64,000 bases of DNA from Cyanophora paradoxa CCMP329. Lineage: Eukaryota > Plantae > Glaucophyta. The position numbers and the translations under genes are program-made. Below, piece after piece: positions 1 through 64,000 of the stretch (the stretch's first letter is position 1; the number at the start of each line of letters is the position of its first letter). Below the pieces are notes generated by a model. The model made no database searches. It saw only the letters and a list, made by a program, of their open reading frames with translations, and was not told where the DNA came from. Where the stretch lies: NCBI GenBank assembly GCA_004431415.1, contig QPMI01000518.1, positions 1 through 64,000 of the forward strand, written 5' to 3'.

Positions 1-3000
1 AGGCGGCCTTCACTTCCGGCCAGAAGCGAATGCTGATCTGCTTCTTGCGAAACGTCCCCCAAAGACTGTCGATCTGAGAATCAGTCCATCTGCATCATCT
101 GACGTGCGCCTGCGATCGACATAGACCGTATGAGCATGAGCAGTACTAGGGATTACACAGCGTCAGGTGTACCTTCCTTCTGGATAATCCACAAAAGGAA
201 TTGGACTCGCTTGAAATAGAGTGCACTACTCGAGCAAAAAGAGCAGACACAATCTTCCCTGCTCAATTCTGGCTATAGATTCCGAAAGCGACAAGCCATT
301 GCATGCGATGGCCGTATACAGTCTCTCGCCGAAGTCGAACATCTTCGAGTTTCGGGAGGGACAGGTCGATTCCGGGAGTGGATGCTGCAACAAATTGCGG
401 AACTGCTGAGCAGTCATCGGAGACCAAACACGTGAAAATGTCATCGATTGATAGCGGAAGCTGCGGAGTGCTGAATTGGAGCCACTAGCACAAGGCACAA
501 CTGGTCCAGATGAACTGCCCGTTGATGTAATCATCGGCCCCAACTGAACTCTGTAGGGTATCCGCAGATGCAGATAAAGATTTGACCATCCACGCCACCC
601 GAGCCTTACGCGACAGAAATTTCAAGGACTTCCGCTCATTTTCCACTATGGTCGACGTCGCTGGTATAAGCTGAACAGGGATCAGAAAATACAAATGTCG
701 AGCTGGATATCGGGAGACCACTCACCGATAGTGCCTCACCACGTTTCCGCTTCTGCCACCGGAATGGCCAGGAGGTGTATCCGACTGGGATCCAACGAAG
801 GTCATCAAAAAAAACCAAGTAAGAGAATCGCACAGATATGCATTCACCGACAAAGAAACACTGTCAATGTCGCTAGCATCAGCATCCTTCGATACAACAC
901 AAAGAATCAAACGGGAATCATCGACACATATATATAGAGTAAACTACTCACACGATCAGCACCGTTGTCGTCATCATCGGAATCACCCGTTCTCGCCCTT
1001 TTCCCAGCCTAATATAACAAAACACCGCATATTCAAAGGGAATCATAATAGTGCGATTGAGTACAACTATTAATCACTCACGCCGCTGGCATCGCGTCGG
1101 GGAACAGTTACTTTGCTTGCTTTCCGCTTTTTGGACGCAGAACGGCCTTGGTGTGCAACCATTCCTTGTGTCGAACCCGGAGACTTTTTGCTACTTGCAC
1201 CAGTCGATACACGCGTGCGCCGTCTGTCAGCAGCATCTCCTTGGACTGATCCTGGTAGGATCGTAGTGAATAATTGAGGATGTTCAAATGGTGTGATAAA
1301 TATTAATTGAACCCGCACCGGTGCATCAGAAGATGAACTACAGATTTTATACTTTTTTCCGTCGACTTGAAACTGGACAACTGCAGGATTCGATCGTTGG
1401 CGGTCACCTGCTCATGTTAAATAAGCAGACACTCGAACAGATTTAATTAAGGATTCCATCAGGATAGGCCCAAAAATCAACCTCACCATCTGGCTCTTCT
1501 CGTATCTTACCACTGCGACGTGAACCAGGTACACTCGCTCCTGCGACACCTTGTTGAATAGCAGCTGCAAATAGGCCAGCAACGATCAACGACAGATAAT
1601 TATCGCGTGTTTTTCTACCAAACCTTGGTCGGGGACCGACGGAGAGGCAGGTGATGGCACCGGCAAGACGGCCAGAGAACGGGCTTCCATGTCACTCGCC
1701 GGCCCCAATGCATCGCCCCCCATGAAACCCGGCTGTTCGGGAGGTGCGAATGCCGAACCGGAATCCTGCACAGGGATCAGCGTGAAGGCAAACGCATGGG
1801 GAACCGCAACGGCGACTACATCATCGCCGACTCGCCAGGCTGGAACGCGATTGGGTAGACGTGACGGTTGCGGGTCAACTCCACGGTCCGCACAATGGGA
1901 CATGCGAGCACTCCGCGCAGAGAGAACGGGCCTCCAAAAGTTTACTGCCAAGCTTGGGTGACCCGTCGCGGGCTGCAACGCGGCTCAGAACCTGCGAACT
2001 TGTCATTGGAATTAATAGACGGGCCAGTTGAAAGAGCGCACGACATACCGATTTAATGGCATCGGATTGTTGAAGCCCACGCTGACCGGAGAATCATGTA
2101 GGCCAACACGAGGCTCGTCGGCAGGAGGTTCCGAGGATTGCTAGGTAACAGTTGGTGAGAAAATAAAATAAATAACAATAAGCCAAGCAAAACGCATGCA
2201 GTCACCAACGATAAAGCATGTCCGAGTACCTCTGAATCGCGTCCTCATTGCGTGCAATCTGATGTAGATCTGAAATCTGAGAAGTCCATAAACGCGCAAA
2301 ATATATTAATCATACATTTCAAATGATGCAGGTCAAAAAACATGAGAACCCACCTTCTCACAAGCCAGGAATATATGAGCGTCCTCATATTCACGATGTC
2401 GTCAGGGTGCAAATGAACTATTAGCAAAATCAGGAGATATGGAGTGAGACGACACACAACAGTAACCTGTGGAGTAGATACGCTACCACCCTCAGTTTGC
2501 ATAAATTCGGTTAGGCAACCTGTAACGAGTAGCTCTGAGTTCACACAAACATGAACACCGCAATCAACGCCTCCTTGACGCGTTGCCTGCAAACAGCCCC
2601 CATCAATCGAATGCCTTAAATATTATAATCCAGCCAGAATGTACGTACTTCGGCTACAACATAGTTGAAAACAAGGTCACCGGATAATATATCGCGAGGT
2701 GACCCGGGAAACAGAGCCTTGTCCCGGTACGCCGATTGAAGAACCTGAATCGGATTCACGTTACAGAGCCCCCGTAGTCATATACACAAAGCCGACCTTA
2801 TAAGCGAGCCCTTAAGGAGACGTGTACATTCCGGTCCAAGAATGCGTTCTCGTCCGTACCCATTGAACACACTTGCACAATAGCCGTCGCAGTCGAGGGT
2901 CCGATATTCGTTGGCCGAGGCTACCCAAATTGCAGACAATTACGAGAATCCAATGACTGCACATTGATCAGTATGCATGCCGCTGCACTAAAAGAAGGCG

Positions 3001-6000
3001 AGACGCTTACTTGGGCAGGTGCACAGGAAACCCAAGAAACTGGGTTTTGAAAATATTCACGCCAGCCTTAACGAACCATTTCCTAGCCCGATCCGATTCC
3101 CCGTACCCCGCCTGTGCATAGTCAATATCGGCAAGACGGAATAAGGCGATACATGATACACACCTTCAGAAGCACGGTAAAATACGTGTTGAAAAAACAG
3201 ACACTCGTCGCAGGTACAGAAGCCCTGAACGTCGGATCACGCAACTTTTCCATCAAGCAACTATACCGTTCGTGGTCACGGCAACAATCAAAAGCGCATG
3301 ACGCTGCAAGAAACTGCGTTAACTCACTGGTGGAAAAAATTCACGACCTCATCAGTAAATTCTTCGTTCGGTCTCAGGGTAGCAATGTCCCGACGTTTGA
3401 GAGATCCACTAAGAACCCCATCGTCGAAACTATAAAGTACTGTGTCTCCGTCCTTCGCGTTCCAATCTGCGCATTCCAGTATTAACTCAGGCGATACAGA
3501 ACAGTGGCATCACCAAATTCGAGGCACCCGCAACTGACGTGCCCAATCGCGTGATTGTAGATTTAACAATTCGGATGAATGCATCTTTGGCGACGCGCGA
3601 CATTTTGCCATCACTACCGTTTGAATCATACGTTATCACAGAGTCCCTCCAAGACAAGACGATTCGGTTTCTCTCGGTTAGAATTCCGGATATCACTGGA
3701 CATTGCAAAGAAAGTAGCTCGGCTTCATCTGCGCACGGGTGCGACGACGACAACTTTCGCTCGAATTCAAGACGCAAATTCTTCAATTCGCTGATGCAGT
3801 CCAGAAGATGGGTCAGATGCTTGAACCCAGAACCGATATCTGGATTCGGCGACGACAATAAATGCTGTAGACGACAGTAATCATCCCACATCGATCCGTA
3901 AGTAGCCTTCGAGACCTCTTCGATCCGCGATAATTCAATGAAATTGATGAACGACGCAGCCATCATCTCGACGTGCAGATAGTGTTTCACTCCGTCATCG
4001 CGCATCTTCGCTAGTTCCACCACAATTTCACGGGGCGTCAGTCCCTGTGCAACCCACGACTTGAAGGTCGTCTCTGTCATCTGGCGCATGTTCGACGTGG
4101 CCTCGTCATCCAGGAATGACGTGTCGAAGGCATTAGATGACCCGTACGCAGATATTTCAGCCGCGTCCTCCAAAGTGACTGATTTAGAGTTAAGCAGCCA
4201 GTTGAAGGCACGCTCCATGGTACTGTGTAGATGAATGCTGTACGAACGCCGTTGGGTTAGGACGACAAACTTGTTGAAGGCCTCCGCTGCTTCCCGCAAG
4301 TTGTACTTCAATTTGAAGACTGCCGTCATAATATTGTTCAGCAACAAGTAAAGACCACAATGCCCTCGGATATTCCAGGGACGTTCCAGAAGATCTCAGG
4401 CGGAAACACCGGTTTGGCTGGAAGGAAAGACACATTCAAAAATAGATGAGAGTACAAAAAATCAAGATACAAGACATACTGAGGGTAGCCAATCGTCGCC
4501 TTCCCACGGCAACAGATTCGTCGCATTCACAACCGCATCGAACGCCCTCTTAAGATCTTTCGCAGCACCCACCGCGCGTTCCATGACGAGTGACGGCAGC
4601 TCAAAATCTCCCGCAGGCAAGGACCCTGCTGAAAAAAGCCAGAGAATTAGAAGGAGTTTGAGCGAAGTGAATCATGCACACCCCCTCCTGTAGTGGGAGC
4701 GTCCCTCTCTCCCGCTGGAGCCGCATCGGGAGCCAGCTGTAGGACGAATGGATCGGTCTGCAAACCGGCATGCGGAGGCGCAATCCCAGAGACCCGGTCT
4801 CGACGCCCGCGGCCCCTGCACCAGGGCGTCGCCCTCAAGACCGCCAGGCAGACGAGAAGGCGCAGACGCCGACGCGGCAACCTGCGCCGTGATCGGCGTA
4901 AGGGCAGGCGCCGCAGAACAGCGCGGCGCCTGCTGCAACATCGAGCACCAGACTCACCGGGTCGGACCCACTCTCGACGCCCACGGCCGCCTGCCCCACG
5001 GCGTCGCCCTCAAAACCGCCAGGCAGCCGAGAAGGCGCAGACGCCGACACGGCAACCTGCGCCGTGATCGGCGTAAGGGCAGGCGCCGCGGGACAGCGCG
5101 GCGCCTGCTACAACATCGAGCAACAGACTCACCGGGTCGGTGGCGCTGCCGAGTGTTGGCAGATTTGCCGCAGCAGCGGCACGGTCGTCTGCCGCATCGG
5201 GAGCCAGCTGTAGGACGAATGGATCGGTCTGCAAACCGGCATGCGGAGGGCGCGATCCAGAGACCCGTCTCGACGCCCGCGGCCCCTGCACCAGGGCGTC
5301 GCCCTCAAGACCGCCAGGCAGACGAGAAGGCGCAGACGCCGACGCGGCAACCTGCGCCGTGATCGGCGTAAGAGCAGGCGCCGCAGGACAGCGCGGCGCC
5401 TGCTGCAACATCGAGCACCAGACTCACCGGGTCGGACCCACTCTCGACGCCCACGGCCGCCTGCCCCAAGGCGTCGCCCTCAAAACCGCCAGGCAGCCGA
5501 GAAGGCGCAGACGCCGACACGGCAACCTGCGCCGTGATCGGCGTAAGGGCAGGCGCCGCGGGACAGCGCGGCGCCTGCTGCAACATCGAGCACCAGACTC
5601 ACCGGGTCGGTGGCGCTGCCGAGTGTTGGCAGATTCGCCGCAGCAGCGGCACGGTCGCCTGCCGCATCGGGAACCAGCTGTAGGACGAATGGATCGGTCT
5701 GCAAACCGGCATGCGGAGGGCGCGATCCCAGAGACCCGGTCTCGACGCCCGCGGCCCCCTGCACCAGGGCATCGCCCTCAAGACCGCCAGGCAGACGAGA
5801 AGGCGCAGACGCCGACGCGGCAACCTGCGCCGTGATCGGCGTAAGGGCAGGCGCCGCAGGACAGCGCGGCGCCTGCTGCAACATCGGGCACCAGACTCAC
5901 CGGGTCGGACCCACTCTCGACGCCCGCGGCCCCTGCACCAGGGCGTCGCCCTCAAGACCGCCAGGCAGACGAGAAGGCGCAGACGCCGACGCGGCAACCT

Positions 6001-7241
6001 GCGCCGTGATCGGCGTAAGGGCAGGCGCCGCAGGACAGCGCGGCGCCTGCTGCAACATCGGGCACCAGACTCACCGGGTCGGACCCACTCTCGACGCCCG
6101 CGGCCCCTGCACCAGGGCGTCGCCCTCAAGACCGCCAGGCAGACGAGAAGGCGCAGACGCCGACGCGGCAACCTGCGCCGTGATCGGCGTAAGGGCAGGC
6201 GCCGCAGGACAGCGCGGCGCCTGCTGCAACATCGAGCACCAGACTCACCGGGTCGGTGGCGCTGCCGAGTGTTGGTAGATTTGCCGCATCAGTAGCACGG
6301 TCGTCTGCCGCATCGGGAGCCTCAACAGATGGATCAGGCTCCGAAACAGCACGAGGAGAACGCGCTCTCGGAGACCCCTCCTCGTCGCCCGCCTGCCCAA
6401 GGCATCGCTCTCATCAACGATGATGATAATCGGGTCGCTGTCTCCCGGGAAAGGAGACACACGACGCTCGCCGGCCGGTCGCCCGGCAGGCACAGAGGCC
6501 GGAGAGCTGGAAGGAGAGGCGTAGGACCCGGGGGTGGGCACGAGGGGGCGCGGAAGTTCAGCCGACCCATGATCCTCGCCTCCCTCGTTGACAGGCAGAT
6601 CCTCGGCCCCCTGGCCGTGCGGGTCTACAGCCGTCGCAGTCGAAGCATTCCCTCCAGACCCAGTAACTCTCGGTAAAAAAGAGCCTGCATCTGATATAAT
6701 TGCTGTCAATCGCAATTGCGAAATAAAACGTCAGAAGAGCAATCACAGTAATCAGACAAGTCACCATCGAAAACATGATCATCACCATCAGTTGGTTCCA
6801 AAGTAAGGCCACCTTCAACAACAAGCTCATCATCATCGAAATCAGCTGGTTTCAAAGGGCGGTTCCAACATGCCAGATTTCGCCGGAACCGCTCCTTATG
6901 AAACGCTGCCGCAGGCCGATAAAACGTTCAGATATATCAGAATATGCGCTAAGAGAATAAGAAAGAAAAACGACAACTTATTAAATAAATGACGCACCAT
7001 CAGCGACAGGAGTAGAGTCCGCAGCGGTTGCTGGAAGATCCTTAGAACTGTCTTCCGCGGCGGCAGCGCTCTCATCGGTAGAAGACGAGCTAAGCGACGG
7101 AAAGCACTCGTTTGACGAAGGAGCAGTGCCTGCAGCGATGATGCTCAAGTCAGTTGCAGAAGGCAGGTCGCGCCGAACACGCTAACAATGTAGAGATTTG
7201 CGACCACCTTCGCTAGCGGAGCTGACGGCAGCCGCACTCAT
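1..7241 (-). CDS. Multi-exon gene (or adjacent genes) of unknown function with a low-complexity acidic/Ala-Ser-Pro N-terminus; 3' end runs off the window; exon boundaries approximate
   Basis: Minus-strand open segments are bounded by GT/AG (e.g. exon VLQSAYRDKALFPGSPRDILSGDLVFNYVVAE at ~2648-2744 followed by gtacgt). There is a 286-aa open segment at 3487-4347 and a candidate start MSAAAVSSASE at 7241. No recognisable domain. Confidence 0.45.
4700..6330 (-). repeat. Tandem array of exon+intron units (99-nt exon + 76-nt intron = 175 bp, alternating with ~295-bp units)
   Basis: Seven GTGAGT donors on the minus strand at 4957, 5132, 5427, 5602, 5900, 6074 and 6248, each followed 76 nt later by ...CGCAG. 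The exon encodes VAASASAPSRLPGG(L/F)EGDA(L/V)xQxAxGVESGSDP, phase 0. Confidence 0.8.
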
Positions 7242-8029
7242 CAGAGTCCAATCCGACAGGCGCCGGCGGTGACTAGTACTAGTACTGCGTCCAGGAATCA
7301 AGTCGCGTCCCACGGAGTAGCCGCACTCCGTGAGATCAAATAGTCACCTTATACGCCTCACCGGGAGCCTACCCAAACTGAGGCTCCCGGAGTCTTTGCG
7401 ACCGCAAGTAACGGAGCCCTTGCGACCGCGAGTAAAACGAGCGGCCTGGCTTAGCCAAGCGTGCGGCACAATACGATGTGCCTGTGTCCAAGCAACTGCG
7501 CTCTCTGCGGTGCCCGAACGACGATGCTGTGGCCAAGCAACTAAGCAGGCAAGACAAGGGTACAACTATAAGACCGGAGAGCAAACGCTACAGACGGCGG
7601 ACGGAGGAAAAACCACAGCTGCCGGACGACGGAGGTGTACACCGTCCACAATACGAGCTCGAGTCGCGTCGTGCTCGACCAAGCGGCGCTCAAAGCAAAG
7701 CCGGAAGTGCGCCTCGCGCCCGAGAGATCCTGAGCACGCGCGCTCAACTGCTCAACAGAAGGAGACCGAGATGCTGGGCCCTCGAACGCGAGGGTGCCGC
7801 AGTGCGCTCCACCCGACCCGTCCCGCAGGTGGCACAGAGAATTCTGTCGCCTTCTCCAGCCCGAGGCCCAGGGAGAATCGCGAACCAGTTTTGCCGCTTC
7901 GCGTGTCTCCTCTGACTCGACGGCAGATATTGATCCCCCGATCTGTGGCTCGGTACTGATCGGCGCGCAATGACGTTTTCTCAGTCATTCAGCACCGGCG
8001 AGGTTGCGGGGAGCGTCAGCGACATCCCT

Positions 8030-10040
8030 CCATGCTGCGCTGAGAGCCACGCAGAAGGCAAGGCCTCTGCGCGTCGCGTCGAGCGGCAGCTCGACGAGCG
8101 GCCTAGCCTCGCAGCCTTGAGCTTCGCCCCGCACAGAGTTCGTGAGCCGCCCCGTCCCGCCCCGCCCCTCCCCGCCCCGCCGCCATGCTGCGCAAAGAGA
8201 CGCGCAGGAGACAAGGCATCTAGATCTGCACGCCGCGTCGAGCGGCAGCTCGGCGAGCGGCCTCGAGCTTCGCCCTGCCCGGGTGCGTAAGCCGACCCGC
8301 CCCGCCCCGCCCCGCCCAGCCCCGACGCCATGCTGCGATGCGAAAAGTGCACGAGGCAAGGCCTCTGCACGCCACGTCGAGCGGCAGCTCGACGAGCGGC
8401 CTGCTGCGCTGAGGGACAAGCAGGAGGCACTGCGGCAAGGCCTCCGCACGCCGCGTCGAGCGGCAACTCGGCGAGCGGCCTCGAGCTTCGCCCCGCCCGG
8501 CTTAGTGAGCAGCCCGCCCCGCCCCGCACCGCCCCGCCCCGCCCGCCCCGACCCGCCGCCATACTGAGCTGAGAGACGCGCAGGAGGCAAGGCCTCCGCA
8601 CGCCGCGTCGAGCGGCAACTCGGCGAGCGGCCTCGAGCTTCGCCCCGCCCGGCTTCGTGAGCCGCCCCGCCCCGCCCCGCACCGCCCCGCCCCGCCCCGC
8701 CCCGACCCGCCGCCATACTGAGCTGAGAGACGCGCAGGAGGCAAGGCCTCCGCACGCCGCGTCGAGCGGCAACTCGGCGAGCGGCCTCGAGCTTCGCCCC
8801 GCCCGGCTTCGTGAGCCGCCCCGCCGCGCCCCGCCCCGGGCCCCGTCCCGCCGCCATGCTGCGCTGAGAGACAAGCAGGAGGCAAGGCCTCCGCACGCCG
8901 CTTCAAGCAGCCGCTCGGCGAGCGGCCTCGAGCTTCCCCCCGACCGGGCTCGTGAGCCGCCCCGCCCCACTCCGCCCCGCTCCGCCGCCATGCTGCGCTG
9001 AGAGACGCGCAGGAAACAAGGACTCTGCACGACGAGCCGAGCGGCAGCTCGGCGAGCGGCCTCGAGATTCACCCCGCCCGGCTTCGTGAGCCGCCCCGCC
9101 CCGCCCCCCCCCCGCCCCGCCCCACCCCGCCACCATGCCGCGCCGAAAGACAAGCAGGAGACAAGACAGCTGCACGCCACGTCGAGCGGCAGCTCGGCGA
9201 ACGGCATCGAGCCTCGCCCCGCCCGGCTTCGTCACGAGGTCGCTGATCATGAAGAATCCGGACGCCTACACCCATCTACAGGAGGAGGATCAGGATGCTG
9301 CGCTGAGAGACGCGCAGGATGCAAGGCCTCCGCACGCCGCGTCGAGCGGCAGCTCGGCGACCGGCCTCGAGCTTCCCCCGCCCGGGATCGTGAGCCGCCC
9401 CGCCCAGCCCACCCCACTCCGCCGCCGCGAAGCGATGAGAGACGCGCAGGAGGCAAGGCCTCTGCAGCGGCGGGCCATGTCTCGCTTGCCGGTCTCGGCG
9501 ACCGGCCTCGAGCTTCCCCCCGCCCGGGATCGTGAGTCGCCCCGCCCAGCCCCACCCCGCTCCGCCGCCGCGAAGCCCTGAGATACGCGCAGGAGGCAAG
9601 GCCTCTGCACGCCGCGTCGAGCGGCAGCTCGGCGAGCAGCCTCGAGCTGAGCTCCGCCCTGCTTCGTGAGCCGCCCCGCCCCGCCCCACCCCCCCCCGCC
9701 GCGCCCCGCCCCGCCCGTCCCGCCGCCATGCTGCGGTGAGAGCCGCGCAGGAGGCAAGGCCTCCGCACGCCGCGTCGAGCGGCAGCTCGGCGAGCGGCCT
9801 CGAGCATCTCCCCGCCCGGGATCGTGAGCCGCCCCGCCCCGACCCACCCCGCTCCGCCACCGCGAAGCGCTGAGAGACGCGCAGGAGGCAAGGCCTCTGC
9901 ACGCCGCGTCAAGCGACAGCTCGGCGAGCAGCCTCGAGCTTCGCCCCGCCCAGCTTCGTGAGCCGCCCCGCCCCGCCCCACCCCGCCCCGCCCCGCCCCG
10001 CCCCGCCCCGCCGCCATGCTGCGCAGGGAGACGCGCAGTA
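8030..10040. repeat. GC-rich minisatellite, ~125-135 bp unit, about 15 copies, with variable (CCCCG)n tracts
   Basis: Recurring core GGAGGCAAGGCCTCCGCACGCCGCGTCGAGCGGCAGCTCGGCGAGCGGCCTCGAGCTTCGCCCCGCCCGGCTTCGTGAGCCGCCCC...GCTGAGAGACGCGCAG. Confidence 0.9.
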
Positions 10041-11307
10041 CCCCGACGTCGCCACCCTTCAGCGCCAAGCAATTACGGCCCCCCATCGCCCCGCCCGCTC
10101 AAACATGCTCCCCGCAGAGGCAGTCCAAGGGAGGGCGAGGACGGCGTGCTACACGACGAAGGAGACGTCATCGGCTCGCCAACGCCACCCCTACGGCCCC
10201 CCTGCGCCCCTTCCACGCATTCCGGCTCCCCGCCCCGGCAGACCCGCTGTAGCTGCGGTCCCCGGGGGACAGAGGACAGCGTCCTCCGCATTGAGAGGCA
10301 CGTCATCAGCTCGCCCCGGCCGCCCTCAATGCCCATGCTCGCGGAACCCCGCCGGCGCCCCGCCCCACCCGCCTTCCGGCGCCTCGCACATGCTGCCCCC
10401 AATCACACGGCCACCGTGATTTTCCAGCTCCCATGTGGGCAATGCAGGGCGCGCGCGGGCATCCACACAGATAAGACATGCCACAAAATAGCAACACTGT
10501 GACAGAATACAACATGCACATCACACAACATTCGACTCACTTCGACCAACATGAGCAGGCGGCCGTCGGCACACCCTCATGCCACCGCCGCGGGCCCCAC
10601 GCGGAAGGGCGGAGGCGCGGGGAAGGGCAGCACAACGCGAGACGCTCGAAGGAGGCGGGGAAGGTGGCGACGCTTGAAGACAGCGGCGATCGCTTGAAGG
10701 CGGCAGCAGCGACGGTAGACGCTTAAAGACAAGACGCTTGAAGGCCACTGGAACCTGCGATCAGGAACATGCGAGGGCAGCAGCCTAAACCTTGGGCGAC
10801 CGATGTTAGCGGAATCAACACTGCACATGCGCAGAAAACGGGGCGCACGGTGGCACTCATTCTTGAGCCGTGTTCGCCGTAGACTATAACTAGGATGCGA
10901 CGACCCCGCGTGGTCATCCATCTGTCGTTGCCCGTGAGGGCGACACCCACGACGGGACGTCGACGCGGTCAACCTGTAATCGCCATGCCATCGTAGTCCG
11001 CTCACAATAGCTTCGCGCGGAAGAAGAAAGCACTCCATGTTAGAAAGACAAGCACAACCCATGGCCATGCGCGGAGGAAGGAACGCACGGTAAACCGCGG
11101 TCCAGATGAACAATGAGCTCATCGCTCATTCTTGTCGCACCGGCATGGATCCCTAGCACCATCCCACCCGACACATTCCTTCGGAAGCTCAGCCATGAGG
11201 CTCTCACGATGACATAAAAGCGCGGACCGTACCTGTGGCCGAGCAACTGCGCGGCCGCGTCAATATCAACGACCAGCTGACCGGCAGGCCGGGCCCGTCA
11301 ATATGCA

Positions 11308-12772
11308 GTACCCGTAGATCTAGACCAGCCGTCCCGGACGGCTGCTCACATCGCATAGACCCTGGTTCGAATCCACAGAGTGAGTCTTATTCGCCATCTT
11401 GCTTTCAGTCCACGGTACAAAGTTCGTTAGCTAGGACATGGACTAGAATATAGTAAGCCGCCCGGGGCGCAGCGGCGGGTCATCTCTCGCTTGGTGCGCG
11501 CCTCCCCACCCTTCGCCACCGCGCCTCGCGCGACGGGGCGGGCACAAGGATCTCGACTCGCGACGCCCGCGCGGCGGAGGCGGCCGGAACGCAGCGGCGA
11601 CCCATCTCTCGCTTGGTGCGCGCCTCCCCGCCCTTCAGCGCCGCGCCCCGCACGACAGGTGAGGGCCCGACTCGCAGCGCCTTCGCGCCAGGGCCGGGGC
11701 GCCCGGGGTGCAGCGGCGGGCCATGTCTCGCTTGGTGCGAACCTCCCCGCCCTTCCCCGCCGCGCCCTGCGCGACGGGGCGGGCGCAGGTAGCTCTACTC
11801 GCGGCGCCTTAACGGCGGGGGCGACCGGGACGCAGCGGCGGCCCATCTATAGCTTCGTGCGCGCCTCCCCGCCATTCACCGCCGCGCCCCGCGCGACAAG
11901 CCGAGCGCAGTCGACCCGCCTCGCAGGGCGCAGTGCTAGCGGCGGACCATCTCTTACTTGGTGCGGGCCTCCAAGCACTTCGGCGCCGCGCCTCGCGCGA
12001 CGGGGCGGGTGCAGGGGTCTCGACTCACGACGCCCGCGCGGCGGGGGCGGCCGGAACGCAGCGGCGGCCCATCTCTTGCTTGGTGCGCGCCTCCCCGACC
12101 TTCAGCGCCGCGCCTCGCGACGGGGCGGGCGCAGGGATCTCGACTCACGACGCCCGCGCGGCGGCGGCGGCCGGAACGCAGCGGCGGCACATCTCTCGCT
12201 TGGTGCCCGCCTCCCGCACTTCGACACCGCGCCTCGCGCGACGGGGCGGACGCAGGGGTCTCGACTCACGACGCCCGCGCGGCGGAGGCGGCCGGAACGC
12301 AGCGGCGGCCCATCTCTTGCTTGGTGCGCGCCTCCCCGACCTTCAGCGCCGCGCCCCGCGCGACAAGGTGAACGCAGGCGACCCAACTCGCGGCGCCTTC
12401 GCGTCAGGGCCGTGGCGGCCGGGGTGCAGCGGCGGCCCATGTCTCGCTTGGTGCGTTCCTCCCCGCCCTTCCCCTCCGCGCCCCGTGCGACCGGACGGGC
12501 GCAGGTCGCTCGCCTCGCGGCGCCTTCGCGGCGGGCGCGGCCGGGACGCAGCGGGTGCCTACTGTGCTCTCCGCGTCCGTGCCTCGCGCGACGGGGCGGG
12601 CGCAGGGAGGTGAACTCGCAGCGTCCTCGCGGCGGCGGCGGCCGGGACATAGCGGCGGATCATCTCTCGCTTCGTGCGCACCTACCCGCCCTTCGACGCA
12701 GCGCCCCGTGCGACTAGGTGAGCGCAGGCAACCCAACTCGAGGCGCCTTCGCGACTGGACCGGGACGGCCGG
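11308..12772 (+). repeat. Composite repeat copy 1: hairpin + tRNA-like T-arm head followed by a ~120-bp GC-rich minisatellite
   Basis: The ~180-bp head (GTACCCGTAGATCTAGACC...GGACTAGAATATAGTAAGCCG) recurs 1770 bp downstream. Body unit is GCAGCGGCGGCCCATCTCTCGCTTGGTGCGCGCCTCCCC... Both copies end CTGGACCGGGACGGCCGG. Confidence 0.85.
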
Positions 12773-13077
12773 AGGATAGCAATTGAGAACAAAAATCCCA
12801 AGCTAGAGTGCGTCGGCGGCGGTCACAGAGGCCAAGTCCGCAGCTGCAAGCAGAGGCCAAGCCCTGAAGTTCGCAGCTGCAAGCACGGCAGCGGGGCCAC
12901 AGCCCTGGCGGCGGTCTAGATAGATACATAGATTCCTTGCGGGCGCACACGTTGATTGTTTAGCAGAGGATAAATAACTACCAGTTCATTACCTAGGACA
13001 TGGACTACGTAGGCCGCCCGAAGAGAAAATGACCGGCGACAACGGCCAAATGGTTCGGGCGGAAGCTTGGATATTCG

Positions 13078-14419
13078 GTACCCGAAGATCTAGACCAGCC
13101 GTCCGGAACGGCTGCTCACATCGCATAGACCCTGGTTCGAATCCAGGGAGTGGGTCTTATTCGCCATCTTGCTTTCAGTCCACGGTACGAAGTTCGTTAG
13201 CTAGGACATGGACTAGAATATAGTAAGCCGCCTGGAGCGCAGCGGCGGGTCATCTCTCGCATGGTGCGCGCCTCCCCAACCTTCGCCACCGCGCCCCGCG
13301 CGACAAGCAGAGCGCAGGCAACCCCACTCGCAGGGCGCAGCGGCAGCCCATCTCTTACTTGGTGCGGGCCTCCCCGCACTGCGGCGCCGCGCCTCGCGCG
13401 ACGGAGCGGGCGCATGGATCTCGACTCAAGACGCCCGCGCGGCATGGGCGGCCGGAACGCAGCGGCGGACCATCTCTCGCTTGGTGCGCGCCTCCCCGCC
13501 CTTAAGCGCCGCGCCCCGCGCGACGAGGTGAGGGCAGGCGACCCGACCCGCAGCGCCTTCGCGCCAGGGCCGGGGCGCCCGGGGTGCAGCGGCGGGCCAT
13601 GTCTCGCTTGGTGCGAACCTCCCCGCCCTTCCCAGCCGCGCCCTGCGCGACGGAGCGGGCGCAGGTAGCTCTACTCGCGGTGCCTTCGCGGCGGGGGCGA
13701 CCGGGACGCAGCGGCGGCCCATCTATAGCTTCGTGCGCGCCTCCCCGCCATTCACCGCCGCGCCCCGCGCGACAAGCCGAGCGCAGTCGACCCGCCTCGC
13801 AGGGCGCAGTGCTAGCGGCGGACCATCTCTTACTTGGTGCGGGCCTCCAAGCACTTCGGCGCCGCGCCTCGCGCGACGGAACGGGCGCAGGGATCTCGAC
13901 TCACGACGCCCGCGCGGCGGGGCGGCCGGAACGCAGCGGCGGCCCATCTCTTGCTTAGTGCGCGCCTCCCCGACCTTCAGCGCCGCGCCCCGCGCGACGA
14001 GGTGAACGCAGGCGACCCAACTCGCGGCGCCTTCAATTCGCGTCAGGGCCGTGGCGGCCGGGGTGCAGCGGCGGCCCATGTCTCGCTTGGTGCGGCCCTC
14101 CCCGCCCTTCCACGCCGCGCCCTGTGCGACCGGACGGGCGCAGGTAGCTCGCCTCACCGAGTCGCGGCGCCTTCGCGGCGGGCGCGGCCCGGACGCAGCG
14201 GGTGCATACTGTGCTCTCCGCGTCCACGCCTCGCGCGACGGGGCGGGCACAGGGAGGTGAACTCGCAGCGTCCTCGCGCCGGCGGCGGCCGGGGCATAGC
14301 GGCGGCTCATCTCTCGCTTCGTGCGCACCTCCCCGCCCTTCGACGCCGCGCCCCGCGCGACTAGGTGAGCGCAGGCAACCCAACTCGAGGCGCTTTCGCG
14401 GCTGGACCGGGACGGCCGG
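13078..14419 (+). repeat. Composite repeat copy 2, with a different number and order of minisatellite units
   Basis: Direct repeat of 11308-12772. Contains a perfect T-arm CCTGG-TTCGAAT-CCAGG at 13131-13147. Confidence 0.85.
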
Positions 14420-15693
14420 GACTATCCGCACCGGCCACCCCCACAGGCCCGCCCAGCGGCCGCCCCGCCCCACCCAGCGTCCGCCCTGCCCCGTGGCCGC
14501 CCTGACCCGCCCCGCCCCGCCCCGCCCCGCCACGCCCCGCCCCGCGGCCGACAAACTAAATTGTACGAATACAAGTGTAATACTAGCTGGCTTCTCAGAA
14601 GTGAGAGCAGCGCCGCGGCGCTGGCAGTCATGCAGCCACAGACCTTAAGCTTCCAGAAGTTTAGTCCGACGAAAAAATAGTGGAGGGCATCACACCTGCC
14701 GCAATGAAAACATCATCCAAGGGATAACAGGAAAGTAGACATATACCGCTATAGGCAGGACGAACATGCAGAAAAGTCCAACGCAGGAACTTGGTCCGTG
14801 GACTTCATAACTTGCTCCTCCATCAGAGCGATGGAAGTCTTGCGTTTGCGCGAAATAAAGGTGTGGTTCGATCTTGATATCGTCATGACCTTCGTCATCT
14901 CCTCAACGCTGAAGTTCGCAATATCGAGGGCAATCCAATCGACTGCAGCAGCGTAAGGAGCTGTTTCGCATGTCGCAGACGGCCCCGGACGGACCTCGAC
15001 GGGCCGAAAACGGCGCGACCTTTTGGACATCCCGCTAGTTCGCGAGCTTTAACAATGGATGGAATTTGAATTTTGAACACGGCCGTGTCACGGCGGCTAT
15101 CAGCCGGCTGAGTTCGAGTTCGAGCTGGCTAGACCAAATTCTATATCCCCCCAAGCCATCTCCCCCCCCTTCCAAGCCACGGCCAGCTGCAGCTAGATTG
15201 CGGCCAGCCACGGACTTGCGCGGGAAAAGCAAAAGCGCTTATAGCTTAGCGTTCGGCGATCGAGATGCCGCTCTCTGTGCTGTCTGCCAAGGTCGGCTCA
15301 GCGTTCGGTTCCATTAGAGCGTGGCTGGGCGGCGCCAGCGATGGCAGGCCGCGGCACGGCCAGATTGGCGGCAGCACCTGCGGCAGCCAGGACGACCTCG
15401 GCGAGGACGTGAATCCAGACGACTTTGGCGACGCAGCTTTGAGCGAGCAAGTCGTTCAGCCTGCGCATGCAGCGCCAGCTGCGCATGCGACGGCCGCGGT
15501 CGCGCTGGCGCCTCCCGCGGCGGAGCCGGCGGGCGGGAGCGACTCCCCAGGCGGGAAGCTAGCTAGTCCGGCCTAGCCGAGGGAAGCTGACTAGCAAGCC
15601 GGCCTGCTGACCGTTACTGTGACCGTTGTGGCCGCGTGTGTACGCCACTGTGTACGAGGCCAAGTTCGAGCTCAAGTTTGCGCTGGGCTAATT

Positions 15694-18600
15694 TCATTGG
15701 CGGAAGAAGTTAACAATGGGCGGGGCGTGACGCAAACTCCGTTCAGTTTGAAACGCAGGCCAGACAGGCGAGCTCATGCCAATATCAAGCTCCTCCAAAG
15801 TAGCTTCGAAGCAGACACAAACCCAATCGCCGCAATTAATCACTCCAGTCTGCAGCTTGAAGCCAGGTGGAACTGCAAGAGTGCAGATATAATCTGGGAA
15901 AAGACGATGTAGCTCTACCTCTAGCTCTTCCGGCATGCCGTCTCCTTTCGAATCGAACCAGCGAATTTGCTTCAACTCCTTCATTACGGACATCAGGCAA
16001 AAATGCTCTCCAAATCCGCGGGGATCAACGTTGTCCCCTGTAGTAACAGGACACGAAAAGCACACAGCACTACCACCATTCAACATAAGGTTCGCCGCTC
16101 TATCTGGAGTACTCAGGCTGCGTAGAGACTGCAGGAGCAGCTGCTCGTGCATCGGGTACGCGAGCATCACGCGCTGAAGCAAGTGATTGTACTTCTTGGA
16201 CTTGAGAGCCCCAGATGTCGTGCAGGCAACGTGAACGTCCTGCGCGTCTCATGTCAGCACACGAAGCTAGAAAAACCATAACCAACGCAATCATTACGCT
16301 TTCACCGTTAGCCAATCCTTGGAGGATGGGACTGTCTGTTCTGAATGCGGCCGGCTGATCGTCCTCTGCCGCGCTTGATTCCCCTTGCCGCGCTTCCCAA
16401 TTGGAGTTCCACGCGCATTCTCCATCCCCTAGGCAAACGTGCGTCAAGAATAAAGACACCCAGCGGCAGACGCAAAAAGGGACACACGTCAACATGCTCG
16501 TCAGTTGCCCCGTAGCCCTCAGCCGGAACAGAGACGGCAGCCTCGCGTCCGGCCGAGTTCAAAACAGATGAGCTACGGCTCGGCGATCAGATCACTTTGA
16601 CGAAAGTGCTTGAAACCGCTACGGTTACACACCTTCTCTTGGGAGGCATCACACGGCAGGGACAATACGGCAGATGGTGAAGAAGCGCCCGCCCGATCGC
16701 ATCAACCAGCAGCGGCTCAAAAACGGACAACGAGCGCCGAACAGTGACAAGGAGGGCCGGTGAACGAAGTGCCGGGTACACAGATAATCAAGTCGGTTCC
16801 CCGCATTCGCGTATACATACGTATACGCGTGAGCTCATTGCAGCATTCAGCGTGTCTGCATGCCGTAGATGCCGCACGAGACAAACGACCGTTCATTGCC
16901 CGGATGGAAGCAGGATAGCGGCACCACCCATCGAACGCGAGGCGGGACGCGGAAAGCACAGTAGGCACTCGAACAACGAGGCAGGGACCCGGAGGGCGAA
17001 CCAGAGGCAACCAGCTAACGTCACTGGATGCAAAAGTCCCTAAATTCAGCGAACTGCTGTACACGAGCACATACAGACGCTCAATCACGTCCATTCAATG
17101 GACAGCATATAAAAACAAGCCCAGTTCAGGGAAGTGGGGGAAGAAAGAGGACAGTCGATGCACTCCTGAACCCTATGTATGACCTATACAGGGGGGCACT
17201 GCCCCTGACGGCGACGAACTTGTTCGACCGGTAGAAGATTGTAATCCGAAAGGTTCACGTAGAGTCGCGCAATCTACCAGATAGACACAGTGAGAATATC
17301 CATGGCAAGGCAACATCAGCGAACGAGGCACGTTATTATCGCGAGAGCGCCGTGACACACCCGTCCGTTCTCGCGGAAGGTTAACAGGTTCCGGTCGACG
17401 TCGGCTGCGATCAGTATCGCTATCTGCACGAGTTCAATTACAGCCACATTGCACGCCCCGACTACATCAGCCAAGGCAATTATGCACCTTGGTAAGCGAC
17501 TGGGCTCTGTCGATGCGCTTGAGAACCTTCTCGTTGAAAGCAGCACCATGCATGAGTGCCCTTACATAGTGCACAGTATGCTTGCCGATTTTCTCCTCGG
17601 TGAGCATCACGAATTTCTGCAAATCAGCCCCGTGTCAAAGAAGAAGCGAAAGCAATGCACGTGAGCCACACTAACTTGGTAGACGTTGCTTGCGTCGCTC
17701 GACCGGTCCACCCACATGAACATAGTGCCAAGAGTGGAAGCAGCTCGCTCGAGACGGTATTGCGACAGTAGGCAGGACCCGCAACACCGCTCAGAGATCC
17801 ACCACAGCAGCTGCCGGTTAATCAACAATGCATATCCTAGGGAGGGAATGCATATTCTAGATAGCGAATAGAGAGGTTACTAACCTCGCAATAGCGGAGA
17901 ACCTCATCAGACAAAAGTGCCAGTCGCCGGATCAGGCACTCTACCTTAATGAACAAGTGATCCCATACACAGCAGCGCTTGCTTTCGGTCGCGTCGGTGT
18001 CCCTGATAAGCTTGAATGCGGCCTGCACGCTCTAAGTCAGCAACTAGTAACGCGCCACGCGAAAGACAGAGCAAGCAGCTTCCCCGCGCCTCAGCCCAAT
18101 ACGTAGCACCGGAGATATCCCCCTGCTCCAGCCGGGACAGCGCCAGGGTATAATGAAGAACGGGGTACGACGGAATGCTTGAATTCAGCTTGAGGATCGT
18201 CTGCTGAAAGGACATGCCAACCTGCAAGGTTCAGGCGATCAACAGAGAACGAGGGGGACGAATGCGCAAATAACAGGCACAAAAAACCCACCAGTGCGAC
18301 ATTCCCCGCGCTCTTGAAGTTGTACCGCGTTAGCTGGACCTCAGCCAGAAACTGGCAATGTTCATAGATTTGACCAGGATCAAGGGCCATCCGGGCGGCG
18401 GAATCAGCACTTGCAAACTCCGTCAACTCGCTCTGTGACATCAGAGAGGCAGGTATCATGATATGGCTGGCCGCAGATCTATGAAAAGGCAATCGTACAT
18501 GCACACCTCATATCTCTGCCCCATTTCGTCGACATCGATATTCGCGAGATCGATGTTAGCGGCGGTGAGCATCCTAGAAATCCGCTGCAAATCAGTAACC

Positions 18601-19060
18601 ACGCTCTCGATCAGGCCGTGCCATCTCCAAAGAGAGACGAACGGGCGGAATGCACCTGGTCCGCGGCAGCCAAAGCGATGACTTTCGCCCGATCCTCCGC
18701 TGAAAGGGCAGAGATACAAGTGACGGCGTGGCACAGTAAGAGGAGCGCAGAGTCGGCCACTGGCCACTCAACGACGCGGCTCTGATCATCGCGTGCGAGC
18801 ACTAACTGCGGCACGAAATACGTATACGATTACGGAGGAAACGCGCGCGTACGACGGCGCAAAACACTGACAGGACGAACCGCGCTCCGATACAGCCCGG
18901 CAACGAGGTCATCGACGGGTGTAGCGGCGCCTTCGGGGAACGTCTGCTGCAGGATGCGGCCCACGCAAGGGGCGCATTGAACGCCAGCCCCGGGCCGGCA
19001 CCCACACAGCACGGGAACTGCCGGCACTTCCCGACTTGCCAGCCGTTCCGACGATGCCAT
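15694..19060 (-). CDS. Multi-exon gene ending in a Ulp1/C48 (SUMO/ubiquitin-like deconjugating) cysteine protease domain; upstream exons helical/TPR-like; joining of all exons into one gene is tentative
   Basis: ORF 15694-16182 reads GEHFCLMSVMKELKQIRWFDSK...LQTGVINCGDWVC, matching the C48 catalytic His, Asp, oxyanion Gln and Cys (H-W-x-L...I-x-x-x-D-S...Q-x-x-x-x-x-C-G). Successive minus-strand exon-like ORFs run from 17316 to 19171, with candidate start MASSERL at 19060. Confidence 0.6.
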
Positions 19061-21442
19061 CGATACCGGGAAAGCGATGGCAAGCGTCGGCGACACGCGC
19101 GCAACAGTTGAAGCGGCAGAGCACCTCAGCTGCAAGATGACAAGCGCAGAGGGGTATGTGGCGGACGGCAATGTGGGATACGTATTTCTAATGAACCCGA
19201 TGCGCGATCGCGAACGATCGCGACCGCCGGCCAGCGATGCCGCCTGTTCACCACCAAGCCCAGTAAGAGGCTGCAGAACTTCACAATATCACCGTACCCT
19301 ACCACAGTCAGCTGACAGAATCTATTAACACCTATTGATCGTCATAGTGACATCTCCGAATCTTTTAACAATAGGTCATTGTCATAATGACATCATAATG
19401 ACATCACGGAATCTTTAACAGCGATCCATAGCATACCTAATACCCAAAACCTCGAGAGGAACCTCGATTTGTGGATCAAAAGTGGATACTAGAGCCTCTG
19501 GTCTCTTCTTCCCTTCGGTCAGAATTGAGACCAGAGGCTGATTAAGCTTGCGGATTCTGTCGGCCCTTGAGTCACGTTCCAAAAAACGCCGGGGTACCGG
19601 GCAACTTTCAAAAAGTTTTTTTGCCAAAACGGTCAGTGAAAGCTTCGCGACGTAGGATGTCTAAAACTAACGTAGACGTAGCCCCGCCGCGGCATCTACG
19701 ATCTATCTAGCCGGTCATCTATCATTCGCGCCAATTTGCCTACGATCGGTCCAATTTTGAGCGAGCAAGATCGGCGCTTTTTCCAAAACCTAAGGCAAAA
19801 CGGGGGGGTACGGCGCAAAGTCAAGTCCAGAACCTTATCGAAAAAAACTGCGAGTATGTAACTTTGACTTACCATTTAGCCATTGTTAAACCTCCGTTGG
19901 AGCTTTCTTCAAGCACTATGGGCCCATACAAACGCGTACCGCAGTGCCGACCCCTCGCGGCCCGCCTCGTCTCCGCACTCCCAGCTCTCTGCGTCGCCTT
20001 TCAGTGCCCACGCTCTCTCCACTCTGCCGTCCCGGCACCTCTCCCTGCCTTGCCCCGCATCTGCTGCCCGCCCCAAGCTGCTGCCTCCGCCCACTCCCTC
20101 TCCTTCCTCATATCTTCCCGGAGTCCTAGGCCTCCTACCACCTTCTTCACCTCGACAAAATGGGACACCGATTAATCGGGGTCCTGGGGCGCAGGTGAGG
20201 AGGAGGGAGGAGGCGGAGTGGGGAGGAGGAGGCGTGGCGGAGCGGCGGCAAGGGAGGGCGGCGGACTGCGAGACATTTCACTTCCAGGGCTCATGAGGGA
20301 TGGAGGAGTTGATCAAGGGGTGGGCGCGTGGGTCTGGTTACGGCTATCACCGAAAACCATGGCTCCCCCACTCAGGCGAACCTCCCATATTGAGCGACCC
20401 ATGGCCGGCACCTAGCTAGCACCCTCGGCTAGATAGATGACCGGTCGGAAGGGCACGTCACGTAGAACATTGATACATGTGCCGTGGTGTATCAATGCGA
20501 CGTCCACTTTTGCAAAAAAAAAATCTGCGGAGTCCGTCAGAAACCGAGAGCGCTAGCGTGGGCGAAACGCCGTGACCCGAGGCTGCAGCCGGGCGCGCAC
20601 CGGAACGCGGCGTCGCGGGCGCCTTCTTCCTGCCGCCAGGAAGATGGTGCCATCGTTCGCGGTGCATGCGCATCGCGATCGGTCGCGGTGCATCAAATCG
20701 AGCGCTCAGCGGCTTGTACCCCGCAATTGCTTCCCCCTGCTCGAGTCTCGATGCGGCTGAAACTCTCAGGAGCGGCGCCCAGTACAACAGGTACTTGAGG
20801 GCAAGTTGAGGCGGCCTAGCGCGCCGCGCGCCGCTCCCCGAGCACTGGCATGTATGACTGAGTTTGTAGAGCACATTGCGATTGAGACTCTCTCTGAGAT
20901 CTAGAGCATTCAGGTGCACCGTGCACGTGGTCTGGCGCATACAGCGATGGCGGGTGACTAGCTCCGGCCCTCCAGGCCCTGAGTCCGGGGTGAGGCGCGC
21001 GCGAGCTCGACATGTTTGCGCAGCCCCGCCATCGCGTTTTTTTCCGCCGCTCGCCTACGACGCGAATCATCATGGCATGCGATCACACCCAAACGAGAGC
21101 GCATCATTGCGCATGCAAAGAATCTCATCTTACAAAAATTGCTAACACAGAAAGTACGCGCTATACGCCGCACCAATTGAATGGGTCCAATTCACCAGGG
21201 GAGCAAGGGAGGGAGTACCCCCCTTGCAATTTGAACGGCTGGCTTGGATTCGGAGCATGGAGCTCCGAATTCGAATCGGCCTCCTGAACCGGTACATCCG
21301 TTTCCCGAGTCCCGACTCCCGACTCCCGAGTCCCGACTCGGCGAACGAGTCTTCAAGGCTTCAACGAGACCACCACTGGTCCACCAGGGCCCGGGAGTCC
21401 GGGACTCCGGGAGTCCGATGAATTCGGGAGCGAGGGTGGAAG

Positions 21443-21903
21443 TAGGGCACTGGCCAGCCTGCCCTCCCTCTGGCCAGCGGGCCAGCCCAAGCCGACGAAG
21501 CCTTGCCAGCGGCCCGGGGCTGGCCGCCAGCTTCCAGCGAAAACTTGGCCGGCCAGCTGGCAACCAGCCTCCAGCTAGGAGCCGAAGACTCGGCTAGGCC
21601 AGCTGGCCAGCCGACCAGCCGCAGAGCCCACGTTCTTAAATGAAATCGGTGTCTTGGAAACGCTTTTGTAACTGTTTTATTTTGCACAGTTAAGAATATT
21701 AGCTGTTGATCTTATCAAGCCACCCCCTCAAGCCCCACTCCTAGCCTGGAGCCGACTCCCCAGCCAGTGTCGCCGACCGGCTGGTCGCCCGATAAAGCCG
21801 AAAAAGGCTGGCCCGGCTGGTCAACAAATCGGGCGGCTGGGCCAGCCTAAAAATCCAAAACCAGCCAGCCAGCTGTTCGGCCGGGCCGCTGGCCAGTGCT
21901 TTA
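21443..21903. mobile_element. Non-autonomous hAT-type DNA transposon (MITE), 461 bp
   Basis: TIRs TAGGGCACTGGCCAGC (21443) and GCTGGCCAGTGCTTTA (ends 21903), 14/16 match. Perfect 8-bp TSD GGTGGAAG at 21435-21442 and 21904-21911. Many subterminal GGCCAGC motifs. Confidence 0.85.
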
Positions 21904-21919
21904 GGTGGAAGTGCACACG

Positions 21920-22680
21920 CCGAATAATACTAATACACGGTACTGCGCATGCGTTCCAAATTTTCTGCGCCGGTATGCGCTTGACTGCGCTACCAAATTC
22001 AAAATGATTACTGCGTTCCATCGGCCTCGAAAATTTGTTACTAAATTGTTAGCAAAGGGGGTAATACTGCGCTACCAAATTAGTGCGTTCTAAAATTTTG
22101 AGCGCAGTAATATGGCCATGGTAGCGCAGTAGTTATGTCATCGCGGTAATTAAGTATTACTAGTTACACGGTAGTAGTTATTAACGCGGTAATTTATGCC
22201 GCGCTAACTAGTAATTTAGTGCCACTGTGCCACACGGTAGCCTGGCAGCCAGTGGCAGGCCGCTCGGGCAGTGGCAGCACTGGCAGGCTGGCAGCTGCCA
22301 GAACCTGCCACTGCCTGGCACGTGCACTGGCTGGCAGACTCATGATCAGTGACTAGTGGCAGACTGGCAGTCTGGCAGACCGTCGGACAGTGTCACTGGC
22401 AGTACCGCCGGCCCGGCGCCGGGCCGGCGGCGCCCGGCGCCGGGCCGGCGGGCAGCGCGGCCCGGGCCGCCCGGCCAGCGCCGGCCCCCGCGGGCCGCCG
22501 CCGGCCCGCCGGGCGGCAGCGGCCGGCGGCGGGCAGCTGCACTGCTGCTAGCGCTGCAGTGCTGCAGTCGCCGCCGACTCGCCGGGCACTAGTACTGCGG
22601 CACTACCGCCGTCTACCGGTAGTATACTGCCGGGGCCAGCAGCCGGGCATGCGCAGCCGCCGGGCCGGTTCGCAAATAAT
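21920..22680. repeat. Cluster of short-motif, partly palindromic low-complexity segments (probable decayed MITEs)
   Basis: Successive blocks built from TACTGCGCTACC/GGTAGCGCAGTA, CTGGCAG/CTGCCA and GCCGGC motifs in both orientations; no clean TIR/TSD pair resolved. Confidence 0.45.
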
Positions 22681-22709
22681 TGGCCTCGATCGATCGCGAG
22701 CTCCGAATA

Positions 22710-22937
22710 CTGTCAATGTACTTTGTTAGACGGGTATTTAGTTAGACGTTTGTCCACCTGACCCATCACGATAGACGTGGACAAAGTTAGACGAGCTCGA
22801 GGTGCTGGCCGCTCCATACAGGCGGCACTATGGTATACCCCCTTTATGCACAGTTAGACGGGGATTAAGTTAGACGAATGGGTTACCTCGTCTATCCGCG
22901 CCTAACTTTGTACTCGTCTAACATAGTACATTGACAG
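22710..22937. mobile_element. Tc1/mariner-superfamily-type MITE, 228 bp, TA target duplication
   Basis: 27-bp TIR CTGTCAATGTACT(T/A)TGTTAGACG(G/A)GTA with 2 mismatches, TA on both flanks (22708-9, 22938-9), and internal GTTAGACG repeats. Confidence 0.85.
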
Positions 22938-23247
22938 TATCGATGGCCGTCCGACGGTCGCCGAACTTCGGCGGCCGAAGTGAGCCGCGAGGCAATTTTT
23001 TCAGTTTTAGAGTCGCAAAGCTTTGAAGGCTAGAAGGCTAAAACAATTGAAACAGCCAAAGCTGCAGAGTCAAAGCTGCACGAGGCTGCCACGAGCACGC
23101 CGTGACCGGAAGCCCCGGCCGGCCGACGTTCGACACCGAGCTGATAAGCCCTATCATACGCATTCAAGCTCAGAGATCGCGAGGAGCTCGAGGCGTAATC
23201 TCAGACACATGCATTCCATGCGTACATATCCGGGCAAAATAGCTCGC

Positions 23248-26200
23248 ATGCGTTCTGCGGCGTTGACGTCGGCGCTGAGCCTATTGCTGGCCCTCGCGGC
23301 GTTTGCCGCGGGCGAGTTCCCATGCAGCGAGATCCAGCCGGATGTAGGCTCCAGCTTGGGGGTGAGTGAAACTAAACGTATACTATGAATACTATGATCA
23401 TATGAATGCGACGATGCGCGTGGCTACGAAGCAAATTCAAGCGAAGCTATTCGAATTCCGACATCTCTATGCGCAGCTGGCGTACTCCACGGACGAAGCA
23501 TACTCGCAGTCGCTGTACTTCTCGTCGTCCACAAGCATGACGGTCGAGTTGTGGGCGAGGTTGCCGCGGATGACCTATCTCGACAGCGGGAATAACGAGC
23601 ACTACGAGCGATTGGTCGAGGTCATGCACTCCAACCAGCAAGACCTGCGGATCGTTGGTGCGCTCAGGCCTGCAAATGCATGCATGCGCATGTTCAAATG
23701 CAAGTTCCGCCTTGTACAGCTCGGAAGGCATCAGCCGTCGAAGGATCCCAGGTGTTTGGATCGTTGGTCATTCCTGTGTTTTGGAACGGCAACTGGTATG
23801 ATTTCTACTTCCCGCAACTGGACGGAAATGCCGCCGAGTACTGGACGCACTACGCCATCATTTTCCGCCCCGATCCGGACTTCCCGTCCGAATTCCCCGC
23901 GCTTATCTCTGTCGTCGTGAACGGCACGTTCGCTTCGGAGCGCGTCGCGTTCAATGCTCCGATATTGCAATTCCTCATCACATCTTTGCTATGGCAATTT
24001 GAGAGCACGACAGCTCCCTTTAGCCTCCGCCGCAATGTGAGCGCCGGCCAGCGGTCGCTGGGCCGATCGCAAAGAATCCGAAGTCGAGCTCGCTGACCTC
24101 GAGTTCGCTTCCGCGGCAGTTCCGTGTGTGGAACCGAGCGCTGAGCGCAAGCGAAGTTCAGAACCTCGGCAAGCGCCGCATCTGGGGAGGCGTGGACGAC
24201 TACGCCACCACTTACCCCAATCTCAAGATCAACAGTGCGCGTGGGTTAAAGCCTAATAAACGCATATCGAAACGCTTGTACCGTAGTATCTCTAGGCTTG
24301 CATCGATATCTTTATATGTGCACAGCTAAAGGAGTAGTACTTAGAGATGCCTCGCAGTCCCGTTCGACTTCGGCGCTCCCGGGACGGAGTTCAACGCGTC
24401 GACGCCCCTCGTCAACGACGTCGACTGCACGCCCGTCTCAGTATCCCAGCAAACCGGCGCCGTCCACTGGCAGCAATCGGACTCGGGCTTCTGCAGCACC
24501 TTTCTAGGCGGCGTTCCCCCGGCGGGCGCCACAGCCTGCAGCTGCGAGCGGTGCCTCACGGCGCCCGGGCCCGCAACCAGCGCCATCCAGTCATCGCGAT
24601 CGGCCTCCTGCAGCGAGCTCCAGCCGGATCTCGGCGCGAGCTTGCAGGTGAGCTTGGTTTATAACATATATCAGGTCGTGGTGAACGTTTAACGAACTGG
24701 CCGTGGGCCCGGTTCGGGGTTGCGTACTAGCTATATATAGCCGCTGACTTTCATTCCTCTATTCTCTCAAAAAAGCTGAACTAAATAGAAGTAATTAGAA
24801 GTGGCCGTCGACGTCGCCGACGTCGATAATCTCTCTTCGAATTTCGACATCTCTATGCGCAGCTGGCGTACTCCACGGACGAAGCATACTCGCAGTCGCT
24901 GTACTTCTCGTCGTCCACAAGCATGACGGTCGAGTTGTGGGCGAGGTTGCCGCGGATGACCTATCTCGACAGCGGGAATAACGAGCACTACGAGCGATTG
25001 GTCGAGGTCATGCGCTCCAACCAGCAAGACCTGCGGATCGTTGGTGCGCTCAGGCCTGCAAATGCATGCATGCGCATGTTCAAATGCAAGTTCCGCCTTG
25101 TACAGTTCGGAAGGCATCAGCCGTCGAAGGATCCCAGGTGTTTGGATCGTTGGTCGTCCCTGTGTTTTCGAACGGCCACTGGTATGATTTCTACTTCCCG
25201 CAACTGGACGGAAATGCCGCCGAGTACTGGACGCACTACGCCATCATTTTCCGCCTCGATTGGGACTCGCCGAACAGCAACCCCGCGCGGATCTCTGTCG
25301 CCGTGAACGGCACGACGTTCGCTTCGGAGCGCGTCGCGTTCAATGCTCCGATATTGCAATTCCTCATCACATCTTTGCTATGGCAATTTGAGAGCACGAC
25401 AGCTCCCTTCAGCCTCCGCCGCAATGTGAGCGCCGGCCCGCGGTCGCTGGGCCGATCGCAAAGAATCCGAAGTCGAGCTCGCTGACCTCGAGTTCGCTTC
25501 CGCGGCAGTTCCGTGTGTGGAACCGAGCGCTGAGCGCAAGCGAAGTTCAGAATCTCGGCAAGCGCCGCATCTGGGGAGGCGTGGACGACTACGCCACCAC
25601 TTTCCCCAATCTCAAGATCAACAGTGCGCGTGGGTTAAAGCCCAATAAACGCATATCGAAACGCTTGTACCGTAGTATCTCTAGGCTTGCATCGATATCT
25701 TTATATGTGCACAGCTAAAGGAGTAGTACTTAGAGATGCCTCGCAGTCCCGTTCGACTTCGGCGCTCCCGGGACGGAGTTCAACGCGTCGACGCCCCTCG
25801 TCAACGACGTCGACTGCACGCCCGTCTCAGTATCCCAGCAAACCGGCGCCGTCCACTGGCAGCAATCGGACTCGGGCTTCTGCAGCACCTTTCTAGGCGG
25901 CGTTCCCCCGGCGGGCGCCACGGCCTGCAGCTGCGCAAAGTGCCTCTCCACGCCGGCGCCGATCGCGAGCTCGAGCCCGAGGCAGATGCCGTGCAGTGAA
26001 ATCCTCGTCAACGCGAGCGGGACGGTAACATGCATATTGTGCATATTGCTCCGAACAAAAAGCTAATTCGTGCCGAATCGATATCTTTCTTTAGTTGAGC
26101 TTGCTCGTGGAAACGGATGAGCTATACTCGCGCACGTTCTTCGCATCCGCGGGCCAGAACATGACACTGGAGCTTTGGGCGAGGGTGCCCCGCGCAGCCG

Positions 26201-29200
26201 AGCTCACTCAACCTGGCGACACGATCGAGCTGATATCGGCTTCCCACTTTGGAAGCGATTATTTCCAAGTGAATACGCAGAAAATCAGCCTCTACGGTGC
26301 CCCGGCCCGGCATAATATGGCGCCGCTGTCAGGCAGATTCTGACCGCGAGCGCAGTGAGGAACCCAGACCCTTCTCGGCGCAACCTCCTTCTCTATGTAA
26401 GAATGTTCAGGGACTATCATGAGGTCCAGCTTCAGCGTCCCTTCACGGTGGACGACGCGCTCGGCTGGACGCACTACGCCGTGGTCTACTCCGTGGATCC
26501 AGCGAACCCAAACAACCCGCGCGTCTCCGTCGTCATCAACGGCTCGCTCGCGGAGGAGTACACAATAGCGGGCTCCGCCGAGAATCCCATTCCAGGGCCC
26601 AACACAGCGCCCGCCCTCACATGGTTCCTTGAAAGCTCGAGCTCGAAAGCGCCTTACAACGTCCGCCGCGACGTGAGTGCAGGCCGCACGCGGTGTCGTG
26701 ATTTGATTTGACTTCACCCACGCTAATATCACGCCTAGGTCCGCGTCTGGGGGCGGGCGTTGAGCGTGAGTGAGATCAACGCCAACCGATACTTCCGCAT
26801 CCGGGGCGCCGCTCAGCAATACGACAACTTCCCTGACCTTAAGATAAATGGTGCGCGGCTCGCGTATTTGCACAGTATACGCATATAGATATGTTTAAGT
26901 ATCTGTGCTTTTGAAGAATTGTGCTTTGAATTTGCATAGATATGAAGAAATGTTAATCCGTTCTCCCTTCAATTTTGCAGTTCCGCTCGACTTCGGCGTG
27001 CCGGGGACGACTTTTACAGATTCCTCGCCCATCAAAGGCATCGTTAACGACGTTGACTGCAAGCCACTGTCTGTAGGCCAAATTGGCACCGTCAGCTGGC
27101 AGCAGTCAGACCCTGCCTTCTGCAGCCTCTTCCAGGGTGGCGTCCCCGATCCAGAATCTCAATTCTACAACCCCTGCCGCTGCAGTGAGCAGCAATGCTT
27201 CTTAGCTCTCGATAGCAGCTTCGGCACCGGCTCGGGCGGTGGGGAACCTACTTCATTGCCCACTTGTAGCGAGCTGCAGCCTGATGACGTGACCTTGGGG
27301 GAGCAATCGCGCGCCGGCTCAGTGGTCAGCTCGCCCATCGCGATACAGGCATCGCAGCTAACGCTGGCAATAGTCGGAATTTAACCTCTAAAAGCTTTTT
27401 CGCAATTCATACTTTTCGCCTTCGAAATTTCGCATTTGACTGCGAGCTCGAATGATTTCAGGTAAATCTCATCATCCCGATGGAGGAGCAGAAGGCGCGC
27501 TCGCTCTTCGCTTCTGCGAGCCAAAACATGACTGTGGAGCTCTGGGCGAAAATTGAACGCCCTCGTTTGGGCTCCGGGCTGATGTTGGTCGAGGCATCTT
27601 CATCCGATCCATCTACCCTATACTCTTCCCAACTGTATGTGTCCGGTGCTTGCGCCTTCATTTGCATCGATATCCTCGATTGCAATTGTCTACATTTTTT
27701 CGCACCACGAACCCCGCCGGATATCCTTCTAACCTCTAGAGTGCGCAGCGGATGCGACCGAATCTGGTGTGCTCACGCTCGGTGTCGGCTTGGCTGTGGG
27801 GGAAGATTGGTCTCGAGTGAAGACGGTGCCCACGCCGTGGACTCTGCAGGCTGCTGGCCACTGGACCCACTACGCCTTCGTATTCTCGACGGATCCAGCG
27901 AACCCCTTCACCACACACGTCGCCGTAGTCGTGAACGGCACGCTCGTCGCGAGGTTCCCGACAGGCGTCGCCCCGCGGCAACGGGACAGCGTGCCCGCCC
28001 TCCAATGGGGTCTCTATAGCGACATGTCATTGACCGAGTTTTCAAAATACCCTACGGTTGTCCGTCGCGAGGTGAGTCAAATTCGTAATAAGCTGTATAT
28101 GTAGGCATGCGCACGACTTAAAGCTGGGCTTCCGAGTTCCGCGCGCGGAATGGATATCTTTTTTGACGTCTCGCGCAGTTCCGCGTTTGGAGCGCTGCAT
28201 TGAGTGTTAGCGAAATCCGCTCCACGCTCTACCGTCGTATTCGAATTCGGGCCGGCGCGGACAATCACACCGACTTCCCGTCCTTGAAGATCAACGGTGT
28301 GTATTCTTAAACCTGCAGCTGATCTATTTCTGGTTTAGTTATGATTTTACAGCTGCAGCTGATTTAGTTCATTTAGATCTGACGCTGTTCTGACCGCAGT
28401 GCCCCTCGACTTCGGCACGCCTGGGACGGCCGTCAACGATTCTACGGTTCTAGTCAACGATGTAGATTGCACGCGCATACAGGTGGCCCAGGGATGGGAT
28501 CCCTCAGGCTTTGGAGACATGGTGCCCAGCCGTGGCCGCTGGCTGCAGTCGGACTCTGCCTTCTGTGACGCTTTCCACGGAGGCGTCCCCACCGCGGGTG
28601 TCCCTGAACGCATATGCGCCAGCGTGAACGTTAACGACAATCCTGGCGCCACAAACAACGGCGATCAAGGGCTGAAGTGCCACCCTCCGCCAGAGGACAC
28701 GCCTCTGACAACAAAGTACCAGGTGCGCCCTTCGATTGGATATTCGCAGCTCAGCTCAGCTCTGTGCGCTTATCATAGTATTGAACGAGCCCGGGGGCCG
28801 GACAGATAACGTGCCCGCCGAGCCTGACCATCTCGCGGGTGAAGCCCGTCAACGTCACGATCGGTGGCGTTGTGAAGCGCCTCTGCGGCGCACAAATGCC
28901 CGACCTCCGCTTCCTCATCGCCGGTCCGTGCACACGCATATGGGCCCGGGGGGATCCCCTTGCACACGCAATTACGTTTACGTATATGAACTCTGTTGAC
29001 GTCGCGTCGCCTGCAGCTGCGATATGCATATGAGTGCCTGTCGATGGATTCCGATCGCACGCGTGCGCAGGCAACTGGTCGGACTGGCGCGTGAACATCA
29101 CGCAGCATCCGAAGCCCGGCGATTTCCTCCCCGCGCACTCCGAAGTGGCCCCCACGAGCCCCGAGTGGCACGCCGCCGGCTTCGGCACTCCCAGCCCGGC

Positions 29201-30404
29201 GGACGGCATCCGCGTCAGCTTCAGCATCGAGAACCCCACTGATGTTGTGCGCGCACAAAACAAGCTAAAGCATCGATAAGCATCGACAAGCTGCCCGCGC
29301 GGGCGGCGCGGCTGCGTCCGCGTCCGTCGCTCCCCCTGACCGCCGCGCCGCGCCGCCGCAGGGCCCTGAGGGGAGCTGCTCATTCGGCCTGTTCGTTAGA
29401 GACGACGGGCCGCCGCTCTGCCCCGACACCTGCCCGCCACGCGTCGATACCGTGCCGGTCGACCCGGCAACGTGCAGCGTCACTTTCCCGGACCTTCGGC
29501 AGCGCCTGGCCCTACCGTCGCCCTCGGCAATGGAGTGCATACCCGCGTTCTCTGCCGGAGCCGGTGACTTTGTGCAGGAGAGCGAGGCGCACACCGGCAG
29601 CAGCGACCCCAGCGTACAGCCCAACGCGCTCTGGGCGATCGACGGCTCCTCACCGTTCGCCAAGGAAGTACGCATCCGCCACATCCTCTTCCCGCAGGGC
29701 CCCGCGTGCCCTGTCCGCGTCTTGGTCAGCGCGTTTAATCTATATTTGCGGCCGCATGCGCAGGGCATTCGGGACTCTGAACTAGTGCGCAGGCATATTT
29801 TCCGCAGACGGAAGTCTCTTGGATCCCGTCTGTCTCCGGGAGCCCTGATGCTCTCAACTCTTCGGCCGTCGCCGCCCTAGGGCCGAACCCCAACTACGGC
29901 CTGTGGGCCCGCCAGTTCCATGCAAGGTGCTCCGATCCCCGCGCCGACGCGTGTCCACGTGCACCGTTGCTCACGATGAGCGTTGTCGACGTCGGTCAGC
30001 ATCGTTGGCTCGTGCCCGCAGCTGCTGGTGCAGCAGTGCACGCCCCGCGTGCGCGTACAGATGAACCCGAAACTGGGCCTCTCGGGGTCCGACGTGGACC
30101 GCGCCGGCAACTTCACCTTCGCGCCAGGCAAGCGCGCGCACGCGACTTGGATCGAGGGCGGCAGCGTCCGCGGGGCCTTCAGCCGGGAGGTCCCCGATGC
30201 TTACCTCACCGATTACCCCCAGTGCGCCCCCGGCCCAGCACTTCGAATTGAATGGAATTTCGAGGTTCGTGTCGCCTGACTGCGTGCGCAGCATCGATAT
30301 CGCGCCCGGGGAGGTCCTACGCACCTACAGCGTCAGCCTTCAATGTGCGCCACCACCGGCCCCCCCGCAAATCCCCCCCCCCCTCCCCTCCCCCCCCCCC
30401 CCCC

Positions 30405-30436
<32 letters not shown>

Positions 30437-30657
30437 TATTAGGCCTCCCCACCGGGATCCTCCCCTCCCCCCCTTTTAATTCCCCTCCCATATATATCGA
30501 CATCGATATCCCAACCCCAACGCGTTCCTTCTCCCCGCAGGCGCACTCAACAAGGGGGTGCCGGCCCCGGCCAAGTACTCTTTCGTCACCCTCGAAGCCT
30601 TCCGCGTCGAAATCAGAAAGCCTGCCCCCGGCGCCAATTGAAACCCCCACGGCGTAA
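23248..30657 (+). CDS. Secreted or cell-surface protein with four LamG/concanavalin A-like modules and a Cys-containing C-terminal region; many short introns; 3' end approximate
   Basis: Signal peptide MRSAALTSALSLLLALAAFAA. Four repeats of MT(V/L)ELWA(R/K)...WTHYA(I/V/F)...V(V/I)NG(T/S)...RVW.(R/A)ALS..E(V/I) (LamG_3 pattern), each followed by VP(F/L)DFG.PG...VNDVDC...W.QSD..FC. GT-AG introns lie at equivalent positions in the repeats. Confidence 0.75.
23450..25935 (+). repeat. Recent intragenic tandem duplication (period ~1389 bp) of LamG module 1/2, including introns
   Basis: 23450-24546 and 24837-25935 are near-identical in exons and introns; the ORF track gives duplicate ORFs at 24126/25515 and 24298/25687. 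Confidence 0.9.
30370..30436. repeat. Poly-C tracts and (CA)n microsatellite, probably intronic
   Basis: C-runs followed by CACACACACGCGCGCGCACACACACACACACAC. Confidence 0.8.
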
Positions 30658-31290
30658 GGACGTCGACTCTAGATCTTGAGAAGGCTGCACGCGCAGTTCA
30701 TTATAATTATATATTTCTCGATATCGATGCCAAAGTTGCCAGCGGTGCCAACATCGATGTTGTCGATATCGGCCCTGCCCGACTGTTTCTCGTATACACT
30801 GTAGTACAGACTACCGAGGCACGTATACGTAGAGCAATTGAATTTTGTGCAAATGCTCGCGTCGGTCTCGAGTCGATTGATTTCTTTCGGTCTAATTTTC
30901 GTTAGCTAGTAGCGAGTGTAAGTGACATTCCATTATTCACTTTTATCAATATCTAGAGGCCCTTACGGCGGCCATGGCCATATGCATGGCCACTGCACTA
31001 GTATGGCGGATTCCGAGTTTTGGCTTCGCGAAGTGTTCATATTGTCCTGCAAAATTAAACTGCGTGTTTCAGTGGCCTGCGTGCTGTCCCCACCTTCACC
31101 CAGGTCAAGCAGGCGTAGGTCCTCCACGGAAGGAACATCTCATTTACACTGTACATGAGACGGATCATGAGCGCCTATCGCTAGAACAACCGGCGCACGG
31201 CTAATGTAGACGAAAACAACAGATCTAGATCTAGAGCTCGAGGGAACCGCGGGCACGGGCAAAGAGCTCGGGACTGAAGGGAGCTGCCGA

Positions 31291-33057
31291 TCAGGCACGA
31301 GACGTCTCGACTTTTAAGGGCACATACTCGAAGCCGGGGGCGTATCCGTAGGCCGCGCCGCGCCTCGAGCTCGAACTCGAGGTCGGCTCCCGGGGTGGCC
31401 GCGCCCGCGGCTCTGGCCGCGGGGCCGGCGCACGCGACCGCCGGGGTACGCGCTCCTGCGGCGCGTACCCCGGGCCCGGATCGGCGGAGTACACCTCCTC
31501 GTACATCTCCTCGTACCCCCCGAGCTCCTCGAAGGGAGCATCGTCTTCGATGACGAGAGGGCCGGGGGTGGTGGGACGGGGGTACTGTCGGGGGTCGGCA
31601 GAACGGGGGTACGGATCGAAGTAGGCGGGATGGGGATACGAGTCGGGATTGACAGGATGGGGGTACAACGCCGGGACGTCGTGCTCCTCTACGAGGACGT
31701 AGCCCACCGGCGCCGGCTCGTGGGGGTACAGGAGAGGCGCGGCCGCCGGGGAGGGGTACGGCTCGACCCGCACACCGCGACTAGGTACCCCGAACCGGCC
31801 CCGCGCGCTCCGGACCGGCCCAGGAGCCGTGGTGCGGCCGATCTCCCCGCCGCGCGGGGCCGCGGCGCCCAGCCTCCGGCCCCGGGCGCCGGCTCCGCCC
31901 CTGGGGGCCCCGCCGCAGGCCGCCGGTCCGCCGCGAAGTGTCGCGCGGTCTGCGGCCGCCGCGCCGGGGCCGGCACGGGAGCCGGCGGGGCCGCTGGGGG
32001 GCGGCCCGCCCGGCCCCGGAGGAGGGGCCCCGGGGCGCGGGGGGCCGCCCTCCTCGTCGGGGGCGCTCCTCTCGCGGTTAAGGGCGTCGCTGACCTGCCG
32101 CCGCGCCCGCATCGCCCGCATCGCCCGCAGCGCCACCAGCGCCCCCTGCGACGCCCCCGCCACCTGCTCCGCGCTCAGCTGCCTCTCCCAGTCCTTCCGC
32201 ATCAGCTCCTGCCGCAGGCGGAAGCTCTCGCCTGCGCGCCGGCCGCCGCCGGGGGGGCCGACTCGGCTCAGTCCTCGCCTCGGAGGGATGCGTAGAAACC
32301 GAAGGCCGCACCGCACTCGTGGCCGCAGACGAAGGACAGATCCGCTATCTTCGGCTCGGCGTACCTCCGCTGGAAGCACTGCAGAACCTGCGCGCGCACG
32401 GGCGGTCGGTGCGGGGCGGGGCGGGGCGGGGCGGGGCGGGGCGGGGCGGGGCGGGGCGGGGCGGGGCGGGGCGGGGAGGGGCGGGGCGGGGCGTGGCGCA
32501 CGTCGCTGTAGCCCCTCACGTGGACGCCGTACAGCTTCCGCAGCAGCTCGATGCCCTGCGGGGCGCCGGTCAGCTGCGGGGCGCGCGCCGCACGGAGGGG
32601 GCGAAGGGGCGAGGGGGCGGACCCCGTAGCACCACGCGCCGACTTTGCGAATGTTCGTGTCCTCGAGGATGGCACTGCGCGGCGTCGGCGGGGGGCACCG
32701 GCGTCACGCCGCGCGCGCGGACCGCAGGTCGGGCGGCACGGCGCCGATCTGCGCCACGAGCCAGAGGACGCAGTGCTCCTCCGTGCCCGTTGCGACAACC
32801 GCAATCCGCTCGATAGATTGGCCCTGCATCGGCCCTCAGGCGCGCCCGACCGGCGGCGACGAGCTCGGGCGCGCCTCCGGAACGATGTTCCACTGCACCC
32901 GCAGGCCGATCTCTGGCCCGTCAGGCGAGAGGGTCTCCCGGAGGCGCTGCGCCGCATCGAAGCCCTTGCGGTTCAGAGAGGCGACGATGTCGATGCTTCG
33001 TCGCTCGTATTGCGGCGCCGGCACGAGCTGGTTCAGGTTCAAGGGCGCGAGGACCAT
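31291..33057 (-). CDS. WRN/EXD/RNase D-like (DEDDy) 3'-5' exonuclease-fold protein, catalytically degenerate, with a Pro/Tyr/Gly-rich disordered tail; multi-exon
   Basis: Spliced translation: PEIGLRVQWN...IERIAVVATGTEEHCVLWLVAQIGAVPPDLRAILEDTNIRKVGAWCYGGIELLRKLYGVHVRGYSDV...RKDWERQLSAEQVAGASQGALVAL. This is collinear with the family consensus G-x-D-x-E-W / P..L..iLed..i.KvG....D...L...yg / dW.r.Ls.eQ..YAa.Da. Confidence 0.7.
32410..32492. repeat. (GGGGC)n pentanucleotide repeat in an intron, G-quadruplex-prone
   Basis: About 15 consecutive GGGGC units between exons ...GYSD and VLQCF... Confidence 0.85.
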
Positions 33058-33495
33058 GTTTGCGAGCGCCGCGCTCCGAGCGCAGCGACGATTTTGCCTG
33101 AGCTGGTGCCGTTGGTTCGTTCGCCGCGCAGGCCCCCGTGCGCGCCGCTGCCCTGCGCCGTGCCGGGCAAAAAGCTGCTGGAGGCACCTCGCTTGCTATC
33201 TGCTCGTCGCGGAGCAAAGCTAGCGAGGCTCAAGCCCCAATCGAGGGCCGAGCTAGCGCGAGCCGGCGTTCCGGGACTTTCTCTTGAGTTTGCTGTACCC
33301 GGAACCAGTTCACCCCCCGGCTAAATTTGATCCGGCGTCCTTGGCCTGCGATCGAGACTCGACGCGTGCGATCGCGATCGCAACTTGATTCGCAAGCACA
33401 AGCACCGATTCGAAAGCGAGATCTAGATCCGGCTATGTAATATGGCGGTCATGGGCCAGCGCAGTTAGCTCTGCAGCTGCAGCTCCAGGTGCAGG

Positions 33496-36400
33496 TCAGC
33501 GGGGCCGGCGGGCCCCACCGTGGCCGCTTGGACCGGGTGCAGACGGCGGCCGCGCGGTGGGAGCGCCGCGGCCAGCGGGGCCGCTGGCGCCGCCGGGGTG
33601 GCAGGGGGCGTGGGCGAGGGCGGTGGGCGGGGCGGGGGCGGCGGGGGGCATCTTGGGGAGGCGGGCCTGGGCGCGGAGGGCGCGGGGCCCGAGCCGCTCG
33701 AGGGCGGTCTTGCCGTGGGGGAAGCGGCGCCAGCGGCGGCGGGGGAGGCCGGCGAGGTCCTCGGCCTCCTCGACGGCCTCCACGCAGGCCCGGCGCAGGC
33801 CCATGCAGAGGGTCTCGTACCCCTCCTCCCACGCCCGCCGCCGCCCCACCGCCGCGCACTCCTCCAGGAAGGTCCCCCGCAGGCCCTCCAGCCGCTCCAG
33901 GAGCTCGTCCACCTGCACGAGGGCGGCGGGCCGGTCCCGCCGCTGCCCGTCAGACTGAGGCTCTCACAAGGCCGCAGACGTCCAGCAAGCCGCGCGGGGC
34001 GCGGGGCGCGGCGCGGACCTTGTCGCCGCGCTCCTCGTCCTCCTCGTCGATCTCCATCTCCGACAGCGCCTCCATCGCCTCGTCCGCCCTGCGCGCACGC
34101 GCGCCCGCCCCGGTCACGGCGCCGCCCCGTTCACGCCAGGGCGGAGATCCGGCTAGGCAAGCTCCAACGATTTAGGGCTGCTTGGAGCCTGCGATCAGAG
34201 GTGGAGGCTCCGCTCCCACGAGCAGGAAGAGCTCTGGCTTTGTGGGGATCCCAGCTGGAGGGCTCGAGGGTGCGCGGGGGCGGGGCCCCGCCCCCCGCCC
34301 CAGGGCGCCCGGCCCACACGCACGCTTGGAGGGCGTCCTCGCAGATGGAGGCGAGGTCGAGGAGCAGCTTGTGGTACAGCCGCTTCCGCTCCTGCGCGCC
34401 CGCCCCCGCGCTCAGCCCCCGGCCCCGCGCCCACTCCGCGATCTATAGCTAGTATACGTGGATATTCGTCGACGGCGGGGCGGGGCGGGGCGGGGCGGGG
34501 CGGGGCGGGGCGGACGCGGTGGGCGGGGGACTCTCTGTGCTTCCGGATGGCCGCCTGCGCGCGGCGGCGGCACCGGAACAGGCGCGTCAGCGGAGGGGCG
34601 CGCGTGTGCCTAGCGAGGCGCGCGTGGGCGGGAGGGCGGGGCGGGGGCGCGCCGTGCTCCGCGCCGGCTGCTTCTTGCACTCGCAGGCGTCGCAGGGCGT
34701 CTCCCCGTACCCCGCCGCCGCCGCCGCCTCCGCCGCCGCCGTGTACTGCGCGGAGGTGAGGGGGCCGGCGGCGGCGCCCCTTCGAGGCGGCCCGGCCCCG
34801 GGGGCGCCGCACGACGCACGACGGCGATGGCTAGCTCCGAGTCGTTGATGCTCGTGCGGGCGAACTCCTGCAGGACCTGCCGGGGGAGGGCGCTCAGCGG
34901 CGCGGGTGCGGCGGCTGGGCGAGACGGCGGCGGGCGCCTCAAGCCCGTCTCGCCGAGCTCCTCAGGCTAAAGCAAAACAGCCCAAGAACGCCTTAAAACT
35001 ACCCGCAAAACAAAACAACCAAAAAAGCCTTGAAAACTGCCCTCATCGTATGCATCTCTCATGGCTAATTGCAGGCAGCTGTTCTGCATCGCGGGCACCT
35101 CGTCGGAGGGGAAGCCCCTGAACGGCTCCTCCTCGTCGTTCTCCTCCAGCTCGGGCGGGGGCGGCGCCGCCCCGTACCCCGCCTGGCCCCGCGGCCCCGG
35201 CTGCGCGCGCCCCGCCACGATCCCATCAGGCCGCGCGCGCCCTATCGAGGGGCGGGGCCGACCTGCGGGCCGAGGGGGCGGGCGGGGCCGGCCGGGGCGC
35301 GCCCGACCGGCCCGGGCCCGTCTCCATCCCACTCGTCACTCGGGACCTGAGCGGAGGCGATCGCGGGGCGCGAGTCAGACCGAGTCAGAGGGCCGAGGCG
35401 GCTCGCTGTCTCGAAGGCGGCGAGGCGGGGGACGGATCTCGCCCCATCAAGGCGGAATGGAGGGCGCACGGCGACGGCGCTGATGCCGTAGCGGTCGTCC
35501 CGCGTGGCCGCCTCCATCCCCGCCAGCCGCTCCGCCTCCTCCATCTCCTGCCCGCGCCTCGACGCCAGGCAGGCCCGATCGCGAGGCGCGGGGCCGGGCG
35601 GGGCGGGCGGGGCAGGACCTTCATCCAGTCCGGCTGCTTCGTCATGAGGGCGTGCACCAGCTGCGGGGCAAGGTTGTGAGGGGCGGCGGCCAGAGCGGGT
35701 AGACATAGATGCAGGCGGGGCGGCAGAGCCGCAGGCGAGCCCGCGCTCGAGGCGGGCGGGCGCGGGCGCGGGCGCGGGGCGGGAGGGAGGCGCGGACCAT
35801 GTCCCACTGGCGCTGGGCGGCGAAGCCCTGGGCGGCGGCCGCCATCTCCTGCCGGTCCCCCAGGAGCTTCTCCCCGTGCTGCCCGCGAGGTGAGCCGCGC
35901 CGGGCGGGGCGCCGCATGGCCGACTTGATCGTGGCTCCCGATCTTAAGATCTAGAATTCATCGGGTCCCGGCCGCGCCACGGTCCAGCGCGCCCGCGGGC
36001 GCGGACGCGGGCGATCTAGAGGCGCACTGGGGACGACGCTCAGCACGCGGGGGCGGGGCACCTTGGCGAGGGCGCGCCAGTTCTGCGGCCGGGCGCCGCT
36101 GGGCGGATTCGCCATCTCGCCCAGGCGCTCCACCTGCAGGCTTATGCTGCGCCGATCGCGAACGCAAACGCACAGTGAGCCGCAGGCGCGGCGAGACGGC
36201 AGCTCGAGGGGCGCGGGGCGCGCCGCTGGAGCATCTCCTCGGGCTTGGTGCAGAGGAGGCGGAAGTACATGTCCCGCGCGTCCACGTTTTGCTGCGCCGG
36301 AAGTCGGCCGGGAGCGGGGAGAACGGTGCCGCCGACCCGAAGGGGCGCCGCACCGCGTGCTTCTCGGAGGCGTTGTGCTTGGCGACGGCCGCGGCGCTCC

Positions 36401-37341
36401 TCGGCTGCTCTTCCGGGGGGCAGAAGCTGCAGAACTTGAGCGGCCGCATCGCCTCCCCGGCGAGCTGCCGGCGGCGAGCGTCGCGGTCACGGGCTCATGA
36501 TCATGATCAGGCTCTGAATCTAGGTCTAGACCGCCTTATTTAAGAGAGGGACGGACCGCGAGGCGGCAGAGCTCGGAGCGCCCGATGCGCTCCTGGAAGC
36601 CGCGCAGCGCCTCGCGCATCATCTCCTCCCCGCCGCCGCCGTCCACGATCTCCTGCACTTCCCTCATCGACGCCTGTGCGGCGCGGCCGATCGGCCGCCG
36701 GGCGTCAGCATGCGGCCAAGCCCCGGCGTGGTCGCTCTGGAGCGCCGAAGACGTCGACGCGCCTCAATGTCCTCCATCGAGTTGATGCCGTTGGGCATCA
36801 GCTCGCTCGACGCCAGCTGCGGCGAGCGGCGCCGTCGGCGGCTCAGCGGCCGGGGTTGGGGGCGGCGAGGGGCGGGAGCCGCGCCGCTCACCGGGATGCC
36901 GACGCCGAGCTTCGCGTACATAGCTGCGCGGGGACGCCGGGTTAGAGTCGCGGAGTTCGTCCCGGCCGCCCAGAAGGCGGGGGGGCACCCTTGCGCTCGT
37001 CGAGGTCCATGTGGCGCTCGCGGCGCGCCAGCTCCTCCCGCACCTTCGCCTCCAGGCGCCGCCCCGCGATCAGCTCGCCCGCCTGCGCACGTGCGCGCAC
37101 GCGCGGGGTCGGCGTGAGCGCCAGCACTGAATTTCCAAGAATTTCGGACTCGCCCGCCGCGGGTCATCTTCGAGGGCGAGGGCGTCGACGACGGCGGCGA
37201 TGTCCCCCGCGTCCGCGGCCGCGCACGCAGCCTGCCGGAACGGGCGCTTTCGAGTTCGCGACGGCGGCAAATGTATCTAGCTTCAAAGCTTCGCGCACCT
37301 TTGCCACGAAGTACGCGCGGTCCTTGCGCAATCTTCCAGTG

Positions 37342-37377
<36 letters not shown>

Positions 37378-49591: not shown

Positions 49592-49650
49592 CCCGATTAT
49601 CTGACCATTTTCAGTAAGACCATCTGAAATTCTGAATTTCTCAGTGTCAA

Positions 49651-50052
49651 CTAACTCGGAAATCGCAATACTCTATGTTTCTCCGATTTCTCCAACCCTG
49701 AAAACACACCTGTTATTCTCTCATCTATCTCATGAGATACTCTCGTGGTTTTTCTCTCTGCTTCTAATCCACAACTGAATATATCAATCGCCAACATACC
49801 TTCATTTGAGTAACAATGAGCAGTGCAATGGCTCTCATCCAGCAGAAGAACCATTGCAAAACCAGGAGGAGAAATACCACCATCGAAAATCTCGCAATGC
49901 TTGTGAACTACTCGAATACCTTGCTCTTGAATAATAGTTTGCAAGAACTGCATTAACCACCTGGTTGTTGTCTCCAAGTCCTCCATTCCTACTGCTAATT
50001 GGGTTCTGAATTTGTAATCCAGCATCACATGGAAGCCTCGATGAGTATTCAT
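49651..50052 (-). CDS. speD: Pyruvoyl-dependent S-adenosylmethionine decarboxylase proenzyme, short prokaryotic class (SpeD/SpeH-like)
   Basis: 133 aa. G-x-H-x-x-x-D at the N-terminus, PPGFAMVLLLD-ES-HCTAHCY (E/S self-cleavage site), then EG...IDIFSCG with the conserved Cys. Confidence 0.88.
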   Translation of the reverse strand: MNTHRGFHVMLDYKFRTQLAVGMEDLETTTRWLMQFLQTIIQEQGIRVVHKHCEIFDGGISPPGFAMVLLLDESHCTAHCYSNEGMLAIDIFSCGLEAERKTTRVSHEIDERITGVFSGLEKSEKHRVLRFPS

Positions 50053-50092
50053 TTATGAATAATTTAGAAAAATTAAAAACGCGAATGGTAGA

Positions 50093-50242
50093 ATGCGAAC
50101 CATCTTAGCAAGAGTGCTACCTTATGAGTTGGTGGATATCATTCTGCTGCACTACCACAAGACCTGTCCCAGCTGCTTTGACACATGCATAATCACAAAG
50201 GGAAAATGGGGAAAGATTCTCATTTCTCTCTCAAAGATCTAA
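50093..50242 (+). CDS. Small 49-aa hypothetical protein (LPYELVDII, F-box-like start; CxxC)
   Basis: ATG-TAA frame MRTILARVLPYELVDIILLHYHKTCPSC... fills the gap between two genes; too short for the ORF track. Confidence 0.3.
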   Translation: MRTILARVLPYELVDIILLHYHKTCPSCFDTCIITKGKWGKILISLSKI

Positions 50243-50511
50243 TCGAAATATAATACTACTGGTTTATCATCTATCACGATTCCTGATGTCGTCTTTTTTC
50301 TATATGCATGAGAGGATTTCTTGTTGCATTCTCTGCATCCACTTCCCCTTACATGATTAAATGGGTAGGTTTGCAGGATCTTGTTGCATTTAAGGCATCT
50401 AACAGAGACCTTCTCTTGTGCTTTCTTATAGACTGTCTCACTATAATCGAATTTAGCATCACCATGAACCATCATTGCAGATTCTATGAATTTCTTTGTT
50501 TTATCATCCAT
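50239..50511 (-). CDS. Zn-ribbon protein of the DUF723-like type found singly or repeated in phage and giant-virus endonucleases
   Basis: FI..A..VHG..FDYS..VY.....KV.V.C..C......P.NH..G.GC..C pattern; no nuclease domain attached. Confidence 0.65.
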   Translation of the reverse strand: MDDKTKKFIESAMMVHGDAKFDYSETVYKKAQEKVSVRCLKCNKILQTYPFNHVRGSGCRECNKKSSHAYRKKTTSGIVIDDKPVVLYFD

Positions 50512-50538
50512 CCCTCTCTCTATATATACCTGAGATTT

Positions 50539-51582
50539 CTATGGAGCAGTATCCTGTCCGAAAATGGGGAAGTAGCGATTTGTGCCGTAATATTCTGCAT
50601 ATGTATTCTGTTTTGCAATAGCATCGGTTCTCTCAGCATAGAGAATGCATTTGTAGATACCAAACCTGGTGGCTCTCACCAAGAACTGGTAATCTTCAAG
50701 ACCGAAATTCACTCCATGATATATAATTTATGGGGTTGGGTCATCAATCACATCTGGTTCCTGGTAAAACCCTGTTGTGAAGATATCTGCAACGTTTACC
50801 CCTCGAAGTGCCGAAACAGCTGCTATATCTGTCCTCAGTCCCATAATCATAGTATTGTAAACTCCAACCTCAGTTACAAACAAATCATAGGTAAATGTCA
50901 AATTGTTATAAACACAATATCCTCGACCGAAATGGTTTGATGCTTGAACAAAGAATAGGTAATTATGACCTGTTTGATTGTTGTTTGCTCTGCACATAGA
51001 TAGCATTGCTGTGGGAAGCGGAATATTTCTTCTTACTCGATCAGTTCCTGTTATAATAACCAATTCCGAATTTTCAAGAGTGACAGAGGAAGCAACATAG
51101 AAATGTAGAAAAGGTTGCTGTGCAACTGGTGTATAGAAACGTATTCGTTGGGGATTCTCTACATTTTGTTCAAGAGTATCTGGGACATCATTATACGAAA
51201 CTGATGAAGAGAGTTGTCCTGAAACACGACAACCACCACCAATAAATGCTCCTCCTGATCTCACAGTAACAGCAGCAGAATTCTTATCGAAATCGAGGGC
51301 TTTCAGATCAACACTGTAAGCATCAGGACCTCCATTAGTAGGTTGGAAGAAATTCGCATTTGAGACAAGGAGTCGAGTGGTTTTGACCACACCAGAATTC
51401 TTATCAGCTCTCAGTTCTTTAACTCGAATAATCGAATTTTTATCAAAGGAGTTACCATTGGAATTGGGTCTCTCTGTGGATTCTAAACCACGAACTTCAT
51501 CATTCACTTCATGCTGGCGAAAATGCATTGCAGGGGATCCAAGGGAATATATAGGCAGTTGAACTCGATTATATTCACCCAT
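50539..51582 (-). CDS. Short fibre paralogue 3 (shared N-terminal domain, non-C1q C-terminus), with one in-frame TAA at 50728-50730
   Basis: The N-terminus (SF..NSIIRVKELRADKNSG.VKTT.L.VSN...NSA..V.SGGA.IG.G) aligns with the next two paralogues. The frame stays open for 62 codons after the TAA, giving 347 codons, the same size as the paralogues. Confidence 0.65.
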
Positions 51583-51617
51583 TGCTTCTTTTACTAAGAA
51601 GGAAAGAAAAATAATGT

Positions 51618-51884
51618 TCATTGCTCTTCTGTGACATTGTTATACTCGATGCCTTTCTTTACAGTTCCCCTTTGGAATGCCTGTAATACAATGGCTTCCT
51701 TTGAGGTTGGTATCTGAACTCCTGCTGAAATACAAGAGTGGATCTCTTTCTGAACAATCTCATCAATTGCAATTCTTGCCCTGTTGTGAACCACATTATC
51801 AATCCAATCCTGAACAGAAGCAGCGCAATATTCCATTCCCAACTTCTCAATATCAGATAGAACTACTTGGTATATATTTGACAT
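51618..51884 (-). CDS. 88-aa phage-type protein, putative fibre assembly partner or chaperone
   Basis: The pattern EK..MEY.A...QDWIDN.VHNRARIAIDEIV......C...GVQIP.SKEA.V..AF..G.VK resembles small proteins I recall lying downstream of C1q-fibre genes in aquatic tailed phages, and it sits in the same position here. Not verified by search. Confidence 0.6.
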   Translation of the reverse strand: MSNIYQVVLSDIEKLGMEYCAASVQDWIDNVVHNRARIAIDEIVQKEIHSCISAGVQIPTSKEAIVLQAFQRGTVKKGIEYNNVTEEQ

Positions 51885-51905
51885 CTCTACTTAATAGAGA
51901 GAAAA

Positions 51906-52925
51906 TTATGTGATACTTAGAAGTTCACCTGTGAAAAGTGTTCTACTTGAATAACTACCTGTGGAACCTGTGACAAGTGTTACATACTCACCAGCAGGAA
52001 CATTGATAATTGCACTGAGAGTAAGAGGTTTGGTTGTGATAGTGGAATTAGCTTCTACTGAAATGTTAACTCCATTGGGTAAAAGATTATTTTTCAGAAA
52101 ACTAAGACTTATTGCAGCACTTGTTGTTGAATTGGTATATGCTGTAAATCTATAATCACCTGCAACAAGAGCTGTAAACCTTCCATTAGTAACATCGAAT
52201 GACCCTGTATTATTTATCAAAACGGTTGTCCAATTGATCAGAGCGGCTGCACTTGTAGCAACATGAGTATATCCAAGTTGAACAGAAAATCGTGGCTGAG
52301 AAACATATTTTAAATAGCTTGAATTCAGAGTCAAACGATTGGCTTCCAGTGTTGCAAAAAGATCACTGTTACGTTTTAACAGCAGATTAACATCTGCTCC
52401 TGTATCTATTTCAGGAGTGACCACCTTGGTTGATGCTGTTATTATTGATTCTGTGGAATTGGGAATACTAATTCCAGCATTTGCTGTTACCAATCCTGTA
52501 AATGTGCTTGTTCCTGTTATGCTTACTTGATTGGCTGTAAGGGTTCCATCAATCCTTGCCCCATCTCCAATATAAGCGCCTCCACTTCTTACTACAAGAG
52601 CTGAGTTATTGATGGTGTTGTCAAAGGTAACAATCTTTGGTGTGGTGAACCCTCCCACATCATCATAAATTGCTGAATCTGATACAATCTGACCTGATTG
52701 AACTTGGTTCTTGTTTGAGACTATTAGACCTGTGGTTCTCACCTTGCCTGCATTTCGATCACATCGAATTTCTTTGCATCTGATCACAGAATGTTGAGAG
52801 AATGAATCGGCTCCTGTGGTCTCTGTGCAAATGAAACCTGGGGTAGCATCTGTTACTGTATGGTTGAGTTGATGCAATTTCGGCGCTGCATAACAGAAAA
52901 CAGGAACAGCTATTTGTGTAGACAT
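51906..52925 (-). CDS. Short fibre paralogue 2 with C-terminal C1q/TNF-like head
   Basis: 339 aa with the shared N-terminal domain and a beta-rich shaft. PRFSV...INNTGSFDVTNGRFTALVAGDYRF...AGEYV.L...FTGELL is a C1q signature. Confidence 0.8.
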   Translation of the reverse strand: MSTQIAVPVFCYAAPKLHQLNHTVTDATPGFICTETTGADSFSQHSVIRCKEIRCDRNAGKVRTTGLIVSNKNQVQSGQIVSDSAIYDDVGGFTTPKIVTFDNTINNSALVVRSGGAYIGDGARIDGTLTANQVSITGTSTFTGLVTANAGISIPNSTESIITASTKVVTPEIDTGADVNLLLKRNSDLFATLEANRLTLNSSYLKYVSQPRFSVQLGYTHVATSAAALINWTTVLINNTGSFDVTNGRFTALVAGDYRFTAYTNSTTSAAISLSFLKNNLLPNGVNISVEANSTITTKPLTLSAIINVPAGEYVTLVTGSTGSYSSRTLFTGELLSIT

Positions 52926-52947
52926 TCTTTATATTATACAAACAATA

Positions 52948-54006
52948 TTATGTAGCACTTACCAGGTAAACCAACAAGATGTGATTGTTTGGAAAGTCAA
53001 TACTACCTAACATACAGTAAATTTGAAGACTGTCTCCCATGGTGAGGGTAATAAGAGCTTCGTAGCACATCTGATTCCTGCTTGATTGACTTGCATATGA
53101 AAGAATCAGATTTGTATTGTTTCCGTTTATTCTTAGTCCAATCTGGGAGGCAGTTGCAGTAATGTCTTCCGTAATTGTAAAATAGACCCTATAAACTCCT
53201 GAAACAGGGGCTGTAAATGTTGCTGGATACAGTTTGTCAAAATGACCCTCATTATTCACAAGATATGTTCCAACTGGAAAAGAAAGTGTTGGGGTGCCGG
53301 AACTAACACTTGTTCCAAAAATCTGAGCGTTTGCTTGTTGTCCTGAAATACACATTCTTGGGCAATAGCTGCGTTTAAGACCACTGTTTGTTGGAAATGT
53401 GATTGCTTTCAGATCTGTTATTGTCTTTTCGAGAGTGAAAATGATATCTCCGTTTCGTTTATAATTCACATTTGCATCTGTCCCATTATCCATCTCAGGT
53501 GCATTAACTCTTGTAGTAGCTATTCGAGTAACATAGTTAACATCTCCTGAGAGACCACCATTAAAGGTCATCAATCCTGTGAATACACTTGTCCCACTCA
53601 CATTTAATTGGTTTGCTGTAACAGTTCCTGCTACATTTGCTCCATCTCCAATGTAGGCTCCTCCACTCTTGACTACAAGAGCAGAATTATTACTTGTGTT
53701 ACCAAAAGTAACTATCTGAGCTGTGGTAAATCCACCCACATTATCATATATTGCTGAATCGGGGACTACTTGACCCGCTTGAACTTGATTTTTATTCGAG
53801 ATAATAATTCCTGTGGTTCTTATCTTGCCTCCATTTCGATCACAACGAATTTCTTTGACTCTAAGTATATTGTTCTCAGTGAAAGAGGTAATGCTTGTAG
53901 TTTCAGTGCATATATTCCCGGGTGTAGAGTCGACTACTTCATGAGAGGTGCTATGGAGTGATTTGGCTGCAAGTTCATAGTTTGGGATTTCTAAAAGGGA
54001 GGTCAT
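52948..54006 (-). CDS. Short fibre paralogue 1 with C-terminal C1q/TNF-like head
   Basis: Likely start MTSLLEIP at 54006 (352 aa). The N-terminal ~150 aa are highly similar to paralogue 2. VNNEGHFD...TFTAPVSGVYRVYF...LTMGDSLQI is a C1q signature. Confidence 0.8.
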   Translation of the reverse strand: MTSLLEIPNYELAAKSLHSTSHEVVDSTPGNICTETTSITSFTENNILRVKEIRCDRNGGKIRTTGIIISNKNQVQAGQVVPDSAIYDNVGGFTTAQIVTFGNTSNNSALVVKSGGAYIGDGANVAGTVTANQLNVSGTSVFTGLMTFNGGLSGDVNYVTRIATTRVNAPEMDNGTDANVNYKRNGDIIFTLEKTITDLKAITFPTNSGLKRSYCPRMCISGQQANAQIFGTSVSSGTPTLSFPVGTYLVNNEGHFDKLYPATFTAPVSGVYRVYFTITEDITATASQIGLRINGNNTNLILSYASQSSRNQMCYEALITLTMGDSLQIYCMLGSIDFPNNHILLVYLVSAT

Positions 54007-54025
54007 CTTTATAATTACGAAATAG

Positions 54026-57000
54026 TTAAATTGCGACAGCAATGTAATGAATTGTAACTGGAAATCCTGGTCTGTCAAAAGAACTTAATGGAACTATGTC
54101 AAGCTCACAAGTGAAATAGCTACTGTAAACTTGTTTAAGCCTAACATACATTCGATAGTAGTAGGCTGTCTCATTGTGTTGTATACCAGTTGTTACAATA
54201 GGAGGGTTAGCAAAGCTGCTGTTGAAATTAATAGTGAGGTTAAACCTATGGTCAGGATTTGCCCAAAGATAAGGAGTAGTGTAAACATACGTTCCTGCTT
54301 GGATTTTCCCATTAAAATATGCATTGAGTTGACTGGAAAGATCTGCCTCTGTAATACATCGACTGATGGTCGCATTATTTGAGGGGTTCATAGCATAGAA
54401 ATTTCTTGCATAGGCATTTCCACGAACAAGTAAGGTTTTATCAAAGTAATTCTGCGAATTGTGGAAGAACCATGTTTCTTCAAACATAGGTCCTGCTGGT
54501 TCTACAATCTGACCTGATCCTACATACATTGTGTTGTTGGCTCTGATTGTGGTGGCTGTGAAAGGATCGAGGGTGGGTTTATTGGTCAGGTCATTGTAGT
54601 TGCCCGAAAATAAAGCGGGTTTGTTATAGATATCTGTATTCCAATCATGAGTATGTGCAAAATCTGTAATATCTGCTTTGACATGAGTGTGAGCAAAATC
54701 TGTAATCTCACTCTTGACATGAGTGTGTGCAAAATCTGTAATCTCACTCTTGACATGAGTGTGTGCAAAATCTGTAATCTGTGACTTTGTGTGAGTGTGT
54801 GCGAAATCTGTGATTTCAGATTTAAAATGAGTGTGAGCGAAATTCGTAATATCTGCTCTTGTGTGGGTGTGTGCAAAATCTGTTATCTGGGATTTTGTGT
54901 GAGTGTGTGCAAAATCTGTGATCTCTGCTCTTGTGTGGGTATGTGCTCGATTATTCAGATCAAGGAAGCTACCTGAATATGCAACAGGGTGTAGATTAGA
55001 TGGGGTGGGTTTATTAATGAGATCATTATAATCTCCTGTGAAAGATATGATTTTCAGTTCACCCCTTCCAACATAATCAGAAGGGAGGTCAATCTTAATG
55101 GGCATGATAGCTGGATCATCAGGGATCTCATACTCACCTCCTGGGTGAACCACAGGGAATGTTTGATTGCTTTCAGTGTGAACAAAGAAGTTGCATGCTG
55201 TTACTGTTCCATCAATTACCCCACCTGTGAGAGGGAGGTAATCTCCTGTCACACCAATATTGATACCTGCAATGATTGTATTTAGTTCGGTTTCATCTAT
55301 GTAGTTTTGGGCTTGAAGGTAATCCTCTGTAACCACTCTTGATATAGTTTCATTGTGAATATTTTTTGCAGCCATTCTTTGATTAGCTTCCAGAACCCCA
55401 CCATAATTCGTTTTTATCCATGCAAGTTCTGCCCTTCCATAATTATCATTTGCAGTTCCCACTATGGGAATGTAGGAGTATTTATCTCGACTGAAAACTA
55501 TCATTGGTCTTGATCCATCCAGACTGCTCACATCTGCAACATGAACCTGTATAGCTGCATTGTAATTTTGGTAGGTTGCTGGGTCTGTTGGAACTCTAAA
55601 AGTATCTGTGGGTATGTCAACCTCCATGTAGCTTGACACAAAGATATTTGGTATGGTTGCTCCTGGTTCTGGTGGTGGATTATAAGAGCCTGGTAATGTT
55701 CTAATATGAAGTGGTCCTCTCATAGCTGAATTTGCAAGTGTCCCTTCCACATGAACATAGTGGTGATTCAAAAAGATCCTTTCAGGGACATTGCAAGTCT
55801 GGTAAAGAGAAACTCCCAGAGTAGCAAGAGGCTCTACTTTTGCGAATTCTGGTTGGTCATTGATCTCATCCCAAGTATGTTCATGTTTGCTTGGTGGGAA
55901 CTCAGTTGGAATCCCATCAATTTCTCCCCAATCATGCCTGTGATCCTCTGGTGGAAACTTTTCAGGTTTGCCCAAGATCTCATCCCAATCATGATTGTGA
56001 TCCTCTGGTGGAAATCTTGCTGGTTTGTTATTGATCTGCTCCCAATCTGGGAAGAACTCCCAAATCTCTGGGCGAAATCCATCTGGTAATAATTCTTCAT
56101 GGGGTTCATATGGTTGCTCATAATCAACAACTGGTGGTTCGAGACCATCTGCTAAATATTCCTCATGGGGTTCATAATTCTGCTCATATTCATACTCTTG
56201 TGGATCTAAACCATCTGGTAAATACTCTTCCTCATTGGGATCATATTGATCATATTCATACTCTTGTGGGTCGAAACCATCAGGTAGGTATTCCTCCTCA
56301 TCTGGAACGAATTGGTATTCGTCAAGCTCCAAAATATCAATTTCAGGAGGTAAATATTGCTCATCAATTTGCTTTCTTGGTTCAATTATAGGTTTATTTC
56401 GAACCTGCTCCCAACTCACAATGTGTTGACCAAAAGGAACTGTCTCATCTGCTGTGTATTCTCTTCCTGGTTGCTTTTTGGGTGTTAAATCTGGTGGATC
56501 CCATGGTAGTGGGAAGGGAACTGGGACAGGTCCATAATACTCAAAGATCTCTCTTATGGTCTTCTCACTTACAAGTTTCTCTCCATTTGCATAGACATTG
56601 CTTCCATGGATATTTCGCCATTGTCTGGTTCTAATACCAAGATCTTTGGTGTTTGTCACCAAAGGTAAAAGGTGCCTATCCATTTCGACAAGGTCTGGGT
56701 GTAAATGAACTGTTACTGGTTGAGTGGGGCTACTGTTGACAGTGATAGACGCCTTATTCTTTGCTGTATCACCAGGTAGTTGGAAACCGAATTGCGCATT
56801 AGAAGCCGAATTCGCCACAATATCTCGTGGATAAACATTGTTAGTGAACTCGATTTTGTTGGTTTCTCCATGGGGGCTATCTGTAATATTTCGGGAATTT
56901 GTGCAATTGCATTTGATCCTTCATTATAGATTCTCAAACCACTCTGATGCCCACCCTTCTCATTTTGAACATTGAATATTAACCTACCACTATCGAATCG

Positions 57001-57315
57001 AGTTGGAATATCTGGATGGGTTCCACTGGTTTTCAGTTTTCTTGGTCTGCTCCTGGTTGCTTTAATCTGGGCTACTTGATTCGATTTCACATTCCCCATG
57101 CTGAAAGCAACACTCACATCCTCCTTTTCGGGATCCATTTCGTTTATTGAAAGTGCATGCTCTCTTGGGTGAGTCTTTGAGGGTTCATCTGCACTGTGAT
57201 CAATTGAGATTGACCCTCTGGCTGTCAAGTTATCGAAATTCACATGTTTGTTATCTGCCTTCCCTCTTCCTGATGAGGGAATGGTTTGAAGGTTTGCTGG
57301 GTAATTGAAACTCAT
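54026..57315 (-). CDS. Long fibre protein (~1,100 aa if ORFs 56713-57315 and 54026-56818 are joined across a 1-nt frameshift at ~56890), with phage tail-fibre His repeats and a C-terminal H-type-lectin/gp53-like domain
   Basis: Contains about nine HTHxK(S/A)xITDFA repeats, three H.H.W..I...P..FPP repeats, (S/T)GxYNDLxNKP motifs, acidic EEYLPDG repeats and the C-terminus INFNSSFANPPIV...IHYIAVA. The downstream frame is open upstream of its GTG and joins the upstream ORF if one A is added at GAAAT. Confidence 0.75.
54647..54946 (-). repeat. 36-bp coding tandem repeat (HTHxKxxITDFA), ~8.5 copies
   Basis: Periodic GTGTGTGCAAAATCTGTAATCTC... on the + strand. Confidence 0.9.
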
Positions 57316-57324
57316 CCCTGTTTA

Positions 57325-57364
57325 CTCTACTTATAGAGATTTATTAAATTTGAGTTAAGTAAAG
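57325..57364. promoter_or_regulatory. Divergent promoter region with CTCTA-TAAG-TAGAG motif (also at 51885-51899)
   Basis: Minus-strand CTCTATAAGTAGAG lies upstream of the fibre ATG and CTCTATTAAGTAGAG-ATG upstream of the 88-aa gene. Plus-strand TAAGTAAAG-ATG precedes patatin. Confidence 0.4.
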
Positions 57365-58906
57365 ATGCCCCTTCGTGTAATTCTCTCATTATCAGGTGGG
57401 GGAGCTCGTGGTATAATTATTACGAGATTGTTAAAAGAAATCGAAACTCGAACAGGAAAAAGAGTAATTGACCTTGTTGATCTGGTGAGTGGAACATCCA
57501 CTGGTGGGATAATTGCGATTGGTCTCAATGTGAAAAATCCCGAATTTCCAAACGAACCTAAACTTACTGCAACCGATTTGCATTCCACTTATCTCAATCA
57601 ACTCCCCTTAATCTTTGCAAATCCCAGAAATATTATTGATAATGCACTTTTCAACACCAAGTATGATGTGACCCCATTGGAGACAGCCATTCTCACTGTT
57701 ACTGGTGAGTCTCTCATTCAAGACTCTCTCAAAGATGTAGTGATCACAAGTTTTGACACTGTGAGTATGAAGCCCATTTTTATCACCAATGATAACTCCT
57801 ACAAATCCATCCCCAGCAAGATTGCTGCAAGATCCACCTCTGCTGCTCCAACATATTTCTCACCTGTGAACTATGATGGGATGTCTCTAATTGATGGTGC
57901 AATCTCAGGTAACAACAATCCCAGTGTCTGTGGTTACAGTCATGCTAAGAAGATCTATGATGATGATGATGATATTATAGTGATAAGTATATCCTGTGGT
58001 GAAGTCAATGAAACAGATGCTCCAAATGTGGGTTACTCTTATGAAGATGTGAACAGCTGGGGCATCCTCTCTTGGATTGCTTCGACCTCTGGAAGTCCAT
58101 TAATCAATATGTTGATGGCTGCAAGTGAACTGTCTGCTCTGGAAAAGATGCAAGAGTTTCTCCCATACAATGATGATCAAGGATATGCAAGATATTATAG
58201 ACTCTCTGTTCCACTTCCAAAGACCATAGTAAACTCTTTGGATGATACCTCTAAAATACCAGATATGATAGATGCAACCGAAATATATATAGCAGCAAAC
58301 ACTGTGATGATTGATAGACTCTGTGATTTACTGGTTGCAAATTACGAAATCAAGAACCCTGCAAGGTTCTATATATCATCCACTCTGAATAACATACCTC
58401 CCATTGATGCTAACTGGTATCTTCTATCAGATGGTGCATTCACTGCTTCATCATCAAAAATTGGAAGGGAGGCATTTAAAGCAAGACCTTCCTTGACAGG
58501 TTGGGAAGCAAATGCATCTGCTCCTGATGGGATATGGAGTGTTCACACTGAGTATCTCCAAGTAACCTTCCCATACATATTTGAGGTTGCATCTATAATT
58601 GCATATGGTTCTGGTGTAACAAACGCTTTTATTAAGACCTTCAATGTTGCAACATCACAAGATGGTGTTTCCTGGTCATTTATCAAGTATGAAGGTGTCA
58701 ACAGAGTGTTTATGTGTGAAACTATTAATAATGCCCACAACAGTGGTGATGTCTCATACAGTTCTGGGTATCCCACCTCTATTAGAGACGTTTTCTATAT
58801 TGGCTACCCTCTGAGGACAAGGTATATTCGAATTTATCCACTTGTATACATCAACACCCCAACTATGAGAGTGGATGTCACAGGTGCATTTATTCGAAGT
58901 GTATGA
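57365..58906 (+). CDS. Patatin-like phospholipase fused to a C-terminal F5/8 type C (discoidin) domain
   Basis: LSLSGGGARG (oxyanion loop), GTSTGG (nucleophile Ser), SAAPTYF and IDGA (catalytic Asp). The C-terminal FTASS...W...EYLQV.F...S.DG.SW...TRYIRIYP...MRVDV.G is the FA58C pattern. Confidence 0.9.
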   Translation: MPLRVILSLSGGGARGIIITRLLKEIETRTGKRVIDLVDLVSGTSTGGIIAIGLNVKNPEFPNEPKLTATDLHSTYLNQLPLIFANPRNIIDNALFNTKYDVTPLETAILTVTGESLIQDSLKDVVITSFDTVSMKPIFITNDNSYKSIPSKIAARSTSAAPTYFSPVNYDGMSLIDGAISGNNNPSVCGYSHAKKIYDDDDDIIVISISCGEVNETDAPNVGYSYEDVNSWGILSWIASTSGSPLINMLMAASELSALEKMQEFLPYNDDQGYARYYRLSVPLPKTIVNSLDDTSKIPDMIDATEIYIAANTVMIDRLCDLLVANYEIKNPARFYISSTLNNIPPIDANWYLLSDGAFTASSSKIGREAFKARPSLTGWEANASAPDGIWSVHTEYLQVTFPYIFEVASIIAYGSGVTNAFIKTFNVATSQDGVSWSFIKYEGVNRVFMCETINNAHNSGDVSYSSGYPTSIRDVFYIGYPLRTRYIRIYPLVYINTPTMRVDVTGAFIRSV

Positions 58907-59128
58907 TACATCAGGACTTCTGATGTATGATACAGTGGCTTCTGTATCTTCGCCCACATTATGGCGATTTTTACAGTAGCTACTGTATTTTATTACCAGG
59001 TGCTCCGTTTTTAAATCTGAAAACAGATTCGGAATCGCCACGATAGCGCCAATCAGGATTCGTCGTGATCGGGCACTTACAAAATAAAAAAATTGACAAG
59101 GAGTTTCTGGATTCTCCCAACTTCTGCT

Positions 59129-59371
59129 ATGGATCCCATCTACCAAGACCCTGCTATCATCCATGCTGCCCAGTCAGACTGGATCCATGATTTCAAGACT
59201 GCTTTCTATTACAATTTCTTCATGTCACAGCCAGAGCATGTGAGACTGTTCTTTGTTTATAATTACCAACTGGTCTCAAACCTTGAAACTTTCTTCTTGG
59301 AAATTATTGAAAAAGATAGACAAATGAGGAAAATTCGCCAGAGGTCTAAGAGATTCCGAAAGCGTTGTTAA
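59129..59371 (+). CDS. Hypothetical protein, 80 aa, basic C-terminus
   Basis: ATG-started ORF MDPIYQDP...RKIRQRSKRFRKRC converging on the integrase stop codon. Confidence 0.45.
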   Translation: MDPIYQDPAIIHAAQSDWIHDFKTAFYYNFFMSQPEHVRLFFVYNYQLVSNLETFFLEIIEKDRQMRKIRQRSKRFRKRC

Positions 59372-59372
59372 T

Positions 59373-60790
59373 CTATTTCCTCTGCCCTCTTCGTAGATTG
59401 AATCGAGTTTGGGGTGCAGTATATGTTTCTTTGGTGGTTGAAAAGTCATTATACCACCTCTGACTGTTGACTTCTGATAATTTCTGGGTTCCTGCTATGG
59501 TCAACTTCTTTAATTCTTTCTCTACTCTACCCTTCTTTTGTGCTCTTGCTTCTGTGAGGGGTTCTTTTGGTATTTCACTTGCTTTTTCTATGCCCTCCTT
59601 TCTGATTGCTGAATCAACCCTGGCTTCCTCCTTTGCCTGTTCAAGAGCATCCACTGTGGGAGTTTCATGATACTCAACACCTTTAATGGGCAGCAGTTCA
59701 TGAAAAGCGAATCTACCATCAACTATCTCACCACTGGGACTTCTGATTCTGAACTTGAAGCCCTCTCTGCCCTCCACACTATAAACAATTCGAGACCAAT
59801 TAACCCCTTGCTTTGCAAATGGATTCTTTTCAACTTTCACTCTCACAAACATTCCAGGTTTCAGGGCATCAAGATACTCAATCGATTTCTTGAATCTCTG
59901 ATCCTCCATATTCACTATCTCTTTGTAGTGGGCTTCTGTGGTCTCTGCTGGTTTTCTCTTGGTTGCAGAGTGAATGGTATTATTATAATTATACTCAATA
60001 TCACCCAACACATCAAAAAATCGTGCAGTATTATTTGCAATGCAGTAGTTTGTGATCAATCTCTTGATCTGTCTGTTAAAGGCTTCAATTCGACCTTGGG
60101 TTCTGTGATCTGCAACATCACTTAGTTGATGCTCAATGAATTTTGTTCCCAAATAATCTGTGAACAACACATTGGTAAATTCGCTTCCACTGTCACTCTG
60201 AATGCGAACAATTGGTCTGGGGACTCTCTGTTCAAGTTGCTTGAATGCTGCAAGTGTAGTAAGAGCACTCTTGTCTCTCATTGGAATTATGAACCCTGTT
60301 CTCAGGGTTGACTCCATTGCACTCATAAATGTATCATAACCATCATTCTGCTTTTTGTATGCAGGAAAGAAGAGCAGATCAATCACATAGGTATCAAGGG
60401 TTGCCTTATTGGAATCATGGGATCTCTCTTTCGAGATAGGGTGGGTGCATTAATCTGGACGACCTCCTGCTTATCATACCACTCTCTCATCTTCTTGTAG
60501 TTCTCCTCTGGTAGTTCCTGTCTCATTGCAGTAAATCCCTTGTAGCCTGTCCTGGGATCATAGAACTTCTTAGCAATCTTCGACTCTTTTGGTGCTGTCT
60601 CAGCTGGGAGGGTCTCTGGGATTAATTGCTTGACCATCTCTGATCTTTTCAATATTCGACTGCTCTTCTCCTCCACTGGAACTGTGATGGGCAGGATATT
60701 CCCTCGATCTTCAATTGCCTCTTTTCTTACAATTCTGGGTGGTTGTCTCAATCCTATTTGTGTAGAAGGCATCTTTACCTTATCTCTCAT
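59373..60790 (-). CDS. int: Retroviral-type (rve, DDE) integrase of the Polinton class, split by a 1-nt frameshift at ~60408
   Basis: IDLLFF...NDGY (D1), IQSDSGSEF (D2), GRIEAFNR (E), YNNTIHSA.K..P and NWS..VY. The upstream ORF gives the typical N-terminus FYDPRTGYKG...W...QEV.Q. The frames join as PIKATLDTYVIDL if one A is restored. Confidence 0.9.
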
Positions 60791-60955
60791 ATAATAAATG
60801 CAAGAGTCTGTGTGGAAGGAGAACACAATTCCAAACTACTTTGCAATTGAGCCCAATGATCCAGGATTAAGATGTATATGGCTGCTGCATTTAATTCGCG
60901 GTTTATTACTTCTTGGAGAGCGAAACCAAAGAAAAAGAAAGATTGATGAAGTAGA

Positions 60956-63900
60956 TTAGAGCCCAAATGGAATGCTGTGAATTCCATCGTCTAATATCTT
61001 CCTTTTGCTATCGAGTTGGTTTAGAGCCACCCTTCTGCTCTCCAAATCATATAGGTTGTGGTCTTGCCTTCGCTTGTTTACTACTGCTACTGTTTTGGTG
61101 ATGCCTTCAAACAGGCATCTCTTGAAATCATCAAAGTGAACCTCTTTGGAGGAAGTCCCAGACATCTTTATTTTATCAAAGGTCTCAGTTCTGAAAGCAT
61201 AGAGTTTCGATCTCAGACCTACATACTCCACAATCTTTGCATTTGGAAACTCGTTTTTATATTTACCTGGAATCAAACGATTGCTCCTATCAAAGAGAGG
61301 GTGGGTGGGATCATAATTACTGCAATCCAGGTGTCCAGCAATTCGCTTCATCTCATTATTTAGATCATTGGTATGCAGCAGGAGACAGAAAGAATCTGTA
61401 TCATGGAATAGTAGCTCTGCTGTTTCCCAAGTTCTCCTCACCACATCATAAAAGAACCTGCTATTGTGGAGTTTCGCGAAATCCAGCACAAAAGCACCAA
61501 TTGCAACAGGTTTATCTAAGTGAACATGCTTGGAATACATCTCAAAGGCAACAGCATTTTCGTTTAATACATTGGTTGCCTTGATGAGTGGACTTGCAGC
61601 ATATTTCTTGCAAAGTTTCTCACTGTTTGCAATCTTTACCACAGAGCGACCCCTGCATGATTCGAGGCATTTACCATAGATTGCATTGTTCATTAATTTA
61701 AAGAAGTCACTCTCGAATCTGGACATAGATTGGCGCCTCAGTTTCGTATTTAGATCAATATAACTCTTCATGAATGCAGAGGTTGCAAATGAGAGAACCC
61801 TGTGAACCTTCGTGATTATAATACCTTTGCTCACAAGATAGATCAAGAGAGGTTGGGAAATCACATAGTTATTTTTGGGTGAGAATGTTGCAGTGAGTTT
61901 GGGGTCTTTGCTTATCTTCTCACCTGTGATATCCAGTAACTTTCTTTGATACCCACCAGCATTTCGGTGGTGACATGTTCTTTATTAACTACAAGTGGAA
62001 AATCGTAATGATCTGTGAGAGTTTGTGGGTATTCCAGGTCAACTTCAATAAAGGCACTTCGTCCTTGGGTCTCTTTAAGTGCCTCTGAGACATCTTCCCA
62101 TCGAAAATCTCCAATGGGCAGTTCTTGACTGAGAGCAAAACCATACAGATTATTTGCATCCAAGAGAACTATATGGTCATCTGGGTTTTCCACCTTTGCA
62201 TATCGAGTAGGCATTGTAGCAAACCCACCTCGAATTGCTCTCTCAATGAATTCGTATTGCCCTACATCACTGATCTGCTCGATCTTTGCTCTGGTATAAA
62301 TGAGCATTGCATCCCAGGATAATCCAGGAGCCGAAACATAGTGGGCAGGATCCAATCCATATTGGGAAAACGCCAATTCTCGGAAAGTCTGGAATTTACT
62401 CATAAGATCACCAGAATCCACTGCCTGGAAGTCCATGAAGTGCGAAGCATCTATGAATTTCCACATGCCCCATTGCAGGGAGAGGTATTGATCGAAATTC
62501 TTGCTCAGGATCTCAACACGAAGTTTATCATCTTGCTGTGCAATTTTGCGGAATATTTCGTGTCCACATTCATCCATGTGATCCACCACAATTGCTACTT
62601 TCGTTTGCTTTGAGATTCTCCTGTGGAGGTTGCAGTTTCGACATGCTTTCCCAATAAATGCTCCTGATTGATGACAATGGTCTCTCACTGGGAAATTCTC
62701 ATGGGTAAATCGTTCAGCACAGATATAACAGTGTTTAGTGATCTTGTATTGTGCTTTCTGCTCTTCTGTGAGTGGGTGCATTGGAATATTGGTGAATAGA
62801 GTGCGGATTACTTGGGGTCTGATCTCTGTGAGAGTGGTAAACAGAGCACCAAGTGGATCTGATCCCTCGAAATAATGAGAGATCACCTCATCCCCCATCA
62901 CAACTGTTAAAGAAACCGATTTGACCGCTCTTTTACTGCGGTTCTCATCAATTGGAACCGAGTGACTATCCATTTTTACATAGCAGATAGTGGGAAGCCA
63001 CACAGTTTTGCGAAGGTGTTGAAGCCCAAATGCAATGTGACTTCCAGATTTCGGGCATTTACCTTTGCTCTCCCTCCAATCAATGCAGCGATTGGCTTCT
63101 AAGTGAATGTCCAGCTTCTCCTGAGTTCTGAAACGAGACAGACAGGTCTCACAGTAATAAATGCGACCATCATGGGCTTTATCAAAGGTGGTTTTCAGAA
63201 GTCTACTCAGAGACATGATGGTGATATAATGCCCTCTATCATCCTCTTCGTTTTCGATTAATAAAAGGTTAATCTTGGTCTTTCTCCTGGGGTTGCTGGA
63301 TTGATGGAGAGGATAGAAACACTGTGCTTGATTATCTGCACCATAAATGTTGATTGAGAGTTCAGGGTTCTGCTCCTCAAATCGATCAATAACCTCTGCA
63401 TCACAGGCAACTGGAAACTGGATGCCTTCGAAATTGAGTTCGTTTAACCATCTTCTATACTGGCTGGGTTCATTGCTCTTGTGTTTATTAATATCATTTC
63501 GGTGCAGGTAAGCCAAGATTGCATACTTGAAGCAGTCTTGACCATCAATATTCTTAACATTCACAGTTGCTCTCTTTGATCCAATCCACTCAGGTGTTGA
63601 GAAGAAGCAACCACCCACAGGAGCATAAGACATTATTACCACTCTCAGCATCTCAATGCGATCCAGTCTGTAACTGTCAACCTGCATCATCTGTTCCTGC
63701 ATAGATTGAAGGGCATTTCGCAGTTCAACATCAATATTTCGTGATCTTGTGATGACAAAGTAATCACTGTAAATGAATTTGGTGATCCACACCCTTGGAT
63801 CACTCACTTTGGTGAATTTACAAATGAAGGTCAACCGAGTTTTAATTGCTCTCAGGTCTTGGAGTTTCTGTCTGAGTCTCTGTGGTAGAGTAGTTGCAAT

Positions 63901-64000
63901 TCTCTCCAAGAATTCAATCCCATCTTGGATAACCTCCCCTCTTGCTCGATAGGTCAACCAAGAATATGCTTTGTTCATTGCTTCCCCATCTTCAATCTCT
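60956..64000 (-). CDS. polB: Protein-primed family B DNA polymerase (Polinton/adintovirus type), open at the window edge, split by a 1-nt frameshift at ~61955
   Basis: N-terminal region NVKN...CFKYAILA...FPV...FEEQNP...INLLLI...GHY, C2H2 finger, EndoVII-like VRDHCH.SG...G.AC..CN insert. Polymerase motifs LDANNLYG, KLMNNAIYGK, HDTDS, GKYKNE and GLRSKLY. The frame upstream of the 63978 ATG has no stop. Confidence 0.93.

What the first reader, a model, noticed from the sequence alone, without database searches (positions are those of the whole stretch)
50539..57315. Phage-style modular fibre cassette in a eukaryotic Polinton-like virus
Seen: five co-oriented genes. Three are ~340-350-aa paralogues with a conserved N-terminal domain and divergent tips (two different C1q heads, one unrelated tip). 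One is an 88-aa gene directly after a C1q fibre, and one is a ~1,100-aa fibre with HxH repeats and a lectin-like tip. Known: HxH repeats and C1q/H-lectin tips are features of trimeric tailed-phage fibres, and canonical Polintons carry a small core gene set. Inference: the virion displays several alternative receptor-binding fibres docked through a common anchor, a host-range or helper-virus attachment system assembled from bacteriophage parts.
Basis: partly seen in the sequence, partly recalled or inferred. Interest (0 to 1): 0.82.

Follow-up and report, generated by a model that had tools for sequence, protein, structure and literature searches.

The report
Tip-swapping fibres of algal provirus
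A multi-copy Polinton-like virus integrated in what is likely an alga carries three genes that share a rare front end but have different, partly phage-like tips, and the tips differ between copies, so they likely act as exchangeable attachment fibres; phage-like fibres in such viruses are already reported, but this shared front end and the tip exchange were not found in the papers searched.

Summary
The cassette is real, with corrections. It lies in a low-GC Polinton-type element (pPolB, rve integrase, palindromic left end) that leaves the window before any capsid gene. The host is likely Cyanophora paradoxa.

F1 (352 aa), F2 (339 aa) and F3 share a rare ~125-aa N-terminal domain. F1 and F2 end in C1q heads. 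F3 is 284 aa, not ~345: its stop is followed by an in-frame stump of an alternative tip that other copies carry without the stop. The 1,096-codon HxH/H-lectin fibre lacks the shared domain.

Tips vary between copies. Contigs rejoin across the F1 head, and Cyanophora relatives with 94-96% identical N-termini carry unrelated tips. The 88-aa gene belongs to a tailed-phage family that sits directly behind C1q genes (32 of 41 distinct upstream genes, 1 of 41 downstream).

Phage-like PLV fibres are published, including this PTR-PTR-H-lectin architecture in a Cyanophora PLV. The shared domain, C1q tips, partner gene and tip exchange were not found in seven paper searches, and no earlier scan note matched these genes. 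Capsid docking, trimerisation and receptor are inferred. New variant of a known kind.

The parts
54026..57315 (-). Long fibre gene, 1,096 codons if read as one gene; frameshift near 56,871 in this assembly. Acidic repeats, phage-tail HxH repeats, nine 12-aa HTH (PTR) repeats, H-type-lectin-like tip. Lacks the shared N-terminal domain.
52948..54006 (-). F1, 352 aa: shared N-terminal domain (about residues 1-125), short shaft, C1q head. The head is replaced in other copies.
51906..52925 (-). F2, 339 aa: shared N-terminal domain, short shaft, C1q head only 27% identical to that of F1.
51618..51884 (-). 88-aa helical protein of an unnamed tailed-phage family encoded directly behind C1q fibre genes; likely a fibre assembly or tip accessory protein (inferred).
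50728..51582 (-). F3, 284 aa (297 from the upstream ATG at 51621): shared N-terminal domain plus a non-C1q tip of unknown family (type A).
50539..50727 (-). 62 open codons in frame behind the F3 stop, without ATG: C-terminal half of an alternative (type B) F3 tip, 39 of 60 identical to the end of homologue P0062.
57365..58906 (+). Patatin-like phospholipase fused to an F5/8 type C (discoidin) domain, divergent from the fibre cassette; likely an entry protein (inferred).
   Evidence: architecture reported for glaucophyte PLVs in PMC12220804
59373..60790 (-). rve-type integrase, split by a frameshift near 60,397 in this assembly.
60956..63978 (-). [quoted passage not shown]
48361..48455 (.). Left end of the low-GC element: 95-nt palindrome (fold -33.2 kcal/mol, z -11), followed by iteron-like repeats to about 49,600.

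Best explanation
The cassette is likely the attachment module of a multi-copy endogenous Polinton-like virus: three paralogues share a conserved N-terminal domain that would dock each predicted trimeric fibre on the capsid, and their tips differ between copies of the element, likely by recombination. Shown: the shared domain, two divergent C1q heads and a third unrelated tip; different tips behind near-identical N-termini in relatives; head replacement between conserved flanks in other copies; the stump of a second F3 tip behind the F3 stop; the phage-type linkage of the 88-aa gene to C1q genes. Inferred: F1-F3 form homotrimers (from C1q/TNF-fold knowledge); the shared domain binds the penton or capsid surface; the 88-aa protein helps fold or caps the C1q fibre and came from a tailed phage together with a C1q gene; the tips bind host surface glycans, after which the patatin-discoidin protein helps breach the membrane; the long HxH/H-lectin fibre attaches by its own, different N-terminus. 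The many integrated copies would serve as the pool of tips, and homologous recombination in the conserved N-terminal domain and flanks would exchange them.
For: Element context: GC falls from about 0.67 to 0.39-0.43 at 48.3-48.4 kb; pPolB, rve and patatin-F5/8; terminal palindrome. Shared domain is rare: 7 of 8 hits at E<=0.001 among 1.84e9 representatives; the named ones are multi-copy Cyanophora paradoxa genes. Modularity: P0066/P0071/P0072 versus P0074 have 115-117 of 122 identical N-terminal residues but tips without BLAST similarity (E>=1.4); P0065 versus P0074 88% N-terminus, 33% tip. The P0066 tip is a phage module (PHROG 34132, E 6e-44; 40-44% to Vibrio and Aeromonas phage proteins). 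Copy variation: three distinct contigs in each of X1, X3 and X13 match F1 up to residues 223-226 and again from 346-353 with other sequence between, which is exactly the head; similar joints cross the F2 shaft and head. Single contigs with the window's F1 and F2 tips have depth 477 and 496 in X1, against 1,540-2,760 for backbone contigs (table 8; a hint only). F3: some contigs end at the type A stop and continue into other DNA (loose end at 50,718), and two X1 contigs run into the stump in frame with ten codons of which 7 match P0062 residues 206-215 (translated by hand). 88-aa family: C1q in 32 of 41 distinct upstream genes against 1 of 41 downstream; terminase in 6 of 6 near-complete carriers, A32 ATPase in 0 of 41; C1q upstream in both annotated phages. 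Precedent: Ltf fibre in Gezel-14T virions; hypervariable C1q heads behind conserved N-termini in marine phages.
Against: No capsid, penton, packaging ATPase or protease gene lies in the part of the element in the window, and the rest could not be read. The N-terminal domain and shaft of F2 model at pLDDT under 50, so their fold is unknown. The long fibre lacks the shared domain. The shared domain has no detected phage or prokaryote relative. C1q heads also occur in pandoraviruses, pithoviruses and Fadolivirus, and the C1q tree is mostly unresolved and has no root, so a phage donor for the heads is not shown. The F3 tip has no evidence of being a receptor-binding domain. The joints do not show what lies between the flanks, so very divergent alleles and true swaps cannot be told apart for F1 and F2. 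Of 16 Cyanophora gene models, 10 are N-terminus-only fragments, so many copies may be decayed or mis-modelled. No listed contig was seen to bridge the type A tip-stump junction, so it could be an assembly chimera.
Confidence: 0.6

Rival explanations
1. [quoted passage not shown]
For: Three co-oriented paralogues with a shared N-terminus; DSLV2 precedent with co-purification data (PMC12724248 Results); the F1 and F2 shafts are of similar length.
Against: F3 is 55-68 aa shorter and has a non-C1q tip. F1 and F2 heads are only 27% identical and change independently in other copies. No collar domain PF07484. The cluster is not next to a minor capsid gene. An F1/F2 mixed trimer remains possible.
Confidence: 0.13
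2. The fibres are virion parts but bind a helper giant virus or bacteria (hitchhiking), not the algal host surface.
For: C1q proteins are common in giant viruses. DSLV2 fibres bind Synechococcus LPS. The 88-aa gene and the best phage match of the F2 head come from freshwater and marine phages, including cyanophages. The host likely has a cyanobacterial-type plastid with peptidoglycan (recalled).
Against: A patatin-discoidin gene beside the cassette fits independent entry into the host cell, the reading given for PLVs in PMC12220804 and for Gezel-14T.
Confidence: 0.12
3. The genes are not virion fibres of this element. They are cargo of a capsid-less or decaying element, or non-structural surface or secreted proteins, and tip diversity is neutral drift and gene conversion.
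For: No capsid gene in the window; three frameshifts and a stump in this assembly; many truncated gene models in the sister family; no fold for the N-terminal domain.
Against: The frameshifts are absent from the covering short-read contigs. F1, F2, F3 and the 88-aa gene are open. Variation is concentrated in the tips, with conserved flanks. A Cyanophora PLV with the same long-fibre architecture is in a published PLV set, where capsid genes were a selection criterion for the authors' own assemblies.
Confidence: 0.15

Closest known systems
Phage-like fibre proteins of PLVs, including the PTR-PTR-H_lectin protein of a Cyanophora paradoxa PLV and patatin-F5/8 fusions of glaucophyte PLVs (PMC12220804, section 13 part 1 and supplement search)
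   Same: Long fibre architecture, patatin-discoidin gene, Polinton-type context, likely the same host species.
   Different: That paper has no C1q mention in text or in the two supplement files held, and the parts read describe no paralogue set with a shared N-terminal domain, no 88-aa gene and no tip exchange.
Ltf fibre of PLV Gezel-14T (bioRxiv 10.1101/2022.07.28.501842, passages)
   Same: Phage-like fibre gene in a PLV, found in purified particles.
   Different: One T4 gp36-like fibre; no set of paralogues with alternative tips in the passages read.
Tripartite tail proteins of virophage DSLV2 and Aquatic Virophage 1 lineage (PMC12724248, Results read in full)
   Same: Three consecutive co-oriented fibre paralogues of phage origin in a small eukaryotic DNA virus.
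   Different: Collar domain and gp37-like needle, 196-247 aa, heterotrimer, next to mCP; here a different N-terminal domain, C1q or unrelated tips, and no adjacent mCP.
C1q-domain putative receptor-binding proteins of marine phages (PMC3909814, passages)
   Different: Tailed phages of bacteria; their N-termini do not match the shared domain.
eCIS tail fibres with eBAP anchor domains (PMC12923769, passages)
   Same: Works alike: a conserved N-terminal anchor carrying diverse C-terminal heads, among them C1q and H-lectin.
   Different: Bacterial contractile injection systems; anchors bind a baseplate; homology to the domain here was not tested and none is claimed.

Membership tests
Polinton / Polinton-like virus | Protein-primed PolB | tested here: met
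   PF03175 E 4.5e-5 (23 bits, under the 25.8 cut-off, on the larger piece of a frameshifted gene)
Polinton / Polinton-like virus | rve integrase or tyrosine recombinase | tested here: met
   PF00665 E 0.003 (under cut-off), PHROG 956 E 7.5e-11
Polinton / Polinton-like virus | Discrete insertion with GC content unlike the host | tested here: met
Polinton / Polinton-like virus | Terminal inverted repeats and target-site duplication | not testable with these tools
   Only the left end is in the window (palindrome); no genome is held
Polinton / Polinton-like virus | Double jelly-roll MCP, penton, A32 ATPase | not testable with these tools
   None among the 14 ORFs scanned in the 15.6 kb visible; the element runs off the window
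C1q-tipped trimeric fibre | C-terminal C1q/TNF-fold head | tested here: met
   F1 and F2; not F3
C1q-tipped trimeric fibre | Homotrimer with elongated shaft | not tested
   Only a monomer was modelled; N-terminus and shaft under pLDDT 50
C1q-tipped trimeric fibre | N-terminal domain binds the particle | not testable with these tools
   The element's penton and MCP are not available
DSLV2-type tripartite tail | Three consecutive co-oriented paralogues | tested here: met
   F1, F2, F3, with the 88-aa gene between F2 and F3
DSLV2-type tripartite tail | Phage tail collar domain PF07484 in all three | tested here: not met
   No Collar hit at E<=0.1 in F1-F3
DSLV2-type tripartite tail | Last gene adjacent to the minor capsid gene | tested here: not met
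   Downstream are a zinc-finger/endonuclease-like ORF, AdoMetDC and the element end
Tail fibre assembly chaperones (Tfa / Phage_tail_APC) | Small gene directly downstream of the fibre gene | tested here: met
Tail fibre assembly chaperones (Tfa / Phage_tail_APC) | Sequence or fold of a known chaperone family | tested here: inconclusive
   Confident helical model (pLDDT 89.9); the searches run give no assignment either way

The most novel reading that the evidence does not exclude
The shared N-terminal domain is an undescribed capsid-docking module of glaucophyte Polinton-like viruses, and the integrated copies act as a standing archive of receptor tips, including silent in-frame tip halves parked behind a stop codon. 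Recombination at fixed boundaries, or read-through, switches them on: programmed receptor switching in a eukaryotic provirus, with a phage-derived dedicated C1q-fibre chaperone.
Probability: 0.17. Interest if true: 0.8.

Novelty: new variant of a known kind. Interest (0 to 1): 0.5.

Why it matters
How PLVs and virophages attach, and what sets their host or helper-virus range, is open, and no fibre-to-capsid anchor for PLVs turned up in the papers read here. A conserved docking domain with naturally exchanged tips, many alleles in one cultured alga, makes this testable: the anchor-penton contact, the ligand of each tip, and tip exchange between proviral copies. The session also links an unnamed, abundant aquatic phage family (88 aa) to C1q fibre genes, and shows that it has moved into a eukaryotic virus in the same gene order. 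The broad claim that PLVs borrow phage fibre parts is already published.

Tried and rejected
Whole genome: none held, so the right half of the element and its capsid genes could not be read.

Relatives with context: searches of viral contigs with F1, alignment A3, pPolB and P0062, of metagenome contigs with A3 and patatin and of genome contigs with A3 found none. The integrase gave one weak 49-aa match (L083), not followed up. Word-index homologue searches with F1 residues 1-140 and with the long-fibre N-terminal piece found none.

Complex prediction of F2 residues 150-339 x3 with the 88-aa protein x3 gave no verdict (score 0.16, mark 0.34; alignments not used). It is no evidence either way.

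Fold searches for the 88-aa model gave no clear match (best Z 4.7, ribbon-helix-helix-like and helical rows; Foldseek no E<=0.001), and the PDB profile search gave none. ESM Atlas gave only sub-0.9 leads for the shared domain and the F3 tip. A recalled idea that the P0066 tip is a self-cleaving trimerisation chaperone was not supported by Pfam, NCBIfam or PDB searches.

The C1q tree (40 rows, 23 of 37 inner branches open, no animal or giant-virus rows) placed the six anchor-bearing heads with three phage heads at 87/82; donor undecided. The NCLDV capsid search over 41 records was uninformative because the control did not ring. PF03354 terminase missed 5 of 5 records; PF03237 was then used.

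Two joints that suggest anchor-tip fusions (55,212 to 53,645, in frame by arithmetic; 52,583 to 51,349) were not used, since short shared motifs could explain them. Summed contig depth (anchors 7-35 times higher than the F1/F2 tips) was not used as copy number. No RNA holder was listed.

Read-through of the F3 stop as a simple nonsense mutation was rejected: the stump repeats the second half of a tip domain, and other copies stop at the same codon.
Full report
Setting. The window is GC-rich eukaryotic DNA up to about 48.3 kb and then a 0.39-0.43 GC island that runs to the window end. The island starts with a 95-nt palindrome at 48,361-48,455 (-33.2 kcal/mol, z -11, 0 of 200 shuffles as stable). 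It holds AdoMetDC, a zinc-finger/endonuclease-like ORF, the fibre cassette, a patatin-F5/8 fusion, an rve integrase and a protein-primed PolB. No capsid, penton, ATPase or protease gene is among the 14 ORFs scanned, and no genome is held. The element is Polinton-type by its replication and integration genes; its virion module is untested. Nineteen of 24 listed runs, all one coded organism, hold half or more of its words, and hundreds of variant contigs lay on it per run, so it is a multi-copy family. The host is likely Cyanophora paradoxa. This is inferred from the names of the closest named homologues, from a paper describing the same protein architectures in that species and from unchecked scan notes. 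No host gene of this window was tested.

The observation. F1 (352 aa), F2 (339 aa) and F3 share about 125 N-terminal residues (F1/F2 87 of 135, F1/F3 45 of 118, F2/F3 48 of 118) while the F1/F2 tips share 34 of 127. F1 and F2 end in C1q domains. The F2 model is confident only in the head, which matches solved C1q heads. In the viral library the best matches are phage C1q proteins and also pandoravirus, pithovirus and Fadolivirus C1q proteins. The long fibre has phage-tail HxH repeats (PHROG tail families; PDB 9D93; 323 phage records) and a weak H-lectin tip. It is split by a frameshift near 56,871. The covering contigs in X1, X3 and X13 carry one more base there, and contigs show the same kind of difference at the integrase and polymerase breaks, so these are likely errors or defects of this one assembled copy. 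The long fibre lacks the shared domain.

F3 needs correcting. It stops at 50,728, at 284 aa from the start that aligns with its paralogues. The 62 codons after the stop are 39 of 60 identical to the C-terminus of homologue P0062, whose N-terminal two thirds align with F3 (37% over 193). F3's own last 77 residues are only faintly similar to the stump. In X3 and X13 some contigs match through the stop and then diverge, so the stop is the real end of tip type A. In X1 two contigs enter the stump in frame from other sequence; its ten codons, translated by hand table 7, match P0062 residues 206-215 at 7 of 10. So type B is a real F3 ending in other copies, and the window shows type A followed by a type B remnant. 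That is the footprint expected from tip replacement, or an assembly chimera of two copies; I saw no contig that settles it.

The shared domain. A profile of F1-F3 found 8 proteins at E<=0.001 among 1.84 billion representatives; 7 match the N-terminal domain and 1 a C1q head. Of the 7, three have C1q tips (one under the Pfam cut-off), one the F3-type tip, one a phage-like non-C1q tip, and two are fragments. Three clusters are Cyanophora paradoxa gene models, 16 proteins in all: 5 full length, 1 tip only, 10 N-terminus only. Among the full-length ones, P0066, P0071 and P0072 share 115-117 of 122 N-terminal residues with P0074 but no tip similarity (BLAST E>=1.4), and P0065 and P0074 share 88% of the N-terminus and 33% of their C1q tips. 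This is direct evidence that the domain is joined to exchangeable C-terminal modules, in a sister family. The domain has no Pfam, PHROG or NCBIfam family apart from a weak bactofilin hit on the F2 shaft (E 0.012), and no hit in the 80 phage loci.

Variation among copies of this family. Three distinct contigs, each seen in X1, X3 and X13, match F1 to residues 223-226 and resume at 346-353, with unknown sequence in between; this interval is the C1q head. Joints across F2 cover residues 131-180, 133-242, 201-323 and 274-332. Six or seven contigs per run keep the 88-aa gene but differ just upstream of its start. Single contigs with the window's F1 and F2 tips have depth 477 and 496 in X1, against 1,540-2,760 for backbone contigs, a hint that these tips are minority alleles. 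HTH repeat number also varies (joints at 54,650-54,940). The joints cannot tell divergent alleles from unrelated replacements.

The 88-aa gene. It has 60 relatives at 39-63% identity in the protein search and 334 in IMG/VR, of which the best 80 were kept. Seventy-three of 80 loci had an adjacent upstream ORF, 48 distinct; I scanned 41 and left out 7 near-duplicates. C1q was found in 32 of 41 at E<=0.01 (29 over the cut-off) and Phage_tail_APC in 5. Of 41 distinct downstream ORFs, 1 had C1q. In 5 of the 7 loci without an adjacent ORF, a C1q ORF ends within about 200 nt upstream. Both annotated phages with the gene, Synechococcus phage S-SRM01 and Limnohabitans phage DC33, have a C1q gene directly before it. 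Terminase is present in 9 of 41 carrier records and in 6 of 6 near-complete ones; A32 ATPase in 0 of 41. The C1q gene plus 88-aa gene pair is therefore a tailed-phage module, kept in the same order here. A role in fibre assembly is inferred from position alone. The loci are related to one another, so the counts are not independent events.

Mechanism. Most likely F1-F3 are short trimeric fibres (trimer from established C1q/TNF-fold behaviour, recalled) mounted on the particle by the shared domain, with tips that bind host surface ligands and are exchanged among proviral copies by recombination in conserved flanks. The long fibre is a separate HxH-shaft lectin fibre, and the patatin-discoidin protein likely acts at entry. 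Confidence 0.6. Rivals: heterotrimer (0.13), helper-virus or bacterial target (0.12), non-virion cargo (0.15).

Literature. PMC12220804 (passages, section 13 part 1 of 2, search of 2 supplement files) reports that most PLVs encode phage-like fibres, one Cyanophora paradoxa PLV with PTR-PTR-H_lectin, and patatin-discoidin fusions in glaucophyte PLVs; C1q has 0 occurrences in text and held supplements. bioRxiv 10.1101/2022.07.28.501842 (passages): Ltf in Gezel-14T particles. PMC12724248 (abstract and Results): three collar-domain tail proteins of virophage DSLV2 form a heterotrimer. PMC3909814 (passages): hypervariable C1q heads in marine phages. PMC12923769 (passages): anchor plus variable head in eCIS. 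bioRxiv 10.1101/2025.10.09.676808 (passages): tail fibre and discoidin genes in Tetraselmis PLVs, C1q 0. PMC8502044 (passages): adintovirus-like sequences in Cyanophora contigs. PMC10120064 and 10.64898/2026.06.19.733378 had no fibre or Cyanophora mention. 10.64898/2026.07.28.741278 (passages): terminal palindromes in PLVs. Seven searches listed no paper on C1q-tipped PLV or virophage fibres; 'virophage + C1q + fiber' gave 0. Subscription journals, bioRxiv supplements and any cut part of the PMC12220804 tables were not seen and could list C1q.

Verdict. A real feature, partly as described. The headline idea is published, in part for what is likely this host. The shared docking-type domain with exchanged tips, the C1q-88-aa phage module and the in-frame tip stump are new details with real support. 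New variant of a known kind; interest 0.5.

Noticed in passing
window 48,361-48,455: Terminal palindrome with mismatched inner arms, on an element that encodes pPolB; a preprint links such ends mainly to non-pPolB elements.
   Followed up: partly
window 48,767-49,602: Iteron-like arrays near the left end: four ~65-nt direct repeats, then two blocks of mirror-image 9-nt repeats.
   Followed up: no
window 48,292-48,357: Exact 32-nt tandem duplication just outside the palindrome.
   Followed up: no
window 49,651-50,052 (-): S-adenosylmethionine decarboxylase gene in a PLV (PF02675, E 6e-11).
   Followed up: no
window 56,871; 60,397; 61,955: Three single-base frameshifts (long fibre, integrase, polymerase) where short-read contigs show one more base, likely assembly errors.
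   Followed up: partly
window 54,610-54,961: The number of 36-nt HTH repeats differs among copies (joints), suggesting fibre length variation.
   Followed up: partly
window 36,000-48,300: Host-side inverted duplication of about 12 kb centred near 42,000 (inner arms 97-100% complementary) with helicase-like motifs in its translation (likeness recalled, not tested).
   Followed up: no
window 4,800-14,500: Several GC-rich satellite arrays with periods of about 120-300 nt.
   Followed up: no
L069, L072, L075: Phage loci with two matches to the 88-aa family.
   Followed up: no
L082 (PQ492659.1): Limnohabitans phage DC33, 39 kb with a C1q fibre gene, is filed under Inoviridae in its record, which looks like a misclassification.
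   Followed up: no
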